In this document: one piece after another, positions 1 to 64,000 of the stretch
Layout: each line of letters starts with the position of its first letter
How positions within the stretch are numbered: the first letter of the stretch is position 1
Source of the DNA: an uncultured Bacteroidia bacterium
GTDB taxonomy: Bacteria; Bacteroidota; Bacteroidia; Bacteroidales; UBA932
NCBI GenBank assembly: GCA_902791945.1
Contig: CADAXR010000002.1
Coordinates: forward strand, 9 to 64,008
Length of the DNA: 64,000 nucleotides
Reading direction: 5' to 3'
Notes under the pieces: model-generated
Databases searched by the model: none
The model's input: only the letters and a program-made list of their open reading frames with translations
What the model was told of the DNA's origin: nothing
Program-made: the position numbers and the translations under genes

Positions 1-2030
1 TCCAGGAGTCTGACTTGTGGAGGACGTTGGTGTTGATGAGAAGGTTGTCGGTGCTGTCATCTATGGTAGCCTGGGTCAGGCGGAGGTTGCCGGACATATC
101 GCGGCCGGACTCGTTGGCGAGCCACCAGTAGTAATCGTAAGTCAGCGTATTATTCGCTTGTTTTGCACTGTGGACGAAGATGCTCCTCCGTTTCTCACTG
201 ACGGTGTAAGTTTTATTGGTAGTGAATTTGGTAAGGCCGGCCGGGGTGTCTCCTCCTGTGAAGATTGAGTAGAAGTCCGCAATCGTCGGCCACAGCCACT
301 GGGTCATATATCGGTCGAGTCCGGAGCCGTTATCCTCATCTTCATTGAATAATGAGTTATAAGAGAATGATCCGTAGAACAAATATTTATCCGTATTGAT
401 TGTCTTTCCGCTGCTCTCCCCCGGGTAACGGTTGTAAACATCCACGAAGAAGTTGGCCGGCCTGATCTCCCAGGACGTTCCTCTTCCTTCATTGGTATAG
501 ACGTGTACGGCAGTGTTGAATATCGCGCTATGTTTGTCTGAAGTGCTTCTTAGGAGGTCCTTGCGGTCATCCGAATTGACCCAGCTGCCGGGCAGATTGC
601 CGGAATCCAGGGAGTCCGACGCCGGGGGAACTTAAGGACCAGAACGGGTCTTCCGTCATATGCTTGTTGCCGAGCCAGGCGAGGATGCTGTTGAAACCGT
701 CGCCGGCAGTGTAGTTTTTATAGACGGAGTCTTCAAACAGGCCGTTTCCGCGGTATCCGCCGTCAAAGAAATTACCCTCCCTGCTTATAAGGTCTCCTGT
801 TTTGACCTTGTAGGGATCATATTGACTGATTTTGAAATTGATCGCCTGGGTGAATCCGCCCGCCCCTTCGAGCGTTACCGAAAACTGTCTGGTAGAAGTC
901 GTGGTCGAAGCCGTCGCGGTCGAAGGCACGCTGACGGTCAGTACATGATCCGTAAGGCTTGCGGAGACGCCGCTCATGGATACGCTCTTCAGGGAAACCT
1001 CATTCGGAGATTTGCCTATGACGTCGACATAAAACTTCTGGGTCGCGCCGCGGCCTATGTATTCCGTACTCCTCACGGTACGGTCACTTCTCTTCAGGTA
1101 GACCTCGGCATCGGTATAGTGCATGGATAGTTTGAAACCGGTCGGGCGCTCGTAGATTTTGAATACAAGTTCGGCCTTGACATCATTGTCCGCCTTGGAC
1201 CTTGCCACTACTTTGCATCCGTAGGTGCGGTAGGCAGTCGGCTCAAGGAGGCCGTCATCGCTGAGGTCGAAGTAGCTGGCGCCCTCGATGCCGATGAATT
1301 CAATCTCGTCGTCGGCTTCTTCCGGCTCGCCTTTGGCCTCCAGCTGGATGCTTTCGCCTACGAAGAACCTGTAGCTGTCTTCACTGTAGTGGATGGCGTC
1401 GCTCTCGTCGGGCTTCACGAGAGTGATTTTCGTGAAGGGCTGGGCCACCCGGAGGGTCGCGGTCGCGGGTTTATTGCCGTCCACGGAACGGGCGGTTATG
1501 GTCACCGTGCCACGGCTGACACCGGTTATGAGTCCGGAATCATCGATTCTCGCGATGTCGCTGTTGGAGGTCTCCCAAGTGACGTTGTGGTTGGTGGCGT
1601 TCGAGGGCTCGAAACGGACGGTGAAACGCGTCGTTCCGCCTACCTTGATGACGTCCTCCTCCGGGCTGAGGCTGATAGCGGTCACGTGGATTTCCTCGGC
1701 AATGACGTGGATGTTGCATGAGGCGGAAACCCCTCCGCAACGGGCGGTAATCTCGGCGTCGCCGACTCCGACGGCCTTCACGAGCCCACCCTCGACGCTC
1801 GCCACATTGTTCTTCGAACTCTCCCAGGTTACAGTCTTGTTCGTCGCGTTTGACGGCTCCACGGTGGCGTACAGCTGAAGCTCCCCGCCGATGGCCAGGG
1901 TCTCGGACGAATAATTCAGGCTGATGCCCGAGGGGGGTACATAGGTTGATTTATGAGTTGCGGCTTTCTTGCACCCTGCTACGGCCATCACGGCCAGGGC
2001 GGCAAATATGACTATAAGTAACTTCTTCAT
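1..2030 (-). pseudogene. Surface lipoprotein with tandem Big_2 (bacterial Ig-like) domains and a DUF1566-like C-terminal domain; one frame break; the 3' part runs off the window start
   Basis: Track ORF 567..2030 has a lipoprotein signal (..AVAGC) and repeated Ig-like segments (NKTVTWESS / HNVTWETSN). It stops at 567. A second minus-strand frame, open from ~631 to nt 1, continues the similarity to paralog 6974..8488 (NLPGSWVNSDD vs NLPSWITSNDE; YMTQWLWPTIADFYSIF vs YMTPWVLPTVHDFNSIF). The two frames overlap at a C5/G5 run (624..628). Confidence 0.6.
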
Positions 2031-2071
2031 TGCCGGTGAATGTTTGATTCATCCGCGAAGTTACGAAAAAG

Positions 2072-2959
2072 TCACGAATGAAATAGAATTTTTATCCACA
2101 CGGGGCAGTGATCGGAGGCTTTTGAGACTGCGGGGAGGTCTTCGGGGCTGATCCTGCCGGCCTCGAGGAGTTCCACATTTTCCTCACAGCCATTACGATA
2201 GATGAAGAAATAGTCGATGCAGCGGTCGGGTTCGTCCGACGGGTAGGTGAATTCGTCTCCGGTCAGCTGGATCCAGTTCTCACGGAACCTCGCGATTGTC
2301 TCCGAATCCGGCCTGGCGTTCATGTCGCCGGCAAGGAAAATGGGCTTGGCGACCGGCCTTGCGGCCGCCCAGGCGGTGATCTTGTCGACCGCACTCAGGC
2401 GGTCCGTCTCCGACGCGTGGTCAAGGTGGGTCTCGCAGAAAATGAAGGAGGGAAACTCAATGATCCCTACCGACCGCACCTCCTTGCCGTCGGTCTTTTC
2501 GAGCACTATCCTTTCGGGCTTTCCTCCGCGGCCAAGGACAGCCTTGTCCCAGACGATGGAGTTGCCATACCACTGATAGGCTGCAGGGAAGAAACTCGAG
2601 CCCCACTTCTTCCCGAGAGCCGAGGCCAGCTTCGAGGCCTGGTGGTCTCCGAATGTGCGCAGGCCTCCCCAGTCCGTCTCGTTGAGACCGACCACCGCCG
2701 GTCCCACCGTACGGATTATCTCAGCAATCTCGGGGTAGGAAAAGTGTCCGAGCTCGTCACGGTACTTGCGGAACGCCCCTGCGTTGTAGGACATAAGCGC
2801 CACGGTAAACTCCTCCGGCACGTCCGTCACGTCCGGCGCCGGCGGCGACAACGTCTCCGGCAAACCGGCCCACATCCCCGTCCCGCTCCCCGCAGACGCC
2901 TTTCCGTATCCCGCCACCACCAGCCCTATCATCAGGCAGTATTTCAGTATCCTTTTCAT
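2072..2959 (-). CDS. Secreted endonuclease/exonuclease/phosphatase (EEP) family protein
   Basis: 295 aa with an N-terminal signal peptide. EEP-like motifs are present: SYNAGAF, GLNETD, ETHLDH, GDMNARPDS, SDHCPVW. Confidence 0.75.
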   Translation of the reverse strand: MKRILKYCLMIGLVVAGYGKASAGSGTGMWAGLPETLSPPAPDVTDVPEEFTVALMSYNAGAFRKYRDELGHFSYPEIAEIIRTVGPAVVGLNETDWGGLRTFGDHQASKLASALGKKWGSSFFPAAYQWYGNSIVWDKAVLGRGGKPERIVLEKTDGKEVRSVGIIEFPSFIFCETHLDHASETDRLSAVDKITAWAAARPVAKPIFLAGDMNARPDSETIARFRENWIQLTGDEFTYPSDEPDRCIDYFFIYRNGCEENVELLEAGRISPEDLPAVSKASDHCPVWIKILFHS

Positions 2960-3020
2960 GGCATATCCTGATTATGTTCCTCATCCCAACAAAGATATAA
3001 AAAAATAATCTCCCCTCCCC

Positions 3021-3118
3021 GGGCAAGGTCTCCTTTTAGGTGGCGGACCTTGCCCGGGTTTCTCCGCTGGAGGCCGTTCTGGTGGACAAGGTCCCGACCC
3101 TAAAAGGAGACCTTGCCC
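3021..3118. repeat. 98-bp compound palindromic REP-like element (left copy)
   Basis: gggcaaggtctccttttagg ... cctaaaaggagaccttgccc, with inner inverted GGACCTTGCCC / GGACAAGGTCC motifs. An inverted near-copy lies at 4518..4615. Confidence 0.85.
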
Positions 3119-4026
3119 GGTTTCAGTATTTCCGAGACCTTCTGGCGGGGAAGTTCAAAGGTCCTTGCCAGTTGCGGAACTGTGGTTTTGCTTGTGTGAA
3201 AGACATACGGCAGGAGGCGGACCTTCTTCTCCAGTGGCAGAGAGGAAATATCTGACTCGAACCACCTGTTGCTCAGATCGTTGACGCTCTTGTAGAACTC
3301 TGAATCGGGCAACATCCTTCTCGGCTGGTCCACGAGTTTCTGCTTCATCTCTGCCGAATTCTGACCGCCAAGTATTTTCAGAAAGAAACTCTGCTCGTTT
3401 TCAAAAACCTGCTCCAGGTATGCGTTGTCACAAAAACTGCCCGGAACCAGGTGGTCCTGCCTGTCCAGAAGCCACTTGACCCCCGAAAGTTTGTTTCCGG
3501 TATGCATCAACTCCCTTTTCTCCCTTTTGGACAACTCAGCCACACTTCGGCATCCTTCCTCCGGCACCACAGTGTTGAACATCGCACCATACCCGGACCA
3601 CCGATATTCATTGATGTTGCATCCGTTATCCAAGGCGTTTCTAGGGATATACGCAAGTGCATTCCTGACATACCAGTTGCTGTCCAGAAGGAGTGCCTTG
3701 ACATCCACGTTCTGCATCGTCTCACGCGCCGAATACTTTTTGCTGAACCACATCGAATAGACTTTTTTGACTTCCTCACCATATTTGCCGGCATCCGTCT
3801 GGGTTTTCGCAAGAACGGCAACGTGACAGTGATTCGAAACCACGGCATATATGATTACGATGACATTTTTCCTGAGAGCTGCGACGGCAATGATCTTCAC
3901 CATCGCATCATAGTCGTCATCATCCCGGCAAAGAATACAGTCCTCCATCCCCTCAAGGCTTATGTGAAAAGGATAGACCATCGCGAAACTCCCGTCAGGG
4001 AGCCTCCTTCGCACCACTCTGTTCAT
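3100..4026 (-). CDS. IS200/IS605-type Y1 (HUH) transposase-like protein, REP-associated (RAYT-like)
   Basis: 308 aa. It has an HUH-like motif (SNHCHVAVLA) and a downstream YIPRNAL segment resembling the Y1 catalytic-Tyr region. The gene is bracketed by the two 98-bp palindromic elements. Confidence 0.6.
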   Translation of the reverse strand: MNRVVRRRLPDGSFAMVYPFHISLEGMEDCILCRDDDDYDAMVKIIAVAALRKNVIVIIYAVVSNHCHVAVLAKTQTDAGKYGEEVKKVYSMWFSKKYSARETMQNVDVKALLLDSNWYVRNALAYIPRNALDNGCNINEYRWSGYGAMFNTVVPEEGCRSVAELSKREKRELMHTGNKLSGVKWLLDRQDHLVPGSFCDNAYLEQVFENEQSFFLKILGGQNSAEMKQKLVDQPRRMLPDSEFYKSVNDLSNRWFESDISSLPLEKKVRLLPYVFHTSKTTVPQLARTFELPRQKVSEILKPGKVSF

Positions 4027-4166
4027 CCCCGGGGATCAGTTTTTGGGGGCACCAGGCTTTGCTCCGGGGCCGAATACGATGATTTTTCCGCCCTTCTTTT
4101 CGAATTCTTCCCTGGCTTTCCTCATACTTTTGGCCATCAGCATAGATGCGTTGTCCAGTGAGCGGA

Positions 4167-4442
4167 TCATTTCTTTCCTATGCGCACATACCGCCAGGTC
4201 GGCAATGGACAGGCCCGTATCATAGCGATTACCGCCTGCTCATTTCCGCCCCACAGTTTCGTTGTCATCGCCATCGCGGCTTTGGCAATCACTTCAGTAA
4301 CGACCTCCGGGTCTTTGGCCGGATCAACATCTGTGTTGAATCGGATGTCTGTTTCTCCATACTGGAGTACTTCGAGAATTTTTTTCATGACTTTTTGATT
4401 TTCAGTTTCGGCAAGTATAGCACCCTCTGGGCTGAAAACCAA
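4167..4442 (-). CDS. Hypothetical protein, possibly frame-broken
   Basis: 91-aa track ORF. A different frame continues protein-like to ~4035 (..GLSIADLAVCAHRKEMIRSLDNASMLMAKSMRKAREEFEKKGGKIIVFG..). No family recognised. Confidence 0.3.
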   Translation of the reverse strand: MVFSPEGAILAETENQKVMKKILEVLQYGETDIRFNTDVDPAKDPEVVTEVIAKAAMAMTTKLWGGNEQAVIAMIRACPLPTWRYVRIGKK

Positions 4443-4517
4443 TGAATTATAAAAAACAAAACTCAGATTTTTTTGTTTTTTATACCGATTAAGTCTTTTT
4501 TATAAGAATTTCACAGC

Positions 4518-4615
4518 GGGCAAGGTCTCCTTTTAGGGTCGGGACCATGCCCACCAGAACTGCCTCCAGCGGAGAAACCCGGGCAAGGTTTGCCACCTGA
4601 AAGGAGACCTTGCCC
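4518..4615. repeat. 98-bp compound palindromic REP-like element (right copy, inverted relative to 3021..3118)
   Basis: The middle segment (gtcgggaccatgcccaccagaactgcctccagcggagaaacccgggcaaggtttgccac) is the near reverse complement of the middle of the left copy. It has the same GGGCAAGGTCTCC termini. Confidence 0.85.
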
Positions 4616-4676
4616 GCTGTGAGGGGCGCAGAAGAGGGGGGAGGCAGTCGAGACGGAGGCGCAGAAGGTGGAAAAG

Positions 4677-5954
4677 TCAGTCGCGGCGGAGGCGGCCGAC
4701 GGCGTGCTCGAGGGACTCGGAGGGGGCGATGATGTTGTAGTCCTCCCAGAAGGCGGGGTCGAGGAATTCGCCGGCTTTGTCGGTCATTATGTCGGAGGAA
4801 CGGAACTGTTCTTCCGGGGAAATGGGGACGGCGGGCGTCAGGACATCCGTGATGACCGTCTCGTTGACAAGCCTGTAGCTGGTGAGCATGCCGCGCTTCT
4901 TCCAGTCGCAGTCGAAACTCATGGTAGCCCTGAGGTACTCAAGGCGGCTAGTCCCGCCGTCGGGCCGGTAGCTCATCGCGAAGCTGACTTCCTTCGGGAT
5001 GAAACGCAGCCCTTTCGGCTTCCTGACAAGAAGGAGGCTCGTGACCTTGTCAGGGTCGGACATGTCGGTCGAGAGTTCTATCCTCGTGAATGCCAGGGTC
5101 TCGCGGTCGATGTAGAGAGTGCCGTTGTAAAGCGGATAATCGGCCTCCGACGCAGGACTGATATGGATGACGAACTGAAGGCGGTCGTCGATGTACTCCG
5201 GATGACCCATCTCGCAGCTGTAAAGATTGCGGTCGAAATCGAGCCAGAGGAGCTGGTGCTTCTTGACGGCGTCCATGGTGACAGGCAGGGTCGGGCCGCC
5301 TTTCATCTTGACGCTGAGGGTGTCGCGCCGACGCTGGCTCACGATGATACGGCTTTTGTCCACCGCGGTCCTGTCGTGGTAACCGGGAATGAGGTAAGAC
5401 GACTTGTGGGTCCTGATAACGGCCTCCGTCACGGAAATATAGCGCCCGCGTTTCTGGAGCGTCTCCCGGTAGAACCCCCGGAGAAGCTCCGCCTGGAGAG
5501 GATAGTTTCCGCTGATGGCCTTGCGGGCGCTCCGGATGATTTCCAGAGGATCTCCGGAGACGATCGAGGATGCGTCCAGAAGATATTTGTCCGGGGTCAG
5601 CCGGACGCTGACCTCCCCGCCGGCGACGGCCTGCCGCACCGTCTTATATCCAAGGTGTGAAATCACAAGCTCCCGGATAGGTGCGTCGGACTTGATCACG
5701 AACACGCCGTCGGCGTTGGAGACGGTCGCATATTGCCGGCCCGACACCCGGATGTTGACGGCCGGCAGCTCCTTGCCCGTCCTGGCGTCGGAGACCTTGC
5801 CGCTGACGCTGTAGGCGAGGCGCAGCGAGTCAGTCTGCGCCCACACTTCCGCCGCCGCCAGGGCGGCCAGCACGAAAAGTATGAACTTTACGTGTCTGGA
5901 AAACGCGATGCATGCAATCCTCAGATTTTTCATACATGTAAACCTGTTCGACAA
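4677..5954 (-). CDS. Carboxypeptidase-regulatory-like (CarboxypepD_reg) domain protein with signal sequence
   Basis: 425 aa. A hydrophobic N-terminus is followed by the typical segment SGKVSDARTGKELPAVNIRVSG..ATVSNADGVFVI..LVISHLGYKT. Confidence 0.55.
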   Translation of the reverse strand: MSNRFTCMKNLRIACIAFSRHVKFILFVLAALAAAEVWAQTDSLRLAYSVSGKVSDARTGKELPAVNIRVSGRQYATVSNADGVFVIKSDAPIRELVISHLGYKTVRQAVAGGEVSVRLTPDKYLLDASSIVSGDPLEIIRSARKAISGNYPLQAELLRGFYRETLQKRGRYISVTEAVIRTHKSSYLIPGYHDRTAVDKSRIIVSQRRRDTLSVKMKGGPTLPVTMDAVKKHQLLWLDFDRNLYSCEMGHPEYIDDRLQFVIHISPASEADYPLYNGTLYIDRETLAFTRIELSTDMSDPDKVTSLLLVRKPKGLRFIPKEVSFAMSYRPDGGTSRLEYLRATMSFDCDWKKRGMLTSYRLVNETVITDVLTPAVPISPEEQFRSSDIMTDKAGEFLDPAFWEDYNIIAPSESLEHAVGRLRRD

Positions 5955-6044
5955 ATATAACTAATTTGCAGATTTATTCATTTTGCTGCAGGTTGCAAAA
6001 CTTTATTCTTATCTTTGTATCCGGTACAGCATTTTTAGAAAAAT

Positions 6045-6950
6045 ATGAAAAAGTTATTATTCCTGGCTTTGGGCCTGGCGCTGGTTCTCGGTTGTGAGAA
6101 AAATGATAAGCGCAACAATTCTGTCGTTATTGATTTTACAAAGGAGAACTACCAAAATGGGAAGACTGTAAAGACCCTCGACAGCAATGGGCTCACCGTC
6201 ACTTTCGGCAGACCCGCGACCTGGAACAATGACGACCAGGCCCTGCGCATTTGGGCCGGTACGACTTTCTGCCTCAGTTCAGACAAGACTATCGAGAAAA
6301 TTGTGTTCTCCTTCGGAAAGGAGGATAAGGAGGCTCCCATCAAGGCTTTTGAGGGCGAGTTTTCGGTAAATGTCTGGACAGGAGCGGCAAAAAAGGTCTT
6401 CTTGGAGATTGACGGCGCCAACGGCAGTTCCCGCTCGATAAGCCGTATGACCGTAACGCTGGGCAATAAGGAGAGTCGCAATATGACCGACGTCATCGAC
6501 GCATCTTTTATCGGAGTCAACAGCACCAGTCTTGAGAGTTGGTCAGGGAAGAAAGGCACCGCTTCGCCGGCCAGTTATCTCGGAAAAACAGCTGTTAAGT
6601 ATTCTGATCATAATGTTATCGTATTGAACAAAGAACAAGGCGGAATAGTAACCAACGTCTCCGGAGGATATGTCCGTCATGTCGAGATCAAGTGGAACAT
6701 GACCTTAACGTGTCCTATTGATTTACTGGTCTATGGCGACGACATTAGATACACGAGTACGTCGGATCTCTACAACGACAGCTACGCAGGGACGCTTTTA
6801 GGAACTTTCACATGTGGCTCCAGCTATAGCACTATCATAGACGTCGAAGGTGATTATAAGTTCGTCGGTCTCCGTCAGAAGCCGGATGACAGTTTATCCG
6901 ACAGTTGGAATAACCTGTATATCGACAGAATCGAAGTGACCTGGGAGTAG
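6045..6950 (+). CDS. Lipoprotein of unknown function
   Basis: 301 aa with a lipoprotein signal, MKKLLFLALGLALVLGC. No recognisable catalytic motifs. Confidence 0.5.
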   Translation: MKKLLFLALGLALVLGCEKNDKRNNSVVIDFTKENYQNGKTVKTLDSNGLTVTFGRPATWNNDDQALRIWAGTTFCLSSDKTIEKIVFSFGKEDKEAPIKAFEGEFSVNVWTGAAKKVFLEIDGANGSSRSISRMTVTLGNKESRNMTDVIDASFIGVNSTSLESWSGKKGTASPASYLGKTAVKYSDHNVIVLNKEQGGIVTNVSGGYVRHVEIKWNMTLTCPIDLLVYGDDIRYTSTSDLYNDSYAGTLLGTFTCGSSYSTIIDVEGDYKFVGLRQKPDDSLSDSWNNLYIDRIEVTWE

Positions 6951-6973
6951 CCGGGCCGCAAAAGAGAACAGTC

Positions 6974-8488
6974 ATGCGTCGTATTTTTTTAGTTTGGGCC
7001 GCGGCCTTTGCCGCAGTAATGTTACCGGTGTCCGGTTGTGACGGGACGACCGTGGATAATACTGAAGTGGTTGATCCGGAAGGCGGCGAAACCGGTGGCG
7101 AAACCGGAGGAGAAACCGGCGGCGAAACCGGCGGCGAGACCGGCGGCGAGACCGGTGGAGAGACCGGTGGAGAAGGCGGTGGAGAAACAGGCGGCGAGGG
7201 CGGTGAGGTTATCCCGGTGACGGAGGTCAACCTTTTGACCGTGGCGGGTTCCTGCGGAATTTCCGTCCCGAGAAACGCTCCGAGGGGCACCTACTATATC
7301 GGCGTCGGGGCGGAGCAGAAATTCAGGGTTGAAGTGAAGCCCTCGGATGCTCCCCAGGAAGTGACGATTTACGAACAACTGCCCGGAGCGGGCAAAGTGC
7401 GTTTCAGCCTCGACGGCGACATCCTGACGGCGTCGGTGCCCGCAGGGACCGAGGCCTCGAGGGGAACCAACAAGAAAACTTCCACGGTGAAACTTAAGAC
7501 CGGTGACGGCAAGGTACATTCGTTTAATTTTATCAACTGCGTCTATGACCCGTACCAGCCGAAGTTCGGCGACGGCATCACCCCGGAGGGAAAGATTATC
7601 GACAGCGGCTTCCGTGGCGGGGATATCTTTGAAGACCCCGTCAACCTTGGCGGCAACGATGTCTCCTGCATCATCGCCTATCTCGGAGAGGAGCACATGA
7701 CGGAGGACCCCTTCTGGGAACTGTATTTCAAGCCTTCGACCGGCATACGGTCCGCAGGAAAGGCTATCCACGGCATCGCCATCCCCGCCAATGTCAGCAA
7801 ACTCTACCGCACTTCCGCGCCTGACGGGGAGTACTACTACACCGACAGCAGCGACGAAAATTTCATAACAGAGTCGAATAACCTTCCTTCATGGATTACC
7901 TCCAACGACGAGTGGAAGAGTCTGCTATATTTCAGGGGAAAGCACTCCGCCCTGCTGAACACGTGCTGCCACGTGTACTGCAATGCCGGCCGCGGCAAGA
8001 GCTTCGAAACCCTTCCTTTCCTGTTTTTCGTGGAGGATGCCCTGAAAAAGCCCAGTCTTAACGAAAGCAACGAGATGAAGGACAGTTCCTATGAGCAGTT
8101 CCACACCAGCTTCGACGCTGCCGGCAACGGACTTAATGCAAGGAGCGTTGACGGGGGATCCCTCACCGGCGAATACATGACGCCGTGGGTGCTTCCCACC
8201 GTCCATGATTTCAACTCCATCTTCATCGGTAAGGTGCCGGCCAATGTCGTGAACACCAATGACAGTCCGGACGTAGTCGAACGATGCAAGGTCTTTTCAA
8301 GGTCGACAAGAGTTCTCGGTGGTTCCGGGCAGACCTACGAAGGCATCAGATGGTGGCTCTCCAACGAGAATCCTTTTCAGCACGGACTCTGCCAGGGCAA
8401 CATCACACACAATGGAAATGTCTTTTCTGTGTACTATACCGTAGGACACACCACCAGGGCTTACGTCCTTCCGATAAGGTATTTCTAG
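6974..8488 (+). CDS. Surface lipoprotein with a (GGET)n linker and DUF1566-like C-terminal domain; paralog of 1..2030
   Basis: 504 aa. It has signal plus Cys (VSGC) and a GGETGGETGGET.. repeat. The shared block DPY..G.GI..EG..D.GFRGG..FEDP....IIAYLGEEHMTEDPFW is followed by WVLPT..F..IF / RWWLSNE / YVLPIRYF, which resembles the DUF1566 pattern. Confidence 0.6.
   Translation: MRRIFLVWAAAFAAVMLPVSGCDGTTVDNTEVVDPEGGETGGETGGETGGETGGETGGETGGETGGEGGGETGGEGGEVIPVTEVNLLTVAGSCGISVPRNAPRGTYYIGVGAEQKFRVEVKPSDAPQEVTIYEQLPGAGKVRFSLDGDILTASVPAGTEASRGTNKKTSTVKLKTGDGKVHSFNFINCVYDPYQPKFGDGITPEGKIIDSGFRGGDIFEDPVNLGGNDVSCIIAYLGEEHMTEDPFWELYFKPSTGIRSAGKAIHGIAIPANVSKLYRTSAPDGEYYYTDSSDENFITESNNLPSWITSNDEWKSLLYFRGKHSALLNTCCHVYCNAGRGKSFETLPFLFFVEDALKKPSLNESNEMKDSSYEQFHTSFDAAGNGLNARSVDGGSLTGEYMTPWVLPTVHDFNSIFIGKVPANVVNTNDSPDVVERCKVFSRSTRVLGGSGQTYEGIRWWLSNENPFQHGLCQGNITHNGNVFSVYYTVGHTTRAYVLPIRYF
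7082..7207 (+). repeat. In-frame 12-nt tandem repeat (about 10 units) encoding GGET/GGEG
   Basis: ggcggcgaaacc ggtggcgaaacc ggaggagaaacc ggcggcgaaacc ggcggcgagacc ... read directly from the sequence. Confidence 0.9.
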
Positions 8489-8587
8489 AGTTATTTCTCC
8501 TCGATCTTCAGCTCCTTTATCTCCCAGGTGGCCTGCGCGGCTGCTGGTCGAGACGTATATCTATCTATCCCTTATAGGCAAAAAAAA

Positions 8588-8607
8588 GACAGCACTAAGC
8601 TGTCTTT
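8588..8607 (+). terminator. Hairpin plus T-tract downstream of 6974..8488
   Basis: gacagc-actaa-gctgtc followed by ttt, and preceded by an A-run, so it could act in both directions. Confidence 0.45.
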
Positions 8608-8805
8608 CAGCGGAGAGAGCGAGAGTATTGCCTGTATCTTATCCATTCTCGTTTACGGGACAAATACTCGTTGTAGATGGTCACAACGGGGTTTTTGATT
8701 GATTAAGCGTTGCGCTGACATCAATGCGAAATCTTCAATTCCGCCATATTTCTCCTGACTCGGTGCGTCTTTTTTGAGATAAAAATACACCAAGTATTTC
8801 ATACC

Positions 8806-10449
8806 CTAAAAACCAATTCTCCTCCTACTGGTTCCGTTTCCTATAACCTCTTCAGAACAATAAGCGAGAATATCGTTAAAACCAGGCTCTGTTGAGTCGA
8901 TGATGGATTGAATCTCTCTTTTTCGGACAATGTTTTCGATCTGTCCTCCAGAAAAGTCGAAATCGTTGGCCAGAATCTTGACTTCAGCTTCTGAAAGGCT
9001 GGGCAGCATGGCCCTCCAGATGGATGCCCGGGCTTCTCTGGAAGGCTTTTCGAAGCATATCTTATAAAGGAATCGTCTCTCAAATGCCTTATCCAGATTG
9101 GTGGTCAAATTCGTGGTTGCAATGAGGATTCCGTCAAGGTCTTCCATCTCCTGCAGTATAATATTCTGGATGGAATTCTCCATCTTGTCAACAGCCTCTT
9201 CGGCTCCTTCCCGACGAATGCCGAAAATGGCGTCCGCCTCATTGAAAAGAAGAATTGGAATAGGTCCTCCGCCTTTTACGGCCTCACGGTATTTCTCGAA
9301 AACCTTCTTGATGTTCTTCTCACTTTCGCCAACCCAGCAACTCTTTATTTGAGAGACATCGACAATGTAGAGGTCCCTGCCACTTTCCCTGGCAATCTGG
9401 TATACCGTCTCGGTTTTGCCGGTACCAGGTCCGCCGTAGAATAAGCAGGAGAAACCAGTCCGAAGACCCTTATTCTTCATCTTCTCTCGGATTTCATTGA
9501 GGCGTTTTTCACTCATGAGCTCTTTCAGTTGTGCAACTTGCCGTTCTTCAGCCTGATTATAAAAAAGAGACTTTTCCGTGATATCTGTCGCTACAACTTT
9601 TTTTGAAGCAGATATTTTCTGGTCCTGTTTCTTGATGCCGCCCACATCGGCAAATATCTCTTCTTTCACATCGTCATTTAATTTGAAATAATCGCGTTCC
9701 ATAAAACTGTTCCTGCCGGCATATTCAAGGATTCCATCCTTTTGAAGTTTGAGGCGCTCCAGTTTATAGTCTGACCGGAGTCGGGCGAGGTCTTCATCAG
9801 AGAAATAATCTTCAAAATCGTGCCATCCAACCTTATCATCATCTTCGAAATAATATCGATAGATCATTCCATAGAGAACCGCTGTTTCCTTGGTAAGAAG
9901 CTCTTTGCTTATTCTTGTAATGGCCTTGGAAACGCTATTCTTGGGGTTTAACTCCATTAAATTGTTAAGGTCATCAACCATCTCACTAGTTGTGCATTGC
10001 TCTTCTTCCAACAAGTCAAGCCCCTTCTTTATGCGGACTAAAAGTGCCATTGCATCCAGACCTGTTGTCGGTTCTGGCTCCAGAGGCTTATTGTCGATTA
10101 GGGCGTTTAAAACCCTGCGAGGTATTGTTATTTCCCTTTTCTTGTCGATTCTGATATAGCCTATTGCCCGTAGGTCTTCCAGTTCCTTATTATAGCTTAG
10201 ATACTTAAGAAAACTAATTCCGAGAGACATAGCAAGCGCCTGTCCTGAAACTGAAGACGAAGATGTCTTGCGGGTAATTGCAGTAAGGAGCACCGTTTGT
10301 ATAGGGGAAAGTCCAAGCTCTTTCCCTAGGATGTCAATATCTGGAGCAGCCTTTTCCATAAGGTCAAAAGACATTCCGCTCCTCTGGTTCTCTTCGTCGT
10401 GCATTTTGTCTACAATGCTGCACATCCTGTCAATAATCGTCATTTCCAT
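8806..10449 (-). CDS. AAA+ ATPase (classic AAA family) with a long N-terminal non-ATPase region
   Basis: 547 aa. Walker A is FYGGPGTGKTE, Walker B is ILLFNEADAIF, and a second region of homology is ATTNLTTNLDKAFERRF. Confidence 0.8.
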   Translation of the reverse strand: MEMTIIDRMCSIVDKMHDEENQRSGMSFDLMEKAAPDIDILGKELGLSPIQTVLLTAITRKTSSSSVSGQALAMSLGISFLKYLSYNKELEDLRAIGYIRIDKKREITIPRRVLNALIDNKPLEPEPTTGLDAMALLVRIKKGLDLLEEEQCTTSEMVDDLNNLMELNPKNSVSKAITRISKELLTKETAVLYGMIYRYYFEDDDKVGWHDFEDYFSDEDLARLRSDYKLERLKLQKDGILEYAGRNSFMERDYFKLNDDVKEEIFADVGGIKKQDQKISASKKVVATDITEKSLFYNQAEERQVAQLKELMSEKRLNEIREKMKNKGLRTGFSCLFYGGPGTGKTETVYQIARESGRDLYIVDVSQIKSCWVGESEKNIKKVFEKYREAVKGGGPIPILLFNEADAIFGIRREGAEEAVDKMENSIQNIILQEMEDLDGILIATTNLTTNLDKAFERRFLYKICFEKPSREARASIWRAMLPSLSEAEVKILANDFDFSGGQIENIVRKREIQSIIDSTEPGFNDILAYCSEEVIGNGTSRRRIGF

Positions 10450-10551
10450 AATTGCTGTGTTTTTCTAGCGACAAAGGTAATTGAGGCTTCGGCAAGATTC
10501 CGACAAATGCACTTTTTCTACATTCTGCCATTATTCTGCCGAAGATATCGC

Positions 10552-10559
10552 TATCTTTG
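10552..10559 (+). promoter_or_regulatory. Candidate Bacteroidetes -7 promoter box (TATCTTTG) for the WYL operon
   Basis: Matches TAnnTTTG, 10 nt upstream of the ATG at 10569. No clear -33 TTTG. Confidence 0.3.
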
Positions 10560-10568
10560 TGGTCAGTT

Positions 10569-11486
10569 ATGGCAAAGAATTACTTCAAATCTTACATCTG
10601 GCTGCTGGAGACGCTCCAGAGCCGCGGGCCTCTTACGCTGGCCCAAATCAGGCAGTTGTGGCGGCGGAGTTCAGTAAATGAACTTGGAAGTGACCTTCCC
10701 GCGCGTACATTCGCGAATCATATAGAAGCAATCTCCGACATCTTCGGTATCGAGATTGTCTGCGACCGCAGGGACAACACCTACAGCATCGTCAACGAAG
10801 AAGATATGGACGGAACCGGTATCCGCTCCTGGATGCTGGATGCCCTCAGTCTCAACTCCCTCCTAAACGAGAGTGCCGGGATGAAGGACAGGATCTTCTT
10901 CGAGAATGTGCCTTCCAGCCATCAGTTCCTGACTACAGTCATCCAATCTATCCGTGACAACCGGAAGCTGAAGGTAAGCTATCAGGGCTACCGGATGGAC
11001 GAGGAACGGACCTTCGAGCTGGAGCCGTACTTTATCAGAGAATTCAAGCGTCGCTGGTATCTCTACGGCCATAAGGACTACGACAAGGACTTCAAGCCGC
11101 ACATGTACGCCCTGGACCGGATGCTGGAGGTAGAGATTCTTCCAGACACCTTCAAGGTCCCGGAAGGCTTAGATGCCAAGGCTTGGTTCCAGTCCCTGTA
11201 CGGCATACGCAAGTACGACGATATGAAGAGCCAGCAGGTCCTCCTGAAGGTCTACGGTAAACAGGTTCGCTACTTCCGCTCCCTGCCTCTGCACAGCAGC
11301 CAGGAAGAGATTGAGACGCACCGCGACCACAGCGTCTTTGCCTACAACCTCGCCCCGGACTATGACTTCAAGCAGGATATCCTCTCTTTTGGGGATTCGA
11401 TTGAGGTCCTGGAACCAAGAGAACTAAGAGTAGAGTTCTCTGAAAGAATCAATAAGATGATAACTAGATATATGAATAATGGCTAA
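10569..11486 (+). CDS. WYL-domain transcriptional regulator (wHTH-WYL-WCX architecture)
   Basis: The N-terminus is HTH-like (YIWLLETLQSRGPLTLAQI) and the WYL motif is RRWYLYGH. Start taken at the ATG (MAKNYF); the track start at 10557 is TTG. Confidence 0.8.
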   Translation: MAKNYFKSYIWLLETLQSRGPLTLAQIRQLWRRSSVNELGSDLPARTFANHIEAISDIFGIEIVCDRRDNTYSIVNEEDMDGTGIRSWMLDALSLNSLLNESAGMKDRIFFENVPSSHQFLTTVIQSIRDNRKLKVSYQGYRMDEERTFELEPYFIREFKRRWYLYGHKDYDKDFKPHMYALDRMLEVEILPDTFKVPEGLDAKAWFQSLYGIRKYDDMKSQQVLLKVYGKQVRYFRSLPLHSSQEEIETHRDHSVFAYNLAPDYDFKQDILSFGDSIEVLEPRELRVEFSERINKMITRYMNNG

Positions 11487-12147
11487 AGAAATTAAGGATA
11501 GAATTGTCGAGGTCCTGGATAGGACATTCAGGGTATTAGACAAGTGTTACGAGTATAACGATGAGAAATCGGGTAAGGCAAACATACAGGCAAGTGGCAG
11601 CCGCATCATTTTCCCTTGTTATAGCAAAACCTACCGCAACGGTGAGCGTCGCATCAGCGAACAAGAGCTGAGGTTCGTGTTCATTGAACAGTTTAACCAA
11701 TACTGCGAAGAGACAGGCTGGGATGCATACTATTCTGTCGAGACTCCTACGGAATGGGAATACCGTTTTTCAGGAGAGGAGAAGCCTCACAAAACTGATA
11801 GTGATGAAGGTCAATCTGCAATGGTAGATGTGTGTGTCCATGACAATCAGGGAGAACGGATTTGCCTTCTCGAATTCAAGGCTGGAAATCCTGAACCATT
11901 CTGTTATATCAAGGACCTTGTTAAACTAACGGAAGAAGGTAAACTGGGTTTCTTTGTTCAGCTTCTGAAAAGCCAGAATAAAGCCACCTGGGAAAGCATC
12001 AAGGGGAAGATTAGTGCCGACCTTAAAGGGAACAACTATGTCTGCCATACTTTTGGCCCTCAAAAGTATCATGGGACGCAATATATCTCAAATAGTGAGA
12101 TAATAATTGACGGGTGGGAACGGAGGGAAATATCAATTGATAACTAA
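11479..12147 (+). CDS. PD-(D/E)xK nuclease-fold protein (predicted)
   Basis: 222 aa. The signature is E63 ... D117 (MVDV) ... E132-F-K134 (LLEFK). The start overlaps the WYL stop by 8 nt. Confidence 0.45.
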   Translation: MAKEIKDRIVEVLDRTFRVLDKCYEYNDEKSGKANIQASGSRIIFPCYSKTYRNGERRISEQELRFVFIEQFNQYCEETGWDAYYSVETPTEWEYRFSGEEKPHKTDSDEGQSAMVDVCVHDNQGERICLLEFKAGNPEPFCYIKDLVKLTEEGKLGFFVQLLKSQNKATWESIKGKISADLKGNNYVCHTFGPQKYHGTQYISNSEIIIDGWERREISIDN

Positions 12148-12160
12148 TACACTTATAATT

Positions 12161-12892
12161 ATGGCACAAATTGGATATGGATATGGTAGTGAGTTCCAGC
12201 TTCTTAGATTCCTGGGACATCATCGGCATGAGTTTGAAGAAATAATCTCCAAACAAATTGGGGGAGGTGTCTTTGAATGGGAGGACTTTGAATTTGCAAA
12301 TCCGAAAAATGTTATTTCCGAGGATAAGGAAATAACAGGTCTGGAGTTCTTAAAAAGATTGTATCCCTCGCAATATGAGTCTATTGAAGCTGAGTACAAA
12401 AAATACATTAGAAAGAAGGACTGGCAGAACTGGGATGCAGTATTCACTCAAAATGGAACTCTTTTCTTAGTAGAAGCGAAGGCTCATATCAGTGAATTGT
12501 CATCAGGGAAAGAAGAGCATGGTGATAGCTCAAAGGAATCCATCCTTGACTATTTTAAAGCTCAGTTGCCAAGCCTTCCTGTTAACAGAGTATGGCTTCA
12601 AGATTATTATCAACTAGCTAATAGACTTGCGACGGCAGCTTTGTTGAACAAACATGGTATAAAAACCAAAGTGCTGTACATATACTTCGTAAATGGCTAT
12701 CGAAAGCGCGTCCTAGAGAAGAAGGGTCGAGCCGAAATACTATTTGAAACGGTGAATCTCAATGCATCAGAAGTAGATTTTAGGGCTGCAATCGCAGAAG
12801 AGATGCAAACACTCGGAATCACTCATGACGAAGTTTCTGATTTGTTGGCTCCTCCAGTATTTGTAAATGCGGAACCTGTTGCATATAAGTAA
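12161..12892 (+). CDS. Second PD-(D/E)xK-like protein (predicted)
   Basis: 243 aa from ATG 12161 (MAQIGYGYGSEF). It has GSEFQLL, then D92 (WDAVF) and E105-A-K107 (LVEAK). Confidence 0.4.
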   Translation: MAQIGYGYGSEFQLLRFLGHHRHEFEEIISKQIGGGVFEWEDFEFANPKNVISEDKEITGLEFLKRLYPSQYESIEAEYKKYIRKKDWQNWDAVFTQNGTLFLVEAKAHISELSSGKEEHGDSSKESILDYFKAQLPSLPVNRVWLQDYYQLANRLATAALLNKHGIKTKVLYIYFVNGYRKRVLEKKGRAEILFETVNLNASEVDFRAAIAEEMQTLGITHDEVSDLLAPPVFVNAEPVAYK

Positions 12893-13439
12893 TAAACCAG
12901 TTTATGCGTTCTCCGACACCCACGGCAACCATCGCCGCCTGAAGGTGCCGGTGGATGCAGAGATTATTATCTGTGCCGGTGATGCTGTGGAGGATGATCT
13001 TAAGGGCAGCGAGTATGACGATTTCATCTCTTGGTTCGGGGCGCTTCCAGCCAAATGGAAACTCTTTGTCCCCGGTAATCACGAATTATCTTTCAGCAGA
13101 AACCGATATAAAACAATCGTAGAGCAGTTTGAGGCGGCCGGCATCATAGTCCTTCAAGATGCAGTAGAGGACTGCGGCGGAGTTGTCATCGGCTCAATTT
13201 CCAAAGACGCCAGGATTGCCGATGAAGACATCCCGAATGACATCGACATACTGGTTACGCACTGGCCTCCTTACGGCATTCTGGACAATGAGCTGGGTTC
13301 TCTGGACATTCTGAACTTCGTCCTGAAGGCCCAGCCCAAGTGGCATCTCTTCGGCCACATCCACGAAACTGAAGGGCAGCAATTCCAGCTGGGCAGAACA
13401 ATCTGCCAAAATATTTCCGTTTTTAACGCTATTTCTTAG
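12867..13439 (+). CDS. Calcineurin-like metallophosphoesterase
   Basis: 190 aa. Motifs are SDTHGNH, AGDAVED, PGNHE, VTHWPP and FGHIHE. It overlaps the upstream gene by 26 nt. Confidence 0.8.
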   Translation: MRNLLHISNKPVYAFSDTHGNHRRLKVPVDAEIIICAGDAVEDDLKGSEYDDFISWFGALPAKWKLFVPGNHELSFSRNRYKTIVEQFEAAGIIVLQDAVEDCGGVVIGSISKDARIADEDIPNDIDILVTHWPPYGILDNELGSLDILNFVLKAQPKWHLFGHIHETEGQQFQLGRTICQNISVFNAIS

Positions 13440-13493
13440 CATCTGCCGAATTTCTGCCGAAGGTCCGGTTATTTTTGCCGAAAAAAGTTAGAA

Positions 13494-13955
13494 ATGGCAG
13501 AAATAATCAATCAGATCCCCGGTTACGAAAAAGGTCGTCTCCAGCGCATTACCGCTACTGACGAAGTGAGCGAATCCTTCATCGTCGCCCAGATGGCCGC
13601 CGACCTGCGCAAGAAGTGGAATACCTCCGTCCTTTGCATCTCCCTGGACGGCCATAAGGAAGCTATCGAATCCCTGATACCTCAGGAGAATGCGGTCGGC
13701 AGGATTTATGTCCTTGACCAGAAGAATCCCGAATTTGATGTGGTCTATCGCAAGGCTACAGGCATCATCAACCGCCGCTTCGTTCGCGCCCTCATCATCA
13801 GTGGCGCAGAGCGCCTCGCCACCAGAACCTTCAAAGACAAGCCGGAGAAGGGTCGGGAGTGGATTGACAATCGTCTGAGCGGCCTCTCGGGAGGCATTGG
13901 TCTTCCCGTCATCCTCGTGGAAGTCCACGAAGAATCAGTTGAACTACAATCCTAA
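13494..13955 (+). CDS. Hypothetical protein
   Basis: 153-aa ORF on the same strand as its neighbours. No motif recognised. Confidence 0.4.
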   Translation: MAEIINQIPGYEKGRLQRITATDEVSESFIVAQMAADLRKKWNTSVLCISLDGHKEAIESLIPQENAVGRIYVLDQKNPEFDVVYRKATGIINRRFVRALIISGAERLATRTFKDKPEKGREWIDNRLSGLSGGIGLPVILVEVHEESVELQS

Positions 13956-13969
13956 CAACACATCAAGCA

Positions 13970-14470
13970 ATGAAACGAACAATTCTATTCGTGATGCTGG
14001 CCATTGCTGGCATCCAGGGCTATGCCCAGAACACCAACCCGCTGAACTATAGCGGCCGTATGTATGTCGAAGCTATTGAGATCTACGCTACACCTCGCTA
14101 CATCTCCTATGAGGACCACGCCATCCTTTCACAGCAGATGCGCATCCCTTCTGTCCAGATAACCAAGTGTGAAATGGACTTTGAGAAGGGCACCGTCACT
14201 GTCGATAACAAGGAGATGCGCATCAAGGTCAATGCCACCAAGAAGTACGACACCGATCGTGGCTGGGTTGTGGTCATCTACACGGATCTTGTCGATGAGG
14301 GCGATAAGGCAGAGCTGGTCTGGCCAGAATTCGGCAAACCCTACTTCCAGCAGATTACCAAGGCTGATAATGGAGTCAATATCGCCAGAATGGTCCTCAC
14401 CAGCAAGCCTTATGTTGCCGATGAAGGAGAGGCGTTGATGAACCTGCTGCAGGGGCTCGGGACAATGTAG
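13970..14470 (+). CDS. Secreted protein of unknown function
   Basis: 166 aa with signal peptide MKRTILFVMLAIAGIQGYAQ. Confidence 0.5.
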   Translation: MKRTILFVMLAIAGIQGYAQNTNPLNYSGRMYVEAIEIYATPRYISYEDHAILSQQMRIPSVQITKCEMDFEKGTVTVDNKEMRIKVNATKKYDTDRGWVVVIYTDLVDEGDKAELVWPEFGKPYFQQITKADNGVNIARMVLTSKPYVADEGEALMNLLQGLGTM

Positions 14471-14910
14471 GCCGTTGCCTATGATTCACGTCGGTTGTGA
14501 TACCTACGCCTCTATGATTGTCCGCGCCATTGAAGGCGATGACGCGGACAAAATAAAAATCGTAACTTTGTAATGCGTTGGGCTCGTAATCTGACCACAT
14601 ACTGATTCTCGCACCCGGAGAGATTGATTCGGTCCGCCTGCTGGTTGGCCTCTGAAGGAAGAAAAATCGCAACTTTTAGTATGTGTATTTTGCCCTTCAA
14701 AAAATTGATAATTGTAAGCCAAAAAGCATTATAACTTAGTTTAAATTTGTTATAATTTTATACAATAAATTATTGAATATAATATATTAAATATCAATAG
14801 GTTAGTGTAGAAAATTCCACTCGAAAAGTTTGGAGAGTTCGAGAATTCTTGCGTACCTTTGCCACCGGTACCATAAGGGCGCTCAAGTTCAATTATTAGA
14901 AACAAGTTTT

Positions 14911-15765
14911 ATGAAGAATTATGCATCACTAATTGAGCATCTCAATCTGTTTGATGAGAATCTAACGAAGATGATTGAAAGCAATCGTCTCCTGCATCCC
15001 GAACAACGGGAAGAGTATGCAAACAAAATTGCCGAATGCTTCATCCCTTGTGCTAAGAAGATCTTGGCTGGTTGTTTCTTGGTAAAGAATCTTAAGGGTG
15101 GCGAACAAGTAGTCCGGAAGATTAATCCCACTGTACTGGAGTTGTATTATCATGAAGAAGATCCTGGGCGTTTCAAGGATCCAATCATGTATCACACGAA
15201 TGATCGGAAGTACTATGATTATTATCTTGATGCGAATGGGAAGGAAAAGAGCCATGGACCTCAAAGCCAATCTTTTTTCAAGAAAAGAGGGATTGATGGC
15301 TTGCCTTATTACCCGATAGGTAGTTTAAATCCACACACTTCCGGAATCGATATTACTTTCGAGAACTCTGAAAAGCATTATCGAGCTTCTTGTCTGATTC
15401 GGGAATATGATATCCTTTTTGCCGAAGGAAAAGAGCCTGTTCACATTAAGAACTCTACTGACATTTACGATGATTTGCTTCTTTATGGCATCACTCTGGA
15501 CAATGCCGATTGGATTGATTGGGAGCCGGGTGATTGTCTTGATTCCGTGAGTGACAAGGACTTTAAGGAGAAGCATTCTTGTGGCAGAAGAAATGTCCCA
15601 GATTATATTCCCTCAGATGTGGTAATCGAAGGATGTCCCGTTCTTTGGAAGAAGAATGATCATCCAGACGGAGAGCCTGCTTTTGCGGGGCCTAATAAAA
15701 AAGTCTACAAGAAGTGCCCTTTCAATTGGCAATTCCACAAGGCTGAGATTCCTCCAAAGAAGTAA
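14911..15765 (+). CDS. Hypothetical protein; weak motif-level resemblance to alkyladenine DNA glycosylase (AAG/Mpg) family
   Basis: Start taken at ATG 14911 (MKNYASL). ILAGCFLVK and LELYYHEED recall the LLG..LVK and ETEAY segments of AAG-family enzymes, and CLIREYD recalls the (V)LIRA.EP segment. This is recalled from memory, not searched. Confidence 0.3.
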   Translation: MKNYASLIEHLNLFDENLTKMIESNRLLHPEQREEYANKIAECFIPCAKKILAGCFLVKNLKGGEQVVRKINPTVLELYYHEEDPGRFKDPIMYHTNDRKYYDYYLDANGKEKSHGPQSQSFFKKRGIDGLPYYPIGSLNPHTSGIDITFENSEKHYRASCLIREYDILFAEGKEPVHIKNSTDIYDDLLLYGITLDNADWIDWEPGDCLDSVSDKDFKEKHSCGRRNVPDYIPSDVVIEGCPVLWKKNDHPDGEPAFAGPNKKVYKKCPFNWQFHKAEIPPKK

Positions 15766-15770
15766 TCCCC

Positions 15771-16631
15771 ATGATACCCGAAACACGTAGCAACAGAGTA
15801 TTTTACTCTGCCAAGTGGCCGGAGGCTTGCCCTAAATCGTACCGTTCTGTTACCGGCATCCTGGACAAATATGGCGTTCCGCATGCTGCTTTAAGTAGCA
15901 CCAAGGACATCTGGGTCCGTGATTTCATGCCCATTCAAGTGTCTCCTGGGTGGTTCAAGTTCTATCACTACATGCCGGATTACCTCAGGGAGGATAAACA
16001 ATACGAACGGCGGATCAGTGATCCTGCAGAAGTGTGCCGGGCTAATGGAATCCACGCGGACGATGGAATCAGCGGAATTTGCATCGATGGAGGAAATGTT
16101 GTTCACGGTGGCCTGAAGGTTATCATGACGGCAAAGGTGTTCGAGGAGAATCCGAAGACAACAGTGCATGACCTCTCCCGTCTCCTGGAGATGCATTTCG
16201 GCGCCAGTCTTATCATCCTTCCCTGGGACACAAACGAGATGTATGGCCATGCCGATGGTATCGTACGCTTTGTGGATGATGACACCGTCATAATGACGAA
16301 CTATCACCAGTTCGATCCCAAGATGGCGGCAAGGTTCCGGAACATCCTGAAGGCCCACTTCAAGGTGGTACACGAACTCAACTACAATGTCGAGCATCTC
16401 TCCGAAAACAGCTGGGCCTATATCAACTGGCTCCAGACAGACAAAGTCATTATCCTTCCGTCCTTCGGCATACCAGAGGACGAGCAGGCATTCCGGCAAA
16501 TAGAGCGCTGGATGCCTGAATACCGCGGCCGAATTGAAATGACCGATGCGACAGATTTGATCCAGGGCGGAGGCTGCTTCAATTGCGCCACCTGGACCAT
16601 AGATAACACCAAAACTCAATTAATCCCTTAG
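15771..16631 (+). CDS. Guanidino-group modifying enzyme, PAD_porph/agmatine-deiminase-like
   Basis: 286 aa. Motifs are DIWVRDFMP, IDGGNVV and GHADGIVRF, plus a C-terminal GGGCFNCATW corresponding to the catalytic-Cys motif (GGG.HC.T). Confidence 0.65.
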   Translation: MIPETRSNRVFYSAKWPEACPKSYRSVTGILDKYGVPHAALSSTKDIWVRDFMPIQVSPGWFKFYHYMPDYLREDKQYERRISDPAEVCRANGIHADDGISGICIDGGNVVHGGLKVIMTAKVFEENPKTTVHDLSRLLEMHFGASLIILPWDTNEMYGHADGIVRFVDDDTVIMTNYHQFDPKMAARFRNILKAHFKVVHELNYNVEHLSENSWAYINWLQTDKVIILPSFGIPEDEQAFRQIERWMPEYRGRIEMTDATDLIQGGGCFNCATWTIDNTKTQLIP

Positions 16632-16635
16632 CAAT

Positions 16636-18513
16636 ATGTCAATCGTTATCAATAACAACATGGAAGTCGATGGAATAGTACTCGACTCCACCAACTACGA
16701 ATTCATGCAGGCACTGGCCATCGCTCAGTCCACGGATAAAAACCTCTATCTGACAGGCAAAGCAGGCTCCGGAAAAACCGTCTTCCTCAAATACCTCAAG
16801 AAGGTGTGCAGGAAAGAGATGGTTATCCTCGCTCCTACGGGCGTGGCCGCCATCAATGCCGGAGGCCAAACCATCCACTCTTTCTTCGGCCTGGCACCGT
16901 CCATTTATGTCCCCAACGATAGACGGTTCTCAGACTTCATCAAGGCTGAGGACATCGAAAAGGCCAGCGTCCTGGACAACTATCATTTCAGTGGCGAGAA
17001 AGCGCAGATGATCTGCCACCTGGATATGATCATCATCGACGAGGTCTCCATGGTTCGTGCCGATTTGATGGATGCCATCGATATGCTGCTCCGGATGTAC
17101 CGCCGGAATAACCTCCCATTCGGCGGCGTCCAGATGCTATTCATTGGCGATGCCTTCCAGATTCCTCCTGTAGTCGAGAAAAAAGACAGTGGGCTGCTCT
17201 ATCAGTTCTATCAGAGCGAACACTTCTTCAATGCCCGCGTTCTACGGGCCAATCCGCCACTCTACCTGGAGCTGAAGAAGATCTATCGTCAGAAGGACCA
17301 GGCGTTCATTGAACTGCTCAACCGCGTAAGGGTGAACGATATGCGAATGAAGGACTACCAGCTGCTGAACTCCCGCTACCAGCCGAAATTCCGTCCCGAA
17401 GATAGAGACCGCTATATCTTGCTGGCCACAACCAACAAAAAAGTGCTTGCCTACAACAACAATCGGCTGTTCGAACTACCCGGCGAAGAGAAAGTATACG
17501 TAGCCGATGTCGAAGGCGATTTCTCTCCAAAGGATAGCCCGGCTGAAGTTGAGCTTCACCTAAAAGAGGGCGCACAGGTGATGTTTGTCAAGAACAACTG
17601 GGATAAGGAATATTACAATGGACAAATCGGCCGCATTGCTGCAATGGACAGCCAGCAGATTATTGTTGAAGTTGAGGATGCAGACGGCGATACCAGAATC
17701 ATCAACGTGGCCCGTGAAATCTGGGAAAAGGTGGAATATGTTTGGGACGATGAGGAGGAGTGTGTGAAGGAGACAACCGTCGGTAGTTTCATGCAGTTCC
17801 CGCTCAAACTTGCCTGGGCTATCACGGTCCACAAGAGCCAAGGGCTCACCTTTGAGAAAGTGATAGCCGATATCGGCGATTCCTTTGCGGCCGGTCAGGC
17901 ATACGTCGCCCTCAGTCGATGCACCTCTCTCGAAGGGCTTGTCTTGATCAGTCCTGTCACGCCGATGAGTATCCGCACAGACCGCTACGTCGTTGAATTC
18001 TCCAAAACGGAGAGTCCAGAAGATGACATCATCGAAGAGATATCTTCCGCGGACGAAAACGACCTCCCTAATGTAGAAACGGTTGATGTCCTTGTCAACG
18101 TGTTGCGCTCTCTGGATGAAGAGAGATTCAAATTTGAAACAGACGATAGCGCTTATTCCCTCATTAAGATTCCGGCCGATCTGGATGGTTACTTCGTCGT
18201 TGGCATCACCAACATGTTCTACGACCCGGACGACGTTGATGGATTTGGATCTTTTGAAATCCATCATAAGGAGACAGGAAGGACACTCACGTTCTATTAC
18301 CCGTATCCGGATGAGGATCAAGTAGTGTTCGGAGAGAATATGTACACCTTCATCTCAGAGCCCATCCCCATGAAGGACATCCTGGGTGAAGACTATGTCT
18401 ATGACAAGTCCAAAGAAGATTCTATCACCATAACCATTTGTCACAACCTGAAGGAGAAATATCAGGACATCCACGCCATCTGCAGTATAGCTGAAGCACT
18501 GGGAAAGGAATGA
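16636..18513 (+). CDS. PIF1/RecD-family (SF1B) DNA helicase with ~150-aa C-terminal extension
   Basis: 625 aa. Motifs are GKAGSGKT, ILAPTGVAAINAGGQTIHSFF, IIIDEVSM, FIGDAFQIPPV, TVHKSQGLTF and YVALSRC. Confidence 0.85.
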   Translation: MSIVINNNMEVDGIVLDSTNYEFMQALAIAQSTDKNLYLTGKAGSGKTVFLKYLKKVCRKEMVILAPTGVAAINAGGQTIHSFFGLAPSIYVPNDRRFSDFIKAEDIEKASVLDNYHFSGEKAQMICHLDMIIIDEVSMVRADLMDAIDMLLRMYRRNNLPFGGVQMLFIGDAFQIPPVVEKKDSGLLYQFYQSEHFFNARVLRANPPLYLELKKIYRQKDQAFIELLNRVRVNDMRMKDYQLLNSRYQPKFRPEDRDRYILLATTNKKVLAYNNNRLFELPGEEKVYVADVEGDFSPKDSPAEVELHLKEGAQVMFVKNNWDKEYYNGQIGRIAAMDSQQIIVEVEDADGDTRIINVAREIWEKVEYVWDDEEECVKETTVGSFMQFPLKLAWAITVHKSQGLTFEKVIADIGDSFAAGQAYVALSRCTSLEGLVLISPVTPMSIRTDRYVVEFSKTESPEDDIIEEISSADENDLPNVETVDVLVNVLRSLDEERFKFETDDSAYSLIKIPADLDGYFVVGITNMFYDPDDVDGFGSFEIHHKETGRTLTFYYPYPDEDQVVFGENMYTFISEPIPMKDILGEDYVYDKSKEDSITITICHNLKEKYQDIHAICSIAEALGKE

Positions 18514-18693
18514 TTTGATAGGCCTGGGATAAAGCCGATAAGTTGTTAACATTTCAACACTTTCAACAGGCGCTTTTCAACAAGCATAACTTGCCTATAA
18601 TCAAGGCAGTAAGAACTTATGAAATAGTTCTAAACAATGCTTGGGATTGGCTTTTCCCGGGCCTATATTTGCCCTTGAGAAACACTAAATAAC

Positions 18694-20199
18694 ATGGCTA
18701 AAAATACACGAAAAGGAGCCGCATCCATCGATGCGGTTCAGATGGCATCGGCCGAAATCGGCCATAAGCCGCCCCAGGCACCGGAGGCAGAAGAAGCAGT
18801 TATCGGTGCGATGATGCTCTATGAGGAGTGCTTATACCAAGCGGTAGGTTCTCTCAAAGAGAAGAGCTTCTACAACCCCAAACTCCGGCCCATCTTTGCA
18901 GCCATCTCTTGGCTCTTTAACCATCGAAGCGCAGTTGACATCACAACCGTGGCCGATAGATTGCGGACCGATGGCACCCTGGAAGAGATAGGTGGTCCGA
19001 CCACGCTGGCCAACCTTACGCAGAATGTAGGATCTGCAGCCAACATGGAGTACTATGTGAAGATCCTGCAGCAGAAGACCATCCAGCGAGACCTCATTGA
19101 GGCCGGGTATGGCATCCTCCGGAAAGCCTTTGATGAGACCTATGAAGTGGACAAACTCATCGAAGAGTCCCAGACGGAAGTCTACAATGCAGTTCAGGGC
19201 AATATGCGTAGTGAATATGTCGATATTGGCAACGCATTGAACAGAGCCCTCGACCGTCTCCAATTTGTTCAGAGAACAAAGGGGCTTACCGGTGTTCCTT
19301 CCGGATTCCCGTCCTTGGATGAAATCACCCGCGGATGGCAGGATGGAAACCTAATTGTCATTGGCGCCCGTCCAGGACACGGGAAGAGTGCTATCGCCTT
19401 GAATATGGCAAGCGCTGCAGCAATTGATCACAATATTCCAACAGCATTCTTCACCCTTGAGATGGCCGATATTGAATTAGCAGACCGCCTGATTGGTATG
19501 GAATCCGGCCTGTCCTCCGGGAAGAGAAAAGGTAGGGACAAGATGGAGGATTATGAGTGGGAACTGCTTGAGAAAGCCCTTAGGGAGGCTGCCAAGGCCC
19601 CACTATATATCGATGAGACTCCTGGACTTACCATCATGGAATTCATGTCCAAAATCAAGCGAATGGTTCAGGAGAAAGGAATCAAGATTGCGTTCGTCGA
19701 CTATTTGCAGTTGATGCACGCTACTGCTGCATTGGCCCAGTATCGCGCTCTGGAGATAGGTGAAATCTCCAGGCAGCTGAAGGAAACTGCCAAAGAACTG
19801 CATATTCCTATCATAGCTCTGGCACAGCTTAATCGAAACTTGATGTCCCGTCAAGGCTCATCAAATGGGCGGCCTGTTTTGAGCGACCTGAGGGATTCCG
19901 GCTCCATTGAGCAGGATGCAGATATGGTCCTGTTCATCCACCGTCCTGCACTCCTGGGCTTGAGCGAGGATGGCATTGATCGGGCCGAGTTGATTATCGC
20001 CAAGAATAGAGCCGGAGAGATGGGTATCATTCCGCTTCGGTTCAATGGTGACCAGGTGAGATTCAAGGAAGACACAGGGGCGCTTTCGGATTATGCTTCT
20101 GCAGTACCAGTAGAATCAGCGATGAATTCTTATGATATTACGCCAAGGCCATCAGAAGGATATTCGCCATTCGACCACTTTGAATCTGGGGATTTGTAG
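18694..20199 (+). CDS. dnaB: Replicative DNA helicase DnaB
   Basis: 501 aa. Motifs are EAEEAVIGAMML, GFPSLDEIT.G...G.LIVIGARPGHGKSA, FFTLEM and SGSIEQDADMV. Confidence 0.9.
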   Translation: MAKNTRKGAASIDAVQMASAEIGHKPPQAPEAEEAVIGAMMLYEECLYQAVGSLKEKSFYNPKLRPIFAAISWLFNHRSAVDITTVADRLRTDGTLEEIGGPTTLANLTQNVGSAANMEYYVKILQQKTIQRDLIEAGYGILRKAFDETYEVDKLIEESQTEVYNAVQGNMRSEYVDIGNALNRALDRLQFVQRTKGLTGVPSGFPSLDEITRGWQDGNLIVIGARPGHGKSAIALNMASAAAIDHNIPTAFFTLEMADIELADRLIGMESGLSSGKRKGRDKMEDYEWELLEKALREAAKAPLYIDETPGLTIMEFMSKIKRMVQEKGIKIAFVDYLQLMHATAALAQYRALEIGEISRQLKETAKELHIPIIALAQLNRNLMSRQGSSNGRPVLSDLRDSGSIEQDADMVLFIHRPALLGLSEDGIDRAELIIAKNRAGEMGIIPLRFNGDQVRFKEDTGALSDYASAVPVESAMNSYDITPRPSEGYSPFDHFESGDL

Positions 20200-20328
20200 G
20201 CAGTTGCTGTACCGATATCAGAAAGATATAGGCCGATGGATCCAGCGGCAGTGCCGATGAGAGGGATGATTAAGTTAGAATTACCCCTCGGTGCAATTTT
20301 GGTGCAACTTTTTTTGACCAAAACACAA

Positions 20329-20364
20329 GAAAAACCCCTTCTGATGCGTTCAGAAGGGGTTTTT
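20329..20364. terminator. Bidirectional intrinsic terminator
   Basis: A 9-bp stem ccccttctg/cagaagggg (20335-43 / 20351-59) is flanked by an A-run and a T-run. It lies between dnaB and tRNA-Ser. Confidence 0.7.
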
Positions 20365-20378
20365 GGTGAAAAATAAAG

Positions 20379-20466
20379 CGGAGAGAGCGAGATTCGAACT
20401 CGCGATACCCTTTTGGGGTACACACGCTTTCCAGGCGTGCCTCTTCAGCCACTCGAGCATCTCTCC
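20379..20466 (-). tRNA. tRNA-Ser (anticodon GGA), class II with long variable arm
   Basis: Minus strand reads GGAGAGATGCTCGAGTGGCTGAAGAGGCACGCCTGGAAAGCGTG..GCGAGTTCGAATCTCGCTCTCTCCG. The anticodon loop is CTGGAAA and the T-loop is TTCGAAT. Confidence 0.9.
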
Positions 20467-20688
20467 TTGGTTCCGTCCGGCTGAACGGGACTGCAAATAT
20501 AGGTATTTTTTGCTTTGATGCAAGCCGGCAGTTCAGAAAAATCAACTATGCTGTCATTTCGACCAAGCGAAGCGCGCGGAGAAATCTCTACCTCTGCATT
20601 GGTCCAGTACTGCATCTCGTATTTCCGGGTCAGGCGGCAGAACATGTCGATAAGATTCACAGAAGGCATGTAGCAGCCTATAATCGGA

Positions 20689-20725
20689 AAAACGAAATGT
20701 ACAAAACTGAAAAACGAAATGTACA
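20689..20725 (+). repeat. Two direct copies of AAAACGAAATGTACA (putative transposase-binding sites, mom-like end)
   Basis: Copies lie at 20689-20703 and 20711-20725, enclosed by a 12-bp inverted repeat taatcggaaaaa/tttttccgatta (20681-92 / 20729-40). Confidence 0.75.
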
Positions 20726-20786
20726 ATTTTTCCGATTATTTTCCGCGTCGCTTGAGCGGCTTTCAAACGGCCTTTAATCGACGTTC

Positions 20787-20823
20787 AAAAGCCTCGCAAA
20801 TCTTCCGACCGTGAGGCTTTTTC
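20787..20823. terminator. Hairpin terminator downstream of the ThyA-like gene
   Basis: An ~8-bp stem agcctcgc/gtgaggct is flanked by A- and T-runs. Confidence 0.5.
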
Positions 20824-20840
20824 TGTGTCCCGTAACTGAC

Positions 20841-21479
20841 TTAAACGTTCAGCTCAAAGCGGACATTTTCTTCGCCGGCCAGAAGCTTGCGCGTGTTCTC
20901 GATGTTCGTCTCATATATGTGGACGTTTCCGAGGTTCAGCGTTATTGACTGCAAAGGCAAGTCAATTTGCCGGGAAATGAGATATAAATGGTAAATATCA
21001 GAAGGAAGACCAAGATTTGCGTCACTGCTCCGCTGGTACGCGGAAATAACCAGCTCGCCGCAATCTATCTGGAACTGTACGAGGCTGAGGCAAGGCGCTT
21101 GATTCGTCTCTGCGTCCGTGGAGCCAAGGAACAGGACGTAATTCTTGGAGTTCCGTTTCTCTGCGTTTATCTTCCGGATCAGCCCGGGAAGTTTCTCAAA
21201 GTAGGTGGGATAACTGTTTATGAGGATTGAGCCGCAATAATCCCACCAGCTGATTCCGATGTCGCGGTATTTCTCAACGTTTCTTTCGCCCTGCATAAAG
21301 AGTTCCAGCTCACCGCGCAGTTTTTTTCGGGCGATGGAATGGCTCTCGAAGATGTCGAGCAAATCCGCGGGCGTCATCGACATCTGTTGATTCAGAAGGT
21401 ACTTGATGTTGCCTTTCTTGTTTGTCTGGGTCTTACCTTCGGCAAGAATCTTCCCCAGGATACTGTAATACTGATTCAT
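20841..21479 (-). CDS. Thymidylate-synthase-family (ThyA-like / pyrimidine C5-modifying) enzyme, short form
   Basis: 212 aa. It aligns with ThyA landmarks: MNQYYSILGKILAEGKTQTNKKG (cf. [23 protein letters not shown]), ELELFMQGERN, the catalytic-Cys block APCLSLVQFQ, YQRSSDANLGLP and GNVHIYETN. The RTGTGT phosphate-binding segment is replaced. Confidence 0.65.
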   Translation of the reverse strand: MNQYYSILGKILAEGKTQTNKKGNIKYLLNQQMSMTPADLLDIFESHSIARKKLRGELELFMQGERNVEKYRDIGISWWDYCGSILINSYPTYFEKLPGLIRKINAEKRNSKNYVLFLGSTDAETNQAPCLSLVQFQIDCGELVISAYQRSSDANLGLPSDIYHLYLISRQIDLPLQSITLNLGNVHIYETNIENTRKLLAGEENVRFELNV

Positions 21480-21530
21480 TCTGCATAGAAAATGGTTTGT
21501 GGGTTAATAAAAAATCCTTACCTTTGCCCT

Positions 21531-21653
21531 ATCTCACCGACATAAGCTATATGCAAGCGAGCCCGAACAGAGGTTTAGCCTCCGGCTGGGCTCGCTATGC
21601 GTTGCTATTTTAGTATGTCGGTGAGATGACTTGCTAAAGGCTGGAGGCTTTTT
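21531..21653 (+). ncRNA. Candidate small RNA: ~97-nt rod-like hairpin preceded by a promoter-like element
   Basis: TTTG (21496-99), 19 nt, then TACCTTTG (21519-26). A perfect 14-bp stem atctcaccgacata/tatgtcggtgagat (21531-44 / 21614-27) encloses gcgagccc/gggctcgc (21557-64 / 21588-95) and a gagg/cctc apical stem. It ends ggaggcttttt (~21653). Confidence 0.3.
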
Positions 21654-21719
21654 ATACCTCAAAACCTCGATTATTTCCCCTCATGCGTTGATAATTCAGA
21701 TTCTTTTCGTATCTTTGTG

Positions 21720-21979
21720 CCGTGCGGAACCCTCAGTTGTGGGTTTTGCCAAATGCTTTCCCACCATGGAAGGAAGTCGTCAGCACTGGAGAGCGGATAG
21801 CGATTCATCTGTAGGTAGGGCGGTTGGGAAACGCCATGTGACGGTCCCTTATGAACAGGCACTGAACTGAGAAAGAGCGTAGTCTCTTCAAAGCATCTAT
21901 ATTGTGACCTTCAAAGCAGATAATGACCCACGGGCGTAGGGACTTTCAGAGGAGCGATATTTCACGCCCCTCTTTTTTT
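21720..21979 (+). ncRNA. Candidate ~260-nt non-coding transcript ending at an intrinsic terminator
   Basis: TATCTTTG -7 box at 21709-16. The only ORF here is not protein-like. A strong plus-strand terminator at 21948-79 converges on the tail-fibre gene. Confidence 0.3.
21948..21979 (+). terminator. Intrinsic terminator (plus strand only)
   Basis: gaggagcg-atatttca-cgcccctc followed by T8. Confidence 0.65.
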
Positions 21980-21985
21980 TATCCT

Positions 21986-23278
21986 CTATTCAACCGAGAA
22001 CCCCCGGAGCGCCTGATGGTATCGCGTATTATTGGACACCCTGATAGCATTCCCCACGAACCAGATCCGGTACTTCATCGGCACAATCTCACCGCCCGGG
22101 CTTTTGGAATTCTCCGAAGTGGTAGCCAGCTGCAGGGCAATCTTTGCGTATCCGGAAGCGTCACTCTTGGCCAGCCCAGCCTTAAAGGTGACTTTCTTGC
22201 GCTGTCCCTGGATCCGGAAAACATATTCCTGGAATCCGGAAAGTCCGACACGTTGATTCTCTGCGTATATGAGGGACTGGCAGAGCGTCGGCAATTCCTT
22301 GCCTACGAGGTTCTGGTTGGTCTCTCCGGCAACGCTAATACATTTCGGCACATACCATTTGTTTGGCTCTCCAGTGGACAGCACAATCTGCTTGAAATGC
22401 ACGTACTGGTTCTTTGGCTGGCGCTTGCGAACCTTGCCCCGGTAGTTCTGGTTTGAACCGTTGTACCCACCGCTGCGGCGTTTGGCCCCGCGGGGTTTCT
22501 TGCGCAGCAGAACCAGCTGGATACCCTCCGGGATGACCCCGTGGCGGACATAGACAGTGGTGCGGTTCTTTACCTTGACTTCAAGATGGAGGTTCTCCGT
22601 ACAGAAGACCCAGGGACTCCACTTGTTCGTGGTCGGGTTGTACTCCCTCTTATAGCGCTGCATATTCGGAAGCAGCTGCTCCTGGGTGACTTTATTCCCG
22701 CTCTTATACACGTTGATTGTGTATTCCGCCGCTCCGTTGATGACTGCGGAACCGGCCTTGCAATGGATTCGGATATTCTCTTTCGCTCCGTCAAGGGCCG
22801 TGCTTGTATATACGCCCATGGCAACCTGCAGGCACTTGCTGATCATATCTGCAAGCCCCACATAGTCCTGGAAACGGGTGTTGAGGTTGATGTTCGTGGC
22901 AAAGGCATTGAACTCCGAAGCGGAATAGAGGTTGGGCGTGTCCGGGGTGAAGGTGTTCACGTAGCGGGCATAACGGCGCACACGTGCCTCGCGGTAGGTC
23001 ACGCCGTCGGCCACGATGTCCTCCGTGCTTTCCTCAACCTTAATGCCCGGGCCGGGGCGGCCGGTGGCCTGCAACGGCAGGACTTCGCCGTCGATGACGA
23101 CGATGCCGTCCGTCTGGGCCGTGGGGGCCACGAGGACATAACGCTTGCCGCCGATCTGGGCGATGTTCTGGAGCAGGGTGAGCTGTTCCTGGATAAAGTT
23201 CAACGCCTGGACGGATAACGGATACAGGCCGTTGCCGCCATTCTCGGAAAGAGTTGATAAGTATTTCGCTGTGTTCAT
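21986..23278 (-). CDS. Phage distal tail/fibre-module protein (function by position only)
   Basis: 430-aa ORF, last gene of the tail operon. No motif recognised. Confidence 0.35.
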   Translation of the reverse strand: MNTAKYLSTLSENGGNGLYPLSVQALNFIQEQLTLLQNIAQIGGKRYVLVAPTAQTDGIVVIDGEVLPLQATGRPGPGIKVEESTEDIVADGVTYREARVRRYARYVNTFTPDTPNLYSASEFNAFATNINLNTRFQDYVGLADMISKCLQVAMGVYTSTALDGAKENIRIHCKAGSAVINGAAEYTINVYKSGNKVTQEQLLPNMQRYKREYNPTTNKWSPWVFCTENLHLEVKVKNRTTVYVRHGVIPEGIQLVLLRKKPRGAKRRSGGYNGSNQNYRGKVRKRQPKNQYVHFKQIVLSTGEPNKWYVPKCISVAGETNQNLVGKELPTLCQSLIYAENQRVGLSGFQEYVFRIQGQRKKVTFKAGLAKSDASGYAKIALQLATTSENSKSPGGEIVPMKYRIWFVGNAIRVSNNTRYHQALRGFSVE

Positions 23279-23781
23279 CAGATGGGTGTGTAAATGGGTG
23301 TTTTGGAAAGAAGACGGTATTTGTCAACGATGGTCTTGACCTTATCAAGGCGGGTAGTGTAGATGCTGCCGGGCACCATTACCACAAAGTAATTCTGCGG
23401 AAGGTTTAGCCTGGTTTCATCATAGAGTATTGGCATTACAGGATCGCCGTCCCCCGGGACATCGGGCGATTCCTCTTTTGCCTTGAGCTGCCCAGCCATA
23501 TTGTCGGCTTTGGCGTAAACCCATTCACCGCGCTGATCATCGTAGTCCACGATGTCAAAGCCCTTTGAATGGAAAGCGTCATTGAGCGCAGCCCGGAGGT
23601 AGCAGACCTGTCCGCTGTGGGTGAGCCTATAGATGTGCGCATCCCGCGCGTCCAGGAAACGGCCGTACAAGGTCTTGATCGGGGCGCACAGGGCACGGCA
23701 CAGGGCAAAGAGTACCCTGCGCCTCAGGAACGACGGCAAAACCGTCAGAATCCATTTGTCAAAATCAACCCTGAATATCAT
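23278..23781 (-). CDS. Phage baseplate/tail-module protein, unknown function
   Basis: 167 aa. Its start and stop overlap the neighbouring genes. Confidence 0.35.
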   Translation of the reverse strand: MIFRVDFDKWILTVLPSFLRRRVLFALCRALCAPIKTLYGRFLDARDAHIYRLTHSGQVCYLRAALNDAFHSKGFDIVDYDDQRGEWVYAKADNMAGQLKAKEESPDVPGDGDPVMPILYDETRLNLPQNYFVVMVPGSIYTTRLDKVKTIVDKYRLLSKTPIYTPI

Positions 23782-24704
23782 TCTGCCACCTTATAAGCAC
23801 GTCCTTTGACCACCAGGTTATTGAGGGCATAATAGCCGCTGTATGGCCTTCGATAGCCCTGCACGGGCTGGAAATTCTCATTGTCGCCGGCGGACACCTC
23901 TACGGAAGTGATGTCAGCCACCTCCACGCCCTCTACGGCCTGGATGGCTGCCATGAGGTCGGAGTTTCGATACTCTCCGTTGAACGGTAACTTGGAAACG
24001 ACACCGCGCACTGCCTCGTCGATGACATCGGTCCCTGCATCGTCGATGGGCGACAACCGAATGCGGCGGTATTCCTGCTCCGCGTCTTCACCGGAAAGAT
24101 ACTCGGCATTCAGGATGCTGGGGTTGTAGAGAACCAGGAGCTCCACGTTCATCTTATCGGCGGGGACGTTGAGTACCCGGATAGCCACGCCTGCATCCTT
24201 GATCTGCGAGAGGTAATACTGGAGCCCGGCAAGTTCGTTGTCCGTCAGCTGCGTGGGGCGTCCATTGGCGTTATTCTTGGCCACTTTGATATAAACCAGG
24301 GTGTCCACCTCGTTTGCCACGGCGTACTTCACAACCTTCCGTTTTTCAATCTCGCTTTCCGTCATCCCGGTGGTATCGTAGTGGTCAGCAACCACGATAC
24401 CATCAGAGGCGACCAGTTTGCAGTTGTGCATATAGTCAAGAGTCTTGGCTACATACCAACGGAGGGTATGAGGACGCAGGGCCTCGATCTTTTCCTCCAC
24501 CTCGGATTTATGGCGGTCAAACAGCGACTCCACGACCCAGATGCAGGATGCGACCACATAGAACAGGATGCTTTCGATGCTGACCGGCGAAAAAGCCTTG
24601 TCGAAAGTGGCGCTGTCGTCAAGGCCATACGCGGAGCGCACGACATCCTGGGCAAGGAAGGCGGAAGCGATTTCCGCCTTGATTTCGTTGATTGAGCGTG
24701 CCAT
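23778..24704 (-). CDS. Phage baseplate-module protein (possibly J-like wedge)
   Basis: 308 aa. The position corresponds to Mu gp47 / P2 gpJ. The call rests on position only. Confidence 0.3.
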   Translation of the reverse strand: MARSINEIKAEIASAFLAQDVVRSAYGLDDSATFDKAFSPVSIESILFYVVASCIWVVESLFDRHKSEVEEKIEALRPHTLRWYVAKTLDYMHNCKLVASDGIVVADHYDTTGMTESEIEKRKVVKYAVANEVDTLVYIKVAKNNANGRPTQLTDNELAGLQYYLSQIKDAGVAIRVLNVPADKMNVELLVLYNPSILNAEYLSGEDAEQEYRRIRLSPIDDAGTDVIDEAVRGVVSKLPFNGEYRNSDLMAAIQAVEGVEVADITSVEVSAGDNENFQPVQGYRRPYSGYYALNNLVVKGRAYKVAE

Positions 24705-24716
24705 AATCCGCAGGGC

Positions 24717-25067
24717 TTAGAGGTTTGCGATAGCGGTGCGGTACTGCTCAAAGTCGATTTCCGGGGCGGTCCCGCCGGCATAGCGGACGGCAAGGTCAGC
24801 GCGGATGTCATCTTCCACCTTTTCGGGCGTCGGAATCTCCGGATAAACCAGGATGGAGAAGGCCACAAGGTCCGTGGGGACCTCGCGGTACTGGACCTCT
24901 TCACCCTCCTGGGGCTGGCCGCGGCGTCCCTTGCGGGAACCCTGGACCGGGACTTTGTTAACAACAGGTACGAAATCAAACCGTACAATACAACCCTTTT
25001 TGCGACCGGTGTTGAATTGTTCAACGGCGACGGCTTTGTCAGCCGCGCAATAATCTCGTGCTGTCAT
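24717..25067 (-). CDS. Phage baseplate-module protein, unknown function
   Basis: Start taken at internal Met (MTARDY..). The longer track ORF would overlap the RT by 150 nt. Confidence 0.3.
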   Translation of the reverse strand: MTARDYCAADKAVAVEQFNTGRKKGCIVRFDFVPVVNKVPVQGSRKGRRGQPQEGEEVQYREVPTDLVAFSILVYPEIPTPEKVEDDIRADLAVRYAGGTAPEIDFEQYRTAIANL

Positions 25068-26322
25068 TCGGCAATTTGTGTTTGTTGAAGGATTTGTGTC
25101 TTTGCTTGCGGAGCGCAGTCTTGATACGCTCACGGTGTTTATACTTCTTTTTGACGGCGAGCTTTGAAAAGTCGCCAGTGGAATAGACATACTTGAACCA
25201 GGCCGGGCTTATCATACCGATAAAGCGGCGGCGCAGGCCGTATTCGTTGAAGTGGGCCATAAGGCCCAGATAAGAGTTGATGCAGCTGACGAAATACTCC
25301 ACCTGTTTCCTCATCCGGTCCGGGTGGCTTTCCGCGAAGCGGTTAAAGAAGAAAACGCGGTCATAGGCAGCGCCTACAGTGCGGTTCGACAGGTAGAGCC
25401 GGTCAAACTTCACTACGCCGCCGACCCACTTGACGCCCTTTGTAAAGTGCTGTATCTGGTATTTCTTCGGGTTGATAGTGACCTCTGCCGTCTTCCACAG
25501 GTATTCCCGCAGAATGGGCATTGCAAGCAGCATCTTCTGCTCATCCTCATCGACGGCCGCGCAGTCATCCACGTAGCGGTCGATAGAGATGCCCAGGGTC
25601 TCCTGCAAGTAATGGTCGGCATCGTTCAGAAGGAAGTTGGCCACCAGCTGGGAAGGGAGGTTGCCGATGGGCAGGCCGTAGCCATCCGGGACGGTGAACA
25701 GGCTTTTGTTTGCCGGCAGGCTGTCCCACTCCGCAGGATCCCCGCGCAGGACACAGTTCTTTTCCGGCGCATTAAGCAACGTGACGCGGCAGAGGTAGAG
25801 CAGCGTATCAAGGTCATCCTCTTTATAGGATTCTTTCAGGAACGCGCAGAGTTTATCGCATACCAGCAGGCGGTTAATCGACATAAAAAAGCCCTTCAAA
25901 TCCCATTTGAGCACCCAGCAGTCGCGGGTGTAATCCTGGGACTTGGCTTTTATGAGGTCGCGGAGATAGTAAATGCTGTTGAGCGTTCCTTTATCCTTCC
26001 TGCAGTTGAAGGACGCATCGATGAAGATCTTCTCAAGCAGGGGCTCAATACGGAGGGCAATCCAATGATGGACTATGCGGTCACGGAAATCAGCAGCGAA
26101 GACTTCGCGGTCAACAGGGCGGTGAACAACAAAAGCGATGGATTTGCCTGGCTCATAGACGGCTCCGTTTATCTCATCCCTGAGCGCTACCAGGTTCTGC
26201 ATATAGTGCATATCAAAGGCTACACAGCTGGGCGTGCTGGCCTTGTTGCGCTTGCAGTCCTGGTATGCGTCCAGGAGACTTGAAAAACTTATGCTGATAT
26301 TTCCCATTGTTGTGTTTTCCAT
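25039..26322 (-). CDS. DGR reverse transcriptase
   Basis: It has the DGR-type motif LPIGNLPSQ and the catalytic RYVDDCAAV. The TR lies immediately upstream. Start taken at MENTTMG; the first 28 codons of the track ORF are the translated TR. Confidence 0.9.
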   Translation of the reverse strand: MENTTMGNISISFSSLLDAYQDCKRNKASTPSCVAFDMHYMQNLVALRDEINGAVYEPGKSIAFVVHRPVDREVFAADFRDRIVHHWIALRIEPLLEKIFIDASFNCRKDKGTLNSIYYLRDLIKAKSQDYTRDCWVLKWDLKGFFMSINRLLVCDKLCAFLKESYKEDDLDTLLYLCRVTLLNAPEKNCVLRGDPAEWDSLPANKSLFTVPDGYGLPIGNLPSQLVANFLLNDADHYLQETLGISIDRYVDDCAAVDEDEQKMLLAMPILREYLWKTAEVTINPKKYQIQHFTKGVKWVGGVVKFDRLYLSNRTVGAAYDRVFFFNRFAESHPDRMRKQVEYFVSCINSYLGLMAHFNEYGLRRRFIGMISPAWFKYVYSTGDFSKLAVKKKYKHRERIKTALRKQRHKSFNKHKLPNDSTRLLRG

Positions 26323-26336
26323 CTTCAAATGAAATT

Positions 26337-26424
26337 CGGAGACCGCCCGCACGTAGTTGTTGTTGTTACGATTGTTGTTGTTCGTGTTACCATTGTTGAG
26401 GTTCACGTTCCACGCGCACCACTC
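26337..26424 (-). repeat. DGR template repeat (TR), 88 nt
   Basis: Aligns without gaps to VR1 and VR2. It has 29 adenines on the coding strand, mostly in AAC/AAT codons (..NVNLNNGNTNNNNRNNNNYVRAVS). Confidence 0.9.
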
Positions 26425-26535
26425 CGTGCCCGGTATTCTGCGGTTGCCTTGTTCTTAACTCTAAATGAGAGTACGCAGACCTTTTCATTAAGAAAATTGC
26501 TCCCGCCCGGAAGCCGTGGCCGCCGGGCCACCCGC

Positions 26536-26937
26536 TTACACACTCGTAATCATTCTGGCTGTGGCTTTTCTCCAGCCGCCTAATTGTTGGGAAATATCAG
26601 TCATAAGTTCAGCTATATTCGTTTGTTTCTGCAACGGCAGCACCTGATGCCTGTTACAAAGGGATATGTATGTATTGAGCACCGTGAATTGACTGAGCGC
26701 CCTGTCAAGGTGCGCAAGCCTTGTTTTAGGCGCTTTCTCATCATAAGCATAGACAATCCTTGCCAGAAGGTCCATTGCTACGTCCAGCGTCTTTTCCCAC
26801 AGCACACGGCGCCATTTGACCGGCACGTTGTCGGCCTGGGCGCACAGGGTGTCTGCGAGCTCGAAGGCCCTCTTGTAAACGCGCTGGTCGGCGGCTGTCT
26901 GCTGAGTTCTGTTGCTGTCTGTCATACCCGGATGCAA
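26536..26937 (-). CDS. avd: DGR accessory variability determinant (Avd)-like four-helix-bundle protein
   Basis: 133 aa, basic and helical. It sits between the target gene and the TR-RT, as in canonical DGR cassettes. Confidence 0.65.
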   Translation of the reverse strand: MHPGMTDSNRTQQTAADQRVYKRAFELADTLCAQADNVPVKWRRVLWEKTLDVAMDLLARIVYAYDEKAPKTRLAHLDRALSQFTVLNTYISLCNRHQVLPLQKQTNIAELMTDISQQLGGWRKATARMITSV

Positions 26938-27017
26938 AGTTACTGATTTTCTGATTCTCCCAAAAATTTTTCGCTCCGCGTCCCTCCTAAGAGAGACGCG
27001 GAGGAAAGGCTGAAAGA

Positions 27018-28151
27018 TTAAGAAGAATAATCATGAAAAGCGGAGACCGCACGCACGAAGCCGCGGTCGCTACGACTGCCGTTGCCCGTGCCACCATCGC
27101 CGAGGCGCACGTAGCACGCGCACCACTCATCATACTGGGTGGATGACCAATACCAGTTATTATCGAGCAGGTCAAACTCAAGCCCACCTTCATCATTGGC
27201 ATCTGTCATAATAGCGTTGATTGCAGCCTTATTCAGATACATCAAGTACAGTTGGCCGGCAGACGGAAGGAACAGCTGCCTGTTATACGCTGCCCAGACA
27301 TTGGCGCAATACTCAGCCGCTTTTGCGTCCCGGCAGAACTCCAGAATCTTTGCGGTGTTAAGATTCCCGTTATAATCTGCGCGTGCAGCAGCTTGAGCCG
27401 CTTCCCAGTCCTCGCAAGTGTGATCATTGAATGCCGGAAGTGCAGGGATAAGCTTGCCGTAATAGCGATTACCCACCCAAGGCATCGTGCTGTCTGCCTT
27501 GGTGTTTTGGTCAATGGCAAAGGCCGTTTCGGCCGTTGCCACAAGAATACTGTCGTAGTAATCTTCATCAGTGGTTTCCCCCTCCTGCATATCCCACTCC
27601 TGGGCGGAAGAGTGGTCCGAACTGTATCCACTTGTTACATAAGGGACATACCTATATTGATCGGTATCCTCGTTATAGTAACCTACGCGGCCGAGCATAA
27701 ACACCCCGATAGGGAAATGCCAAAGCTCAATAGTCCTTGCATCCTGGCAGGCCTCGTAGGTAAGCTGGAAGGATGCGGAAAGGCCGGTAAGCTTTGAGAA
27801 TACAGCATACTTGAATCCCTTGTAAACCTCAAAGGATACTTCGCCGTTTTCATCCACTTCCACCTCCTTACGGGGCACCGCGAAGTTCGGCACGCCACTA
27901 TTGCAGAAGATGTCGATGTAAACCTTGGCGCCGGCCACGCTGACGCGCTGGGTGCCATCGTAGGCATTGACCTTGACGGTGACACGTTCCGTCTCCAAGT
28001 TGCCGAGGGCCTCAATTATTTCGCCCGAAGCCTCCACCAGGGCGAGCATCGTGCCGCCTACCATCTGAGCGGTCACGCTCTTTGCCATAATCGCGTCGCG
28101 GATGGTAATCGCAGTCTCGCGATGGGCAGCGGTGTTAAATTCCTGTTTCAT
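27018..28151 (-). CDS. DGR target protein 1 (tail-module, DUF1566-like/CLec-type C-terminal variable domain)
   Basis: 377 aa. The C-terminus reads FLPSAGQLYLMY..NNWYWSSTQYDEWCACYVRLGDGGTGNGSRSDRGFVRAVSAF and contains VR1. Confidence 0.85.
   Translation of the reverse strand: MKQEFNTAAHRETAITIRDAIMAKSVTAQMVGGTMLALVEASGEIIEALGNLETERVTVKVNAYDGTQRVSVAGAKVYIDIFCNSGVPNFAVPRKEVEVDENGEVSFEVYKGFKYAVFSKLTGLSASFQLTYEACQDARTIELWHFPIGVFMLGRVGYYNEDTDQYRYVPYVTSGYSSDHSSAQEWDMQEGETTDEDYYDSILVATAETAFAIDQNTKADSTMPWVGNRYYGKLIPALPAFNDHTCEDWEAAQAAARADYNGNLNTAKILEFCRDAKAAEYCANVWAAYNRQLFLPSAGQLYLMYLNKAAINAIMTDANDEGGLEFDLLDNNWYWSSTQYDEWCACYVRLGDGGTGNGSRSDRGFVRAVSAFHDYSS
27041..27128 (-). repeat. DGR variable repeat 1 (VR1)
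   Basis: 88 nt aligned to the TR by hand gives 22 mismatches. 20 are at TR adenine positions and 2 are at non-adenine positions. Confidence 0.9.
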
Positions 28152-28163
28152 TGTAAAAAAGTT

Positions 28164-28523
28164 TTAAGCCATTTGTACATCAAACTGATTGGTAAATATC
28201 TTAGCCAAAGTGACCGGGGCGGCCTTATCTGCGGCCACGACAACGGACTCAATACCGGTAGGCTCTACGGGTATCGTTATGAGCGAAAGGACCAGGGCGT
28301 CGCTGGCGGCCACCGCCGGGATGACGGAATCGGCCTCATACCGGCGCACCACCTGTTTGTCGAGCAGATCCGCGAGCTCATAATCAAGCACGCGACCCAC
28401 CGCCAGATCGTCGGTGATGGCGAGGCCGTTGCGCTCCGCGATGGCGAAGACGGCTTCCAGGGACCCGCACGCCTGCAGGGCTATGTCGGCAATACATTGC
28501 CTGTCTGATACTGCTATCTTCAT
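28164..28523 (-). CDS. Phage tail/baseplate-module protein, unknown function
   Basis: 119-aa ORF, contiguous with its neighbours. Confidence 0.3.
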   Translation of the reverse strand: MKIAVSDRQCIADIALQACGSLEAVFAIAERNGLAITDDLAVGRVLDYELADLLDKQVVRRYEADSVIPAVAASDALVLSLITIPVEPTGIESVVVAADKAAPVTLAKIFTNQFDVQMA

Positions 28524-28801
28524 TACTCAACTTTTATTGTCGATTCGTCTTCAATACTCACGCGGTTAACCGGAATGCCGGCAGCCCGGCACATGTCCTT
28601 TGCAGCGGCGCACCACAGGCGCGAGCCCGGCCCGTGGCGCATCCGGGCCACCTCAGCCCCGATAAGGGGGACCTCGCGGAATTCACCGCGCCCGGCGCGG
28701 ATTACGTGCTCGATGGCCTGCTGCGAGGTCTCGCCCAGGGCAAGAGCCCCGCCCTGTATGAGCAGGTCCCCCGAATCAACGTCTATAATCAAGCCTATCA
28801 T
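28523..28801 (-). CDS. Phage baseplate-module protein, unknown function
   Basis: 92-aa ORF with overlapping start and stop codons. Confidence 0.3.
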   Translation of the reverse strand: MIGLIIDVDSGDLLIQGGALALGETSQQAIEHVIRAGRGEFREVPLIGAEVARMRHGPGSRLWCAAAKDMCRAAGIPVNRVSIEDESTIKVE

Positions 28802-29004
28802 TGCAATTGTCCGCTAATGGTTCCTGTCTTGCCGTCAACAGTTGCAGAGCCGGTGACTTTTACGTCGGCAAGCGCCGTCTCGATGGCGGCCGCAATGGTG
28901 TCGGCCACTATCTTCGTCGCGGGATTCTGGGCAGAGGCCTCCGAAGTAATCTTCCCGAAGCCGGCCACAAGCTGCTGCGTTATCTTATTTTTGTCAAATG
29001 CCAT
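28798..29004 (-). CDS. Small phage protein, unknown function
   Basis: 68-aa ORF within the operon. Confidence 0.3.
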   Translation of the reverse strand: MAFDKNKITQQLVAGFGKITSEASAQNPATKIVADTIAAAIETALADVKVTGSATVDGKTGTISGQLQ

Positions 29005-29006
29005 TG

Positions 29007-29651
29007 TCAGTGCTTTATCTTATTGTCAACAATGTTCGCAAAGTTCTCTTTGTTTGCCAGATGCGGGGCAAGCGTGGCAATCAGGGAGGCCTTGAACGTG
29101 GCCCCGCCGTCCATCGGGGCAATCCCGGCCGATGAAAAGGCATTGATGATTGCGTCGATGCGTCCGGACATTGTGGTAAGCTGCTGCTTGAGGTCGTTGG
29201 CGTTGGCCATCGTCTCGCTTCCGCCGTTGAAGGTTGTTTTGTTCTTTTCCAGTTCAAGCGTGGTGCCGTCCGCATCGATGCTCACTTTGCTGTCCGTCAC
29301 GGTGACCGTCACTTTCTTCGTGGTAAGTTCTACACCGTCGGAGTCCATAACGGCCTTGTTATCGCCGATCGTAACCTCCGCCTTGTCTATTTCATCCGCG
29401 AGCAGTACGACGGCCACAGCGGGCGAAAGAAAGCCAACCAGGACGTAAGAATCCACGGCCGGGAAAAGGACCACGCCGCAGTCGTTGCCCTGGTTCGCCT
29501 GGAGGTTCACACCGATAAGCGGCGCTCCTTCGTCGATGGGCGTGCAGTCAACGGTGCGGGCGTCCTCATCCACGCTGTCCACAGTGCAGATCTTGTGATA
29601 GAATTCTCCGCCGTCCCGGGCAATGCTCTTTATGATGTCAGCAATATTCAT
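29007..29651 (-). CDS. Baseplate central spike-like protein (gpV / Mu gp45 position)
   Basis: 214 aa, directly after the hub-like gene. A beta-rich repeat region (KVTVTVTDSKVSIDADGTTLELEK) is present. The call rests on position and composition. Confidence 0.4.
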   Translation of the reverse strand: MNIADIIKSIARDGGEFYHKICTVDSVDEDARTVDCTPIDEGAPLIGVNLQANQGNDCGVVLFPAVDSYVLVGFLSPAVAVVLLADEIDKAEVTIGDNKAVMDSDGVELTTKKVTVTVTDSKVSIDADGTTLELEKNKTTFNGGSETMANANDLKQQLTTMSGRIDAIINAFSSAGIAPMDGGATFKASLIATLAPHLANKENFANIVDNKIKH

Positions 29652-30604
29652 TGTGCTGCCCTCGCTCCAAGTGTCACCTCTTGCCGGAATCCCCCGGGGC
29701 CGTAGGTGATGGTATTCTTCTGTACCTGGTACTTGCCCTTTTTCTCACCGTCGATCTTGATACCCACGATGTCCAGGCAATCCAGGAGTTTTGCACCGAA
29801 GGTGGTGAAGGATCCTGTAAGGCCATCGCGCTTGAGGCGCTTGAGTTCCTGTTCGCCCCAGGCCTTGGCCTCCTGCTCATTCTTGCCGTAGCAGTGGACC
29901 GTCCGGCGGTCTCCGCCATTGTCTCCCACTTCGACCTTGATTTTCTTATTGTCCGGCTGCAAGGATATGACCTTAAGCTTTATCTTCACATCCTCCGCCT
30001 TCTGCTCATCCAGGCTTTCGTCTGAAATGATATTTACGCCGGTCTCAAACACCTGGGCAAGCCCGGCGTTATGCTCAAAGAGGACGCCGCAGTAAAGCAC
30101 CGGCTCCCCGTTATCGAGGCGGAAGAATGCCCGGATGCTGTTCTCTTTCAAGTGTCCCAGGAGCTCCGCCACCGTCTCCACGTTAACCCTGTACTGGCCA
30201 ACGTTCTGCTCGCCCAGGACCTTGACCTTACAAGGCAAGTTCTGGTCTTTCAGGAGGGTTTCCAGGGTGACGCTGGAATAGGTCTTTTTCGTAGCCGGTG
30301 ACTGCTTGAGGCTGTACATTTCATCCTCGCACTTGATAACCAGCGGGGCCTTGAACCCCTTCTGCAGGATATAACCCTTGAAGGCCAGCTGCAGGTAGTC
30401 ATCATAACCCAGCCACACCGTGACCGGGTCCCCGCGGCGCAGCGGGTTGGAGGTCTCGCCCTGCCACTGGGTTTTACGCGGAAGGGTGAGCGTGCAGGTG
30501 GAGGTGAGCGCGTCCATATCGCGCACGATCTCGCACGCGGTGATCTTCGTGAAGGTCCACGTTTTCGCACTCTTTATTTCCACCTTTGCACAGAGTTTAA
30601 GCAT
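29648..30604 (-). CDS. Baseplate hub / late-control gpD-like protein (Mu gp44 position)
   Basis: 318 aa. The N-terminal segment ..RRGDPVTVWLGYDD..LAFKGYI.. is typical of gpD-like proteins. The gene follows the TMP-proximal gene. Confidence 0.45.
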   Translation of the reverse strand: MLKLCAKVEIKSAKTWTFTKITACEIVRDMDALTSTCTLTLPRKTQWQGETSNPLRRGDPVTVWLGYDDYLQLAFKGYILQKGFKAPLVIKCEDEMYSLKQSPATKKTYSSVTLETLLKDQNLPCKVKVLGEQNVGQYRVNVETVAELLGHLKENSIRAFFRLDNGEPVLYCGVLFEHNAGLAQVFETGVNIISDESLDEQKAEDVKIKLKVISLQPDNKKIKVEVGDNGGDRRTVHCYGKNEQEAKAWGEQELKRLKRDGLTGSFTTFGAKLLDCLDIVGIKIDGEKKGKYQVQKNTITYGPGGFRQEVTLGARAAQ

Positions 30605-30618
30605 AGTTCAAACGCCGT

Positions 30619-31305
30619 TTAATAGTCCGTTGACTGTATGATATAGTCGTCATCCGACAGGGCGGACACCTCTATCGTCTGGCGGTTGCTGTATGTCATC
30701 TGGGATGCGCTGAACCCCGTGACAACCATCCGGTTGATGCCGAACACGTCCAGGAAGGCGCTGCTGACCTCAAGCGATTCATCCTTCTCGAAGATCTTGC
30801 GAAGCACGGACATTGCTTTCTCCGGGTACTGGTCTATAGGCTTGTTCATCGCGTCCACGGCCACCACCCCAATACTGATGGTTAGCTGATAGTCCCCGTC
30901 GGTGATATATTCCTTGATGGTGCCGGCACGCCCCACAAGCGCGGTTTTAACAATCTCCTTCTGTTTAGAGATACTGACAACTGCATCGTTTATCAGCAGG
31001 ACGCCTTCGCCCGGTACGCGCACCACAAGATCCGTGAGGGTATAGCGACCGAGCCAATAGTCCGCGGCCGCCTGCGCGTCTTCGGCAAGCGATATGGGCA
31101 GGTCGCCGGTTCTCTGGACGGACGGAAGGGGCTGCTGTTCAACCAGGCTGAGCCCGTACCCGGTCTTGCGGTTCCCGTTTTGGTCTTCGCCGGCCCCGGC
31201 TTTTGCGCCGAACAGGTACAGGCGGGCGCGGGCCTGCTGCCCGATGGCAGCGGCTACAAAACGCGCATCCCCGATGCTTATATGGAGGTTGTAGTCTGTC
31301 ATCAT
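30619..31305 (-). CDS. Tail protein between tape measure and hub (Mu gp43 position)
   Basis: 228-aa ORF. Its start overlaps the TMP stop. Confidence 0.3.
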   Translation of the reverse strand: MMTDYNLHISIGDARFVAAAIGQQARARLYLFGAKAGAGEDQNGNRKTGYGLSLVEQQPLPSVQRTGDLPISLAEDAQAAADYWLGRYTLTDLVVRVPGEGVLLINDAVVSISKQKEIVKTALVGRAGTIKEYITDGDYQLTISIGVVAVDAMNKPIDQYPEKAMSVLRKIFEKDESLEVSSAFLDVFGINRMVVTGFSASQMTYSNRQTIEVSALSDDDYIIQSTDY

Positions 31306-33500
31306 ACGGCGAGGTTTACGTCATTCACAGCGGAAAGAAGGGCCTCCGCGACCATATCCCGGATGCGTTCCTTGCTTTCGTGCAGGTTTGTGGTCTCGAT
31401 GGTGAACTTATCGATGAGCCGGTCAATGGTGATGGTGACATTCTTGATGTGGTCCGATTTGTCGGCGCTGCCGCCTATGCCATTGACACCTCCGGCAATC
31501 GGGTCCGCGCCAGAATCCCCGCCCCCACCCGCGGCATCGGCATCAGCGTATGCCGGCATCGTGAATTCATCCCCTGGCTCAGGATGATCCTTTGCCCAAC
31601 TCTCTTCCGCTTTCTCGCGCCCAAGTCTTGCAATTTCGTCAAATCCAAGCTTTCGGGCGAGCCAGTTGTATTTATCAATAAACCAGTTTATAACTGCGTG
31701 GAGTTTATCCGTGAACCAGTTGAATATCCTGGAGAAAAAGCCCTTGACTTTATTGGCCACCTTCCGGAATGCCTCAACAAACGGGGAAAGGAACTTTGAA
31801 AGTTTATCCCATACCTTCGAGAAGATCCCAGAAACCCATTCCCCGATTCTGGAGAAGAAACTTTTCACCTTCTGGATAGCCGACTTGATGGCGGAAACAA
31901 TTGCGGATATGAAGCCCTTAACCTTGTTAACAACGCCTTTGACAACGTTTACAATGCGCTGCACAACTGCCTGAATAGCTTCCCAGATAACACTACCAAT
32001 CCGTTTGAGGCCCTCCAGAGCGGTAAAGACAGCCACCCTGAAACCCTTGCATTTGTTCCACAGAAGCCGGATAAGCGCGATAACGGCGGCAATACCGGCG
32101 GCAATCCATCCGACAATCGGGATGTTCATAATAGCCACCCCTACCGCCCGGCACGCGTTCACGGCCATCACCCGGAATAACTGAAATGCCCCTCCAGCAG
32201 TGACGCAACTATACTTAAAGATATTCATTCGAAGTTGGACGGCCACGATGCTTGCCAGTGTCTTCTTCCACATCCCCGCCCAATCGAGGGCTTTGACGGC
32301 GGCCATAGCTTTGAATAGGCCCCAGAACAAGGGGACAAGTTGCGATACCGGGATAAGAGCCTGGGATATAACGGTGAACCACACTCCCATGTCCCCGGTC
32401 GCCTTGAATATGGAAATCTTCAAGTCGTCAAACCTCGCCTGGACACGTGCAAGTCTCTCGTTATAGGTCTCCATGATGATCTGGGACTGCTCCACGGCGG
32501 TATTAGTCCCGGATATAGCTTCCGTCCATTGGTCCACCTTATCGATGCCCTGTACCAGGGCCATAGCGGCATTGACGTTCTCGCGCCCGAACAACTTACT
32601 GAAAAGGGCTTGATCCCGCATTACCGGCTGCAACAGACGCAGGCGCTCTGTCAGGCTCTTGGAGTTGTCGGTTAGTTTGTTGATATTCACCCCGGCAGCG
32701 GACAGTTCCTTCTGTATATCCTTGGGGAGGAAACGGCCGCGGGCAAGGGTGGTCATGACGTTACGCAGGGCCACACCGCCCTCGCTGCCTTTCTTGCCGG
32801 CTTTGTCAAGTACCTGGATGGCGGCGTTGGTCTCCGCAAAGGAAACGCCAGCTGCTTTGGCTGCCATACCGCACTGCTCAAGGGCAACCTTGATAGCCGG
32901 GAGTTCGGCAGAACCCTCACGGCCTGCGGCAGCCATGATATTCATCATTTCGCCCATCTTCCTGCTTGCCTCCATAGGGTCGGCAAGGGATACGCCGTAC
33001 TGGTTCATGGCGGTAGTGAGAACCTCCGCGGCCGCCCTGGCATCGCCGCCCATCGTCTTGCTGAGGGTTGCAATGTGGGTGCCCATCGCGTTGAGGGCCT
33101 CGGAGTTCTTTGTCAGTTCCGGGGACAACTGCGACAGGAGCAGCTTATAGGATTCAACAGCCTGGGACGCGGAGATGCCGAAGGTCTTTGCCGTATTCCT
33201 GGCGTACCGCTCGATGGTCTTTAATTCCTCACCTGCGGCACCGGAGATGGCGGCAAGATCTGCCATTGAGGCGTTGAGCGCTGCACCAGGGGCATTGATG
33301 TCCTGGATTGCCTGGTTGAGGTTCTGGAAAGCCTGGGTCGCCTGAGTAAATGAAAGCAGCTTCGCACTCATTTCATCGAAGAACCCGGTAGTCCTTCGTA
33401 TCTTCTTATTCAGGCTCTCAACATTGCCGGCAATCTCCTTGACAGCCGAATTGCAGTTGCCTGAAACATTGAAGGAATAATTGAAGGAATAGCTGCTCAT
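31302..33500 (-). CDS. Tail tape measure protein
   Basis: 732 aa, largely helical with a central hydrophobic block. It lies immediately downstream of the frameshifted chaperone pair. Confidence 0.8.
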   Translation of the reverse strand: MSSYSFNYSFNVSGNCNSAVKEIAGNVESLNKKIRRTTGFFDEMSAKLLSFTQATQAFQNLNQAIQDINAPGAALNASMADLAAISGAAGEELKTIERYARNTAKTFGISASQAVESYKLLLSQLSPELTKNSEALNAMGTHIATLSKTMGGDARAAAEVLTTAMNQYGVSLADPMEASRKMGEMMNIMAAAGREGSAELPAIKVALEQCGMAAKAAGVSFAETNAAIQVLDKAGKKGSEGGVALRNVMTTLARGRFLPKDIQKELSAAGVNINKLTDNSKSLTERLRLLQPVMRDQALFSKLFGRENVNAAMALVQGIDKVDQWTEAISGTNTAVEQSQIIMETYNERLARVQARFDDLKISIFKATGDMGVWFTVISQALIPVSQLVPLFWGLFKAMAAVKALDWAGMWKKTLASIVAVQLRMNIFKYSCVTAGGAFQLFRVMAVNACRAVGVAIMNIPIVGWIAAGIAAVIALIRLLWNKCKGFRVAVFTALEGLKRIGSVIWEAIQAVVQRIVNVVKGVVNKVKGFISAIVSAIKSAIQKVKSFFSRIGEWVSGIFSKVWDKLSKFLSPFVEAFRKVANKVKGFFSRIFNWFTDKLHAVINWFIDKYNWLARKLGFDEIARLGREKAEESWAKDHPEPGDEFTMPAYADADAAGGGGDSGADPIAGGVNGIGGSADKSDHIKNVTITIDRLIDKFTIETTNLHESKERIRDMVAEALLSAVNDVNLAV

Positions 33501-33555
33501 TTTTTTTGTTTATGGCAAAAAATTTGTATATTTGCTCTTGTAAAGGGGCTATATC

Positions 33556-33681
33556 ATGATTGCCGGAATCATATCAGTTGTAATTTCAGTTCTCTTCGGA
33601 ATCGGTCTGATCGGTTTCGTGGTGGTACTTTTCAAATACTGGTTCGGCGAATTCTTCCAGAAGAAAGAGAACCGGGCTTAA
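33556..33681 (+). CDS. 41-aa single-pass membrane peptide encoded antisense to the tail operon (moron candidate)
   Basis: MIAGIISVVISVLFGIGLIGFVVVLFKYWFGEFFQKKENRA. It is preceded by TTTG (33505-08), 18 nt, then TATATTTG (33527-34). It is below the track length cutoff. Confidence 0.35.
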   Translation: MIAGIISVVISVLFGIGLIGFVVVLFKYWFGEFFQKKENRA

Positions 33682-33892
33682 CCCTTTGCCGGTGCCAACA
33701 GCTGCACCAGGACTTTCGCCAAACTCTCCAGCCTCTTGTTTTCTACCCATACGGCTTCCTGAAACCGCATCGCCCATTCCTCTTGGCTTAGCGTTGTCGG
33801 ATCAATCCCGAAAACGGCCCTTATCAAGGCACACCCCTTGGCTATGGCCGAAGGATCTTCTTTGTCTTCGTCATCGCCAAGCCGGTATGCCT

Positions 33893-34237
33893 CTACAAGT
33901 TTTTTAACTCGTGGGTAGCCTTCCCGAAGAGATCCCCCAGGGCGGCCATCCCTTCCATCTTCATGATGGCGTCATTACGGAGAACGTCGGAGCCGCCGAG
34001 CCAACAGTTGTCAAAGAGAATCTGCGACCCGCGCAGCTCGTTGGTCTTGGACGTGGCACTAACGGCCTCCATCGTCTTCATGTCCGGACGTTTGAAGTAG
34101 CCGATATGGGTTTCCTGGGTTTCGGGGTCCGATACGCGGACCTCGGAGATGCGCCCGTGCTGATTCTTCCAGGCGCTGATTTGTTCGGCGGTGACGCCGC
34201 CGTTGATTTCCTTGAAGTTGTTTTCCTTGTTATTCAT
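33893..34237 (-). CDS. Tail assembly chaperone (gpG analogue); -1 frameshift product would extend to 33678
   Basis: 114 aa from the internal Met (MNNKENNF). It lies between the tube and TMP genes. The slippery A_AAA_AAC lies just before the stop, and the -1 frame stays open for a further ~73 codons. Confidence 0.6.
   Translation of the reverse strand: MNNKENNFKEINGGVTAEQISAWKNQHGRISEVRVSDPETQETHIGYFKRPDMKTMEAVSATSKTNELRGSQILFDNCWLGGSDVLRNDAIMKMEGMAALGDLFGKATHELKNL
33899..33905 (-). other. Slippery heptanucleotide A AAA AAC (programmed -1 ribosomal frameshift site)
   Basis: The zero frame reads ..GAG TTA AAA AAC TTG TAG. The -1 frame reads AAA AAA CTT GTA GAG.. and is open to the TAA at 33678-80. 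Confidence 0.55.
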
Positions 34238-34301
34238 AATGCTCCGATGGTTAAAAGCGGGGGCGGCTGTGCACCGCCCCTGCGGTTGATGATACGTTGG
34301 T

Positions 34302-34733
34302 TTAGGCAAGTCTGCCCCAATCGATGTGCGAAGGAATAAGATCCAGTTCGACCTCATGGTTCATGTCGCCCTCTTTCCAGTCGCGGGAATTTTTCTTGAA
34401 CTGGCAATTGCGGATTTTGTCCGTGTGGATCTTTCCGTCTTCGGGAATATAGGAAACCGTAATGTCGAAAGGCGCGATGTCCTGCAGGCGTCCGGTGGGG
34501 GCCTGGCTCTGGATGGCGAGCACCTCGCTCACATAAAGGGTGATCTTGGCGGAAGGGGTGATGCGTCCCTTGCTGCGGGAGACCGGGTTACGCCCGGCGC
34601 CGTAGTTATTCTGCACCTCCTGGTCATCCTCATACTGGATGCCGGTGATACCCACGACGGGGTTGCCGTTGATGGCGCAAACGATGTCACCCCAGCTGTA
34701 TTCTACGCCGTTGATAAGTGGAATTCCGTTCAT
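34302..34733 (-). CDS. Tail tube protein
   Basis: 143 aa, directly downstream of the sheath gene and upstream of the chaperone. Confidence 0.55.
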   Translation of the reverse strand: MNGIPLINGVEYSWGDIVCAINGNPVVGITGIQYEDDQEVQNNYGAGRNPVSRSKGRITPSAKITLYVSEVLAIQSQAPTGRLQDIAPFDITVSYIPEDGKIHTDKIRNCQFKKNSRDWKEGDMNHEVELDLIPSHIDWGRLA

Positions 34734-34751
34734 TGTCTTCGGTTTTTGATG

Positions 34752-35915
34752 TTATACACTCAAGGTGTAGCCGATCTTGATGTTCAGCTTGCGCATTACA
34801 CCGACGCCCACCTGCTTGATGACCATTTCCACCTCGGAAGTGGAAAGGACATTCTGGTCGGGGTCAATCTCGACCTTGTAGCCGCTGAGTTCGCCGGCTT
34901 TCTCCATGTCTTCCAGGGCTTTGTTAGCCGTGGTCTGGAGGTCTTCCACGACGTGGGTTTCCAGCTGGCCGGTGGAAGCGTCCACCTTGAGCGGGCGACC
35001 GAGTTTCGGCAGCGTATAGGCACGGACGCCGCGGCACACCTTATCCATCGTGCGGACACTCTCGATATAGGCGTAGTCGCTGATGGCCGTATCCATGACG
35101 TGGGAGTCGTTGAAGTACGAACCGGCATAGCCGTCGTAAGTCACCAGGAAGAGATAACGGGCAGTGTCAAGCTGCTCGATGAGGGCGGTGTCCTGATCGC
35201 GGAAGAGCTTGCCGTCGCTGAAAGCGGGCACGGAGATTCCGGTCTGGAACTTCTCGACCCAGGCGATGGACTCATGCACGGACGCGAGCGACACGGCGCC
35301 CAGAAGGTCACCGAGGGCGGTAACGGAGGGGTGACCGTTGCCGCCGGATGCCATGAGCGTGGCGGCCACGCCTGCGCCGTCCTGGCCGATGACCACCGCG
35401 ACGCCCGGGGCGGTACCGGATACGTTGGTCGGCAGCTCGGTGATGTTCGCCACCTTGGGGGCATAGAGGATGAGGGCGGGTTTGTCCTGCTGCTCAAGCG
35501 CGGTGCGCACGGCTTTCAGGGCAAGGAGGTTGGCGGCAGAGAAAGCGGTGGTACCGTCCCATACGCCAATCTGGCGGAGACGGCCGCCCGCGAAGTTCTG
35601 CAGGGCCTTGATCTCCGAGAAAGTCGGGTTGTTCGCAGTCGGGGTCTGGATGCTCACATACAGGCTGATGCCTGGGTTGATGTTGAAGATACTGGAAAGG
35701 ATGTAATGGAGCACCTTGGTGTTCCACGCTTCCGCGTCGGCGGTAATGCCGAGGGCCTCCGCCGTCTCGATGCTCGAAACGGGCTTGATGCGGTCATTGG
35801 CCGTAAAGCCGGTGGGCAGAGTGTTGCTGTAGAACAGGAGACCGGAAATGTGGTCCTCCCCGGCAAGCTTGCGGGGCACGTTGCCGTTGGTTCTGGTGAT
35901 GTTCAGTTTCTGCAT
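34752..35915 (-). CDS. Contractile tail sheath protein
   Basis: 387 aa. The call rests on the position before the tube gene and on size and composition typical of Mu-type (DUF2586-like) sheath proteins. Confidence 0.55.
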   Translation of the reverse strand: MQKLNITRTNGNVPRKLAGEDHISGLLFYSNTLPTGFTANDRIKPVSSIETAEALGITADAEAWNTKVLHYILSSIFNINPGISLYVSIQTPTANNPTFSEIKALQNFAGGRLRQIGVWDGTTAFSAANLLALKAVRTALEQQDKPALILYAPKVANITELPTNVSGTAPGVAVVIGQDGAGVAATLMASGGNGHPSVTALGDLLGAVSLASVHESIAWVEKFQTGISVPAFSDGKLFRDQDTALIEQLDTARYLFLVTYDGYAGSYFNDSHVMDTAISDYAYIESVRTMDKVCRGVRAYTLPKLGRPLKVDASTGQLETHVVEDLQTTANKALEDMEKAGELSGYKVEIDPDQNVLSTSEVEMVIKQVGVGVMRKLNIKIGYTLSV

Positions 35916-35918
35916 CGC

Positions 35919-36161
35919 TTAGTTCTCCTTTACGGTTACGATCTGGCCACCATCAAGGGTTTCCACCCTTGCATAGGGTTCGGCCTGGGATTTACGGAAG
36001 GATTCGACGGTCTTGCTCTTGAGGGTCTTCGCGTGGTTCTTGGCATCGCAAAGTCCGGGGAAAGCTGTGCCGTCAGAGGTGATGTGCACCTCTTTCAATT
36101 CAGGGTAGGCAGCGAACACAGCCGCGGCCTTCTTCGAGAATTTGGATTTATTGTTTGCCAT
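35919..36161 (-). CDS. Small phage protein, unknown function
   Basis: 80-aa ORF between the lysis and sheath genes. Confidence 0.35.
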   Translation of the reverse strand: MANNKSKFSKKAAAVFAAYPELKEVHITSDGTAFPGLCDAKNHAKTLKSKTVESFRKSQAEPYARVETLDGGQIVTVKEN

Positions 36162-36171
36162 TGCACAGTGT

Positions 36172-36768
36172 TTATAAAGGTTTCAAATAGTGTTTGACCA
36201 CTTGGAAGATTACCCATATCAGGAGCAGCGCGAGGGTTGCCCCTCCAATGCCGCACAGGGTTTTCTGCCACCAGTTCAGGCCCCGTTTCTGCGTCGTCTC
36301 GGTATGTGCCTCGGACTGCATCTGCGAATCGGCCTGCAAGGTTGTTTCGCTGCAGGCTTCGGTCCGGATGTCCTCCGTCTGCCGGGTCTTCGTGTCGGTC
36401 TGGCTCGTTGCCGCAGCGGTCTCGTTGCGTTTGGTCCCCACGTTCCGCCTTTCGGTGGTCCGCTCCTTGAGGGGCGGGGTGCCGGTCACGCTGTCGGTGG
36501 GCTGGGTGGTATCGAATACCTCCGTAACCACTTCGACAAATGCGGAGCTGTCGGTTTGGACTTCCCGCGTGGCGCGTGTCCGGATAGTGGAGACATCCTC
36601 GCGGACAGCGGAGACGGTCTGCTCAAGGCTCCGGATCTGCTCCGCCTGGAGCCTTGCGCTTTCTTCCAGGCTTTCCTGGCGTTGCGTCAGCGTCTTCAAT
36701 GCGCCGCAGCTCTGCAGTGACAGGGCAAGTAGCAGAATGGGGGCAAGTAGGTATTTTCTCGATTGCAT
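36172..36768 (-). CDS. Spanin-like protein: N-terminal lipoprotein signal plus C-terminal transmembrane helix
   Basis: It has MQSRKYLLAPILLLALSLQSC, a coiled-coil/Thr-Glu-rich middle, and a C-terminal TMD, WWQKTLCGIGGATLALLLIWVIFQVV. Its start is embedded in the 3' end of 36623..37033. Confidence 0.4.
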   Translation of the reverse strand: MQSRKYLLAPILLLALSLQSCGALKTLTQRQESLEESARLQAEQIRSLEQTVSAVREDVSTIRTRATREVQTDSSAFVEVVTEVFDTTQPTDSVTGTPPLKERTTERRNVGTKRNETAAATSQTDTKTRQTEDIRTEACSETTLQADSQMQSEAHTETTQKRGLNWWQKTLCGIGGATLALLLIWVIFQVVKHYLKPL

Positions 36769-37033
36769 TTTTCAGTTTTCCTATTTCCTTGCGCATGGAC
36801 ATCATTTCAATCTTCACGGGCTCCACAACGTACTTCATTGTCATCTCGATGACGGTTTTGTCATTGGTGAGCTCACGGGACCGGACGTCCTCCTGCATCG
36901 TGCGCACCTCTTCGTGCAGTTTCTTGATTTCTTCCTGGTACTTCCCTTTCAGGAGCTTGGAAGAGATCCAGGCTGTCAGAGGCGCCTCGACGATGGCTAT
37001 AATGGCAAGGATGATCGTGGTAACATGTTCCAT
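36623..37033 (-). CDS. Type-II membrane coiled-coil protein (i-spanin- or holin-like)
   Basis: It has an N-terminal TMD (TTIILAIIAIVEAPLTAWI) followed by a charged helical region. It lies immediately downstream of the amidase. Confidence 0.35.
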   Translation of the reverse strand: MEHVTTIILAIIAIVEAPLTAWISSKLLKGKYQEEIKKLHEEVRTMQEDVRSRELTNDKTVIEMTMKYVVEPVKIEMMSMRKEIGKLKNAIEKIPTCPHSATCPVTAELRRIEDADATPGKPGRKRKAPGGADPEP

Positions 37034-37037
37034 TCAG

Positions 37038-37568
37038 CTATTGTTCTATGCCTATCTCCTTGAGCCAGGAGGCGACATCAAAGGACGGACAAGCCTTAGC
37101 TACATTGGGAAAGTCCCGGTGACCTACGATGCGGACGTTGGGATGCTTCTTGTGGAATTCTCTTACATAGTCCGCCATCGCCTTTTTCTGGGCGTCCGTC
37201 CTGGTGTCTGCCGCTATCTTGTGGCCCCTGGAATCCGTTGCGATGACATAGCGCTTCTTACCGGTCTTCGGGTCAGTTTCGACCTTGCCGGCATACCCGC
37301 CGACATAGACGATGTGCCTGCTGACACTGTTGTATCCGGCTACGCCGTTCGTGATCTCCCAGGGATCCACCCAGGCGTCTTCGTTGTTGTCAACGAGTCT
37401 TTCCTTCTTGCCGTCCAGATGGAAAAGGTCTGTGTATCCTACCTGTTTCCATCCGCGCCCCTTGGGTTCAGGAGCTGTATGCCACGCACGGATTTCGTCG
37501 GCTGTCACCTCGCGTCCTTCGCACGTGGCAGTACAGTGAATAACAAGGTATTTCAGCTCCCTTTTCAT
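37038..37568 (-). CDS. N-acetylmuramoyl-L-alanine amidase (Amidase_2/PGRP-type endolysin)
   Basis: 176 aa. Motifs are VIHCTAT, GWKQVGY, GYNSVSRHIVYVGG and GHRDFPNVAKACPSFDV. Confidence 0.85.
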   Translation of the reverse strand: MKRELKYLVIHCTATCEGREVTADEIRAWHTAPEPKGRGWKQVGYTDLFHLDGKKERLVDNNEDAWVDPWEITNGVAGYNSVSRHIVYVGGYAGKVETDPKTGKKRYVIATDSRGHKIAADTRTDAQKKAMADYVREFHKKHPNVRIVGHRDFPNVAKACPSFDVASWLKEIGIEQ

Positions 37569-37587
37569 TCTGGCCGTTCAGTTTTGG

Positions 37588-38670
37588 TTAACCGTTGTTT
37601 TCAACTTCGGCCACGTCGCTGACGATGGCGCCGAGTCCTTCGGCCTTGAGCGGCAGGCAGATGGAATAAGTCCTCATAGAGAACAGGTTCTCCTGGTTCT
37701 GCGGATCGTCTGCCGCCTCTTTCAGGTAGCTCTTGGTGGAGCCGTTGGCGCGCATGGCACGCTTGGTGGTAAAGGCCACGGAAGCCTGCATATCGCCTTC
37801 GCCGGCGACGGCACCGTATGCGACCTTGTTGAGGGTTGCGAGCGCGTAGAGAGGCGTGTCATCGTACTCATAGACGTCGAAGCCGTAGAGCCTCATGATC
37901 TTGCCGGTCTCATAGTTGTAATACTGGTTCGCAAACTTCTGATCGGCCTCCAGGAGGTCGGCCACATGGTCGGCGCAGAGAACCAGGATACGGCCCGCCT
38001 TGGGGATCCTCATCTTATCGTAAGCCTTCTTGAGGGCTATGATGTCAGAGCGGGTAAGGCGCTTGCGGCCGTTGGCGTCAGCCTCGCCGGTGGTCTTGAG
38101 GACCGGGGTCTTTGCAGTATTGGTCGCAGGGGCGAGGGCGTGGATGGCGCGGCTGTACTTCACCTCATCGAATTTCTCCTTGTGCTTCTCGATAACGACG
38201 GCCATCTTATCGTAAGAGCTGGCGTGCAGTTCGTCATCGGTGATGCGGGTGGGCTTGCTCTGGAACTTGTCGAGGGAAACCGCCTTGTCGCCGTCTGCCA
38301 ATTCCTCAATCTCAAGAGGGTAGGAGGTGTTATTAACAAGCACGGTAGGATCCCCGCCCAGGTCAACGAAGTGGATGACATCATGCTTCACGTACTGGTC
38401 ATAACTACGGATAGCATTGTACCAGCCCACGCTGGAATCTTCATTGCGGAAAGCCTTGATGAGCTCGCCGGTCCAGATCTCGGTGAAGATGCCGGCACGG
38501 GCGATGCCTTCGGGCATGAGGTTAAGGGCACCGGCGATGAAGCCGACGCCGTTGAGGGTCACGGCTCCGAGAACCGGGGACAGCCCCGCAAGCGAGGCGA
38601 GACCGGCACCCATTGCGGTATTGACCGCGAGCGCCAGGATGACGGAAAAGATTGCAAAAAGCTTTTTCAT
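37588..38670 (-). CDS. Major capsid protein (HK97-fold, predicted)
   Basis: 360 aa, directly downstream of the protease/scaffold gene. The true start may be internal, because the N-terminus is hydrophobic. Confidence 0.55.
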   Translation of the reverse strand: MKKLFAIFSVILALAVNTAMGAGLASLAGLSPVLGAVTLNGVGFIAGALNLMPEGIARAGIFTEIWTGELIKAFRNEDSSVGWYNAIRSYDQYVKHDVIHFVDLGGDPTVLVNNTSYPLEIEELADGDKAVSLDKFQSKPTRITDDELHASSYDKMAVVIEKHKEKFDEVKYSRAIHALAPATNTAKTPVLKTTGEADANGRKRLTRSDIIALKKAYDKMRIPKAGRILVLCADHVADLLEADQKFANQYYNYETGKIMRLYGFDVYEYDDTPLYALATLNKVAYGAVAGEGDMQASVAFTTKRAMRANGSTKSYLKEAADDPQNQENLFSMRTYSICLPLKAEGLGAIVSDVAEVENNG

Positions 38671-38698
38671 TCAGCGTTAAATGTTGTTTTGATGTTGC

Positions 38699-39661
38699 TT
38701 AGATTTCGGGGGCGAATCCGTAGTGCTCCTTATAGAGGCGGATGTATTCGTCCTTGTTGTTGGTGCGCAGGTCTGCGATCTGCTCGCCGCTCATGTCCTC
38801 CCACTTGAGGGCAGCGGAGCCGCCGGCGGGCTTGGGGCCGCCTACGACATCGAGGGGCTTCGGGGCGGGCTCGAAGAGGGCGAGGTTCGCCTTGAGGGCG
38901 TCAAGGCCGGCTTTCTTGCCCAGCTCGATAAACTGGTCTTTCTTCTCTGCCGTGATGCGGCGCTCTGCAATGGCGGCTTCCACCGCGTCGCCGATCCGGG
39001 CAAGCTTCATCTGGCTGTTCTCGCCCATCAGTGCGTCGATGGCGGCGAGGGCCTGTTCCTCGGTGGCCGTTGCGGGCAGTCCGAGTTTCAAAAGGATTTT
39101 CTCCATAGTGATTGATGTTTTAATGGGTTTTGTTGAATCTGTGCCCGGCGCCGGTCCCGGCTCCTGGGCGGTGTTGCTTTTCAGAAGGGGCAGCGCGTCG
39201 CACTCTTCCCCCATCGCGAGGGTCAGGGCCTTCCCGCCGCGGGACAGCCTCACCTGGAGGGCTTCGTCGTTGCCGCCGATGTCCACGATGGACACCTCCA
39301 CAAGCTTTGACTTGGTGACGGTGGGACGGGTCTGCCCCGGCACCAGTGTCTCCGGATCCTCCGAGGTCTCAACGATGTCGATGTAGGGGGACAACATCCG
39401 GAGGGTGCCGCGCTCCCACTTGGCTTCAATGAGTTTTTCCGCCTCGGTGTCCCCGTCGAATTTCGGGGTGCCAAGGATCATGTCGCCGTCCACGCGGAGG
39501 TTGTCGATGATGCCGATGGGCATGTCCTCGCGGCCGCCGCGCCTGTGCATATATAAAAGGATGGGATTCTTCCGGTACTGTTCCAGGTCCACGCCGGAAG
39601 TGAGCACCCGCGTACCGTAGCAGTTGAGCGCACTTGTGGAAATGATTGCTTCTTTCGCCAT
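38699..39661 (-). CDS. Prohead protease fused to scaffold (Mu gpI/Z-like)
   Basis: Start taken at MAKEAIIS. The N-terminal half resembles prohead proteases (NCYGTRVL..NPILLYMH), and the C-terminal half is Ala/Glu/Lys-rich and helical. Confidence 0.55.
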   Translation of the reverse strand: MAKEAIISTSALNCYGTRVLTSGVDLEQYRKNPILLYMHRRGGREDMPIGIIDNLRVDGDMILGTPKFDGDTEAEKLIEAKWERGTLRMLSPYIDIVETSEDPETLVPGQTRPTVTKSKLVEVSIVDIGGNDEALQVRLSRGGKALTLAMGEECDALPLLKSNTAQEPGPAPGTDSTKPIKTSITMEKILLKLGLPATATEEQALAAIDALMGENSQMKLARIGDAVEAAIAERRITAEKKDQFIELGKKAGLDALKANLALFEPAPKPLDVVGGPKPAGGSAALKWEDMSGEQIADLRTNNKDEYIRLYKEHYGFAPEI

Positions 39662-39732
39662 TTGTCTTATAAAAATGTTGCGGCGGATCTTGCCGGGGCT
39701 CACCGCCGCAACGGTCGCAAAAAGGGGTTTTG

Positions 39733-39804
39733 TAGCGGAGGCGGGGATCGAACCCGCGACCTCAAGGGAATGAACCTTGCGAGCTACCTCTGCTCCACTC
39801 CGCG
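39733..39804 (-). tRNA. Phage-encoded initiator-like tRNA (anticodon CAT) with atypical features
   Basis: CGCGGAG TG GAGC AGAGGTA GCTC G CAAGG TTCATTC CCTTG AGGTC GCGGG TTCGATC CCCGC CTCCGCT A. It folds as a 72-nt cloverleaf with a C1xU72 mismatch and an A11:U24 pair. U37/C38 in the anticodon loop are unusual. Confidence 0.75.
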
Positions 39805-39941
39805 ATACTTTACAGCGCGAAAATGGCGGAAAATGCAGGGATCATCAAACAGAGTGTAAAGAATTTACACTTTATTTTTCTTTCGGGGCCGATTGTGTCA
39901 TTTTTGTGCCATTGAAACACATTAAACCAAGATTCCTATGA

Positions 39942-40421
39942 ATGGCAAACAGAGCTAACCAAGAGAAAAAGGACTTTGCCGAAGCCCTTTTTATGCAGGG
40001 TACCCCCCAGAAAGAGATAGCCGAAAAGGTCGGCATTTCCGCAAACACAGTAAGCGCCTGGGCCCGTGAAGGGATGTGGGGCGAGAAACGTGCTGCGCAG
40101 TCGCTTACCCGTAAGGAAGTCGTCAACAACGTGCTGCGCTCCATCAATAAACTTGCGGAAAAGCTGGGCGACCTGGACGGGGAAAACCTGTCCTCCGCCA
40201 GCGGTATTGCGGACCAGCTCGCGAAACTCTCTTCCACCATCAACAAGCTCGATAAAGAGGCGTCCGTCGTGGACTTTATCGAGTGCTTCATGGCTTTCGG
40301 CAAATGGCTTGAGTACCAGTCCGAGACCGACCCGGAAATCACCGCCGAGTTCCGTAAGATGGTCAACAAGTACCAGAACAAGTACATCCTCGAAATGCTC
40401 GGCAACAAAATGGTCGTTTAG
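39942..40421 (+). CDS. Terminase small subunit-like DNA-binding protein (Mu gp27/DUF1804-like)
   Basis: 159 aa with an N-terminal HTH (GTPQKEIAEKVGISANTVSAWAR). It lies immediately upstream of the large terminase gene. Confidence 0.55.
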   Translation: MANRANQEKKDFAEALFMQGTPQKEIAEKVGISANTVSAWAREGMWGEKRAAQSLTRKEVVNNVLRSINKLAEKLGDLDGENLSSASGIADQLAKLSSTINKLDKEASVVDFIECFMAFGKWLEYQSETDPEITAEFRKMVNKYQNKYILEMLGNKMVV

Positions 40422-40424
40422 CGT

Positions 40425-41960
40425 ATGGCGTCCCAGGTATCCAGGAAAGAAGCCCTGCAGGAGTGGAAGCACTGGTGCGAAACGGTGCAGAACAATACGG
40501 TCGTGCCCACCCAGGAGACGACCGCGCAGAAGCGTGCCCGCATCAAGCGCCTGCTGTCTGATTACGCCGCTTTTGTCAATTACTACTTCCCCCACTATAC
40601 CGATGACCTGGCCACCGGCAAGCACACCGAGTGCGCCCCGTTCCATATCAAGGCTGCCAACACCATAAAGAAAAACCGGACTATCCAGTACGGCGCCAAG
40701 TGGGCCCGAGGCCACGCCAAGAGCACCCACTTCGACATCTTCATACCCATGTGGCTGAAAGCCATGAAGGAACTGTTTTGCATGGTCCTGGTGGGCAAGT
40801 CCGAAGAGAATGCCAACACCCTGCTCGGAGACATTCAGGCGGAACTGGAGTTCAACCAGCGGTATATTGCCGACTTCGGCCCGCAGAAATGCGAAGGGTC
40901 CTGGCAAGACGGGAAATTTATCACCAGGGATGACGTGGCTTTCTTCGCCCGCGGCCGCGGGCAGTCCCCGCGAGGGCTCCGGCACAAGAGCCACCGCCCC
41001 GATTACGTGGTCATAGACGACCTCGACGATGACGAGCTGGTGAACAATCCGGAGCGTGTCGCAAGGCTCACGAAATGGGTCAAGGAGGCCCTTTTCGGAA
41101 CGCTTGACGGCGGGCGCGGGCGCTTCATTATGGTCGGCAACCTCATCGGCAAAAACAGCGTTCTGGCGAATTTCCTTGCATCCAAGGGCGTAGTCGTTTC
41201 GGAGGTCAACGCCATCGACAAAAACGGGGAACCGTCCTGGAAAGAAAAGTGGACCATCGAAGAAATCCAGGCACAGGCAAAGTTTATGGGTTATATCTCC
41301 TTTCAGCGGGAAATGATGAATAACCCCATAACCGAGGGCGCCGTCTTTCGCAACGATTGGATCAAGTGGATAAAGCCGCTGCCGCTCGCGAAATACGACT
41401 GCCTTGTGGCCTACTGCGACCCCTCTTTCAAGAGTTCCACCAAAAACGACTTCAAGGCCATCAAGCTGTGGGGCAAGATCGGCACGGACCTTCACCACCT
41501 CAAGGCGTTTGTGCGGCAGTGCTCCGTGGCGGAGATGGTCCGCTGGTTCTACGACCTGCACGAGACGATGATTGCGGCCGGCGCTGTCTGTGAGTATTAC
41601 ATCGAGGCGAATTTCCTGCAGGATACCCTGCTTGATGAGTTCACCAGGGAAGGCAAACTCCGGGGGTATCAGCTACCCATCCGTGCGGACCGGCGCAAGA
41701 AACCGGACAAATTCCAGCGCATCGAAGCCATTTCCCCGCTGTGGGAACGTGGCTTTGTGTACTACAACGAAAAGATGCGCGACGACCCGGACATGCAGGC
41801 CGGGCTGGAGCAGACACTTGCCTTCGAGAAGGGTATGAGCGGGCACGACGATGCCCCGGATGCCGACGAAGGCGCCATCTATATTCTTCAACAGCGTGTG
41901 CGTCAGCGGGAATTTAAGCCCGTTTTCGGTATGCGCAAAACCTCCAAAAACGTATGGTAG
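40425..41960 (+). CDS. Terminase large subunit
   Basis: 511 aa. It has an ATPase region (VLVGKSEENA.., VVIDDLDDDE) and a C-terminal nuclease region (DPSF.. / HDDAPDA). Confidence 0.8.
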   Translation: MASQVSRKEALQEWKHWCETVQNNTVVPTQETTAQKRARIKRLLSDYAAFVNYYFPHYTDDLATGKHTECAPFHIKAANTIKKNRTIQYGAKWARGHAKSTHFDIFIPMWLKAMKELFCMVLVGKSEENANTLLGDIQAELEFNQRYIADFGPQKCEGSWQDGKFITRDDVAFFARGRGQSPRGLRHKSHRPDYVVIDDLDDDELVNNPERVARLTKWVKEALFGTLDGGRGRFIMVGNLIGKNSVLANFLASKGVVVSEVNAIDKNGEPSWKEKWTIEEIQAQAKFMGYISFQREMMNNPITEGAVFRNDWIKWIKPLPLAKYDCLVAYCDPSFKSSTKNDFKAIKLWGKIGTDLHHLKAFVRQCSVAEMVRWFYDLHETMIAAGAVCEYYIEANFLQDTLLDEFTREGKLRGYQLPIRADRRKKPDKFQRIEAISPLWERGFVYYNEKMRDDPDMQAGLEQTLAFEKGMSGHDDAPDADEGAIYILQQRVRQREFKPVFGMRKTSKNVW

Positions 41961-42196
41961 AGAAAATCAAACAGTTTTTCAAGGCGGTGGTATTCGCCGC
42001 CCGTTTCCGCCACCAGGTACGCAAGGCCAATAGAATTGCCAAGTACACCGGGGAAAGGCGTTTCGTCATCGTGCTCGACGGGAAACCCTACTGCGTGAGC
42101 AAGCGGAAGATCCGCGCCCTCACCGCCCAGGGCGTCTATAAGAAAGGCGTAAAGCCGGAGGATATTATCAAAGAGGCAATCTATTATACCAAATAG
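41954..42196 (+). CDS. Small phage protein, unknown function
   Basis: 80-aa basic ORF overlapping the terminase stop. Confidence 0.35.
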   Translation: MVEKIKQFFKAVVFAARFRHQVRKANRIAKYTGERRFVIVLDGKPYCVSKRKIRALTAQGVYKKGVKPEDIIKEAIYYTK

Positions 42197-42200
42197 CCGA

Positions 42201-42629
42201 ATGTTCCTGCAGACAGAAGACTACAGCGTCGTAACCAGTCCGGATGACCTCACCGTCATCACCCAAAGCAGCGAAGAAATCCGCCAGAAGGCGGAGCGTA
42301 TCGCCGTTGAAGAGATTGCCGGTTACGTCCGCTCACGTTACGACATCGATGCGGCCTTTGCCGCCGAAGGGGAAGACCGGAACCCGCTGCTTGTGCAGCT
42401 GACCGTCAGCATCGCCCTGTATTACCTTGGAATGTGGCTGCCGCAGTTCATGGGGAACGACACCAGGCAGACGCTATATGACAACGCGATTTCACGCCTC
42501 AAAGACATCCAGAAAGGCGCCTTTACCCCGGACTTCCCGAAATATCAGGAAGGGGACGGCGGCAGCGGTTCCGGATCCGGTGACGTGATGAAATTCGGGT
42601 CTATGCCCCGCCAGGGATACGACTATTAA
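42201..42629 (+). CDS. DUF1320 (Mu gp36)-like head-completion protein
   Basis: 142 aa. The N-terminus MFLQTEDY..IRQKAERIAVEEIAGYVRSRYDI resembles the gp36-like family. The call is at motif level only. Confidence 0.4.
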   Translation: MFLQTEDYSVVTSPDDLTVITQSSEEIRQKAERIAVEEIAGYVRSRYDIDAAFAAEGEDRNPLLVQLTVSIALYYLGMWLPQFMGNDTRQTLYDNAISRLKDIQKGAFTPDFPKYQEGDGGSGSGSGDVMKFGSMPRQGYDY

Positions 42630-42651
42630 CCAACATTCAAACGCTTATCGA

Positions 42652-43920
42652 ATGGCTTTCAAATTACCTTTCTTCCATAGGTCGGCACCATCCCCGGCGC
42701 CCGAACAGATAACCCTGGAATCCCTTTTGCTCGCCGCCAGGAAAAACAACGACGAAGGCGGCAGCGTCCAGAAACGCAAGAGCCTCCTTCTACTCCTGGA
42801 CCAGAAGACGCAGAGCCTCACCAAGCAGGACGTGGCCAAGTGGCGCGCAGCGTGGCAGCAGGCCCTGAATGTAGAGAACCCGCGCCGTGGCAACCTATAT
42901 TCCATCTATACGGACGCCCTGGTGGATCTGCACCTTACCGGCTGCATATCGCAGCGCGTGGGCAAAACCCTCCTGAAAGCCTTTGTCATTAGGGATGCCA
43001 AGGGGAATGAGGATGAGGCGGCGCAGAAGACCTTTGAAAGCCAGTGGTTCTACGATTTCATCGCTGACGCCCTGGATAGCCGTTTCTGGGGACACTCGCT
43101 CATCCAGCTGGGGGACGTCATCGTCGATGACAACGGCGTGCGCCGGTTCTCTGACGTGGAGCTGGTGCCGCGCCGGCACGTCATCCCGGAGTACGGGGTG
43201 CTGCTCCGCGAGCCGGGCGACGACATCAAGCGCGGAATCGACTTCCGCAGCGGTCCCATATCGGACTGGTGCGTGGAGGTCGGCGACCGCTATGACCTGG
43301 GACTGCTGCTGAAATGCGCCCCGCACTCCATATCTAAAAAGAACATGACGGCCTATTGGGACGTCTTCGGTGAAATCTTCGGTATGCCCATCCGTATCGG
43401 CAAGACCACTTCGCAGAACCAGGATGACCTCAAGCGGGTGGAGAACATGCTTGAGAACATGGGCGCCGCCGCCTGGGGCCTCTTCCCGGACGGCACCGAC
43501 ATCGAGATAAAGGAATCAACCAGGGGCGATGCCTACAACGTCTATGACAAACGCATCGACAGGGCCAATTCCGAAATTTCCAAGGGCATTCTCAACCAGA
43601 CGATGACCATTGACTCCGGCAGCTCGCTCTCGCAGAGCGAGACGCACCTTGAAGTCTTCGAGAACGTCTGCGCAGCCGACGCCAAACTTATCAAGTACAT
43701 CGTCAACGACCGGCTCATCCCCAAGATGATCAAGCACGGGTTCGACCTCAAGGGCCGCACCTTCGATTGGGATGACGCCGCCACTTATTCCCCGGCCGAG
43801 CAGCGCGAGATCGAGCGCGTCATCCTCCAGTATTACCACGTGGATCCAAAGTATTTCCAGGATAAATACAAGATCACCATTACCGGGGAGCGTGACGATT
43901 CCGGCAGTTTTTTCGAGTAG
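42652..43920 (+). CDS. Portal protein (Mu gp29/DUF935-like)
   Basis: 422 aa, positioned between the terminase and the MuF-like gene. Confidence 0.7.
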   Translation: MAFKLPFFHRSAPSPAPEQITLESLLLAARKNNDEGGSVQKRKSLLLLLDQKTQSLTKQDVAKWRAAWQQALNVENPRRGNLYSIYTDALVDLHLTGCISQRVGKTLLKAFVIRDAKGNEDEAAQKTFESQWFYDFIADALDSRFWGHSLIQLGDVIVDDNGVRRFSDVELVPRRHVIPEYGVLLREPGDDIKRGIDFRSGPISDWCVEVGDRYDLGLLLKCAPHSISKKNMTAYWDVFGEIFGMPIRIGKTTSQNQDDLKRVENMLENMGAAAWGLFPDGTDIEIKESTRGDAYNVYDKRIDRANSEISKGILNQTMTIDSGSSLSQSETHLEVFENVCAADAKLIKYIVNDRLIPKMIKHGFDLKGRTFDWDDAATYSPAEQREIERVILQYYHVDPKYFQDKYKITITGERDDSGSFFE

Positions 43921-44039
43921 GGGGTGATGACAAACAGGCGGAGCAGAACCCCAAGGCGGCAAAGGCCGAAGACAACGCCATAAAGTCCTATTACAGGCTC
44001 TTTGACCGGGCCGTCGGCGGATTATATGCCGAGGACCTG

Positions 44040-45632
44040 ATGAAGCTTGCACAGGGCAAGGAAAAGCCCAATATCGCGTTTAACCCGGATGTTATGCGCG
44101 CCGTGCTGCGCCGCCTGTACAATACCGGCCGTGTAACTCCGCAAATGCTCACGACGCCAGAGTGCAAGGCCCTTATCAATGAGACTTACAAGGTACTCAA
44201 CGGCGCCATTGGCCAGTCCATAACTCAGGAGACCCCAGCGGAATTGACACACGCCCTACGGGAAAATGCCTTCATATTCTCCGGATTCAAAGCCTACCAT
44301 AATCTCCGTGAAATCGGGCTGTCCCTAACAGAGGAAGACGGCACCCTCAAGCCCTTCGCCAAGTTCGCGGAGGATGTAAAAGGGGTAGATGCCCGTTATA
44401 ACCAGCGATACCTTTACGCAGAGTATAACCACGCCGTGCACACCTCGCAGATGGCGGTCAAGTGGAACGACTTCACTAAAGACGGAGATGAATACAATCT
44501 CCAGTACCGGACCGCCGGGGACGAAAGGGTGCGCTCGGATCACGCCCGCCTTGACGGGGTGACGCTCCCGCCATCCGATAAGTTTTGGAACAACTATCTG
44601 CCGCCCAACGGCTGGAACTGCCGCTGCCAGGTAGTCCAGGTTCTCAAGGATGACTACCCTGAGAGCGACAGCGATGCCGCCACCCAGTGGGGGGATGAAT
44701 GCACCGCGGACCCCAAGGCGCAGATATTCCGCTACAATGCTGGCAAGGAGATGGAGATCTTCCCGCTCAAGCACCCGTACTTCAAGGCTCCGGAGTCAGT
44801 TAAAAAGGTTGTAGAGCAATTAGCGGAGGAATCCGTAGAGGATTCAGGAAAGAGGATAAAGGAAATGGTGGGGGAAATGCCAGAATATCTATCCAAGGAG
44901 GAAAAAGAGGCTATCGCTAAGAACATCATTGAAATTGAAAAAAGCCTCTCAATCAAGAAAGGCAAGGTGATGACTGTCGAACAGGCCGATAAGCAGAGCG
45001 CAAACCCGAAGTATGTGCCCGAGTACATCCCCGATCCCAAGGGAAAGTATATTATCGACGGCGTTGTTTCGAGCAGAAACCCCAATTTCGTCAAAAGTCG
45101 CGATATACCCTACCATATTAACTGCCAAACGTGCGCTCCCGCTTATATGCTCCGCTTGCGTGGATTAAAAGTGTCGGCAAAAGGTAATACGTCCGGGTCA
45201 AAATCCGAATACCTTAGCTCGGGGATGAGGACTTGGGAAAAATGGCTCAACCCCGATGGGACACAAGCTAAGCATGCGAGTCTTGTTGATTGGATGAAGG
45301 GTAAAGAGTATAAAGAAATGACGCCCAAACGTTACAAAGAGTTCTTTGATGAAGTCTGTAAGGAAGAGGGAGTTTATGAATTATCCATCGGGTGGAAGCG
45401 AGGCTATGGACATGCGACAATCCTCCAGCGCTTCAAAGATGGGGAGCTAAGGTATATTGAACCACAACGAGATAACTCCGAAGGTTCAGGGCGCGAGAGT
45501 AGGAACGTGGATTATTTGTGCCAAAACGGGGTGCGGATTGGCACGAGAATCCATGCCTGCCGAGGTATAATGAGGATTGACAACAAAATTATCAACCCTA
45601 AATATATGGATATTTTTGAGGGAGAAACTTAA
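44040..45632 (+). CDS. MuF-like minor head protein fused to a ~250-aa C-terminal Cys/His domain
   Basis: The MuF/SPP1-gp7 signature is YRTAGDERVRSDHARLDGV..PPNGWNCRCQV. The C-terminal extension contains YHINCQTCAPAY .. GYGHATIL .. YIEPQRD. The start is uncertain because the frame is open back to 43896. Confidence 0.7.
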   Translation: MKLAQGKEKPNIAFNPDVMRAVLRRLYNTGRVTPQMLTTPECKALINETYKVLNGAIGQSITQETPAELTHALRENAFIFSGFKAYHNLREIGLSLTEEDGTLKPFAKFAEDVKGVDARYNQRYLYAEYNHAVHTSQMAVKWNDFTKDGDEYNLQYRTAGDERVRSDHARLDGVTLPPSDKFWNNYLPPNGWNCRCQVVQVLKDDYPESDSDAATQWGDECTADPKAQIFRYNAGKEMEIFPLKHPYFKAPESVKKVVEQLAEESVEDSGKRIKEMVGEMPEYLSKEEKEAIAKNIIEIEKSLSIKKGKVMTVEQADKQSANPKYVPEYIPDPKGKYIIDGVVSSRNPNFVKSRDIPYHINCQTCAPAYMLRLRGLKVSAKGNTSGSKSEYLSSGMRTWEKWLNPDGTQAKHASLVDWMKGKEYKEMTPKRYKEFFDEVCKEEGVYELSIGWKRGYGHATILQRFKDGELRYIEPQRDNSEGSGRESRNVDYLCQNGVRIGTRIHACRGIMRIDNKIINPKYMDIFEGET

Positions 45633-45853
45633 TTATCAAATTGGGCAGTAATATCCAGGGCCTCAAAGCCTGTAACTGAAATTGCGCTGCCGTCTTTATA
45701 CAAGTAAACAAAAGGGAAACCGGTATTAGAACCATCCGGGAAGAGAAACAAGAAGGCATCCTGCCCCTCGTACTTGCCAAGGTGCTCAAAGTGCTTCCCA
45801 AACCGCTTGATAAGTTCGCCAGCTTCTTTTATGACTGCTTCCGGTACTTGCAT
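45629..45853 (-). CDS. Small protein encoded antisense to the head operon (moron; possible immunity partner)
   Basis: 74 aa from the ATG (MQVPEAVIKEAGELIK..). A TATCTTTG -7 box (complement of 45860-67) lies 6 nt upstream. Its stop overlaps the stop of the MuF-fusion gene. Confidence 0.45.
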   Translation of the reverse strand: MQVPEAVIKEAGELIKRFGKHFEHLGKYEGQDAFLFLFPDGSNTGFPFVYLYKDGSAISVTGFEALDITAQFDN

Positions 45854-45892
45854 ACGGCACAAAGATACAAAAAATAAAGCATAAACCGAAAA

Positions 45893-46354
45893 ATGGCAAA
45901 CATTTATGACAAAATTCTCCGGGATGCCCGGGTGAAACTGACGGAGATGTTCGACAGGAACTTCACCCGGCAGGGATTTTTCGGCAAGAAATGGGTGCCC
46001 ACAAAGGTGTCCAAGGTAAACAAAGCAGGTAAAGTCGGGTCTATCCTGATTGTCTCCGGGGCCATGCGCCGCAGCATCCGGTCCGAGGTGAGGGGCAACG
46101 CCGTGGTTTTCACCTCGAACCTTCCATATACCGCACTACACAATGAGGGCGGCAGGTTCGCCGGCAACGTCCGCGCCCACGTCCGCAAGGTCGGCGGCAA
46201 GTTTGTCCGCGTCCGTGCCCATACCAGGCAGATGAATATGCCGCAGCGCCAGTTCATCGGCGACCACGCGGAAGTCCAGAAAGCCCTGGGCGATATAGTT
46301 TATAAGAACCTCCAAAAAGAGAGCGAGCAGCTCGTTAAAAAATTCGGCAAATGA
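45893..46354 (+). CDS. Virion morphogenesis protein (Mu gpG-like)
   Basis: 153 aa. Segments FDRNFTRQGFFGKKW.. and ..YTALHNEGG.. ..MPQRQFIG resemble the gpG/tail-completion family. Confidence 0.55.
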   Translation: MANIYDKILRDARVKLTEMFDRNFTRQGFFGKKWVPTKVSKVNKAGKVGSILIVSGAMRRSIRSEVRGNAVVFTSNLPYTALHNEGGRFAGNVRAHVRKVGGKFVRVRAHTRQMNMPQRQFIGDHAEVQKALGDIVYKNLQKESEQLVKKFGK

Positions 46355-46953
46355 GAGAACGACTGTACAAAGAGATTTCGGCCCGTTTGGGACGCATTTA
46401 CGATGTAGATGGCATTCCGGTCTATATCCGGCCCCAGGACTCCCCAAACAAGCCCGAAACGGCCGAAACGGCCATCAAACACTTCGACCTCTGGAACGAT
46501 AACGTGGTACAGCTCACGCAGCAGCGGCCGTTCCCCACTCCAGCGGTGTTCTTTGAGTTCCCGCCTATCGTCTGGGCGGCCGCAGGAATGAAGACCATGC
46601 GGGCCCGCGTGGACATCCGGCTGCATATCGTCACCGCCACGCTCGCCGCGATGGGTACCCAGTATGAGGCCGCAGCGCTCTACCGGTTCCGGCTGATCCA
46701 GGCGACGGAAGACGCCCTGCGAGGGATGTCTGGCAAGCCGGATGAAAGGGGCAGGAGTTTCAGTACCCTCGCGAAAGTAGAATCCGACACGGACCACAAC
46801 CACGAACAGGTGTGCGAGGACATCGAGGTCTGGGCCACCTACTGCCACGACCTTTCCGCATACACGCAGGACGGCAAGGTGCTCACATCATTCCCGGTCT
46901 ATCTCAATACCGGGGACATCTTTACCCCCGTCTTTGAAGATCCATTCGTATAG
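46351..46953 (+). CDS. Phage head/tail-joining module protein, unknown function
   Basis: 200-aa ORF. Its start overlaps the upstream stop. Confidence 0.35.
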   Translation: MRERLYKEISARLGRIYDVDGIPVYIRPQDSPNKPETAETAIKHFDLWNDNVVQLTQQRPFPTPAVFFEFPPIVWAAAGMKTMRARVDIRLHIVTATLAAMGTQYEAAALYRFRLIQATEDALRGMSGKPDERGRSFSTLAKVESDTDHNHEQVCEDIEVWATYCHDLSAYTQDGKVLTSFPVYLNTGDIFTPVFEDPFV

Positions 46954-46955
46954 CA

Positions 46956-46986
46956 GAACCGCCGCGCAATCGATGCACGGCGGTTC
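46956..46986. terminator. Hairpin between convergent late (plus) and early (minus) transcription units
   Basis: A 9-bp stem gaaccgccg/cggcggttc. There is no clear U-tract. Confidence 0.4.
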
Positions 46987-46988
46987 GC

Positions 46989-47225
46989 TTAATCAAAGAG
47001 TGTCAACTGCGCGGGGTCTTCCCTGGGCGGTTCTTTCAATTCAGATAAAGGCGTCCGGATATAGGAGAGGTAAGTGCGGTAACACATCGGATAGACCGGG
47101 TAGATATATCGCTGCCAAACCATCTTGTAACACCTCGCGGCGTTACCCTGCTCATAATGCTGCTGGGTAATCTCGCAGACGTGCTTGATGCGCATAAGCG
47201 TATTTTTATGATGTTTTGCTCCCAA
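46989..47225 (-). CDS. Small phage protein, unknown function
   Basis: 78-aa ORF at the end of the early operon. Confidence 0.3.
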   Translation of the reverse strand: MGAKHHKNTLMRIKHVCEITQQHYEQGNAARCYKMVWQRYIYPVYPMCYRTYLSYIRTPLSELKEPPREDPAQLTLFD

Positions 47226-47303
47226 ATCCGAAAAAACTTATTAACTTTGTGGCAGTTCCCCAGACTGCCAGCCTGTTTCTGTTTTTCGGAAGCGGGCTTT
47301 TTT

Positions 47304-47489
47304 CTATTCTTCCCGCCCGTAGGGCTCCATGGTGACGGTGCCCTCGTAGTGCTTCTTAACGAGCCCGGACCCGCAACAGATCGGGCAGATCTTGAACCCC
47401 GGGCGGCCGTCCTCAGGGATGCGGCCCTCACTGTTGCAGTTCCGGCAAACCTCAATCTTATCATAAGAAAACGCTCTGCACTTTTCCAT
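47304..47489 (-). CDS. Small zinc-finger protein (CxxC ... CxxCxGxG)
   Basis: 61 aa with CRNCNSEG and CPICCGSGLV (DnaJ-type zinc-finger pattern). Confidence 0.5.
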   Translation of the reverse strand: MEKCRAFSYDKIEVCRNCNSEGRIPEDGRPGFKICPICCGSGLVKKHYEGTVTMEPYGREE

Positions 47490-47493
47490 TCGG

Positions 47494-48018
47494 CTATTCC
47501 TGGGATTCCTTTTTCAGTTCGACATAGAAGGTCTCATCCTGGACTACATCGATGCCGCAGTTCTGCATGATCTTCTGGGTGTCCTCACTGTCACGGTCGG
47601 CCAAAAGTTTATCCTTGGCCACTTCATCCGTGGTGCGGATGTAGGCGGTATGGCCGAGATTCCGGAGCAGTTCCAGGACGGCCGCCCAGGTGAAGCCCTT
47701 GCGGGTCTTGAGTTTCGGCGTACCGGTGCGGAACCCGATGGTGCCGTGCGCGCTCTCAAGGCTCTTTTTCTTGGAGAAAAGTTCATCCTTGTGCTCGGAG
47801 GCGAACACGTTCAGGACCTCGAAGTTCTCTTCCTTGGTCTTTTCCAGTGCCGCCAGGCGCTCCGCGTGCTTTTCGCGGATGGCGGTGAACTGCTTATCCA
47901 TTTCGGCGGTGATTTTCGCGATTTCTGCGTCAGCGGAGGCATACGCGCCGAAAGCCTCTTCCATCTGGTCCCGGGTCACACCCGAAAGGATGGTCTTCTT
48001 TGTTCTTTTGGTTGCCAT
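47494..48018 (-). CDS. Mu Gam-like host-nuclease inhibitor
   Basis: 174 aa. An N-terminal coiled coil (..AEIAKITAEMDKQFTAIREKH..) and the segment ..HGTIGFRTGTPKLK.. are typical of Gam-like proteins. Confidence 0.7.
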   Translation of the reverse strand: MATKRTKKTILSGVTRDQMEEAFGAYASADAEIAKITAEMDKQFTAIREKHAERLAALEKTKEENFEVLNVFASEHKDELFSKKKSLESAHGTIGFRTGTPKLKTRKGFTWAAVLELLRNLGHTAYIRTTDEVAKDKLLADRDSEDTQKIMQNCGIDVVQDETFYVELKKESQE

Positions 48019-48038
48019 AATATCGTTTGATTAAAAGG

Positions 48039-48599
48039 TTATTTCTTAAGTCTTGCGGCAAGGGCGGCGGCCCCTATCCAGCCCGCCAGCTTAGGATGCT
48101 CCCGGAGGCTGTTTTCAATGGTCTTGAAGATGCGGCGCTGGTCGCCGAACACGCCGGAATACCCCTGCATAACACCGGGGGCGATGTCCTCGCCGATGAA
48201 GATTGCGACAGCGCAGCCCTCGACATCCTTGCCGTCGGCGGCGAAGCGCTCTTCCACGGTCCGCATGAATTCCTGCGCCAGCTGAGCAATGGTCTTTTCA
48301 GCGGCCGGGGTCTCTTTGGGATTCTCATTGAGGACGTTGCCAAGGGCAAACTCCACAGTGAAGATTTCTTCCGTCTTCCAGTCCTGGATGTCCACGCACT
48401 TGCGGATGAGAGAATTGTCCCCGGTCTTCACTTCCAGAGACTTGAGGGTAGGGAGCAACGCCGGTCCGAAGTCGAAATCATACGGATCCCGAACAATGCA
48501 ATACACCGTATTCCCGTCCAGGAAAGCAAGGTGCCCGGTGCGGTGGCTCACGGCGGCCACCCCTTGCGGCTTGTAGCCGCGCTTGACTATGGATGCCAT
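48039..48599 (-). CDS. Phage early protein, unknown function
   Basis: 186-aa ORF. Confidence 0.4.
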   Translation of the reverse strand: MASIVKRGYKPQGVAAVSHRTGHLAFLDGNTVYCIVRDPYDFDFGPALLPTLKSLEVKTGDNSLIRKCVDIQDWKTEEIFTVEFALGNVLNENPKETPAAEKTIAQLAQEFMRTVEERFAADGKDVEGCAVAIFIGEDIAPGVMQGYSGVFGDQRRIFKTIENSLREHPKLAGWIGAAALAARLKK

Positions 48600-48601
48600 A
48601 A

Positions 48602-48793
48602 TTATTCAAACAGCTTTATAATCCCGTATATAAGAACCAGGAGAAATACAATAAGAATGGGAATCCATAAGGGGGATAGAACCCACCACCAAGACCACGC
48701 TATGACCTTGGTAAGTTTGAGGACAATGAAGACGATAGCAAGCAAACCGGTGAATCCGATTCCGCCGCTGATGTTTGAAGATGATTTTGCCAT
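48602..48793 (-). CDS. Small two-TM membrane protein
   Basis: 63 aa with hydrophobic segments GFTGLLAIVFIVL and WWVLSPLWIPILIVFLLVLIYGII. Confidence 0.45.
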   Translation of the reverse strand: MAKSSSNISGGIGFTGLLAIVFIVLKLTKVIAWSWWWVLSPLWIPILIVFLLVLIYGIIKLFE

Positions 48794-48811
48794 AATATAA
48801 ATGATTTGAAG

Positions 48812-49294
48812 TTAGTTTGCCATTCTTTTACCCGCCGGTGTGCCTTGGGCCTTCATGGCGGTGGCCATCGCCAGGTATTCCTGGGCGATGCTGTCCACGG
48901 CTTTTGAGTCCTTCATCTTCTGATTGAAGGCATAGCAGATGTTTTTCAGGCGGTCGGCCGGAATCTTGTTAAAATCCTGGTATCCGGTAGCGCGGCAGGC
49001 AATGCCCTTGATGACGGAGGCATTGTCTTCGCGGCCGGTGAGGCGGAGCCATGACCCGATGGCCGCCATCGTGCGCCTGCGCTGTTGGTCCAGTTCCTTG
49101 AGGGCCGGGTTCAGCTGCATTTCCAGGGTGTGGCAGAGGTCCATAAGGTCGTGGTTGTCGATGTCCTTGCTGCTCTCCACACCGAAGCTCTCCACCAGGG
49201 CGTGCTTTTCGTCGTCAGTCATACCCAGGCGCGAGCACAGCGTGTGGAATTTCTTGAGCAGCCATTTCTGCTGTTGGTCCATAATCGTTGCCAT
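48812..49294 (-). CDS. GemA / Mu gp16-like (DUF1018) protein
   Basis: 160 aa. QQKWLLKKFHTLCSRLGMTDDEKHALVESFGVESSKD matches the gp16-like pattern. Confidence 0.55.
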   Translation of the reverse strand: MATIMDQQQKWLLKKFHTLCSRLGMTDDEKHALVESFGVESSKDIDNHDLMDLCHTLEMQLNPALKELDQQRRRTMAAIGSWLRLTGREDNASVIKGIACRATGYQDFNKIPADRLKNICYAFNQKMKDSKAVDSIAQEYLAMATAMKAQGTPAGKRMAN

Positions 49295-49303
49295 ATTGAG
49301 CGT

Positions 49304-49939
49304 TTATAACTTGTTTAACCAGTATTCGTGTTCTCCTTTCTCCCATACGGTGAAGTCGGCGCCGCCTTCGCCCTCCGCCATGAAGCGGGTGGTCACGAAG
49401 GCGCGGAACCCCTCGACCCTCACCTTCACCTCGGAGAGTTTCCGCACGTGCTGGGCGATGGCCGGGTAGGGTTTATTGTTTTCTTCATGGGCAAGGAAGA
49501 TGAAAAGTTTGTCCGGGAATGTGTTGATAAGATCCGCGAAGGCCGGGCGGGTGAACCCCGTGAGTGCGGTGATGGAGTCGATGACTACCACGTCCGGGCT
49601 ACGGCGCTTCTGCAGGCGGGCTTTCAGGTCGCTTATTTCCTCCTTGGAGTAAACCACTACCTTATTGCCGCAGCTCTGCATATCGGCGTCATACCAGGCC
49701 GTCTGGAAGGATTTGGAAAGGCCCTGCTCAAGCGTGTCGTATGCGCCACGGCTCACGAATTTGAGCAGGTACTTGAGCAGTTCCATCGCAAAATGCGTCT
49801 TTCCGCTTCCGGATTCGCCGTAAATGATCCACGCGCCGCGGAGCTCCGGCCTGCCGAAAGAGGCAAGCCAGGGCCCTTCAAAATCCGCCACCTTGAAGGA
49901 GGCGTCACACACATTCCTGTTGCTTATAGCGCGTCCCAT
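49304..49939 (-). CDS. P-loop NTPase (RecA/KaiC-like fold, predicted)
   Basis: 211 aa. Walker A is YGESGSGKTH and the Walker B-like segment is VVVIDSITAL. Confidence 0.55.
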   Translation of the reverse strand: MGRAISNRNVCDASFKVADFEGPWLASFGRPELRGAWIIYGESGSGKTHFAMELLKYLLKFVSRGAYDTLEQGLSKSFQTAWYDADMQSCGNKVVVYSKEEISDLKARLQKRRSPDVVVIDSITALTGFTRPAFADLINTFPDKLFIFLAHEENNKPYPAIAQHVRKLSEVKVRVEGFRAFVTTRFMAEGEGGADFTVWEKGEHEYWLNKL

Positions 49940-49950
49940 TCAAACGGTGT

Positions 49951-50802
49951 TTAATCAGCGTTTTCGATGGTCTTTGCGGCGTGTACCAGACGCTTGACGC
50001 GGCGCAGGTCACAATCGCTGTCCTCCGCGATGCGGTTAATCTCCGCGCGGGCGGTGACGCCGTTTGCGATACAGACGGCCTCGATGTCCCCTTTGCAGAC
50101 GACCGGCATAGGGATGAACTTGCGGCCCACGCGGCTGTATATCTCGCGGAACCCCCGGCGATTATTACGGACACCGCGGAGGACCCGTTTCTCAAGGAAC
50201 TGGGTTGCGCACATTACGATCCCGCAGTGGTCTTCCAGCTGGTTGTACAGGGTGATGAAGAAAAGAAGGGTCTGGTCGCTGAGTTTGTCTGCCTCATCGA
50301 GAACCAGGAGAACCCCATCACGGCGTTTGAGAGTATGCACGGCGTCAGCCACCATTTCAGCAACAGTGTTCCCTTCGGCGTCGATGCCCAGCGTGCCCAG
50401 AAGCTCCGAAAGGAACTGCTTGCGGTTCCAAAACTCCGAGCAGGAGAGTACAAGGACATTGGGGTTGCACTCTGCGTATGCCTTCACGGCCTGAGACTTT
50501 CCGCATCCGGCGTCACCGGTGACGGCAAACACCAGGGCATTTTCCTGGGCATCGGTGAGGACGTCATACATCCGGTTGTATCCCTCTGTCTGCACAACCA
50601 CCCACTGGCGCGGGTCGTATCCGACGGCGGCTCCCACAATGCGCCACATATCTTCCGAAATGAGATCCCAATTCCCGTTAAGGATCTGGCTTAGGGTCGC
50701 GCTGCTTACTCCGATGACGGAAGCCGCCCGGTTTTGGCTTCCCTGGTTGGCGGCAAAAGCCCTGGCTTTCTCCGCAATGGATTGTTTTTCTGACTTTTTC
50801 AT
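49951..50802 (-). CDS. MuB-like transposition ATPase
   Basis: 283 aa. It has an N-terminal HTH (SVIGVSSATLSQILNG), Walker A (TGDAGCGKSQ) and Walker B (LLVLDEADKL). It lies directly downstream of the transposase. Confidence 0.75.
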   Translation of the reverse strand: MKKSEKQSIAEKARAFAANQGSQNRAASVIGVSSATLSQILNGNWDLISEDMWRIVGAAVGYDPRQWVVVQTEGYNRMYDVLTDAQENALVFAVTGDAGCGKSQAVKAYAECNPNVLVLSCSEFWNRKQFLSELLGTLGIDAEGNTVAEMVADAVHTLKRRDGVLLVLDEADKLSDQTLLFFITLYNQLEDHCGIVMCATQFLEKRVLRGVRNNRRGFREIYSRVGRKFIPMPVVCKGDIEAVCIANGVTARAEINRIAEDSDCDLRRVKRLVHAAKTIENAD

Positions 50803-50817
50803 ATTAACAAAACTTGA

Positions 50818-52833
50818 TTAGTATAATTCTGCGGTTTTCATCTTACGCTGCGGAGTTTCCGGCACGGGCACTTCGATCGGGACGGGCTCCGCCTGGGGTT
50901 GTACCTCCGGGGCAGTAAGCCGCGCCTCATTGCGGCGGCTCTTGTGCTGTCCTTCGCTGTCGCACAGGCATACACGGCGCAGCATATCCAGCTGGGGATT
51001 CTTATGGAAGAGGTCTATAACCGTGTCGCTGGCGTCGCTTATGGTCTTCACCACGTGCGGCTCAAGCACCTTGGCGTTGAACTCCCGGACGCGGGCAAGC
51101 TGCTCCGCATCGCCGGGTTTACGGTCAGCAAGGGCCATCGGTTGGACATACTTTTCTTCAAGCAGGAATTTCAGAGAACCGTCCTCATTGACGGCAAGGA
51201 CCTTGGCAAGATTGTCAGGATCGTACTTCACGTTCCAGCGGATATGTGAGTATTTCCGGAAGTTCATATCAAAGCAGTCGTAAGAGCGCTTTGCCCCGAG
51301 CAGCCGGATATTCAGGCCGGAGCCCTCAAGGGCATTCTTATACCCGGTTTCACTGCCGAAAGTCAGAAGGTACTGCTCATCCGAGAGAGGCAGGCGGCGG
51401 TCTTCCGCGACCTTATCCCACCCGGCTACGTACTTCTCGCGGGCCATTGCGCGCATCCCCTCGATGAGCCTGACAACCTGGGCTACACATTCCTCGCGGG
51501 TAGGGAAAGACTTGCGGATAAGGTTGAGCGCATCGGCATTGGGCTGCTTGTTTTTGTCTGAGGTGATGCCGAAGCCGGCCCAGTTCGGAAGCAGCTGGCA
51601 CATCTTGTTGAAGGAAAGGAAAAATCTTTCGACCGGCTTGCTCTTCGCGTTCTTGACCTTCGCCGGGACTACTTTTGCGCCGATGGCGCTGTAAACCGGC
51701 ATCATTGTCTTCATCGCGAAATGGTCGCTCTGGATCTGGTTGGCGCGATAGCGGCGGCCGAAGAGCTCCGCCGTGTGGTTGGCTGCGTTGCGGAGGGCGG
51801 CTGTAATGAGGGCGGAATCCTCCTGGTCGCCGATGGCATAACCGATGGGATAACCGCAGAAAGGATCCAGGACAATTTCAAGGGTAAGGCGGTTACTGTA
51901 GGAAGTGACGGTGCGGCCGTCTTTTTTCGTCTCGGTCTTCTGATACAGAAGTTCAACATCCCAGCCGTCAAGGCTCCACATATACAGGGGCGCGGTGGGT
52001 GCGCTGCGCTTGACCTGCATGCTGCGCTGGTTATAGAACTCCGAATTACCCAGGCGTCCGGCGGCGGTCTCAAGATCGTATTTGCGACGCCAGGACTTAA
52101 CGGCCGGTGCTGTGACTTTCTTCCAGCCTAATTTTTCAGCCAGGGCGTTGTATATCATTGCAATCTGGCTATTGTCAAGGTTCCGGTGGTCGGCAAGCAG
52201 CTTGACCACCACGGCCTCCTGTTCTTTGGTGACAATCTTCGCCGCGTTGGCATTGGCGAATTTGGCGGAAATTAGTACCTCATAGTTGGCGGAGCCTCCG
52301 CGGAAGAAATCATTGTATTTGTCCTGCAGGCGACGGGCATTCTCCGGAAGGCTGTTGGGGAACCGGTCAGCGATACGGGGCAGCGCGGCCGCAGCACGTT
52401 TCCAGAAATCGCAGCGCTTGACACGCGGCTTGCTAAGCTTGGCGTGCTGGCTGTCGGACCGGGTGAGAATCAACCGGAAGGCCGCGAGGATGGAGGCATT
52501 GTTCGTGTACTCCGCCTGTTTCTCATAGTCCAGACCGCGCACACCATCGATGCGGTAATCCGCATAGAATTGGGCGGCAAATCCGTCCGGCTCGATGGTG
52601 TCGATAAATTCCTTACTCTCTGCCTGGGCCTTGAGGTCGGGTGTCCGCCTGTACACCTCAATCTTTATCTTGGCGGGCATCGTGTCCACCACGAAGAGAG
52701 CCGGGGACCCTGGGCAAGCTCTGCGGGCTTGCTGGATCTTGCCCCGCTGCACTCCGTGCTGGATTGCCTTCATCGACAGGATGCCGGCAAGGTCCTCGTA
52801 GGTCGCACAGTATTTTCCGTTATAAACTTCCAT
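50818..52833 (-). CDS. Mu-type DDE transposase (MuA-like)
   Basis: ~671 aa from MEVYNGKY. The call rests on its size, its position upstream of the MuB-like ATPase, an integrase-like core region (..MWSLDGWDVELLY..), and the matching terminal repeats. Confidence 0.7.
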   Translation of the reverse strand: MEVYNGKYCATYEDLAGILSMKAIQHGVQRGKIQQARRACPGSPALFVVDTMPAKIKIEVYRRTPDLKAQAESKEFIDTIEPDGFAAQFYADYRIDGVRGLDYEKQAEYTNNASILAAFRLILTRSDSQHAKLSKPRVKRCDFWKRAAAALPRIADRFPNSLPENARRLQDKYNDFFRGGSANYEVLISAKFANANAAKIVTKEQEAVVVKLLADHRNLDNSQIAMIYNALAEKLGWKKVTAPAVKSWRRKYDLETAAGRLGNSEFYNQRSMQVKRSAPTAPLYMWSLDGWDVELLYQKTETKKDGRTVTSYSNRLTLEIVLDPFCGYPIGYAIGDQEDSALITAALRNAANHTAELFGRRYRANQIQSDHFAMKTMMPVYSAIGAKVVPAKVKNAKSKPVERFFLSFNKMCQLLPNWAGFGITSDKNKQPNADALNLIRKSFPTREECVAQVVRLIEGMRAMAREKYVAGWDKVAEDRRLPLSDEQYLLTFGSETGYKNALEGSGLNIRLLGAKRSYDCFDMNFRKYSHIRWNVKYDPDNLAKVLAVNEDGSLKFLLEEKYVQPMALADRKPGDAEQLARVREFNAKVLEPHVVKTISDASDTVIDLFHKNPQLDMLRRVCLCDSEGQHKSRRNEARLTAPEVQPQAEPVPIEVPVPETPQRKMKTAELY

Positions 52834-52929
52834 TTTATTGTTCCTTGACTGTCTTGCTCCCCGTCCTGGTATCGCTCCAGACAAAGCCCTAAGCCTTCAC
52901 GGGGAAATCCTTAAGTTTCGCCCTGCGGG

Positions 52930-53658
52930 CTAAATATTCAAGCATAAATTCTGAAAAGCGGAGACCGCCCGCACGTAGGTGCCGTTGCCACGATCGTAGT
53001 CGCCCGTGAGACCACCGTTGAGGCTCACGAGCCACGCGCACCGGTCATTATCCTTGACGGCGATACTGGACCAATAATAACCCATTACGAGCGTAGGGGC
53101 GCCCATAGCCAGCAGGCATTTGTTGATTTCCTTGCGGTACTGGTGCATTATCTTTAACTGCTTTACCGTGGGGAGATCCCACTTGCCAGGGCGGATGTTG
53201 GCAGTCCCATATTTGCGGCAGAAGTCGGCCGCAGGAGACCCTACGAAGTTGTATTCTTCATCCCCGTCAGGGTCAATATAGATAAGGCCCCTGTTGGTCG
53301 CAATGGCGGCGTCGGTAGCTGCTTTACTGTCGAGGCTCTCGGTGTCGGTTATAAGCTTTGAGGAATCGCTTGACTGGCCCCACTGGGCAACCACCGTATT
53401 ATGGAGGCCGATGAGGAAGGCGGCATCTTCTGTAACGACTGCCACGCATTCCGGGTTGAGGTGTTTTTCAGTATCCCATTTATCAAAAGGGATAAGTTCG
53501 TGCTTGCCATAGTCTGGGCTATTTACACACCAAACGCCAATAGGGCGCTCGTTTGTGAATACGTCCGGGCCAAAGATACGGCGCAGGGCATCCTGCGTTT
53601 TCGGGTCATTCTCGCGGTAAATATCGCGGACCTGGGTTTCTGATAAGACCGTGACCAT
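52930..53658 (-). CDS. DGR target protein 2 (early-region, no signal peptide, DUF1566-like C-terminus)
   Basis: 242 aa. The segment KWDLPTVKQLKIM..YYWSSIAVKDNDRCAWLVSLNGGLTGDYDRGNGTYVRAVSAF contains VR2. Confidence 0.85.
   Translation of the reverse strand: MVTVLSETQVRDIYRENDPKTQDALRRIFGPDVFTNERPIGVWCVNSPDYGKHELIPFDKWDTEKHLNPECVAVVTEDAAFLIGLHNTVVAQWGQSSDSSKLITDTESLDSKAATDAAIATNRGLIYIDPDGDEEYNFVGSPAADFCRKYGTANIRPGKWDLPTVKQLKIMHQYRKEINKCLLAMGAPTLVMGYYWSSIAVKDNDRCAWLVSLNGGLTGDYDRGNGTYVRAVSAFQNLCLNI
52959..53042 (-). repeat. DGR variable repeat 2 (VR2)
   Basis: Gap-free alignment to TR positions 1-84 gives 17 mismatches, all at TR adenine positions (hand count). Confidence 0.9.
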
Positions 53659-53661
53659 AGC

Positions 53662-53922
53662 CTACTCGCTTTCTTCCATTGATTCAATGTAGGAGCGGTT
53701 GAGCGAGGCGCGGGCCTGGGATACCTCAACCTTAATGTCGTGGAGTTCGACCATCAGGTCCTCTTTCTTGCGGCGGATCTTCTCAAGCTCATCCTGATAG
53801 TTTCGCGTGAGGTTGAACTGGGCCAGTTTGAGGTCGTGGATGTTTGCCTGAATGCCCTGGACTTTCTTGTAATAGTCGGCGTTCAGCTGCGACATCTTCG
53901 CATCAAATTCTTTCTGTGTCAT
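53662..53922 (-). CDS. Small coiled-coil early protein
   Basis: 86-aa ORF. Confidence 0.35.
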   Translation of the reverse strand: MTQKEFDAKMSQLNADYYKKVQGIQANIHDLKLAQFNLTRNYQDELEKIRRKKEDLMVELHDIKVEVSQARASLNRSYIESMEESE

Positions 53923-53949
53923 AACTTTTTTGGATTAAGGGTTTGTGTA

Positions 53950-54180
53950 TTAAAATTTGCCAAAGGCGGCTTTCAGGAAAAGGCTGCGGCACTTGTGGAT
54001 AAGCGGGATGCAAGGCTCGCCGTCCTCCCCACGCACGTTGATTCTCACATCGCACCCGTTGATGACATACTCGTGGGTGATGCGGTTGAGCCGGCGGCAG
54101 AACTCGTTCGCCCGCTGGGGCGTGGGAAACCGGTACTGCTCATCCGGCATAATGATCTGCTCAACGGTAATTCCGGACAT
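53950..54180 (-). CDS. Small early protein, unknown function
   Basis: 76-aa ORF. Confidence 0.35.
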   Translation of the reverse strand: MSGITVEQIIMPDEQYRFPTPQRANEFCRRLNRITHEYVINGCDVRINVRGEDGEPCIPLIHKCRSLFLKAAFGKF

Positions 54181-54182
54181 GG

Positions 54183-54422
54183 TTATTCCTCCGCTTTTTT
54201 CGTTTCAATGAGGGCGTCCTTTTCTGCCTGCTTGGCGGATTCCTCCGCATTGCTCGCGCAGATCCAGGCGATAATCCCGTAAACCGCCCCCATATAGAAA
54301 CAATGGTCATAACGGCCGGGTTTGATGAAGGCCCCCACAAAAGAGGTGAGGATTAGGCCGATGGCGACAAGGGCACACGCAATGGCGCCGAGCCGGTGAA
54401 TGAAGGCAAAGATCTTTTCCAT
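54183..54422 (-). CDS. Small membrane protein
   Basis: Start taken at MEKIFAF. Two hydrophobic helices are present. Confidence 0.35.
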   Translation of the reverse strand: MEKIFAFIHRLGAIACALVAIGLILTSFVGAFIKPGRYDHCFYMGAVYGIIAWICASNAEESAKQAEKDALIETKKAEE

Positions 54423-54423
54423 T

Positions 54424-54609
54424 TTATTTATCAGTATTAAAGTGTTTCGGAACCTCAACGCCGCCGCGCTGGATGGCACGCTTGCGGATCTTGCCGGACA
54501 CGCCGCCGGTATAGCGTCCGTTCAGGGCATTTCTGACTGTCGGCCAGGAAACTCTGAACTCTTTTCGCAGGGCTGATTTTTCGCCCGCCTTGACCAAAAT
54601 TTCAGACAT
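54424..54609 (-). CDS. Ner/Cro-like small DNA-binding protein
   Basis: 61 aa from MSEILVKAG. It is the first gene of the early operon, divergent from the repressor. The segment SWPTVRNAL is HTH-like. Confidence 0.45.
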   Translation of the reverse strand: MSEILVKAGEKSALRKEFRVSWPTVRNALNGRYTGGVSGKIRKRAIQRGGVEVPKHFNTDK

Positions 54610-54680
54610 ATTCGATTTCCTATAATAATTTTCGTAACTTTGTAACGCACCTTTCACTATGGAAAGCGATGTGCAAATAT

Positions 54681-54710
54681 ACAGAAAATCTGGAAAACAA
54701 AAACATTTTT
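54681..54710 (+). repeat. 30-bp direct repeat, copy 1 (repressor/early intergenic region)
   Basis: acagaaaatctggaaaacaaaaacattttt, identical to 54990..55019. Confidence 0.95.
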
Positions 54711-54740
54711 CAGTAAAAACTTCAGAATTTATGGATTTTT

Positions 54741-55484
54741 ATGGGTAAAGAGAGTATAAATAAGCGATTTTTAGAGGCCGTACAAGCCTTGATAGACCGA
54801 CCGCCAGGGCTTACCAAGTCTGCCATTGCGGACTCGTTGGGTATAAAGCCGTCTAAATTTACAGAGATTCTGAAAGAGCGAATGATGGCCGGCACTGATG
54901 CTCTTTCCCTTATAGTGGAGAAATATGGGGTTTCCGCCGACTGGCTCTTACGTGGGGAAGGGGAGATGTTTGTTACTCAAACTGATGGCACAGAAAATCT
55001 GGAAAACAAAAACATTTTTTCAAAAAAACTTATACCTCTTTATGACGATGCCAGCACAATAGGTGGGTATAATGACACCGTGGCTGATGTCAACACCCCT
55101 TCTGGGCGGGTCGCGGAGTGGATTGATGCAGGCGACTGGTTCCCGGAGGCCACGTCCGCCATCCGGCATTATGGGGACAGCATGGTAGAGTACCCGTCCG
55201 GGTCAATACTCGCGTTGAAAAGGGTGCAAGATCTGCGTCTTATCCTCAACGGCCGCAGTTATGTGATAGAGACATCTGAATTCCGTGTGACCAAGCAGCT
55301 GCAATACCACGCCGGGGATGACTTTATTATGGCCTACTCAAGCAATAGAGAGACATACCCGGACGGCACGCAGATACACTCTCCGATCACCATACCCCTT
55401 GAGTCAGTACGGAGTATTGACCTGGTACTGGGGTGCGTGCTTAAAGAGTACAGTAATGGGGCAATACCCATCATAAAACGGTAA
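54741..55484 (+). CDS. Phage repressor, XRE-type HTH plus S24 (LexA/CI-like) peptidase domain
   Basis: 247 aa. It has an N-terminal HTH (LTKSAIADSLGIKPSKFTEIL) and a C-terminal GDSMVEYPSGSILALK (S24 Ser motif). It is transcribed toward the prophage end, like Mu c. Confidence 0.8.
   Translation: MGKESINKRFLEAVQALIDRPPGLTKSAIADSLGIKPSKFTEILKERMMAGTDALSLIVEKYGVSADWLLRGEGEMFVTQTDGTENLENKNIFSKKLIPLYDDASTIGGYNDTVADVNTPSGRVAEWIDAGDWFPEATSAIRHYGDSMVEYPSGSILALKRVQDLRLILNGRSYVIETSEFRVTKQLQYHAGDDFIMAYSSNRETYPDGTQIHSPITIPLESVRSIDLVLGCVLKEYSNGAIPIIKR
54990..55019 (+). repeat. 30-bp direct repeat, copy 2 (inside repressor ORF, interdomain linker)
   Basis: Identical 30-mer; here it encodes TENLENKNIF. Confidence 0.95.
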
Positions 55485-55880
55485 AACACACCCCCCTGAG
55501 GGGTATTTTTATACAGAAATCCCGCACAGAGCACCGTGATTTGGCGTTTCTCGCGGGATTTTTCGTGTAAAAAATATGTCATAAAGGGGGGCCAATCCCT
55601 CAAAAAAGCCGTTTTTTTGCCTTGATTTTTTCCATAAAGGGGGTTGAATCAGTCAAAAAGTGGCATCCATTTGGGCACCCATTAGGGCATCCATTGCCAT
55701 TTTTGACGTATTTTCAATAAAAACGACTTGTGCAAAACTCTGGGCATATAGTCTCTTTTCAAGGGCTATTCAAACGCCGTTTTAAGAGGATTCAAGCTTT
55801 GGGCGGACAAATCTTCATAATGCCCTCTAAAACGCTTTCTATTGGCATTTGTGGCGGCGCCTGGGCATAAAAAAGGGCGC

Positions 55881-55952
55881 AATCAAAGTCACGCCCAAGC
55901 AAATCACGGTATAATCAAAGCTTCGGTCTTCCAGGGGGGCCGGAAATCAAAG
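55881..55952 (+). repeat. Three AATCAAAG motifs phased at exactly 32 bp
   Basis: Copies lie at 55881-88, 55913-20 and 55945-52, just inside the repressor-proximal terminal sites. Confidence 0.6.
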
Positions 55953-55967
55953 CAAAATCCAAGTAAA

Positions 55968-56073
55968 TGTACATTTCGTTTTTCGGGCTCAAATTCTCTC
56001 AGCCCTCATAACTCACTGAAAACAAGCAGGTAACGGTATATCCCTACTATATCATACTTGTACATTTCGTTTT
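55968..56073 (-). repeat. Two copies of AAAACGAAATGTACA (minus strand), repressor-proximal prophage end
   Basis: TGTACATTTCGTTTT occurs at 55968-82 and 56059-73. These are inverted relative to the pair at 20689-20725. Confidence 0.75.
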
Positions 56074-56651
56074 ACTGCCCATAAGCCGTTTTTCAGAGGA
56101 TAAGGGCTCGGGTAAGTGATGAACTTGCGGTAGCCGCACAGGATGTCGATCATGGTGTCTATGCCCAGGGCCTTCATGTAGTGGGAATCACGGCCCCACA
56201 CCCTTTCTCCCCATTTGTCGCTTCATGTGGTTTTGCAGGCCGAAGCCACCAGCGCCGTCGTCCAAAAAATACTTATGATTGTTGAAGACGGTGAAATGAA
56301 TAGGAGTTATTTAAACTCGATGCTAGGACCTAATCTATCCCACCGTACTATAATTTTATGTCCCCCCGCCATTTGACTCTTGTCGCATTTGGGAGCATTA
56401 TTCAGATCTGTGATTAGCATATTCATCAATGCATGGACCTCATCCTTAGCTTTATCCGCCTGAGATGACCCCCTTTTCGTTGATAACAATATAAAAATCA
56501 ATCACTAGCAATGAGCTCGGATTTTTGAATAACTTATACAATACTACCATTTTATCAGAAGGATAACTCTCAACTTGCTTCCGGAACCAATCGCGAAAAC
56601 TAGTTCAACAAATTGTTGTAAGAATCGAGAATTATTTGGTAACTTCGCCCT

Positions 56652-58148
56652 ATGAAGGATTTTAGATCATACATTCTTAGTCTTTGTGGCAAGAAAGAAG
56701 GATGCGAGGTTGAATTCAAAAGCTCCAAGGGCGGTTTCCCGGGTACATTTTGGGATACATATTCTTCTTTCGCCAATACCGCTGGCGGAATCATCGTCTT
56801 GGGGATACGCGAGAAGGACAATCAGTTTTCCCTCGATGGACTCACGGAGGAGCAAGTTTATAAGTATAAAAAAATATTCTGGGATGGTGCGCATAATCCC
56901 CAGGTCGTGAACATTTGCCTGCTTCAGGAGACGGATGTTCTTGAAGAGGTGGATGGGGAGGCGCACTATCTTGTTATCAATATTCCCCGTGCAACTTTTG
57001 ACCAAAAACCCATCTATATAAAGGGGGAGCCGTTTCACGGCCATACGTTCCGCCGTAACCATGAGGGTGATTATTCATGTTCTGATGATGAAGTACGCCG
57101 AATGATGGCTGATTCCATAGCCCTTAGCTACGGTTTGGACCGTCGTGTCATAGAAGGTGCGACCATAGAGCGAGATTTAGATGCTGACACTGTCCGTCAG
57201 TATCGCAACGCATTCCGTTCTCGCCATGAAGGCCATCCATGGAATGATCTTTCTGATGCCGAGTTTCTCTCCAAGATAAAAGGTATTGCAAAAGATCCAC
57301 AGACCAATGAAGTCGGAATCACCGGGGCTGCCATCCTGATGTTCGGCAAACATGAGTCAATGCACAAGGCGGCGCCATATTTCTTTGTGGATTTTCGCGA
57401 AAAACTTAGCAGTAATCCCCGGGTTCGCTACACTGACAGGTATTATCCGGACGGGACATGGGAACCGAATCTCTTCCAGTTCTATAATCGTGTCTACAGG
57501 AATATGGACCAGGATATTCCGCACCCTTTCAAGTTGGACGCCAACATGCAGCGCATCGATGAGACGGCGGCAGATGAGGCCCTTCGTGAAGCCATCTGCA
57601 ATACTCTCATCCACTGCAACTGGGCTATGATGTCAGGAGTTGTTATAGAACGTTATCCGGACAGGCATGTCTTCATTAACCCCGGAACGATGCTTATCCC
57701 TATGGAAGATTTCTTCCATGGCGGAAAGAGCATTTGCCGTAACCCCTACCTTCAGGACATGTTCATAGCCATTGGACGTGGCGAACATCTTGGCAGTGGT
57801 GCGGACATCATTGAAAAGGGTTGGAAAGAGAATGGATGGCCAAATCCGGAACTAAAAGAGACATTCGGATCGCATACGGATAGCGTAGAATTGACGCTGC
57901 GTTTGGGGCCTGTTTCCGGACAAAACACAAATAGTGACAAGAAATGTGATAAGAAAAGTGTCAAGAAAACGAAGGAGAGGATCAAAGACATGATGAGAGA
58001 AGATAAGTATATCACCTTGTCTCAAATGGCAGACTCTCTGGAAATCTCAGTAAGTGGAGTGGCGAAATCAATAACAAGGATGCAGGGTCGGGGTGAAGTG
58101 ATTCGGCATGGTGCAGATAACGGCGGCTATTGGGAAGTTCTGAGGTAG
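56652..58148 (+). CDS. AlbA_2 (Schlafen-like) domain / HATPase_c_4 / C-terminal wHTH protein
   Basis: 498 aa. CEVEFKSSKGGFP..FANTAGGIIVLGI is the typical divergent-AAA/AlbA_2 opening. The C-terminal YITLSQMADSLEISVSGVAKSITRM is wHTH-like. Confidence 0.65.
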   Translation: MKDFRSYILSLCGKKEGCEVEFKSSKGGFPGTFWDTYSSFANTAGGIIVLGIREKDNQFSLDGLTEEQVYKYKKIFWDGAHNPQVVNICLLQETDVLEEVDGEAHYLVINIPRATFDQKPIYIKGEPFHGHTFRRNHEGDYSCSDDEVRRMMADSIALSYGLDRRVIEGATIERDLDADTVRQYRNAFRSRHEGHPWNDLSDAEFLSKIKGIAKDPQTNEVGITGAAILMFGKHESMHKAAPYFFVDFREKLSSNPRVRYTDRYYPDGTWEPNLFQFYNRVYRNMDQDIPHPFKLDANMQRIDETAADEALREAICNTLIHCNWAMMSGVVIERYPDRHVFINPGTMLIPMEDFFHGGKSICRNPYLQDMFIAIGRGEHLGSGADIIEKGWKENGWPNPELKETFGSHTDSVELTLRLGPVSGQNTNSDKKCDKKSVKKTKERIKDMMREDKYITLSQMADSLEISVSGVAKSITRMQGRGEVIRHGADNGGYWEVLR

Positions 58149-58210
58149 TTTTAGCCCCGGGAAATATGAGAGTGACCAAAAAGTCAAGTTGAAATAGGTC
58201 ACTCAAAAAA

Positions 58211-59026
58211 CTAATGCTGCATAGCCCGGAGGGCATCTCCGAAGCGGCGGTAGAGGGGACGGATGATCCAGTCCGGGATGAGGGGAACGAAGGCGACGGC
58301 AAGGTGGTTGATGAAGCCCGGAGTGATGCTCCTTCTTCCTCTGAACATGGCCTTGAGGGCCTTCTCGACGGCCTTTTCAGGGGTGATCATCGCGCCGACG
58401 GATTTCATGAAACGCCTCTGCTTTTCGCTGAATCCGAAAAGCGGCGTGTCCACTGCGCCGAAGGAAGCGACGGTCACGCTGACCCCGCTTCCGTGGCACT
58501 CTGTCCGGAGCTCCCTGGAGTAGGCCTTGACGAACCTTTTGGTGTTTCCGTACATGCCGATCACGGGCCAGGCCATGCCTGCGGCAATCGACGAGATGTT
58601 GAGGACCTTTCCCCAGCCCCGCTTCTTCATGTCCGGGATGAACTCGTTGCAGAGCAGGAGCGGAGTCGTGCAGTGGAGCGCCATCATCCGGCTGAGCCTT
58701 TCCTTCGACGCCTCACATATCTCGGAGATGAATATCATACCGGCGTTATTTATAAGGATATCGACGGTGATCCCCGCCGCGTCCGCCGCTTCGCGCACTT
58801 TCGCCGCCGCGTCCGCCGCCGTCAGATCCACCGCCGCCGTGACAATCTTCGCCTCCGCGCCGTTCCGGACGGCGCCGGCGAGGGCCGCGGTCTCTTCGAG
58901 CCCCTGGGCGTTGATGTCGACGAGCAGGAGGCCGTAGCCGGCTTCTGCGAGCCTCTCGGCGTAGATGCGTCCCATCCCGCCTGCGGCACCTGTGATAAGA
59001 GCGTATTTCATAGATGTTTCGTTCAT
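58211..59026 (-). CDS. Short-chain dehydrogenase/reductase (SDR)
   Basis: 271 aa. Motifs are TGAAGGMG and NNAG, with a Tyr/Lys catalytic region (YGNTKRF). Confidence 0.85.
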   Translation of the reverse strand: MNETSMKYALITGAAGGMGRIYAERLAEAGYGLLLVDINAQGLEETAALAGAVRNGAEAKIVTAAVDLTAADAAAKVREAADAAGITVDILINNAGMIFISEICEASKERLSRMMALHCTTPLLLCNEFIPDMKKRGWGKVLNISSIAAGMAWPVIGMYGNTKRFVKAYSRELRTECHGSGVSVTVASFGAVDTPLFGFSEKQRRFMKSVGAMITPEKAVEKALKAMFRGRRSITPGFINHLAVAFVPLIPDWIIRPLYRRFGDALRAMQH

Positions 59027-59123
59027 GGGGCCGCAAAACTACTCAATTATGTCGTAAAACGCAATATTTGAAGATTTCGGGGAGATTGATTAATTTTGCG
59101 GAAGAGACATAACACAACTTGAT

Positions 59124-59696
59124 ATGAAACGCTTCACAAGTATCGTCCTGGCCCTTGTGGCCGCCGCGGCGATCGCGATGCCCGCGATTGCGCAGAACAA
59201 GAAGACATTCAAGGTAAACAAACTCCCGAAGAGCGTCGCAGAGCTCAAGGCCCTCCCGATCTACGACCTGAAGGACCCGTTCTGCACGGCCGCCCTGACG
59301 GTCATCGCCTTCACGGCCTATGAATCCGACCCCGAGGCCTGCTACGAGATGCTCGACGTGCTCAACGGCCCGACCGAGTGGAGCCCCTACGACAAGTCGT
59401 TCTGCAAGAACCAGTTCTCGCAGTACCCTTATGTCGCCCGTTCCTACTTCGCCGGCGCGACGGTGGCCAACGGCTACAAGCCCACGGCTCCCTACACCAT
59501 CACCGTCTCCGACAACCCCAATTCCCGCATCGGCGGCGACAACAGCATAACGCTGTACATCAAGTCTGCCGGAGCTGATTCGCCGCGCGCCGTCGGCTTC
59601 CGCCTGAAGCCCTCGACCGGCGAGTGGTTCGTCACGACCTACAAGGGCATCCTCTCCGGAATCAGACTGCCAGCGGCCGACGACCCCTGGTATTAG
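59124..59696 (+). CDS. Secreted protein of unknown function
   Basis: 190 aa with signal peptide MKRFTSIVLALVAAAAIAMPAIAQ. Confidence 0.5.
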   Translation: MKRFTSIVLALVAAAAIAMPAIAQNKKTFKVNKLPKSVAELKALPIYDLKDPFCTAALTVIAFTAYESDPEACYEMLDVLNGPTEWSPYDKSFCKNQFSQYPYVARSYFAGATVANGYKPTAPYTITVSDNPNSRIGGDNSITLYIKSAGADSPRAVGFRLKPSTGEWFVTTYKGILSGIRLPAADDPWY

Positions 59697-60211
59697 GAGG
59701 AAATCTTCCGCAGCTCGCGAAGAGCAGCGTTGAGGTGATTCTCGACGGTCTTTTTGGATATGCCGAGAGCGAGCGCAATCTCGTCGTTGGACATCCCCTC
59801 AAGGCGTGAGAGCGTCACGACCAGGCGCCGTTTTTCAGGCATTGCGGCAATCCTGTTTTCCATTCTCGAACGTGTCTCCCTGGCGAAGTATTCTTCGTCG
59901 AGGGGATACGTTTCCGAATAATCCTCTTCGATATCGACGCGGACCCTGTGCTTCCTGCCATAATCCAGGGCGGCGTTGCGGCACATCCTGAAAAGGTAGG
60001 CCCCGAAGGATCGGACCTCGGCGAGGGCGGAGCGCATCGTCCAAAGTTTGACGAATATGTTTTGGGCAAGGTCCTTGGCGTCTTCGCCGGAAAGGGCGAA
60101 TCTCGAGAAAAACACCCTAACTTTGGGATAATACTCGTCGAAGAGCTGGCGGAATGCGGCTGTGTCGCCTTCCGTCATCCTTTGAAGCAGGACTTTCTCA
60201 TTGAAGAACAT
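59693..60211 (-). CDS. ECF-type RNA polymerase sigma-70 factor
   Basis: Region 2 is LLQRMTEGDTAAFRQLFDEYYP.. and region 4 is the HTH MSNDEIALALGISKKTVENHL. Start taken at an internal Met. Confidence 0.85.
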   Translation of the reverse strand: MFFNEKVLLQRMTEGDTAAFRQLFDEYYPKVRVFFSRFALSGEDAKDLAQNIFVKLWTMRSALAEVRSFGAYLFRMCRNAALDYGRKHRVRVDIEEDYSETYPLDEEYFARETRSRMENRIAAMPEKRRLVVTLSRLEGMSNDEIALALGISKKTVENHLNAALRELRKISS

Positions 60212-60312
60212 ACGCGGCAAAGTTAGCACGCATTCCAAGAAAAACAAATAATTTTTTCCGGATTGGGTGCAAGCCGTTCATCGTGCGTCATATAAGCAGA
60301 AAAAAGATAATT

Positions 60313-61170
60313 ATGGAAAAATTCAAAGGATGGGACAGCATTGATTCCTCGGATGTTTCGAGGGAAGAGACCGATGCTGCCTGGATTGCGGTCCAGAAGA
60401 AAATAGAGCGTCCCGCCCGTGTGCGGAGGTTCGGCTGGTTTGCTGTTGCCGCGGCTGTCGCCGTTGCTCTTATATCCCCTGTCGCGGCCTATGTGTGGGT
60501 TTCCCGCCAGGAGGTCAACGTACCGCTGATGTGCCAGACATCGACATCCCGCGGAGAAGTGAGGGAAGTGATACTCCCGGACGGGACCAAGGCGGTGCTC
60601 AACGCGGAGACAGTGCTCGTGTATCCGGAGAAATTCGGGGCCGAAAGGAGCGTATTCCTCTCCGGGGAGGCGTCGTTCGACGTGACTTCGGACGAGGCTC
60701 ACCCGTTCTACGTCAAGACCTCCGACGTGACGGTCAAAGTCCACGGCACACGTTTCAACGTGAACGCCTATTTTGATTCGCCGTCGGTCCGGGCCACGCT
60801 TTACCGCGGTGTCATCACGGCATATCCTTCCGACAACGAGGAGCGCGCCGTGACCCTTGCCCCCAACCAGTACTTCGATTATGAAAGGCAGAACGGCGCC
60901 ATCACCACCGCCCCGACCAACGCCCTCGAGGCCGTGGCGTGGGAAAACGGCGACCTGTGTTTCCGTTCCGTCCCCATCCGTTCCGTCGCCAAGACGATAG
61001 AACGCAGGTTCGACGTCACGATCGACTTGACCACGGACCGCTACAATTCGGCCGTCATAACGGCGAATTTCATCCACGGGGAGACCCTCGACGACCTTAT
61101 GGACGCCCTCTGTATGATCGTCCCCGGGATGCGTTACACTCGTGAAGAAAACAGGATTTATCTGAAATAA
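60313..61170 (+). CDS. FecR-family anti-sigma factor
   Basis: It has a TM segment (FGWFAVAAAVAVALI). The FecR domain is ILPDG.KAVLNAE..L.YPEKF..ERSVFLSGEA.FDV. It lies next to the ECF sigma factor. Confidence 0.85.
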   Translation: MEKFKGWDSIDSSDVSREETDAAWIAVQKKIERPARVRRFGWFAVAAAVAVALISPVAAYVWVSRQEVNVPLMCQTSTSRGEVREVILPDGTKAVLNAETVLVYPEKFGAERSVFLSGEASFDVTSDEAHPFYVKTSDVTVKVHGTRFNVNAYFDSPSVRATLYRGVITAYPSDNEERAVTLAPNQYFDYERQNGAITTAPTNALEAVAWENGDLCFRSVPIRSVAKTIERRFDVTIDLTTDRYNSAVITANFIHGETLDDLMDALCMIVPGMRYTREENRIYLK

Positions 61171-61175
61171 ACAAT

Positions 61176-64000
61176 ATGCGCAGAGCCAAAATGCTTTTGA
61201 CGGCTGCCGTCCTCGGCCTCCTTTCCTGGAGCCTCTGGGCGCAGGACGTCATCACTTTCCCTTCTGCAAAGATGCCGATCGGCGAGGCGCTTTCCGTGGT
61301 CGAGGCCCAAAGCGGGATGTCTCTGGCCTACAACGAACAGCTGACCAATCCCTCGAAGATGGTTTCTACTCCCGTAGGCAAGACGCTGCAGGAAGCCCTG
61401 GCCGTGCTTCTGGAAGGCACAGGCACCGAGGCGGTTATCAAGGGGAAAATGATTCTCATCGTAAAGAAGAAGTCCGAGACTCCTTCCACAAAGCCCGCCC
61501 CCGTCATTCTGTCGGGGCATGTGGTGGACAAGGCCGGCCCGCTTGTCGGGGCAGTCGTTATGAACGGCAAGGCCGCTTCCGTGACTGACGCCGACGGTAT
61601 TTTCACTATCAGTGCTTCCCGCGGAGACGTGCTTCAGGTCAGCCTGCTCGGCTACAAGGACGCCGTCTACACGGTCGGAACCGCGACGGAGGGCATCGAA
61701 ATCGTTATGGTCGACGATACGGAACTCCTTGCGGAATCCGTCGTGGTCGGCTACGGCACTATGCAGCGCCGCGACATCACTTCTTCGATAGCTACCTTCA
61801 AGCCATCTGACGAAGGGGAAAGGGAATTTCTAAGCCCCGACGCTATGCTTCAGGGCAGGGTTGCCGGCGTCAACATCGCGTCGGCATCCGGCACACCGGG
61901 CGGAAAGTCCCGCGTCAGCATCCGTGGTATCGGTTCCATCACGGCGGGCAACGAGCCGCTTTATGTCGTGGATGGGGTCCCGATGTCCAACACCTCCGGC
62001 GATACCGGCGCTTATGGCGGCGACCATACAGGTGCTCAAAGATGCCGCCTCCGCGGCAATCTACGGCTCACGTGGTACCAACGGCGTCATCATCATCACC
62101 ACGAAGAAAGGTGTGAAGGGAAAGCCGAAGTTCGCATTCAACGCCAACTACGGAGTCAGCTGGCTCCGCAACCTCGACAAACTCAAAGTCGCCGACGCCG
62201 ACCTCTATCTCGAAGTGCAGAACGAGGCCATCGACAACTATAACATGCAGACCGGCAGCGCCATCGCCCGCCTGGAGAATCCTTTCCCGGGCAAGCCGCA
62301 ATACAATTGGCTCGATGTGGTCTTCCGCGTTGCCCAGAGTTTCCAGGCCGACGCATCCGTGTCCGGCGGCAGCGAGAACACCGATTATTACGTTGCGGCC
62401 CACGCCAAGTACAACCAGGGCGTCGGTATGGGCTCCCTCTACCAGAAATACGGAGTCAAGTCCAGCGTCAACAGCCAGGTGACCAAGTGGATGAAACTTG
62501 GTGCGACCATCAACCTCAGCTACACCAACGCCAACCGAGTCCCCGACGGCTCCATAGGCACGTCGATGCTTACCCACGGCCTTGAGCACCGCCCCTGGGA
62601 CACCCCCTTCAAGGGCGACGGCAGCTACACCATCATCAACGCCGACCTTCTCCATTACAATCTCGTCCAGGCCCTCAACGAACAGACGGTCTATAACAAG
62701 ACCTATCGCGTGTACGGAAGCGCCTATGTCCGTTTCGATATATATAAAGGGCTGAATTTCAAAACCTCCTTCGGCGGCGACTTCATGTCGGCCGAAGACC
62801 ACGTCTATTACAGCAAGGACCACATGTACGGCAATTCCGCCGGCGTCCTCACCGATTCCAGGAGGAATTTCGCCTCGATTGTGGTGGACAACATCCTCAG
62901 TTACAATAACACCTTCGGCGGCTTCTCACTCGACGCGATGCTCGGCCATTCGTTCCAGATGGACAAGAACTCCACAGCCAAACAGGTCGGCCAGGGCTTC
63001 CCCGACAAGGACCTGGACGTCAACTCTGTGGCGGCTGAAATAACCGATTTCACGACGGGCCTGTCCACCTGGTCGCTCCAGTCGTTCATGGTCAGGACCA
63101 CGCTTGGCTACAGGAACCGCTACCTGCTCACTTTCAGCGCCCGTCTCGACGGCTCGTCGAAATTCGCCAGGGATTTTAAGCACCGTTACGGCTTCTTCCC
63201 CTCCGCCTCGCTCGGATGGAACATCTCCGAAGAGCCTTTCTGGAAATGGAATGACATCAACGCCAAAATCCGCGCAAGCTACGGCGCCACCGGCAATCAG
63301 GGCGGCATCGGCAGCTATGCCTGGATGACGCTTGTCAACGCCGGATATAACTACAACGGGGAAAACGGTTATGCCGTGATGCAGCCTGGCAACCCCAACC
63401 TCCAGTGGGAGACGGCCCACCAGTACGACGTGGGTGTCGATCTGAGCTTCTTCTCCGGAGCGCTGACCTTCACGGCGGATGCCTTCCTCAAGGACACCGA
63501 GAACCTCCTTTACGATATGCCGATATCGGCGACGAAGGGCTATACGACCCTCACGAGCAACATCGGCTCCATGCGCAACAAGGGTCTCGAATTCGCCATC
63601 GGGGGCAACATCGCAAAGGGCGATTTCCACTGGAAGGGAGATTTCAACATCACCTTCGTCAAAAACCGCCTGACCTCCCTTATCGGCGACAACGAGGTCC
63701 TTATGACCGACGACTACCACGCCCTCAAGGTCGGGCAGGAGATAGGCAGTTTCTATATGATAAAGATGCTTGGCATCTACCAAAGCGACGAGGAAGTCCC
63801 CACCTACCAGTATGAAAACTACGGGGTCAGGGCCGGAGACGTCATCTACGAGGACCTCAACGGCGACGGCAACATCACCGTCGAGGACGACGCCCAGTTC
63901 GTCGGTTCGGCCAACCCGCTCTTCACGGGCGGCCTCAGCAACACCTTCACCTGGAAGGGCCTCGATGCAAACATCTTCTTCACCTTCTCCTACGGCGCCA
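61176..64000 (+). pseudogene. SusC/RagA-type TonB-dependent receptor with N-terminal STN signalling domain; frame broken near 62000-62032; 3' end beyond window
   Basis: Frame A carries STN, CarboxypepD_reg and the plug start (PLYVVDGVPMSN..) and then becomes nonsense (RRHHHHHEER). The +1 frame reads IQVLKDAASAAIYGSRGTNGVIIITTKKG.. and stays open through canonical SusC barrel sequence to nt 64000. Confidence 0.7.

Follow-up and report, generated by a model that had tools for sequence, protein, structure and literature searches.

An apparently WYL-controlled locus with exchangeable nuclease-like cassettes in rumen and gut Bacteroidales

INTRODUCTION

Transcription factors of HTH-WYL-WCX architecture include both repressors and activators. 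BrxR and CapW are repressors and provide the precedents for WYL proteins that gate defense genes (PMC9122601, PMC9122589, PMC13622015); BrxR has two boxes within a single defense island (PMC9122601). PafBC, DriD, SiwR, and DdaA, which share this architecture, are instead damage-response activators that bind 5′ of the core promoter (PMC9186387, PMC10853764, PMC10693628, PMC12392091). Among these, SiwR controls adjacent genes under genotoxic stress (PMC10693628), and DdaA is a single WYL regulator over both damage response and defense (PMC12392091).

Here, we describe a locus from rumen/gut Bacteroidales in which, judging from its sequence, an AAA+ ATPase, two small proteins (genes A and B), a metallophosphoesterase (MPE), and two further genes (p153 and p166) seem to be governed by a WYL sensor-regulator acting through a conserved DNA operator. 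The window, as used below, is the whole 64-kb stretch of DNA that was analyzed.

RESULTS AND DISCUSSION

Locus organization and composition

All five open reading frames (ORFs) that an earlier note had placed at 8806 to 13439 are present as described there (Table 1). The 8-nt overlap of WYL with gene A (WYL end 11486, A start 11479) and the 26-nt overlap of gene B with MPE (B end 12892, MPE start 12867) were borne out, while the gap between A and B measured 13 nt versus the 14 nt given previously. From WYL to MPE, the ORFs overlap or lie no more than 13 nt apart and are free of strong internal terminators, which suggests one transcript. The block is also AT-rich, as had been claimed, with a GC content of 45.4% versus 53.1% for the window, among the lowest 2% of same-sized windows. 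This low value is due to AAA+ (44%), A (43%), and B (40%); WYL (52%) and MPE (50%) are near the window mean. Cassettes are GC-poor, and the GC content of the frame around them is about the window average. Given the hundreds of conserved homologues of each small-protein family, the block is more than a chance assembly. A tRNA-Ser lies in the vicinity of the locus, and an IS200-like transposase and a diversity-generating retroelement (DGR) are found near it.

Table 1. Coordinates of genes and predicted regulatory features in the window
Feature	Position	Strand	Basis
AAA+ ATPase, 547 aa	8806..10449	-	Pfam AAA, 1.5e-24
-7 promoter box of AAA+ gene, TACCTTTG (- strand)	10472..10479	-	Read from sequence
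Predicted palindromic operator, CTTCGGCA-N7-GGCA ... TGCC-N7-TGCCGAAG	10487..10544		Inverted repeat
-7 box of WYL operon, TATCTTTG	10552..10559	+	Sequence
WYL transcription factor, HTH-WYL-WCX, 305 aa from ATG	10569..11486	+	Pfam, PADLOC
Gene A, stand-alone PD-(D/E)xK-like, 222 aa	11479..12147	+	Conserved residues, fold model
Gene B, stand-alone PD-(D/E)xK-like, 243 aa	12161..12892	+	Conserved residues, fold model
MPE, calcineurin-like metallophosphoesterase, MPPED2-like subfamily, 190 aa	12867..13439	+	Pfam Metallophos, 4.4e-13
Second putative operator, three direct TGCCGAA half-sites	13444..13482	+	Sequence
p153, 153 aa, unannotated	13494..13955	+	Conservation beside WYL loci
p166, 166 aa, N-terminal signal-peptide-like segment	13970..14470	+	Conservation in relatives

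The WYL regulator and its candidate operators

The first gene of the operon encodes a WYL protein with the full domain architecture and the RRWYLYGH motif attributed to it in the earlier note (Pfam WYL, 6.1e-13; WCX, 3.6e-10; PADLOC WYL model, 1e-30). Its nearest solved sequences are PafBC (3.7e-6) and DriD (~1e-4), and neither BrxR nor CapW was found at an E value of <0.01 among solved sequences.

The Bacteroides promoter -7 consensus is TAnnTTTG. A Bacteroidetes-type -7 box lies 22 nt 5′ of the AAA+ ATG, and the block GCGACAAAGGTA is preserved in loci L134 and L025, both of which carry a different divergent gene. The WYL -7 box lies 9 nt 5′ of the WYL ATG and 7 nt 3′ of the right operator arm, and orthologous upstream regions also read TAnnTTTG at this box. 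The shared AAA+/WYL promoter region proposed earlier does exist, and a conserved palindrome sits between its two divergent promoters, with outer arms at 10487 to 10494 and 10537 to 10544 that are 8/8 complementary (inverted repeat I3). The architecture of this predicted operator is kept 5′ of most WYL orthologues (50 to 93% protein identity), and its exact pattern occurs in seven loci, at this position only. In L015 and L100, the WYL -7 box is fused with a TGCCGAA/TGCCGGA half-site.

At the second putative operator, half-sites start at 13444, 13455, and 13476, the third overlapping a -7 box, TATTTTTG (13470 to 13477), that lies 16 nt 5′ of the p153 ATG. This site recurs 5′ of p153 or an equivalent gene in L023, L024, L025, L026, L192, and L195, and the layout of two sites, at the WYL and p153 promoters, recurs in L023 to L026. 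Across the 64 kb, these are the only two clusters of TGCCGAA (shuffled-sequence mean, 0.075), both at promoters of this locus. Since the half-sites overlap or abut -7 boxes, they point to repression; we infer both operator function and a repressor role for the WYL protein from conservation and position.

The second site at the p153 promoter extends the unit to about 14470. Conserved beside WYL in L023, L024, L025, L061, L112, L134, and L192 to L196, p153 may have a fold of the RecA/DnaB-C type that lacks Walker A; a profile search aligned it, over the P-loop region, with the C-domain of DnaB helicase at a nonsignificant E value of 0.11. The gene that closes the conserved frame, p166, is usually codirectional with p153, is 75 to 89% identical in L023, L024, L025, and L192, and had no family match in Pfam, PADLOC, NCBIfam, or PHROGs. 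The sequence immediately 3′ of p166 in L024 and L192 is homologous to positions 20267 to 20392 of the window, so that 14471 to 20267 is missing between p166 and the tRNA-Ser-proximal sequence. Neither the continuation of the unit into p153 and p166 nor the relatives with umuDC, PolIIIα-like, RecQ, and RtcB genes described below figured in the earlier note.

Encoded proteins

Genes A and B are supported as nuclease-like PD-(D/E)xK proteins by their conserved catalytic residues, the canonical topology of their confident models, and weak fold matches. The nuclease motifs claimed for both are present, and in the 59 homologues compared for each protein, the candidate catalytic residues (E63, D117, E132, and K134 in A; E11, D92, E105, and K107 in B) do not vary. 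Gene A belongs to an unannotated, mainly Bacteroidales family (726 homologues; 1093 clusters at 50% identity) that is nearly absent from viral contigs, a neutral observation. Its AlphaFold model (pLDDT, 94) has the order α(E63)-β-β(D117)-β(E132xK134)-α-β and is best matched, weakly in every case, by the DrdV nuclease domain, Ecl18kI, N.BspD6I, and AddAB, with further weak matches to phage Cas4-type, DUF2726, and restriction-enzyme proteins. Two family members gave subthreshold Pfam matches to HSDR_N_2 and SduA_C over the catalytic core. The gene B family, also unannotated, is broadly distributed (327 homologues and 335 metagenome loci), and the top matches of its model (pLDDT, 91) are McrC (E value, 1.5e-3; probability, 0.82), DdmD, AF1548, AddA/RecB, and HincII. 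The fold matches of A and B, all weak (none with an E value of <1e-3, and with TM-scores of 0.2 to 0.35), are mostly to nuclease domains. No profile similarity between A and B was detectable, and neither had a family match in Pfam, NCBIfam, PHROGs, or PADLOC.

The phosphoesterase has all of the metal-binding motifs reported for it, the five being readable in translation as DTHG, GDAVED, GNHE, THW, and GHIHE. It matches the PADLOC model PDC-S10 at 1.6e-39 (133.5 bits) over profile positions 12 to 202 of 223, and its best solved-structure match is MPPED2 (PDB; 4.5e-16). MPPED2-type enzymes act on nucleotides, not on DNA ends. The AAA+ protein has a classic-clade AAA module at residues ~320 to 520, preceded by ~300 unannotated N-terminal residues, with a Walker A motif (GPGTGKT), Arg fingers (DxAxxRRF), and a variant Walker B motif (hhhNEAD) in which NEAD is kept in 120/120 homologues. 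PADLOC IetA matched the AAA half only (8.9e-32), and NCBIfam IteA scored 96.6 bits (1.7e-27) versus a cutoff of 510; the nearest solved structures are Cdc48/p97/VAT, NSF, and Vps4. Beyond MPE and this AAA half, no PADLOC model matched the locus genes or their recurrent partners. The earlier note recognized no named system in the gene combination; MPE, however, is not unrecognized, given its PDC-S10 match.

A conserved frame with swapped cassettes

The locus is organized as a mix-and-match, exchangeable gene set rather than as a fixed machine of five genes. Relatives keep a frame that consists of a divergent gene (usually AAA+), WYL, usually MPE, and p153-p166, while the PD-(D/E)xK genes between WYL and MPE differ from one relative to the next, and no fewer than five unrelated families replace one another there. 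In L134, L143, and L192, WYL (90 to 93% identity) and MPE (77 to 90%) flank a B-like gene of only 35 to 42% identity, and L161 repeats the swap with p153 in place of MPE. L024 retains AAA+ (88%), MPE (87%), and p153 (90%) with c33 replacing B, and in L023 a REase-ARP-like gene occupies the position of B. Likewise, AAA+ orthologues of 64 to 68% identity are divergent from or adjoin WYL in every context examined, and the cargo differs at each of these loci.

Could the five proteins nevertheless form a single integrated defense system, with AAA+, A, B, and MPE as one effector complex under WYL? The translational coupling at WYL/A and B/MPE and the promoter region shared with AAA+ are what such a system would predict, and AAA+ adjoins a B homologue in L147/L148. 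The same five-gene order also occurs on four independent metagenome contigs, but at 97 to 100% identity to the window these represent the same population. Co-conservation, which the earlier note had named as a check, was not found: among 79 species-level A loci, the complete set occurred in none. Within 5 kb of A, we found a beta-CASP metallo-beta-lactamase in 31 loci, WYL in 23, MPE in 23 (directly adjoining A in 11), AAA+ in 4, and B in 3. The main partner of A, the beta-CASP protein, is absent from the window, and B occurs with WYL alone and, in most of 80 metagenome loci, without a conserved partner. We therefore regard a single complex as improbable; of the system proposed earlier, the nuclease-like character of A and B, the WYL architecture, and the promoter region shared with AAA+ were supported, and the five-gene co-conservation was not.

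Proposed function

The function of this gene set is probably in phage defense or nucleic acid damage. Our leading proposal, to which we give about an even chance from the sequence evidence, is a horizontally exchangeable frame-plus-cassettes locus under local regulation that serves most likely in defense against phages or other mobile genetic elements, and whose induction would overlap with that of the damage response. We lean toward defense because of the PDC-S10 match of MPE, the neighborhoods of distant B homologues (Eco57I-type RM, Dcm and DUF4268, and OLD-family ATPase genes, as well as AddAB-like and helicase-nuclease genes), the location of one WYL/AAA+ locus on an element with relaxase, integrase, and ParA, and the known WYL repressors that gate defense (PMC9122601, PMC9122589, PMC13622015). 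In the resting state, a WYL dimer would occlude the promoters and repress AAA+, its own operon (A, B, and MPE), and p153-p166. A nucleic acid ligand at the WYL domain, by analogy with DriD, PafBC, and SiwR perhaps single-stranded DNA (ssDNA) or a similar product that arises when phages replicate or DNA is damaged, would lift this repression. Once induced, the nucleases might cleave DNA that is invading or abnormal, probably independently of each other, while MPE may process phosphate ends of nucleotides or nucleic acids and the Cdc48-like AAA+ could act as an unfoldase or remodeler. Points that weigh against this proposal are the weakness of the fold matches of A and B, the lack of further PADLOC matches noted above, and the preference of MPPED2-type enzymes for nucleotides over DNA ends.

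A serious rival, which we hold to be possible but the less favored, is a DNA/RNA damage response module, in which WYL would be the Bacteroidales counterpart of PafBC/DriD/DdaA/SiwR, an ssDNA sensor inducing repair or tolerance; A, B, and MPE would serve in repair or end processing, and AAA+ or, in relatives, ClpP would clear away complexes that are stalled or damaged. What makes it serious is the content of relatives' frames. In L192, WYL (91%), a B-like gene, and MPE (88%) run into genes for an S24 UmuD-like peptidase and a UmuC-type polymerase N terminus. L020 to L023 carry a divergent operon for PHP-PolIIIα-like, RNase_T (DEDDh) exonuclease, PLD nuclease, and RecQ proteins, with DnaB_C-like and PolIIIα-fragment genes downstream, and RtcB and RF-1/PrfH-like genes recur in A loci and beside AAA+/WYL. 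These genes fit repair or damage tolerance as well as they fit defense, and the nearest solved WYL sequences, together with the precedents of DdaA and SiwR, favor the same reading. However, umuDC-like genes are also common mobile-element cargo, and genes for repair normally persist as conserved orthologues in single copy, whereas the nucleases here are swapped across unrelated families inside a nearly identical frame and have atypically low GC. Half-sites on -7 boxes suggest repression, whereas known damage-response WYL factors are activators; moreover, the operator is restricted to this locus within 64 kb, and B homologues elsewhere lie in restriction/defense neighborhoods.

It is unlikely that these are unrelated accessory genes at a tRNA-Ser recombination hotspot, with WYL controlling itself and perhaps AAA+ and with nonnuclease or decayed small ORFs: close relatives are indeed rearranged (a 504-aa gene is relocated, and 14471 to 20267 is absent as noted above), the transposase and DGR are nearby, and all five recurrent partners are missing within 5 kb of A in 34/79 loci, but the invariance of catalytic residues in 59 diverse members per family argues against decay, the closely packed ORFs suggest a single transcript, and the second operator site is kept across relatives.

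Comparison with known systems

At the level of single proteins, MPE resembles MPPED2/class III cyclic nucleotide phosphodiesterase-like enzymes in its best solved match and five metal-binding motifs but is bacterial, is encoded in an operon with nucleases, and is much shorter (190 versus 296 aa). It also matches PDC-S10, an unvalidated single-gene candidate with no curated score cutoff, over most of its length, but here it belongs to a WYL operon and overlaps an upstream nuclease gene. A and B share the core fold order and E…D…ExK residues with McrC (of McrBC), the DrdV nuclease domain, Shedu SduA, and type II/IV restriction endonucleases, which include their best structural matches and, for the A family, the subthreshold SduA_C and HSDR_N_2 matches. 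They differ in being small and single-domain and in matching no single family significantly by sequence or fold, and the locus has no McrB GTPase, methyltransferase, or specificity partner. The AAA module aligns with models of IetA, the AAA+ half of IetAS, but the likeness covers only this ATPase half at a score far under the equivalog cutoff; our AAA+ has a distinct N-terminal region of ~300 aa and the NEAD Walker B, and no protease like IetS is encoded at the locus.

At the level of regulation, the locus shares with PafBC, DriD, SiwR, and DdaA its regulator architecture, and PafBC and DriD are the nearest solved sequences. Its relatives carry umuDC, polymerase, RecQ, and exonuclease genes; SiwR likewise acts on adjacent genes only, and DdaA links damage response to defense. 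The locus differs in half-site position, in having two sites in 64 kb with no sign of a genome-wide regulon, and in cargo that is swapped among close relatives. Compared with BrxR/CapW, the downstream genes make up no recognized defense system, the WYL protein lacks a significant match to the solved repressors, repression is predicted from sequence, and the operator is a split palindrome with ~42 nt between its outer arms rather than an 11-bp inverted repeat with a 5-bp spacer; BrxR loci have not been described with a divergent AAA+ partner. The likenesses are an HTH-WYL-WCX regulator encoded first in the operon it regulates, an inverted-repeat operator located at the regulator's promoter and accompanied by another box within the island, variable downstream cargo, and the occurrence of some loci on mobile elements. 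The locus belongs with WYL-regulated defense/stress islands.

Gene layout and base composition

The five-gene block reported in the earlier note appears in the ORF list with the ORFs and overlaps claimed for it and a gap of 13 nt between genes A and B. A AAA+ ATPase gene (AAA+) diverges from the gene for a WYL-domain regulator (WYL), which is followed by A and B and by a metallophosphoesterase gene (MPE), and two unannotated genes, p153 and p166, lie 3′ of MPE. The block was also said to be AT rich, and its GC content of 45.4%, against 53.1% for the window, ranks among the lowest 2% when windows of this size are compared. This low GC is due to AAA+ (44%), A (43%), and B (40%), with WYL (52%) and MPE (50%) close to the window average. 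A profile search with p153 returned a DnaB_C-like match alone, which was nonsignificant.

Positions of the genes and putative regulatory sites of the locus and of other features in the window
Feature	Position	Strand	Remarks
AAA+ ATPase	8806-10449	-	547 aa; ORF list and Pfam AAA
AAA+ -7 box, TACCTTTG	10472-10479	-	Read from sequence
Split palindrome, CTTCGGCA-N7-GGCA…TGCC-N7-TGCCGAAG	10487-10544		Between both -7 boxes
WYL -7 box, TATCTTTG	10552-10559	+	Read from sequence
WYL regulator	10569-11486	+	305 aa counted from ATG; Pfam WYL and WCX
Gene A	11479-12147	+	222 aa; 8-nt overlap with WYL
Gene B	12161-12892	+	243 aa; begins 13 nt past A
MPE	12867-13439	+	190 aa; 26-nt overlap with B; Pfam Metallophos
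Second site, three direct TGCCGAA repeats	13444-13482		Between MPE stop and p153 start
p153	13494-13955		Putative regulated unit, 3′ of MPE
p166	13970-14470		Putative regulated unit, 3′ of p153
308-aa ORF	3100-4026	-	Borderline IS200-like Y1 transposase (Pfam Y1_Tnp, 23.5 bits; cutoff, 23)
504-aa protein	6974-8488	+	Signal-peptide-like N terminus; (GETG)n repeat; no family match
Segment beside tRNA-Ser	14471-20267		311-aa unknown, PAD_porph/agmatine-deiminase-like protein, PIF1 helicase, full-length DnaB
tRNA-Ser	20378-20466	-	
212-aa thymidylate-synthase-family protein	20841-21479	-	Pfam 2e-20, profile positions 1-227 of 266; shorter than the model
Diversity-generating retroelement	25039-28151	-	
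Reverse transcriptase ORF	25039-26406		Pfam RVT_1; PADLOC generic RT match only
Template-like repeat	26329-26424		96 nt
Variable copy	27033-27128		75% identical to the template-like repeat
377-aa ORF	27018-28151		Variable copy lies at its 3′ end

Two nuclease-like families without annotation

The nuclease signatures claimed for A and B held up in alignments of 59 diverse members, in which E63, D117, E132, and K134 of A and E11, D92, E105, and K107 of B are invariant. An AlphaFold model of A (pLDDT 94) places E63 on a helix (residues 61-79), D117 on a strand (112-121), and E132 and K134 on another (127-135). The arrangement is that of an α-β-β-β-α-β core whose first helix bears E, the second strand D, and the third strand (D/E)xK. 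Similarly, the model of B (pLDDT 91) has E11 on a helix (10-20), D92 at the start of a strand (93-97), and E105 and K107 on a further strand (100-107), which is the PD-(D/E)xK core fold with a conserved E…D…ExK.

Neither protein has a family match in Pfam, NCBIfam, PHROGs, or PADLOC, and their profiles returned only noise against PDB sequences. Foldseek searches of PDB and BFVD gave nothing at an E value of <1e-3, and the best matches were mostly nuclease domains, which we took as consistent with a nuclease fold and not as proof. For A, the weak PDB matches were led by DrdV (E value of 0.074, probability of 0.84, TM score of 0.28 to 0.40) and included Ecl18kI, N.BspD6I, and AddAB, while the top BFVD matches (E value of 1.6e-3) included phage Cas4, DUF2726, and restriction-enzyme proteins. 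For B, McrC was the best of the weak PDB matches (E value of 1.5e-3, probability of 0.82) but with a TM score of ~0.2 and an rmsd of 17 Å, followed by DdmD, AF1548, AddA/RecB, and HincII. Two members of the A family have subthreshold matches to Pfam HSDR_N_2 and SduA_C exactly over the catalytic core. The earlier note had proposed profile and structure searches of both proteins. On their motifs and modeled folds, A and B are PD-(D/E)xK-like proteins and probably active nucleases. Paralogy of A and B was rejected (hhalign probability of 0.1). Since 2.9 million viral contigs yielded only one match to A and eight weak matches to B, a phage or prophage origin was likewise rejected, and the locus is not a prophage module.

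Homologue searches returned 726 matches for A and 327 for B. The profile of A reached 1,093 clusters at 50% identity, the best 150 of which are all stand-alone proteins of ~200 to 250 aa. The sole domain fusion joins A to a sigma-70 region-2 fragment and may stem from merged gene calls; in the database protein P0432, sigma-70 region 2 is apparently fused to the N terminus of an A domain. A truncated sigma-70 protein of ~121 aa consisting of region 2 only (neighbor cluster c22; L029, L030, and L031) adjoins A in three of the four loci that have it.

Phosphoesterase, AAA+ ATPase, and WYL protein

In a PADLOC search, MPE matches PDC-S10, a candidate single-gene defense system, and half of AAA+ matches IetA; A, B, p153, and p166 have no match. 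The PDC-S10 match (1.6e-39, 133.5 bits, profile positions 12-202 of 223) is to a model that has no curated cutoff in the library and to a candidate system that is itself unvalidated; in the literature we found nothing on PDC-S10 past a list entry. MPE carries all five metal motifs of calcineurin-like phosphoesterases (DxH, GDxxD, GNH(D/E), H, and GHxH, present as DTHG, GDAVED, GNHE, THW, and GHIHE) and scores 50.5 bits against Pfam Metallophos (cutoff, 21.5). Its nearest solved structure is MPPED2 (4.5e-16), and judged by sequence it is of the nucleotide-phosphodiesterase-like subfamily, not Mre11/SbcD-like.

AAA+ is a classic-clade module whose nearest relatives are Cdc48/p97/VAT, NSF, and Vps4. 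The usual Walker B motif is hhhDE; in this family it is hhhNEAD in 120 of 120 retrieved homologues and in 5 distant ones (about residues 390-400), asparagine replacing the Walker B aspartate throughout the retrieved homologues. The regulator has a WYL domain (Pfam, 6.1e-13; residues 120-190) followed by a WCX C-terminal extension (3.6e-10; residues 222-297), both above the gathering score. Residues 1-115 match no Pfam HTH model at an E value of <0.1; the N-terminal region is conserved in orthologues, and its first 74 aa are common to the c13 neighbor family at 35% identity. The nearest solved sequences are PafBC and DriD, with BrxR and CapW absent at an E value of <0.01.

A conserved frame with exchangeable cassettes

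A genome scan found A in 118 species, nearly all of them Bacteroidales of rumen or gut. Among the best 80 loci with A, 79 of which were scored, the partners within 5 kb were a beta-CASP metallo-beta-lactamase (Lactamase_B_2 plus RMMBL; 31 loci), WYL and MPE (23 loci each), AAA+ (4 loci), and B (3 loci), counts that are approximate given the crude longest-ORF gene calls, with absences underdetermined where contigs are truncated, as many are. The earlier reading of the five genes as one system fails here: none of the 79 A loci holds all five, and the sole full copies are four metagenome contigs 97 to 100% identical to the window. B was found as a WYL+B pair; of 80 metagenome loci, drawn from many habitats, most show it without a constant partner. 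Its homologues often adjoin a ResIII helicase, AddAB-like genes, Dcm plus DUF4268, an Eco57I-type restriction-modification gene, a giant helicase-restriction endonuclease, or an OLD-family ATPase. No PADLOC match was obtained for the recurrent partners (the beta-CASP protein, the REase-ARP-like and PolIIIα-like proteins, and clusters c4, c5, c8, c9, c33, c44, and c50), and our literature search found no description of this gene combination.

In three related loci (L134, L143, and L192), WYL (90 to 93% identity) and MPE (77 to 90%) enclose a B-like gene of only 35 to 42% identity, and L161 is arranged likewise, with p153 where MPE would be. The locus of the closest species (L024) retains AAA+ (88%), MPE (87%), p153 (90%), and p166 (80%); WYL and A are at 52% and 69% identity, and B is replaced by the unrelated ExK-motif protein c33. 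A REase-ARP-like gene occupies the position of B in L023, while L025 has A and B without MPE and a divergent gene for ClpP, not AAA+. AAA+ orthologues (64 to 68% identity) again either diverge from a WYL gene or directly adjoin one, with different cargo each time, and an element bearing a relaxase, an integrase, and ParA carries one of these loci. In these comparisons, the AAA+/WYL pair, MPE, and p153-p166 behave as a frame and the small nucleases as exchangeable cassettes. The lower GC of A and B is in line with this reading.

Putative operators

Two divergent Bacteroidetes-type -7 boxes lie in the 119-nt AAA+-WYL intergenic region. They were picked by eye, a sigma-70 promoter scan having been set aside because Bacteroidetes promoters differ. 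Most orthologues of the WYL protein at identities of 50% or more have the architecture of the intervening palindrome 5′ of their genes, and in some the -7 box and a half-site are fused (TATCTTTGCCGAA). At the second site, the last TGCCGAA overlaps a -7 box (TATTTTTG); since this site stands before p153, the regulated unit would reach p153 and p166, past the coordinates first reported. Our scan covered the 64-kb window and loci of up to 21 kb. These two were the only half-site clusters in 64 kb (mean in shuffled sequence, 0.075), the two-site layout recurs in L023 to L026, and L192 and L195 also have the p153 site. The positions of the sites favor WYL as a repressor, as in BrxR.

Defense or damage response

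Our leading reading, a repressor-gated cassette locus with a mainly defensive role, has about an even chance. Defense is favored by the cassette swapping, the match of MPE to PDC-S10, the restriction and helicase genes around distant B homologues, the presence of one locus on a mobile element, and the precedent of BrxR and CapW, WYL regulators that control defense (PMC9122601, PMC9122589, PMC13622015).

A role mainly in the response to DNA or RNA damage seems rather unlikely, although several related loci speak for it. In L192 (1-3079, minus strand), a WYL (91% identity)-B′-MPE operon is followed by an S24 UmuD-like peptidase and the N terminus of a UmuC-type polymerase. A divergent operon in L020 to L023 encodes a 787-aa PHP-PolIIIα-like polymerase, an RNase_T-type DEDDh exonuclease, a PLD nuclease, and RecQ; DnaB_C-like genes and PolIIIα-fragment genes are found downstream. 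Related loci also repeatedly contain RtcB and a PrfH-like gene, and PafBC and DriD are the nearest solved WYL proteins. A global damage-response regulon of the PafBC/DdaA type would have the regulator motif before many unlinked repair genes, such as recA and uvr; within the 64-kb window, the half-site clusters at this locus alone. Defense and damage response are not mutually exclusive, since DdaA of Moraxellaceae switches on both networks (PMC12392091).

A broader reading, which we put forward speculatively and consider unlikely as it stands, is that rumen and gut Bacteroidales have an undescribed WYL-controlled nucleic acid stress circuit, both SOS-like and immune, in which a TGCCGAA-type operator and a divergent Cdc48-like NEAD AAA+ would couple one damage or infection signal to a rapidly exchangeable arsenal. 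This arsenal would comprise five or more unannotated PD-(D/E)xK families together with a beta-CASP nuclease and an MPPED2-like phosphoesterase; umuDC, RtcB/PrfH, and a PHP-PolIIIα-like polymerase accompanied by exonuclease and RecQ would also belong to it. In such a circuit, the A family (>1,000 clusters at 50% identity) would supply a new core nuclease. The circuit would parallel DdaA while taking the form of a repressor-gated cassette hotspot. Very improbable, finally, are a true five-part machine and a gathering of unrelated genes at a hotspot.

WYL regulators are emerging as switches that couple phage defense to DNA damage sensing; to our knowledge, work on them has so far been almost wholly in Proteobacteria and Actinobacteria, and current catalogues, as far as we know, cover Bacteroidales defense genes thinly. 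For this dominant gut and rumen order, the locus gives a concrete putative operator, a conserved regulator/AAA+ pair, and two sizeable families outside the annotation libraries whose nuclease active sites appear intact, and it is a natural experiment in nuclease exchange within a fixed regulatory frame. Should the cassettes confer protection against phages, the frame could be used as bait for new Bacteroidales defense genes; should they form a damage regulon instead, a gap in the genotoxic stress response of Bacteroidales would be filled.

Other features of the window and of related loci

The segment beside tRNA-Ser is missing in L024 and L192, where p166 is directly followed by a homologue of window positions 20267-20392, so it is an insertion or rearrangement beside a tRNA gene. 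It opens with a 37%-GC intergenic stretch, and no convincing att-like direct repeats were found around it. The 504-aa gene has a 95%-identical orthologue on the opposite side of the locus in L024, which indicates local rearrangement. In the retroelement, the template-like repeat and variable copy differ, on the minus strand, nearly always at adenines of the template copy.

Another conserved operon surrounds A, without a WYL gene, in the Segatella copri group and relatives (L032 to L035, L028, and L039; locus positions ~8000-11300). Its first two genes encode a 166-aa protein that weakly matches a PolIIIα palm and a 148-aa unknown; next come a 425-aa beta-CASP metallo-beta-lactamase, A, a phosphoesterase, and, last, a DUF4160-like protein of 111 aa. 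None has a PADLOC match, and the operon may be a separate candidate multigene system. In L041, L047, L057, L068, L100, and L194, a gene for the RNA ligase RtcB, often accompanied by one for an RF-1-domain (PrfH-like) protein, lies within a few genes of A or next to AAA+/WYL, hinting at a link to RNA repair; L194 and L100 have two WYL paralogues each.

Comparison with known systems

IetAS, the IetA ATPase with the IetS protease, was rejected: IetA models match AAA+ over its ATPase half only, with residues 319-521 alone aligning at 96.6 bits against an equivalog cutoff of 510 (NCBIfam IteA_antiphage), there is no IetS, and AAA+ converges on the unrelated 504-aa gene, with no protease domain in 5-17 kb. 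Type IV McrBC was rejected as well, since the locus has no McrB-like gene and its Cdc48/Vps4-like AAA+ does not consistently accompany B. Nor is the locus one of the described BREX/CBASS type. A BrxR-type repressor acts on an inverted repeat in its own promoter region and represses the genes behind it, and BrxR has two boxes in its own island (PMC9122601); here, the palindrome and second site, putative operators, are placed at promoters. BrxR-type islands adjoin a recognized defense system; at this locus, PADLOC gave a candidate, PDC-S10, and an IetA match that is partial. In its regulatory logic the locus follows WYL-regulated islands, a kind already known; new are the Bacteroidales setting, the specific putative operator, the conserved NEAD AAA+ partner, the two unannotated nuclease-like families, and the exchange of cassettes inside a fixed frame.

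Follow-up and report, generated by a model that had tools for sequence, protein, structure and literature searches.

The DNA analysed here, a window of 64,000 nucleotides from an uncultured Bacteroidia bacterium, carries a cassette of four elements that lie one after another on the minus strand: a target gene, avd, a template repeat (TR), and a gene for a reverse transcriptase (RT). The target gene, T1 (27018..28151, minus strand), is an ORF of 377 aa that ends in a variable repeat, VR1 (27033..27128, minus strand; codons 342-373). The avd gene (26536..26937, minus strand) encodes 133 aa when read from a TTG, or 129 aa from an ATG at 26925. The TR (26329..26431, minus strand) has a 96-nt core at 26329-26424, and 6 nt separate its end from the ATG of the RT gene (25039..26322, minus strand), whose product of 427 aa contains the motifs IGNLPSQ (25648-25668, aa 219-225) and YVDD (25564-25575, aa 250-253). 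The original prediction of a target, an Avd-like protein, and an RT at these positions, all on the minus strand, was borne out, and the translations and the motifs LPIGNLPSQ and RYVDDCAAV that it quoted are present.

Reverse transcriptase, Avd, and the prophage that carries them

The RTs of diversity-generating retroelements (DGRs) have the signature [I/V/L]GxxxSQ, not QGxxxSP, along with a YxDD box (PMC7826257). The RT in the window matches Pfam RVT_1 (E 8e-15), and its best PDB match is bRT, the RT of the Bordetella phage DGR (8ub7; E 2e-22, 83 bits); retron and group II RTs in the PDB reach E values of 1e-7 or weaker, leaving bRT ahead by ~50 bits. IGNLPSQ aligns to IGSLTSQ of bRT, and R72 and I219 align to bRT R74 and I181, residues that promote mutagenesis (PMC7826257). 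The protein scores below the cut-offs of group II, retron, and Drt models and is, as judged from its sequence, a DGR-type RT. For Avd, two profiles align from end to end, Pfam bAvd (E 9.7e-10; 39.3 bits against a curated cut-off of 40) and NCBIfam DivGenRetAVD (E 2.2e-8; 34.4 bits against a curated cut-off of 80). Its orthologue in a relative (L005) is annotated as PF22296, and size and position fit; a PDB sequence search with Avd gave no match.

The cassette lies within a Mu-like transposable prophage of 35,405 bp (20679..56083), downstream of the tape-measure and baseplate-hub genes and in a Bacteroidota host. The ends of the prophage were set by homology to another element, R22, as the exact bases where that homology (94-98% identical) stops; the flanks beyond differ, and R22 occupies another site, where the duplication is not the same. 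Both ends (20679 and 56083) carry AAAACGAAATGTACAA repeats, and a 4-bp duplication (AGCC, plus strand) flanks the prophage at 20675-20678 and 56084-56087. PHROGs profiles identify its MuA, MuB, repressor, terminase, portal, MuF, head, tape-measure, and hub genes, and homologues of Mom and Gam are seen in relatives. The gene for the MuA-like transposase (50818..52884, minus strand; probable ATG at 52833; phrog_310, E 2e-41) is followed by that for a MuB-like ATPase (49951-50802, minus strand; phrog_296, E 3e-53). A CI/LexA-type repressor (54741..55484, plus strand; phrog_4, E 8e-16), whose orthologues carry Peptidase_S24, is encoded divergently from an early operon that contains a second target gene, T2. 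The MuA and MuB genes, terminal repeats, short target-site duplication, and host-differing flanks are those of a Mu-like phage. GC content is ~55%, and the host of the prophage is a member of the Bacteroidales from the gut.

One template repeat and two variable repeats

Differences between the TR and VR1 are concentrated at adenines. A repeat finder independently recovered the two as a 96-nt gap-free pair (26329-26424 and 27033-27128), with 24 mismatches, 22 of them at TR adenines (Fisher exact p = 5.1e-12). An earlier hand alignment had reported 88 gap-free nt with 22 mismatches, 20 at TR adenines, and computational re-alignment reproduced this exactly. A lack of adenine enrichment had been named as a possible refutation; the mismatches are strongly enriched (29 adenines in the 88 nt; Fisher exact p = 5.7e-11). 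Codon positions 1 or 2 hold 31/32 of the TR adenines, and the TR carries 13 AAY codons plus ACG and TAC. Homology to the TR can reach 5' to at least 26431, based on VR2, a second variable repeat, of a relative.

The IMH of VR1 (GTGCGTGCGGTCTCCGCTTTTCA; 27034..27056, minus strand) consists of a GC-rich block and then CT; the TR, in its IMH* (26330-26352, minus strand), has AA in place of this CT. Within the IMH/IMH* pair, GTGCGGGCGGTCTCCG is followed by CT in all VRs and by AA in all TRs, as conserved at 17/17 loci. Because the last two adenine mismatches (26335-26336; AA in the TR, CT in the VR) are identical across every VR of every relative, they are a fixed IMH*/IMH difference and not a product of mutagenesis. 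VR1 of the window copy has two non-adenine differences, a private G-to-T change inside the GC-rich block of the IMH and another that turns a near-invariant Trp into Cys, and for this reason may be a damaged allele or receive cDNA less well. About 30 nt past VR1, folding predicts a hairpin with a 13-bp stem and a 4-nt loop (26974..27004, minus strand), followed by A5T5. The shape and the CGAAAAA(A)TTTTTGG tail recur in L005 while the stem sequence differs there, the terminator-like structure having been kept through compensatory change. [quoted passage not shown]

T1 has helices at its N-terminus, then two beta-sandwich domains, and a DUF1566/lectin-like domain at its C-terminus. The AF2 model has a pTM of 0.79, and its Foldseek matches are dominated by beta-sandwich domains. 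The match to Pfam Lcl_C is weak (E 0.007); many of the 242 homologues of T1 are annotated PF07603, phrog_4245 is common to T1 and T2, and the C-terminal 106 aa share 30% identity with T2 (E 1e-8). The lectin domain of T1 is thus a putative one, assigned by the weak Pfam match and homology to T2 rather than by a direct fold match.

A scan of the window that ignored TR-adenine positions found exactly one further copy of the TR, VR2 (52951..53046, minus strand), ~26 kb from the TR; the next-best site has 31 non-adenine mismatches. VR2 differs from the TR at 22 positions, 19 at adenines and 3 elsewhere, and its IMH (52952-52974) is intact. The repeat lies at the C-terminus of T2 (52930..53658, minus strand), an ORF of 242 aa that stands fifth in the early operon, directly upstream of the MuA-like transposase. 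Both variable repeats end 5-6 codons before the stop of their targets. The cassette as first described, with a single target, is real but is only half of the system, since VR2 uses the same TR. T2 consists of a short helical N-terminus and a DUF1566/lectin-like domain, and nearly all of its 53 homologues are PF07603. Its AF2 model (pLDDT 90.6) predicts a lectin-like fold, with the C-terminal domain of Legionella Lcl as the best PDB fold match (8q4e, E 1.5e-4) and C-type lectins next. No conserved hairpin was found downstream of VR2.

Covariation supports a structured RNA between avd and the TR, which is specific to this family and absent from Rfam. Directly after the avd stop is a hairpin, H1 (26505..26528, minus strand), of ~9 bp with bulges and a (C/U)A(A/C)G tetraloop, in which four pairs show compensatory changes (RNAalifold and pair counts, 14 family loci). 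Directly upstream of the TR is a helix, H2 (26437..26479, minus strand), with 7 bp (TCTGCG...CGCAGA) around a 5-bp hairpin; here, five pairs show compensatory changes and 100% of cells are paired. Covariance model R1 finds H2 once in the window, and also in family loci left out of model building. Between H1 and H2 lies the invariant AAUUUUCUUAAUGAAAAGG segment (26480..26498, minus strand), which RNAalifold predicts to pair with the TR 3' end and RT start (UUUCA...AGAAG..AU, ~26320-26334). Because these pairs are invariant or changed on one side only, covariation neither supports nor refutes an upstream:downstream duplex. In the 220 nt after the TR, conserved structure, including a structured spacer like that of BPP-1, was not found. 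The Avd-binding stem-loop of BPP-1 is downstream of its TR (bioRxiv 10.1101/2023.10.23.563531), whereas the covariation-supported hairpins here are upstream. The DGR RNA of this family may be laid out differently from that of BPP-1, with protein-binding stem-loops before the TR and without a downstream non-coding spacer.

Turnover of the variable repeats and alternative readings

Comparisons with relatives point to diversification of the VRs against a constant TR in this lineage, with recent turnover between near-identical elements. The window, IMG/VR, and R22 elements (90-98% identical) have the same TR and five VRs that are all different; 84/90 of the TR-VR differences in those five are at TR adenines, and 27/28 adenines of the mutagenised stretch vary. 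Between VR1 of the window and VR1 of the two near-identical elements there are 18-24 TR-adenine differences and only 2 other positions, and VR2 differs from that of R22 at 21 TR adenines and 2 others. In the 1.1-kb target gene of the IMG/VR relative, the VR1 bin holds 26 differences from the window, 24 of them at TR adenines, and two mismatches, both in one 150-nt bin, lie outside it, with the remainder of the gene identical. Within 90% clusters, no two T1 or T2 sequences share a VR, and the changes map to AAY, TAC, and ACG codons; the cluster of VR2, for example, contains six distinct sequences with six different VRs. Across 17 family loci, 253/526 adenine sites are mismatched compared with 12/964 other sites, a 40-fold enrichment at adenines. 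In a relative with 62% RT identity, the diverged TR still matches its own two VRs, with 11/12 and 20/20 mismatches at adenines, and therefore the TR and both VRs co-evolve. VR2 alleles also differ in the 5' extent of TR sequence (DR or EW), as expected for the fixed 3' and variable 5' cDNA junction of a DGR (PMC5758913). On these patterns, the DGR is apparently active.

It is very probable that this is a complete DGR in the tail/baseplate module of a 35.4-kb Mu-like prophage, in which one TR serves two targets by a BPP-1-type mechanism. The adenine-specific DGR of the original prediction holds: RT signature, Avd-like match, DUF1566/lectin-like target, and mismatch pattern all agree. The DGR is genuine; it adds a clear-cut new case to a type of system already known and does not found a type of its own. 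By analogy with BPP-1, the RT-Avd complex would reverse-transcribe an RNA that spans the TR together with its conserved flanks, copying C, G, and U faithfully and placing random bases opposite adenine. The cDNA would then take the place of the homologous VR, with the GC-rich IMH fixing its 3' side and a 5' junction that varies. A single TR would supply two recipients, VR1 in T1, a tail-module protein, and VR2 in T2 26 kb away, and its 13 AAY, ACG, and TAC codons could generate ~3e16 peptide variants per target without stop codons. Because RT and avd are within the late structural operon, diversification would most likely occur in lytic growth and be passed to progeny genomes, which is when the Hankyphage DGR diversifies and how its changes are inherited (PMC12135933). 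We infer these biochemical steps, their timing, and the binding roles of the two target proteins; a single template would in this way serve to rewrite the binding tips of both.

There is a small chance that the cassette is a relic and that the VRs in the window lysogen are frozen records of past homing. The G-to-T change in the GC-rich IMH of VR1 and the Trp-to-Cys change at a near-invariant scaffold residue would fit this, as would the wide differences in DGR activity among Hankyphage lysogens (PMC12135933). Against it stand intact ORFs for the RT, Avd, and both targets, the presence of the catalytic YVDD and signature motif, a TR that two other elements share without any difference, the undamaged IMH of VR2, and a prophage whose ends are intact and flanked by a target-site duplication. 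Furthermore, the VR is almost the sole difference between near-identical target genes, which argues for very recent homing in the lineage. Far less credible is the idea that the TR/VR likeness reflects ordinary paralogy or gene conversion of lectin genes, with an RT derived from a retron, a group II intron, or a defence RT. The RT domain does have sub-threshold matches to group II, retron, and Drt models, but these are far under the curated cut-offs and bRT is the best solved relative by ~50 bits. In addition, the TR is non-coding for a lectin domain, sits between avd and RT, and is made of AAY codons, and no intron or retron RNA family was detected. The 40-fold adenine enrichment of mismatches over 17 loci effectively refutes the paralogy or gene conversion reading.

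Within the two-target DGR, T2 could plausibly, if at somewhat less than even chance, be another receptor-binding or adhesion protein of the virion whose gene happens to lie in the early region, in which case both targets would broaden the adsorption range. Phage DGR targets are mostly tail or receptor-binding proteins, two-target phage DGRs with two different lectin-domain proteins have been described (PMC10743442), the VR scaffold is the same as in T1, and the conserved helical N-terminus could be an attachment module. However, the gene is located between small early genes and the transposase in 5/5 elements, a gap of only 3 nt separates it from the preceding early gene in an operon divergent from the repressor, and it is far from all structural genes; moreover, searches of T2 for a signal peptide, which T1 also lacks, and for a structural-protein profile match found neither. 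We suggest more tentatively that T2 is an early-expressed, cytoplasmic, non-structural protein, perhaps with a DGR RNA laid out unlike that of BPP-1. One DGR would then vary a tail protein plus an intracellular binder made together with the transposase at the onset of infection, and T2 might track variable host factors or defence proteins as an intracellular determinant of host range.

Comparison with known systems

The DGR of BPP-1 (mtd-avd-TR-brt) has the same order of target, avd, TR, and RT, a VR at the C-terminus of a lectin-fold protein, and an RT with IGxxxSQ and the residues R74 and I181 that have equivalents here. The GC-rich IMH, the non-identical IMH* in the TR, and the hairpin after VR1 are further likenesses. 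The differences are that the two RTs are only weakly similar (83 bits against the PDB), that there are two targets here, with a domain of DUF1566 (CLec2 class) and not Mtd, and that the TR here ends 6 nt before the RT start codon and therefore leaves no non-coding spacer.

The architecture had been likened to that of Hankyphage, and the genome layout is indeed shared. Hankyphage p00 is also a Mu-like transposable temperate phage of Bacteroidales with the same overall map and gene order, an inverted packaging block, a thymidylate-synthase-like gene at the right end, a divergent CI-like repressor, and a DGR in the tail module in the order target-avd-TR-RT. The lineage, however, is distant: protein identities to p00 are between 23 and 40% (TerL 33%, portal 30%, MuF 30%, MuB 40%, MuA 23%, RT 24%), no p00 match was detected for target, Avd, or tail/baseplate genes, and megablast of the cassette gave no nucleotide match to Hankyphage. 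Intergenomic similarity in the Hankyphage genus is above 70% (PMC12135933), and nucleotide similarity to p00 is below this genus level. Hankyphage has one VR of 117 bp in a protein of >2,200 aa (PMC6199706), and p00 has neither a DUF1566 gene upstream of the transposase nor the RNA motif of this family. The element belongs to a different, undescribed lineage that is only distantly related to Hankyphage.

The closest deposited phage RTs (45-48% identity) are those of Bacteroides uniformis phages F1/F2/F4, which also have an annotated bAvd and Bacteroidales hosts; these are integrase-type siphoviruses and not transposable. The RNA model matches them exactly after avd, at a sub-threshold score that is not significant (E 0.63). 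The DGR of Legionella pneumophila shares the DUF1566 (CLec2) variable domain (PMC5758913), and T2 has its best structural match in the C-terminal domain of Lcl. Whereas the Legionella target is a lipoprotein of the cell surface, encoded on a genomic island, T1 and T2 belong to a phage and lack signal peptides.

Phage DGRs with two or non-adjacent targets have been described by Wu et al. 2018 (PMC5758913) and, in the nd4/nd12 'tentaclin' phages, by Baykov et al. 2023 (PMC10743442). These resemble the present system in the use of a single TR for two different lectin-domain proteins, and in having a non-adjacent target inside the phage genome, <50 kb from the RT (PMC5758913, PMC10743442). In nd4/nd12 the cassette contains both targets, one of which carries its VR at the N-terminus, whereas the second target here is 26 kb away in an early transposition/regulation operon, a position that is kept across the lineage.

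The retroelement cassette, its template and first target

ORF calling placed the first target gene, T1 (27018-28151), the Avd-like gene (26536-26937) and the RT gene (25039-26322) of the diversity-generating retroelement (DGR) on the minus strand, at the positions given for them in the original prediction. Unprompted, a repeat finder returned a 96-nt gap-free direct repeat, 26329-26424 against 27033-27128, which corresponds to the template repeat (TR) and to the variable repeat at the end of T1 (VR1). The two had been aligned by hand as a gap-free pair with 22 mismatches, 20 of them at TR adenines; computational re-alignment over 26337-26424 gives identical figures, and extension to 96 nt raises the count to 24, of which 22 are at adenines. 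Mismatches are thus enriched at TR adenines (Fisher's exact test, p = 5.7e-11 for 26337-26424 and 5.1e-12 for 96 nt). Almost all TR adenines (31/32) occupy codon positions 1 or 2, which fits the expectation for an AAY-rich template, and the TR and VR1 translations and RT motifs quoted previously are present in the sequence. The 3' end of the TR lies 6 nt ahead of the RT ATG, and the TR is in frame with the RT ORF, within a 455-aa ORF starting at GTG. The shared frame was judged a coincidence, since the distance from TR to RT start in a distant relative (L005) is 70 nt, which is not divisible by three.

The RT product matches Pfam RVT_1, and among solved structures it is closest to the Bordetella phage DGR RT (8ub7, E 2e-22), with retron and group II RTs at 1e-7 or weaker. 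Matches to group II, retron and Drt models were far below the cut-offs of those models. In the alignment with the RT of Bordetella phage BPP-1, IGNLPSQ is paired with IGSLTSQ, and R72 and I219 with R74 and I181; [I/V/L]GxxxSQ is the published signature of DGR RTs, and R74 and I181 promote adenine mutagenesis (PMC7826257). An exact-sequence look-up of the RT product gave no match, and the gene caller probably started at another codon. The Avd-like protein is best read as a diverged member of its family: its full-length matches to bAvd (39.3 bits, cut-off 40) and to DivGenRetAVD (34.4 bits, cut-off 80) are sub-threshold in both curated libraries, and its position, size and orthologue annotation fit. 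A sequence search of the PDB with Avd found no match.

VR1 of the window also has two non-adenine differences from the TR, at 27084 and 27051. One converts TGG to TGC, with loss of a Trp that at least 90% of 40 homologues retain, and the other is a G-to-T change within the GC-rich IMH, the block at the 3' end of the VR. Because these two changes are private, neither being present in the other four VRs, the window VR1 may be a weakened recipient.

A second target in the early operon

The window was scanned with the TR, and a mismatch was scored only where the TR base is not adenine. A single additional copy was found in the whole window, at 52951-53046 on the minus strand, with 3 non-adenine and 19 adenine mismatches; the runner-up site had 31 non-adenine mismatches. 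This copy, VR2, encodes the C-terminus of T2, an ORF of 242 aa (52930-53658, minus) directly upstream of the gene for a MuA-like transposase. The position of T2 is constant in 5/5 elements, in the order S24 repressor, two small genes, T2, MuA-like and MuB-like. T1 and T2 are assigned to one PHROG, and the part that they have in common is only the C-terminal ~106 residues (30% identity, E 1e-8). The best-supported account is canonical mutagenic retrohoming from one TR to two recipients, which would most likely occur during late lytic gene expression.

Structure prediction gave a T2 model with a pLDDT of 90.6, for which the best PDB match is the C-terminal (DUF1566) domain of Legionella Lcl, followed by C-type lectin-like proteins. 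The T1 model (pTM 0.79) consists of N-terminal helices, two beta-sandwich domains and a C-terminal domain common with T2. Its Foldseek matches are only to pilin/Ig-like beta-sandwiches, in the N-terminal domains, and leave the C-terminal domain uncovered; we infer the lectin fold of T1 indirectly. No signal peptide was found in either target family, and neither T1 nor T2 matched a defence family in PADLOC.

Multiple and non-adjacent targets within phage genomes have already been documented (PMC5758913, PMC10743442). The DUF1566 target class is likewise documented, and the window DGR therefore adds to a known type. What stands out is the lineage-wide retention of a small, signal-less target with a lectin domain in an early transposition operon. 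The reason for two diversified proteins in some phage DGRs is an open question (PMC10743442), and T2 makes it testable, as a small, confidently predicted protein of conserved position, encoded in the early operon rather than in the virion module. Two readings of T2 are given comparable weight: it could be a second adhesin on the virion, or it could act early as an intracellular binder.

Alleles of VR2 occur in two forms at their 5' edge, DR or EW, with EW being the TR state. A cDNA junction that is fixed at the 3' side and variable at the 5' side is expected to leave such a trace (PMC5758913), and the dimorphism is consistent with that expectation. The 96-nt spacer between T2 and the transposase gene (52834-52929, minus) is 100% identical between the window and R22, a related element, with the adjacent genes at ~94%; a long stem (CCCCGT...ACGGGG) is predicted within it.

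Turnover of the variable repeats among relatives

Relatives were retrieved with a TR pattern in which adenines were replaced by N. This identified one IMG/VR contig (IMGVR_UViG_3300010270_000361, the source of loci L001, L002 and L020) and R22, a 38.7-kb metagenome contig (L003 and L004) on which VR1 plus TR and VR2 lie 25.9 kb apart, as in the window. The pattern had no match among GTDB species-representative genomes, so none of these carries the exact TR. In an alignment of eight sequences, the three TRs are identical and the five VRs all different; 84/90 TR-VR differences fall at TR adenines, and 27/28 adenines in the mutagenised stretch are variable. In every member of the 17-locus set described below, the TR carries ...GAATTTCA after the GC-rich block and the VR ...GCTTTTCA, which is the distinction between IMH* (the TR counterpart) and IMH.

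Comparison of the IMG/VR element with the window indicates that flanks are only ~70-90% identical, whereas 25804-28150, from the T1 start codon to mid-RT, is ~100% identical except for VR1. Within this interval VR1 is the only variable patch, with 26 differences, 24 of them at TR adenines. The pattern looks like a recent recombinational exchange of a target-avd-TR-5'RT module, apparently with one breakpoint within the RT gene.

Across 17 loci, mismatches were found at 253/526 adenine sites versus 12/964 other sites; these statistics exclude L025 and L027, which gave no convincing TR/VR pair in a gap-free scan, and L011 and L013, which have partial pairs only. Clustering at 90% identity showed that, within a cluster, no two distinct sequences of T1 or of T2 share a VR, and the variable residues fall on AAY, TAC and ACG codons of the TR. 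A more distant relative, in an NCBI MAG, has 62% identity to the window in RT, 55% in T1 and about 47% in T2, and its TR has diverged at non-adenine positions. This TR nevertheless fits both of its own VRs (mismatches at A 11/12 and 20/20), so the evolution of the TR and of the two VRs is concerted. In prokaryotes, DGRs are to our knowledge the only system by which targeted hypermutation of proteins occurs in nature; the phages of gut Bacteroidales form a major DGR reservoir. The element is an unusually clean case: its cassette is intact, it has two targets, and comparison with near and far relatives reveals that both VRs turn over and that the TR co-evolves with each of them.

VR1 is followed by a hairpin of 13 bp with a 4-nt loop and an A5T5 tract. 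The hairpin is kept in the distant relative through compensatory changes, and VR2 has no conserved counterpart of it downstream. The avd-TR spacer is conserved far above the neighbouring proteins, and RNAalifold with explicit pair counts in 14 loci supports two elements: H1 (26505-26528), a tetraloop hairpin, and H2 (26437-26479), a bipartite helix. In these, 99.7% of cells are paired and 9 pairs have compensatory changes, versus 0-2 in slid controls, the 14 sequences representing few clades and thus fewer independent events than the cell counts suggest. A covariance model found the motif once in the window and at family loci outside the model-building set, and did not match Hankyphage. In the Bacteroides uniformis phages F2 and F4 (3235-3330 in L037/L038) it gave a full-length, non-significant match (14.8 bits, E 0.63), positioned exactly after avd from 7 nt beyond its stop, and a diverged RNA motif may occur in the wider Bacteroidales DGR clade.

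In BPP-1 and most Avd-type DGRs, the stem-loop to which Avd binds is located downstream of the TR, and cDNA synthesis is halted by an upstream:downstream duplex (bioRxiv 10.1101/2023.10.23.563531). No conserved structure, and no structured spacer of the BPP-1 type, was found in the first 220 nt of the window RT ORF. RNAalifold predicts long-range pairing of an invariant AUUUUCU...UGAAA arm with the TR 3' end and RT start, enclosing the TR; these pairs are invariant and hence give no covariation signal either way. The RNA layout may differ from that of BPP-1, as an interpretation and not a result. H1 and the T-run that follows could instead be a terminator. A terminator-like hairpin at 26499-26514 (minus), GCTTCC-GGGC-GGGAGC followed by AATTTTCTT, takes up the 3' strand of H1, making the two folds mutually exclusive; avd transcription could end there, or read-through into the TR could be regulated. 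No Rfam family was found near the TR at the gathering or a permissive threshold. As a covariation-supported RNA element beside the TR and absent from Rfam, the H1/H2 structure is a starting point for the comparison of DGR RNA beyond BPP-1.

The carrier prophage and its relation to Hankyphage

PHROG annotation of the prophage gave a repressor on the plus strand (54741-55484), an early operon of T2, MuA and MuB, and a packaging block (terminase, portal, MuF-like and three small genes; 40425-46953, plus strand) that is inverted relative to all other phage genes. These are followed by protease, major head, DUF2586, tape measure and two hub proteins, and then by small genes, T1, avd, TR, RT and three further genes. 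The small genes flanking the cassette had no match in Pfam, so its placement in a baseplate module rests on the PHROG hub and tape-measure matches and on synteny. Within the prophage, a tRNA-Met gene (39732-39804, minus) separates the packaging block from the head protease gene.

The prophage ends, 20679 and 56083, were set by comparison with R22 and are flanked by a 4-bp direct duplication, AGCC (20675-20678 and 56084-56087). R22 has a different insertion site with a TATC duplication; phage Mu makes a 5-bp duplication. Terminal AAAACGAAATGTACAA repeats, one at the left end and two at the right, are probably transposase-binding sites. Just beyond the right end, host DNA contains a tRNA-Ser gene (20378-20466). 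The host flank beside the prophage has a lower GC content (44-51% over about 8-20 kb) and ORFs for a RecD2/TraA-like helicase (16636-18513, plus) and for an AAA ATPase (8806-10449, minus) that matches the anti-phage ATPase IteA at a sub-threshold score; the region could represent a defence island or some other mobile element. SusC/RagA fragments are also present in the window flanks.

The original prediction had noted an architecture recalling Hankyphage. Comparison with Hankyphage p00 bears this out for the gene map, which is strikingly parallel, and not for identity: TerL is 33% identical, portal 30%, MuF 30%, MuB 40%, MuA 23% and RT 24%. The packaging block is identically inverted in p00, and the inversion, with which AT-skew flips, is therefore a lineage trait and no assembly artefact. 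No counterpart of T1, Avd or the tail genes was detectable in p00, which is also without a T2-like gene; the only VR of Hankyphage, 117 bp long, is in a protein of >2,200 aa (PMC6199706). Identity with deposited Hankyphage genomes was rejected, as megablast of 24500-28600 found no match among 50,697 phage records. Among deposited RTs, those of B. uniformis phages F2, F4 and F1 come closest (45-48% identity). Taken on these comparisons, the lineage is best described as a sister-type to Hankyphage, and not Hankyphage.

Homologues of T1 (242, about 377 aa) and T2 (53, nearly all with PF07603) are found together on the same contigs. Hosts in GTDB records are all Bacteroidales: Cryptobacteroides, Rikenellaceae, Alistipes, Paludibacteraceae, Bacteroides, Muribaculaceae and Prevotella. 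This is an undescribed lineage of transposable phages that parallels Hankyphage and is present in Bacteroidales MAGs. Two genes of the prophage are closer to their p00 counterparts, a thymidylate-synthase-like gene at the right end (20841-21479, minus; 82% identical) and an amidase gene (37038-37568, minus; 64%). Since the remaining common proteins are 23-40% identical, this suggests that accessory genes have recently been exchanged between the two lineages.

Follow-up and report, generated by a model that had tools for sequence, protein, structure and literature searches.

Almost without exception, phage DGRs have been interpreted as devices for host range that act by diversifying tail fibers. 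In Bordetella phage BPP-1 (Mtd/VR, avd–TR–brt), transfer from TR to VR is adenine-specific, Avd and the reverse transcriptase (RT) are encoded in one cassette, the VR lies at the 3′ end of the gene for a protein with a C-type-lectin (CLec) fold, a GC-rich element is present, IMH is distinguished from IMH*, and an AAC codon design excludes stop codons. All of this is shared by the locus described here. Unlike BPP-1, however, the present system has one TR for two targets, the second of which is 26.6 kb away in an apparent early transposition operon; its VR (VR2) lacks a strong downstream hairpin; and the CLec is of the DUF1566/Lcl_C (CLec2) type rather than the Mtd type. Wu et al. (2018, NAR, PMC5758913) reported "many examples" of phage DGRs in which an adjacent target is joined by a non-adjacent one, the targets lying within 50 kb of the RT gene and in the same prophage. 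The general architecture is the same as here, but the identity and regulatory context of the second targets are not described there, and remote targets were wholly invisible to the largest DGR surveys (PMC8144416). In Toutatisvirus (bioRxiv 10.1101/2024.10.15.618418), as here, a single TR supplies two targets of CLec type within the same phage. Those targets, a Hoc-like "tentaclin" and an Mtd-like receptor-binding protein, are read as virion or receptor-binding proteins encoded beside tail genes, whereas the second target here is found among early replication and transposition genes.

The hankyphage of Bacteroides and Phocaeicola (PMC6199706, PMC12135933) is likewise a Mu-like transposable Bacteroidales prophage with a tail-region DGR that diversifies a tail-fiber-like CLec protein, but a single VR has been described for it, as against two here. 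A megablast search with our early region gave no match in 50,697 phage genomes, presumed to include hankyphage, and a tblastn search of the 50,697 records with the second target (target 2) returned four weak CLec hits only and no close homologue, from hankyphage or otherwise. The best of the four, in MT835523.1, was dismissed as an ordinary adjacent VR/TR pair. A scan of IMG/VR with the family profile yielded 4 loci only, too few for pairing TRs with VRs. DGRs of cellular genomes (cyanobacterial signaling proteins, PMC7517822; antigen sensors proposed in multicellular bacteria, PMC10907252) are a precedent for intracellular CLec sensors or binders. Their targets are large multidomain proteins of the host chromosome, fused to kinases or STAND NTPases, whereas target 2 is a 242-aa single-module phage protein that would be on the attacking side. 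Finally, Legionella LdtA and the C-terminal domain of Lcl (PDB 8q4e) belong by profile and fold to the same domain family as target 2, and in the CLec2 class of DGR targets the VR motif, ...YVRAVSAF, is the same; LdtA, however, is an exported surface lipoprotein, and target 2 has no export signal. An earlier note on this DNA had called the role of its second target unusual for a DGR. That view needs narrowing in that non-adjacent phage targets are already known in general (PMC5758913), but the early-operon location itself appears to be undescribed: in the literature that we searched, no DGR target was reported from the early operon of a Mu-like phage, which does not prove novelty.

The window (the whole stretch of 64,000 nucleotides that was analyzed) carries a Mu-like prophage of ~35 kb, within whose tail/baseplate module lies the DGR cassette, at 25.0–26.9 kb (Table 1). 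The order avd, TR, RT is that of the cassette in relatives. The RT gene, which sits directly 3′ of TR, has thousands of RVT_1 homologues, and Avd was matched by the profiles PF22296 (bAvd, E 1e-9) and phrog_3206 ("Avd protein of DGR", E 9e-12). An exact database look-up of the window Avd found no match, probably because its start codon is called differently. As a scan for sigma-70 promoters and terminators was uninformative for Bacteroidales (counts at or below the shuffled expectation), we used a Bacteroidetes consensus, which matched the window at 8 sites where 0.72 were expected. This −7/TTTG consensus comes from published work on Bacteroides promoters. One of the sites, immediately ahead of avd and with its −7 box retained in two relatives (L008 and L014), is a candidate independent promoter for avd–TR–RT, so that the DGR could run in lysogens. 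The adjacent target (target 1) consists of N-terminal helices, β-sandwich domains, and a CLec domain. Its AF2 model, of which only the N-terminal domains were used (pLDDT was below 40 in the VR region), matches tail fiber and tail-collar fiber proteins.

Table 1. Features of the DGR cassette, its two targets, and the early gene string, in window coordinates
Feature	Position	Strand	Remarks
DGR reverse transcriptase	25039..26322	(-)	Start codon uncertain; listed ORF extends to 26406 across TR
TR core	26337..26420	(-)	A-rich copy, directly upstream of RT
Avd accessory variability determinant	26536..26937	(-)	Start uncertain; relatives called at 129 aa
Putative promoter, Bacteroidetes-type consensus	26935..26964	(-)	TTTG-N-TAACTTTG; immediately upstream of avd
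Strong GC-rich hairpin, 13-bp core stem	26969..27007	(-)	~28 nt 3′ of VR1; z -3.3
Target-1 gene, 377 aa	27018..28151	(-)	Baseplate/tail module; adjoined by baseplate hub and tape measure genes
VR1 core	27041..27124	(-)	3′ end of target 1; 22 mismatches to TR
MuB-like AAA+ transposition protein	49951..50802	(-)	AAA_22; phrog_296 "DNA transposition protein", E 3e-53
MuA-like transposase, 671 aa from ATG	50818..52833	(-)	96 nt downstream of target 2; phrog_310, E 1.8e-41
Weak stem-loop, 4-bp GCCC/GGGC	52920..52930	(-)	Just 3′ of target-2 stop; sole hairpin candidate near VR2
Target-2 gene, 242 aa	52930..53658	(-)	VR2 at 3′ end; between Ner-position gene and MuA/MuB-like genes
IMH-like VR2 3′ end	52952..52974	(-)	GC-rich GTGCGGGCGGTCTCCG (same in TR), then CTTTTCA (TR: AATTTCA)
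VR2 core	52959..53042	(-)	84 nt; ~28 last codons ahead of target-2 C-terminal tail
Three small early ORFs, 98, 76, and 86 aa	53662..54479	(-)	Between Ner-position gene and target 2
Ner-position small HTH gene	54424..54657	(-)	First in leftward early string; probably 61 aa from 54609
Candidate early promoter, -7 box TATATTTG	54674..54681	(-)	TTTG 16 nt upstream; function predicted
Divergent repressor, HTH and S24-like C-terminal domain	54741..55484	(+)	HTH_19; phrog_4, E 8e-16

The repeat family, defined by its 19-nt 3′ core, has exactly three copies in the window (0.02 expected by chance), namely TR, VR1, and VR2; a third VR was therefore rejected. The copy that is A-rich (28 A in the 84 nt of the core) and lies directly 5′ of the RT gene is therefore the TR; looser homology extends over 26325–26432 for TR and 52947–53054 for VR2. 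When we recomputed the alignment, VR2 matched TR gap-free over 84 nt with 17 mismatches, 17/17 of them at TR adenines (A>G 11, A>C 3, A>T 3; hypergeometric P = 8.4e-11), in exact agreement with the earlier note, which had also held VR2 to be a remote second target of the same DGR; the distance from TR to VR2 is 26.6 kb, and to VR1 704 nt. Over the same span VR1 differs from TR at adenines in 20 of its 22 mismatches. Reading the flanks bore out a further claim of that note, that both VRs share a 3′ flank that is different in TR: the sequence is GCTTTTCA in VR1 and VR2 and GAATTTCA in TR, and the difference of CT (VR1, VR2) against AA (TR) is retained in distant relatives. VR2 ends 26 nt before the stop codon of the target-2 ORF, whose C-terminal sequence is ...CAWLVSLNGGLTGDYDRGNGTYVRAVSAFQNLCLNI. 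Read in the VR2 frame, TR contains 11 AAC and 2 AAT codons together with ACG and TAC, and these 13 Asn codons, ACG, and TAC allow about 3e16 VR2 variants.

The two VRs differ in what follows them. Guo et al. are said to have found in 2011 that a downstream hairpin is a cis-element aiding homing in BPP-1, but a hairpin or cruciform downstream of the VR is not universal among DGRs. Equivalents of the strong hairpin beyond VR1 were found in L008 (z -2.5) and L014 (z -4.0). The 4-bp stem near VR2, by contrast, is no better than shuffles (z-score -0.9), and no hairpin was found downstream of VR2 in a distant relative, L015. As VR2 appears to be diversified despite this, a hairpin of the VR1 type would not be needed for its efficient homing.

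What surrounds VR2, about 3 kb from the left end of the phage, has the makings of the early operon of a Mu-like transposable phage, to judge from its MuA-like and MuB-like genes, a divergent repressor, and a Gam gene (PF07352, E 2e-37); Portal_Mu, Phage_Mu_F, and Mom were found in relatives. The earlier note had placed target 2 between a Ner-like gene and a MuA-like transposase, and the profile matches of the MuA-like and MuB-like products support that placement. The MuA-like protein had no Pfam hit, and Pfam, NCBIfam, and PHROGs gave it no name beyond "transposase"; for target 2 and the small early ORFs the same three collections offered no functional name. "Ner-like" is a label given by position only: the gene matches phrog_16858 (function not assigned) and otherwise shows a weak HTH only (GntR, E 0.01), its shorter reading having a counterpart in a relative, where it is called at 61 aa. 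The genes of this string are separated by 2–96 nt, the gaps around the three small ORFs being 2, 27, and 3 nt, and the 86-aa ORF is missing from the relatives L001 and L013. The gap from the preceding ORF to target 2, 3–24 nt, is too short for target 2 to have its own promoter. Nothing convincing as a terminator was found between the target-2 and MuA genes, nor did target 2 have a consensus promoter to itself, in line with the place in an early transposase gene string that had likewise been claimed before. On this strand, from 49.9 to 54.76 kb, both promoter elements occur together in one candidate only, that in the intergenic region between the repressor and the Ner-position gene.

Is VR2 diversified in nature? 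In five protein clusters at 90% identity (up to 266 members), ~200 residues of target 2 are nearly invariant and the VR codons have 5–9 residues each. Between close phages, 46–68% of TR-A sites differ, as against 2–5% of non-A sites in the VR. Moreover, VR2 follows its own TR: the TR of scaffold_5390 has 3 non-A differences from the window TR, the same bases recur in its own VR2 27 kb off on the same contig, and 14/14 mismatches between the two are at A. A phage whose target 2 is only 47% identical has the same two-target layout, 26 kb apart, with 20/21 (VR2) and 16/17 (VR1) mismatches at A. These patterns indicate that VR2 is actively diversified in natural populations. Thus, variation of VR2 across populations, restriction of its substitutions to TR adenine sites, and a second VR in homologous phages, all of which the earlier note had proposed as checks, were found.

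The position of the gene is conserved too. The order repressor, Ner-like gene, small ORFs, target 2, MuA, MuB was seen at about 17 loci from Alistipes, Cryptobacteroides, Paludibacteraceae, and other Bacteroidales, with a MuA 62–99% identical to ours always directly downstream of target 2, and at none of these loci was the target-2 gene in the tail module. In one non-Mu context target 2 follows primase-like and DNA methylase genes, again a non-structural neighborhood. For the target-2 scaffold pN/pS was 0.14 (0.48 on few changes), compared with 0.03–0.08 for neighboring genes, which points to purifying selection on the scaffold. Some target-2 alleles (P0067 and P0095) are frameshifted in the VR.

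Target 2 can be divided into a helical N-terminus (residues 1–35), a β-rich subdomain (~36–135), and a CLec-like Lcl_C/DUF1566 domain that contains VR2 (~140–237). On its own score it falls under the gathering cutoff of Pfam PF07603 (Lcl_C, DUF1566; E 2.4e-7, 31.5 bits, cutoff 34.9), but 51 of 53 homologues have PF07603 in precomputed Pfam, and, the fold agreeing, target 2 would be a divergent member by fold and not by its own score. The AF2 model (pLDDT 84) was matched by Foldseek to 8q4e (Lcl C-terminal domain, E 3e-5), 4eps, and CLecs of snakes and NK cells; an hmmsearch against the PDB also retrieved 8q4e (E 7e-6). In BFVD the protein matches annotated tail fibers (E 1e-12, TMq 0.63 over 206 columns), so that ~206 of its 242 residues resemble distal tail-fiber tips and stand-alone phage DUF1566 proteins at a TM of about 0.63. 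Target 2 is thus predicted to have the DUF1566/Lcl_C C-type-lectin fold, with VR2 carried on it, as the earlier note had suggested looking for. Residues 70–237 are homologous to residues 200–375 of target 1 (hhalign 99.7%), and target 2 is paralogous to the last ~170 residues of target 1. It is without the fiber-like N-terminal ~200 residues of target 1, with their helices and β-sandwich domains. Its own N-terminal 140 residues recur in only 12 representative clusters, all of stand-alone proteins of 180–294 aa, and among 1.84 billion proteins this half was never seen fused to a long fiber. By its architecture, then, target 2 is not a fiber.

Export signals do not settle where the protein acts. 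It had been claimed that target 2, unlike target 1, has no signal peptide. Indeed, we found no signal peptide, lipobox, or transmembrane segment in target 2, and an alternative upstream start that would give a signal peptide was rejected in view of an in-frame stop directly upstream of the start codon; the contrast was wrong, however, as no recognizable signal peptide was found in target 1 either. Virion proteins need no signal peptide. Since neither target has one, its absence does not separate a cytoplasmic from a virion role. Four cysteines (C44, C147, C181, and C207) are conserved in target 2, and 27 residues are invariant across the family; the cysteines would also fit an extracytoplasmic lectin.

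We propose that one cassette (avd, TR, RT) diversifies two paralogous C-type-lectin proteins. TR RNA would be reverse-transcribed with adenine-specific errors, and the cDNA would replace any repeat that ends in the common GC-rich element and a CT-type IMH, that is, VR1 in the tail-fiber-like protein and VR2 in the 242-aa protein. We regard it as almost certain that VR2, in the early operon, is a second target on which the DGR is active. Packed as it is in the leftward string (Ner-position gene, small ORFs, target 2, MuA, MuB, Gam), target 2 most likely shares with its neighbors a transcript that starts at the early promoter under repressor control; the protein would then appear in the cytoplasm as transposition begins, ahead of the products of the virion genes. 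Phage Mu is the basis of the analogy for this early timing. There, soluble and hypervariable, it would bind a ligand that itself varies; the leading guess for this ligand is a host factor or a defense component. That the protein is expressed early, acts within the cell, and binds host or defense factors we infer from gene position only, and to the account as a whole, with a non-virion, early intracellular role for target 2, we give about even chances. A more specific form of it, which we put forward as speculative and rather doubtful, is that target 2 is a DGR-programmed "intracellular antibody," an early cytoplasmic lectin-fold binder with a continually re-randomized specificity. It would neutralize or hijack variable host proteins, such as defense sensors and effectors or nucleoid or transposition host factors. 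On the offensive side it would thus mirror the antigen sensors, diversified by DGRs, that have been proposed to serve bacterial defense, and it would be kept beside the transposase throughout a family of transposable phages of Bacteroidales.

The strongest competing explanation makes target 2 an accessory adhesin of the virion, another receptor-binding protein that happens to be encoded outside the tail module. Its short N-terminal helices would dock on the fiber or baseplate, and two independently diversified lectins would widen host range. Small, separately encoded adhesins exist in other phages. The predicted structure matches tail-fiber tips and stand-alone phage DUF1566 proteins, which are receptor-binding modules; target 2 is paralogous to the tail-fiber-like target 1; the Toutatisvirus DGR has two virion targets (bioRxiv 10.1101/2024.10.15.618418); and phage DGRs in published surveys target mainly tail structure proteins (PMC8144416). 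An adhesin would hardly be expected, however, to be fixed in the early operon directly upstream of MuA at about 17 loci and never in the tail module, to lack a fiber shaft and β-sandwich domains, to have an N-terminal half that is never fused to fiber proteins, or to have primase and methylase genes as neighbors in a non-Mu phage. We consider the adhesin possible but on the unlikely side.

It is improbable, in our judgment, that target 2 instead serves the lysogen, as a factor at the cell envelope that confers benefit or exclusion (by receptor masking or adhesion) and takes no part in the lytic program. Made in the lysogen by leaky or independent transcription, it would have counterparts in bacterial DUF1566/Lcl_C DGR targets such as Legionella LdtA, which are surface proteins (PMC5758913), and the promoter-like site that avd–TR–RT has to itself is in keeping with such a role. 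Against this, target 2 lacks a lipobox, a signal peptide, and a transmembrane segment, an in-frame stop directly precedes its start, the 3–24 nt ahead of it give no space for a separate promoter, and the divergent repressor would be expected to silence the operon and the strand to which it belongs.

About as improbable is a target 2 without selected function, a passenger that arose by duplication of a CLec module with its IMH retained and is diversified as a by-product of the DGR. A passenger might well show a scaffold that evolves faster than its neighbors (41–47% identity where MuA has 62–68%), a pN/pS 2–8 times above that of the flanking genes, and alleles frameshifted in the VR, and hankyphage-type relatives appear to lack the gene (PMC6199706; tblastn); yet the ORF is intact and in the same position across deep divergence and several Bacteroidales families, pN/pS is well under 1, 27 residues are invariant, and the IMH is conserved. 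The last candidate, that the similarity of VR2 to TR reflects chance, ordinary recombination or gene conversion with VR1, or an assembly artefact, has nothing in its favor beyond the paralogy of VR1 and VR2 and is of negligible probability, with chance similarity and gene conversion from VR1 effectively refuted by mismatches confined to TR adenines (P 8e-11) and by a VR2 that tracks the marker bases of its own TR, and with the layout present in many independent assemblies.

In sum, a whole family of abundant transposable prophages of gut Bacteroidales appears to keep a hypermutated lectin-fold gene in its early transposase operon, and the hypervariable protein that the gene encodes may not be a receptor-binding part of the virion. 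Even if target 2 should prove to be a second adhesin, one TR could maintain two independently evolving specificities 26 kb apart, and a strong hairpin of the VR1 type would be shown to be unnecessary for efficient homing to VR2. If, on the other hand, target 2 works inside the cell, its 242 residues would provide a directly testable system, a binder with a defined scaffold and about 1e16 variants in nature, and DGRs would also serve phage functions other than adsorption, possibly including counter-defense.

A 19-nt core occurs at only three sites in the window (0.02 expected by chance) and marks a three-copy repeat family. The A-rich copy at 26.3 kb is directly upstream of the reverse-transcriptase ORF and downstream of a gene that matches PF22296 and phrog_3206 ("Avd protein of DGR"); because of its composition and its siting between these two genes, we identify it as the template repeat (TR). 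The 27.0-kb copy, variable repeat VR1, lies 704 nt from the TR at the end of a 377-aa ORF (target 1) in the baseplate/tail module, where its neighbors are a baseplate hub gene and a tape-measure gene. The 52.9-kb copy, VR2, lies 26.6 kb from the TR at the end of a 242-aa ORF (target 2). We recomputed the alignment from which the earlier note had proposed VR2 as a second, remote target, and every numerical detail held: VR2 matches the TR over 84 nt without gaps, and all 17 mismatches (11 A to G, three A to C and three A to T) fall at the 28 TR adenines of that span (hypergeometric P = 8.4e-11). Over the same span VR1 has 22 mismatches, 20 of them at A. The difference in flanks was likewise confirmed: a GC-rich element common to the three copies, GTGCGGGCGGTCTCCG, is followed by GCTTTTCA in both VRs and by GAATTTCA in the TR, which matches the distinction between IMH and IMH*, the elements at the 3' ends of VR and TR, respectively. 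One avd–TR–RT cassette feeds adenine-mutagenised sequence to two repeats that have the GC-rich element and IMH in common. Chance and recombination are excluded as sources of the likeness between VR2 and the TR.

DGR mutagenesis targets TR adenines. Translation of the TR in register with VR2 gives E W C A W N V N L N N G N T N N N N R N N N N Y V R A V S. The 11 AAC codons, two AAT codons, ACG and TAC of the TR are a classic DGR design. From this sequence and the adenine rule, VR2 could encode about 3e16 different proteins (roughly 15^13 x 16) without stop codons. Mechanistically the DGR is a standard one of the BPP-1 kind, with a VR of CLec2/DUF1566 type.

Coordinates of the DGR, the early gene string and other features of the window
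Feature	Coordinates	Strand	Remarks
TR copy of repeat	26325-26432	-	compared span 26337..26420
VR1 copy of repeat	27029-27136	-	
VR2 copy of repeat	52947-53054	-	compared span 52959..53042
Promoter consensus before avd	26935-26964	-	
VR1 hairpin	26969-27007	-	
Target 1	27018..28151	-	
VR2 4-bp stem	52920-52930	-	
Target 2	52930..53658	-	between small ORFs and MuA-like gene
Dimorphic site 5' of VR2	53043-53048	-	
86-aa coiled-coil ORF	53662-53922	-	
Ner-position HTH gene	54424..54657	leftward	first in string; start probably 54609
Three small ORFs		leftward	between Ner-position gene and target 2
MuA-like transposase		leftward	after target 2; phrog_310, E 1.8e-41
MuB-like AAA+ protein		leftward	after MuA; phrog_296, E 3e-53
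Gam		leftward	further on past MuB; PF07352
Candidate early promoter box	54674-54681	leftward	
42-nt direct repeat	54681-54722, 54990-55031	+	
Repressor	54741..55484		divergent
Thymidylate-synthase-like gene	20841-21479	-	
Schlafen AlbA_2/HATPase_c_4 gene	56652-58148	+	
100-nt inverted repeats	3020-3119, 4517-4616		
42-nt inverted pair	4511-4622		
IS200-like Y1 transposase ORF	3100..4026	-	PF01797, E 6e-5
(GGET)n tandem repeat	7058-7213	+	
504-aa ORF	6974..8488		
Big_2 protein	567..2030		

VR2 is an active target of the DGR. A search with the target-2 family returned 53 relatives, of which 51 carry a precomputed Lcl_C (PF07603) match; its large 90%-identity clusters contain 99, 102, 243 and 266 members. 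In alignments of five clusters (at most 15 members of each), some 200 residues proved almost invariant, and at each VR-encoded position 5-9 different residues were seen. The Thr (ACG) position changes to A and the Tyr (TAC) position to F, S or C, as predicted for adenine mutagenesis of these codons. In DNA, 46-68% of TR-adenine sites in VR2 differ between the window phage and its close relatives; the figure is only 2-5% for VR sites that are not adenines in the TR and 3-10% for the rest of the gene. VR2 is thus not invariant across populations. The strongest sequence test of VR2 as a live target came from scaffold_5390, which contains RT and TR (locus L008) and a target-2 gene (locus L013) about 27 kb apart. 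Its TR differs from that of the window at three non-adenine positions; its VR2 has exactly the three marker bases of its own TR, just as the window VR2 has those of the window TR, and its 14 VR2 mismatches to its own TR are all at adenines. Therefore, VR2 was rewritten from its cognate TR after the two phages diverged. VR2 is also carried by a distant phage (GCA_965351815.1, contig CBDSLZ010000114) whose target-2 protein (P0022) and RT are 47% and 63% identical to those of the window. It has the same layout with a separation of 26 kb, and the spelling of its TR differs; adenines are the sites of 20 of 21 VR2 mismatches and 16 of 17 VR1 mismatches, and the flanks keep the CT-versus-AA difference.

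Directly 5' of VR2, the window and its close relatives L001 and L013 show a dimorphism: GACCGG (Asp-Arg), as in the window, or the TR-like GAGTGG (Glu-Trp), as in relatives. Both states are found among close alleles, and cluster 3 has a similar NR/NW plus S/C pattern; the dimorphism suggests a variable 5' cDNA junction, or integration boundary, such as is reportedly seen in BPP-1. Natural alleles P0067 and P0095 (clusters 3 and 5) are frameshifted within the VR, with aberrant C-termini; these could be indels made by the DGR or errors introduced when a polymorphic region was assembled. A strong GC hairpin with a 13-bp core stem (z -3.3) follows VR1 and is kept in relatives, whereas VR2 has only a 4-bp stem on its 3' side, and none was found at VR2 of the distant relative. 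Both repeats are heavily diversified despite this difference, and a strong hairpin is evidently dispensable for efficient homing at VR2. Between the VR1 hairpin and the start of avd is a full Bacteroidetes promoter consensus, TTTG-N18-TAACTTTG, whose -7 box is kept in relatives (TACCTTTG in L008 and TATCTTTG in L014, a locus of the distant phage). This suggests that avd–TR–RT may be its own transcription unit, independent of the late operon and possibly transcribed in lysogens as well.

As the earlier note had it, target 2 lies between the Ner-position gene and the MuA-like transposase, in a leftward string with intergenic gaps of 2-96 nt. A terminator scan revealed no convincing terminator between target 2 and MuA. 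The published Bacteroides promoter consensus comprises a -7 box and TTTG; from 49.9 to 54.76 kb of this strand, only one such box has an upstream TTTG. It lies in the repressor/Ner intergenic region and is a candidate early promoter. A 42-nt direct repeat (90% identical) has one copy in that region, overlapping the candidate promoter; the other is inside the gene for the repressor, where it falls in the linker that joins the HTH to the C-terminal domain. The duplication may be related to an operator. L001 and L013 lack the 86-aa ORF that immediately precedes target 2; it is a window-specific insertion in the early string.

This gene order recurs in about 17 loci, whose target-2 proteins are 41-91% identical to that of the window: a repressor, a Ner-like gene and small ORFs are followed by target 2, in some loci by one extra small ORF, and then by MuA, MuB and Gam. 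The loci belong to Alistipes, Cryptobacteroides, Paludibacteraceae, Bacteroidaceae and unclassified Bacteroidales of the human or ruminant gut. The sole exception is a non-Mu phage in a goat abomasum Bacteroidales MAG (JAFPWX010000022.1, 3854-4708), in which a 52% identical homologue with a hypervariable VR follows an 834-aa primase/helicase-like gene and a DNA methyltransferase gene and precedes a RelE/YafQ-like ORF. Thus, the family is not tied to MuA, and its neighborhood is again non-structural.

The prophage ends near 56,083 on the left, where homology with relatives breaks, and below 21,043 on the right; the phage is therefore about 35 kb long, with VR2 about 3 kb from its left end. At the right end is a gene for a divergent 212-aa thymidylate-synthase-like protein (Pfam E 2e-20, far under NCBIfam cutoffs), probably phage-borne since the related scaffold_5390 phage has it at its end too. 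L014, more distant, has a Mom homologue in the matching place; the thymidylate-synthase-like gene may have a nucleotide or DNA modification function. A 498-aa Schlafen AlbA_2 and HATPase_c_4 protein is encoded just beyond the left end. Elsewhere, inverted repeats (94% complementary, 1397 nt apart) flank a 308-aa IS200-like transposase ORF, with a second inverted pair of 42 nt nearby, and a 12-nt tandem repeat encodes (GGET)n just past the lipoprotein-like signal of a 504-aa host protein. The C-terminal region of that protein resembles that of the Big_2 protein, and both contain the motif HMTEDPFW.

A second, remote target is not new in kind, because non-adjacent second targets within the same prophage were already called common by Wu et al. 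2018 (PMC5758913) and two-target phage DGRs have been described for Toutatisvirus. Roux et al. 2021 (PMC8144416) state that remote targets were beyond the reach of their large metagenomic survey. Hankyphage, described with a single VR (PMC6199706, PMC12135933), is not a close relative of the window phage by phage-collection searches. In the papers searched we found no description of a DGR target within the early transposase operon of transposable phages. Cellular DGRs have been proposed to act on cytoplasmic targets (PMC7517822, PMC10907252); no such proposal for phage early genes was found in the literature searched.

What might target 2 do? The suggested CLec/DUF1566 fold is borne out. The protein matches Pfam Lcl_C/DUF1566 (E 2.4e-7; 31.5 bits, under the 34.9-bit gathering score), and an AlphaFold2 model from 26 sequences (mean pLDDT 84) matches the Legionella Lcl C-terminal domain (8q4e), a Bacteroides fimbrial tip protein (4eps) and many C-type lectins, in agreement with a profile search of PDB sequences. 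Among viral models, about 206 of the 242 residues match the distal ends of annotated tail fibres and stand-alone phage DUF1566 proteins (TM ~0.63). This fold supports the main rival, in which target 2 is an accessory adhesin that is encoded separately and becomes part of the virion. Against it speak the conserved gene location and the domain architecture, and we regard it as possible, if less probable than an early role. Residues 70-237 are homologous to residues 200-375 of target 1 (profile-profile, 99.7%, E 8e-26). Target 1 has further N-terminal parts (helices and beta-sandwich domains, matching tail-collar fibre and carboxypeptidase-regulatory-like domains), in place of which target 2 has a private N-terminus of about 70 residues. 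Among 1.84 billion representative proteins, its first 140 residues occur in only 12 clusters, as stand-alone proteins of 180-294 aa, and never fused to a long fibre. An in-frame stop immediately precedes the start codon. A lysogen-benefit or surface role and a passenger role are both improbable. Outside the VR the gene is under purifying selection (pN/pS 0.14 against L001; 0.48 against L013, from only 15 changes), with 2-8 times weaker constraint than in the flanking genes (0.03-0.08).

The earlier interpretation is partly supported: DGR targeting, activity, conservation, fold and operon position hold, whereas the argument that target 2 lacks a signal peptide, unlike target 1, fails, as neither protein has a signal peptide or transmembrane segment. 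An intracellular early role is a well-motivated inference. By analogy with phage Mu, target 2 would share a transcript with the transposition genes once repression ends and would for that reason be made early and in the cytoplasm, there to act as a soluble hypervariable binder, a reading to which we give about an even chance. That its ligands would be host defence or other variable host factors is a more doubtful proposal.
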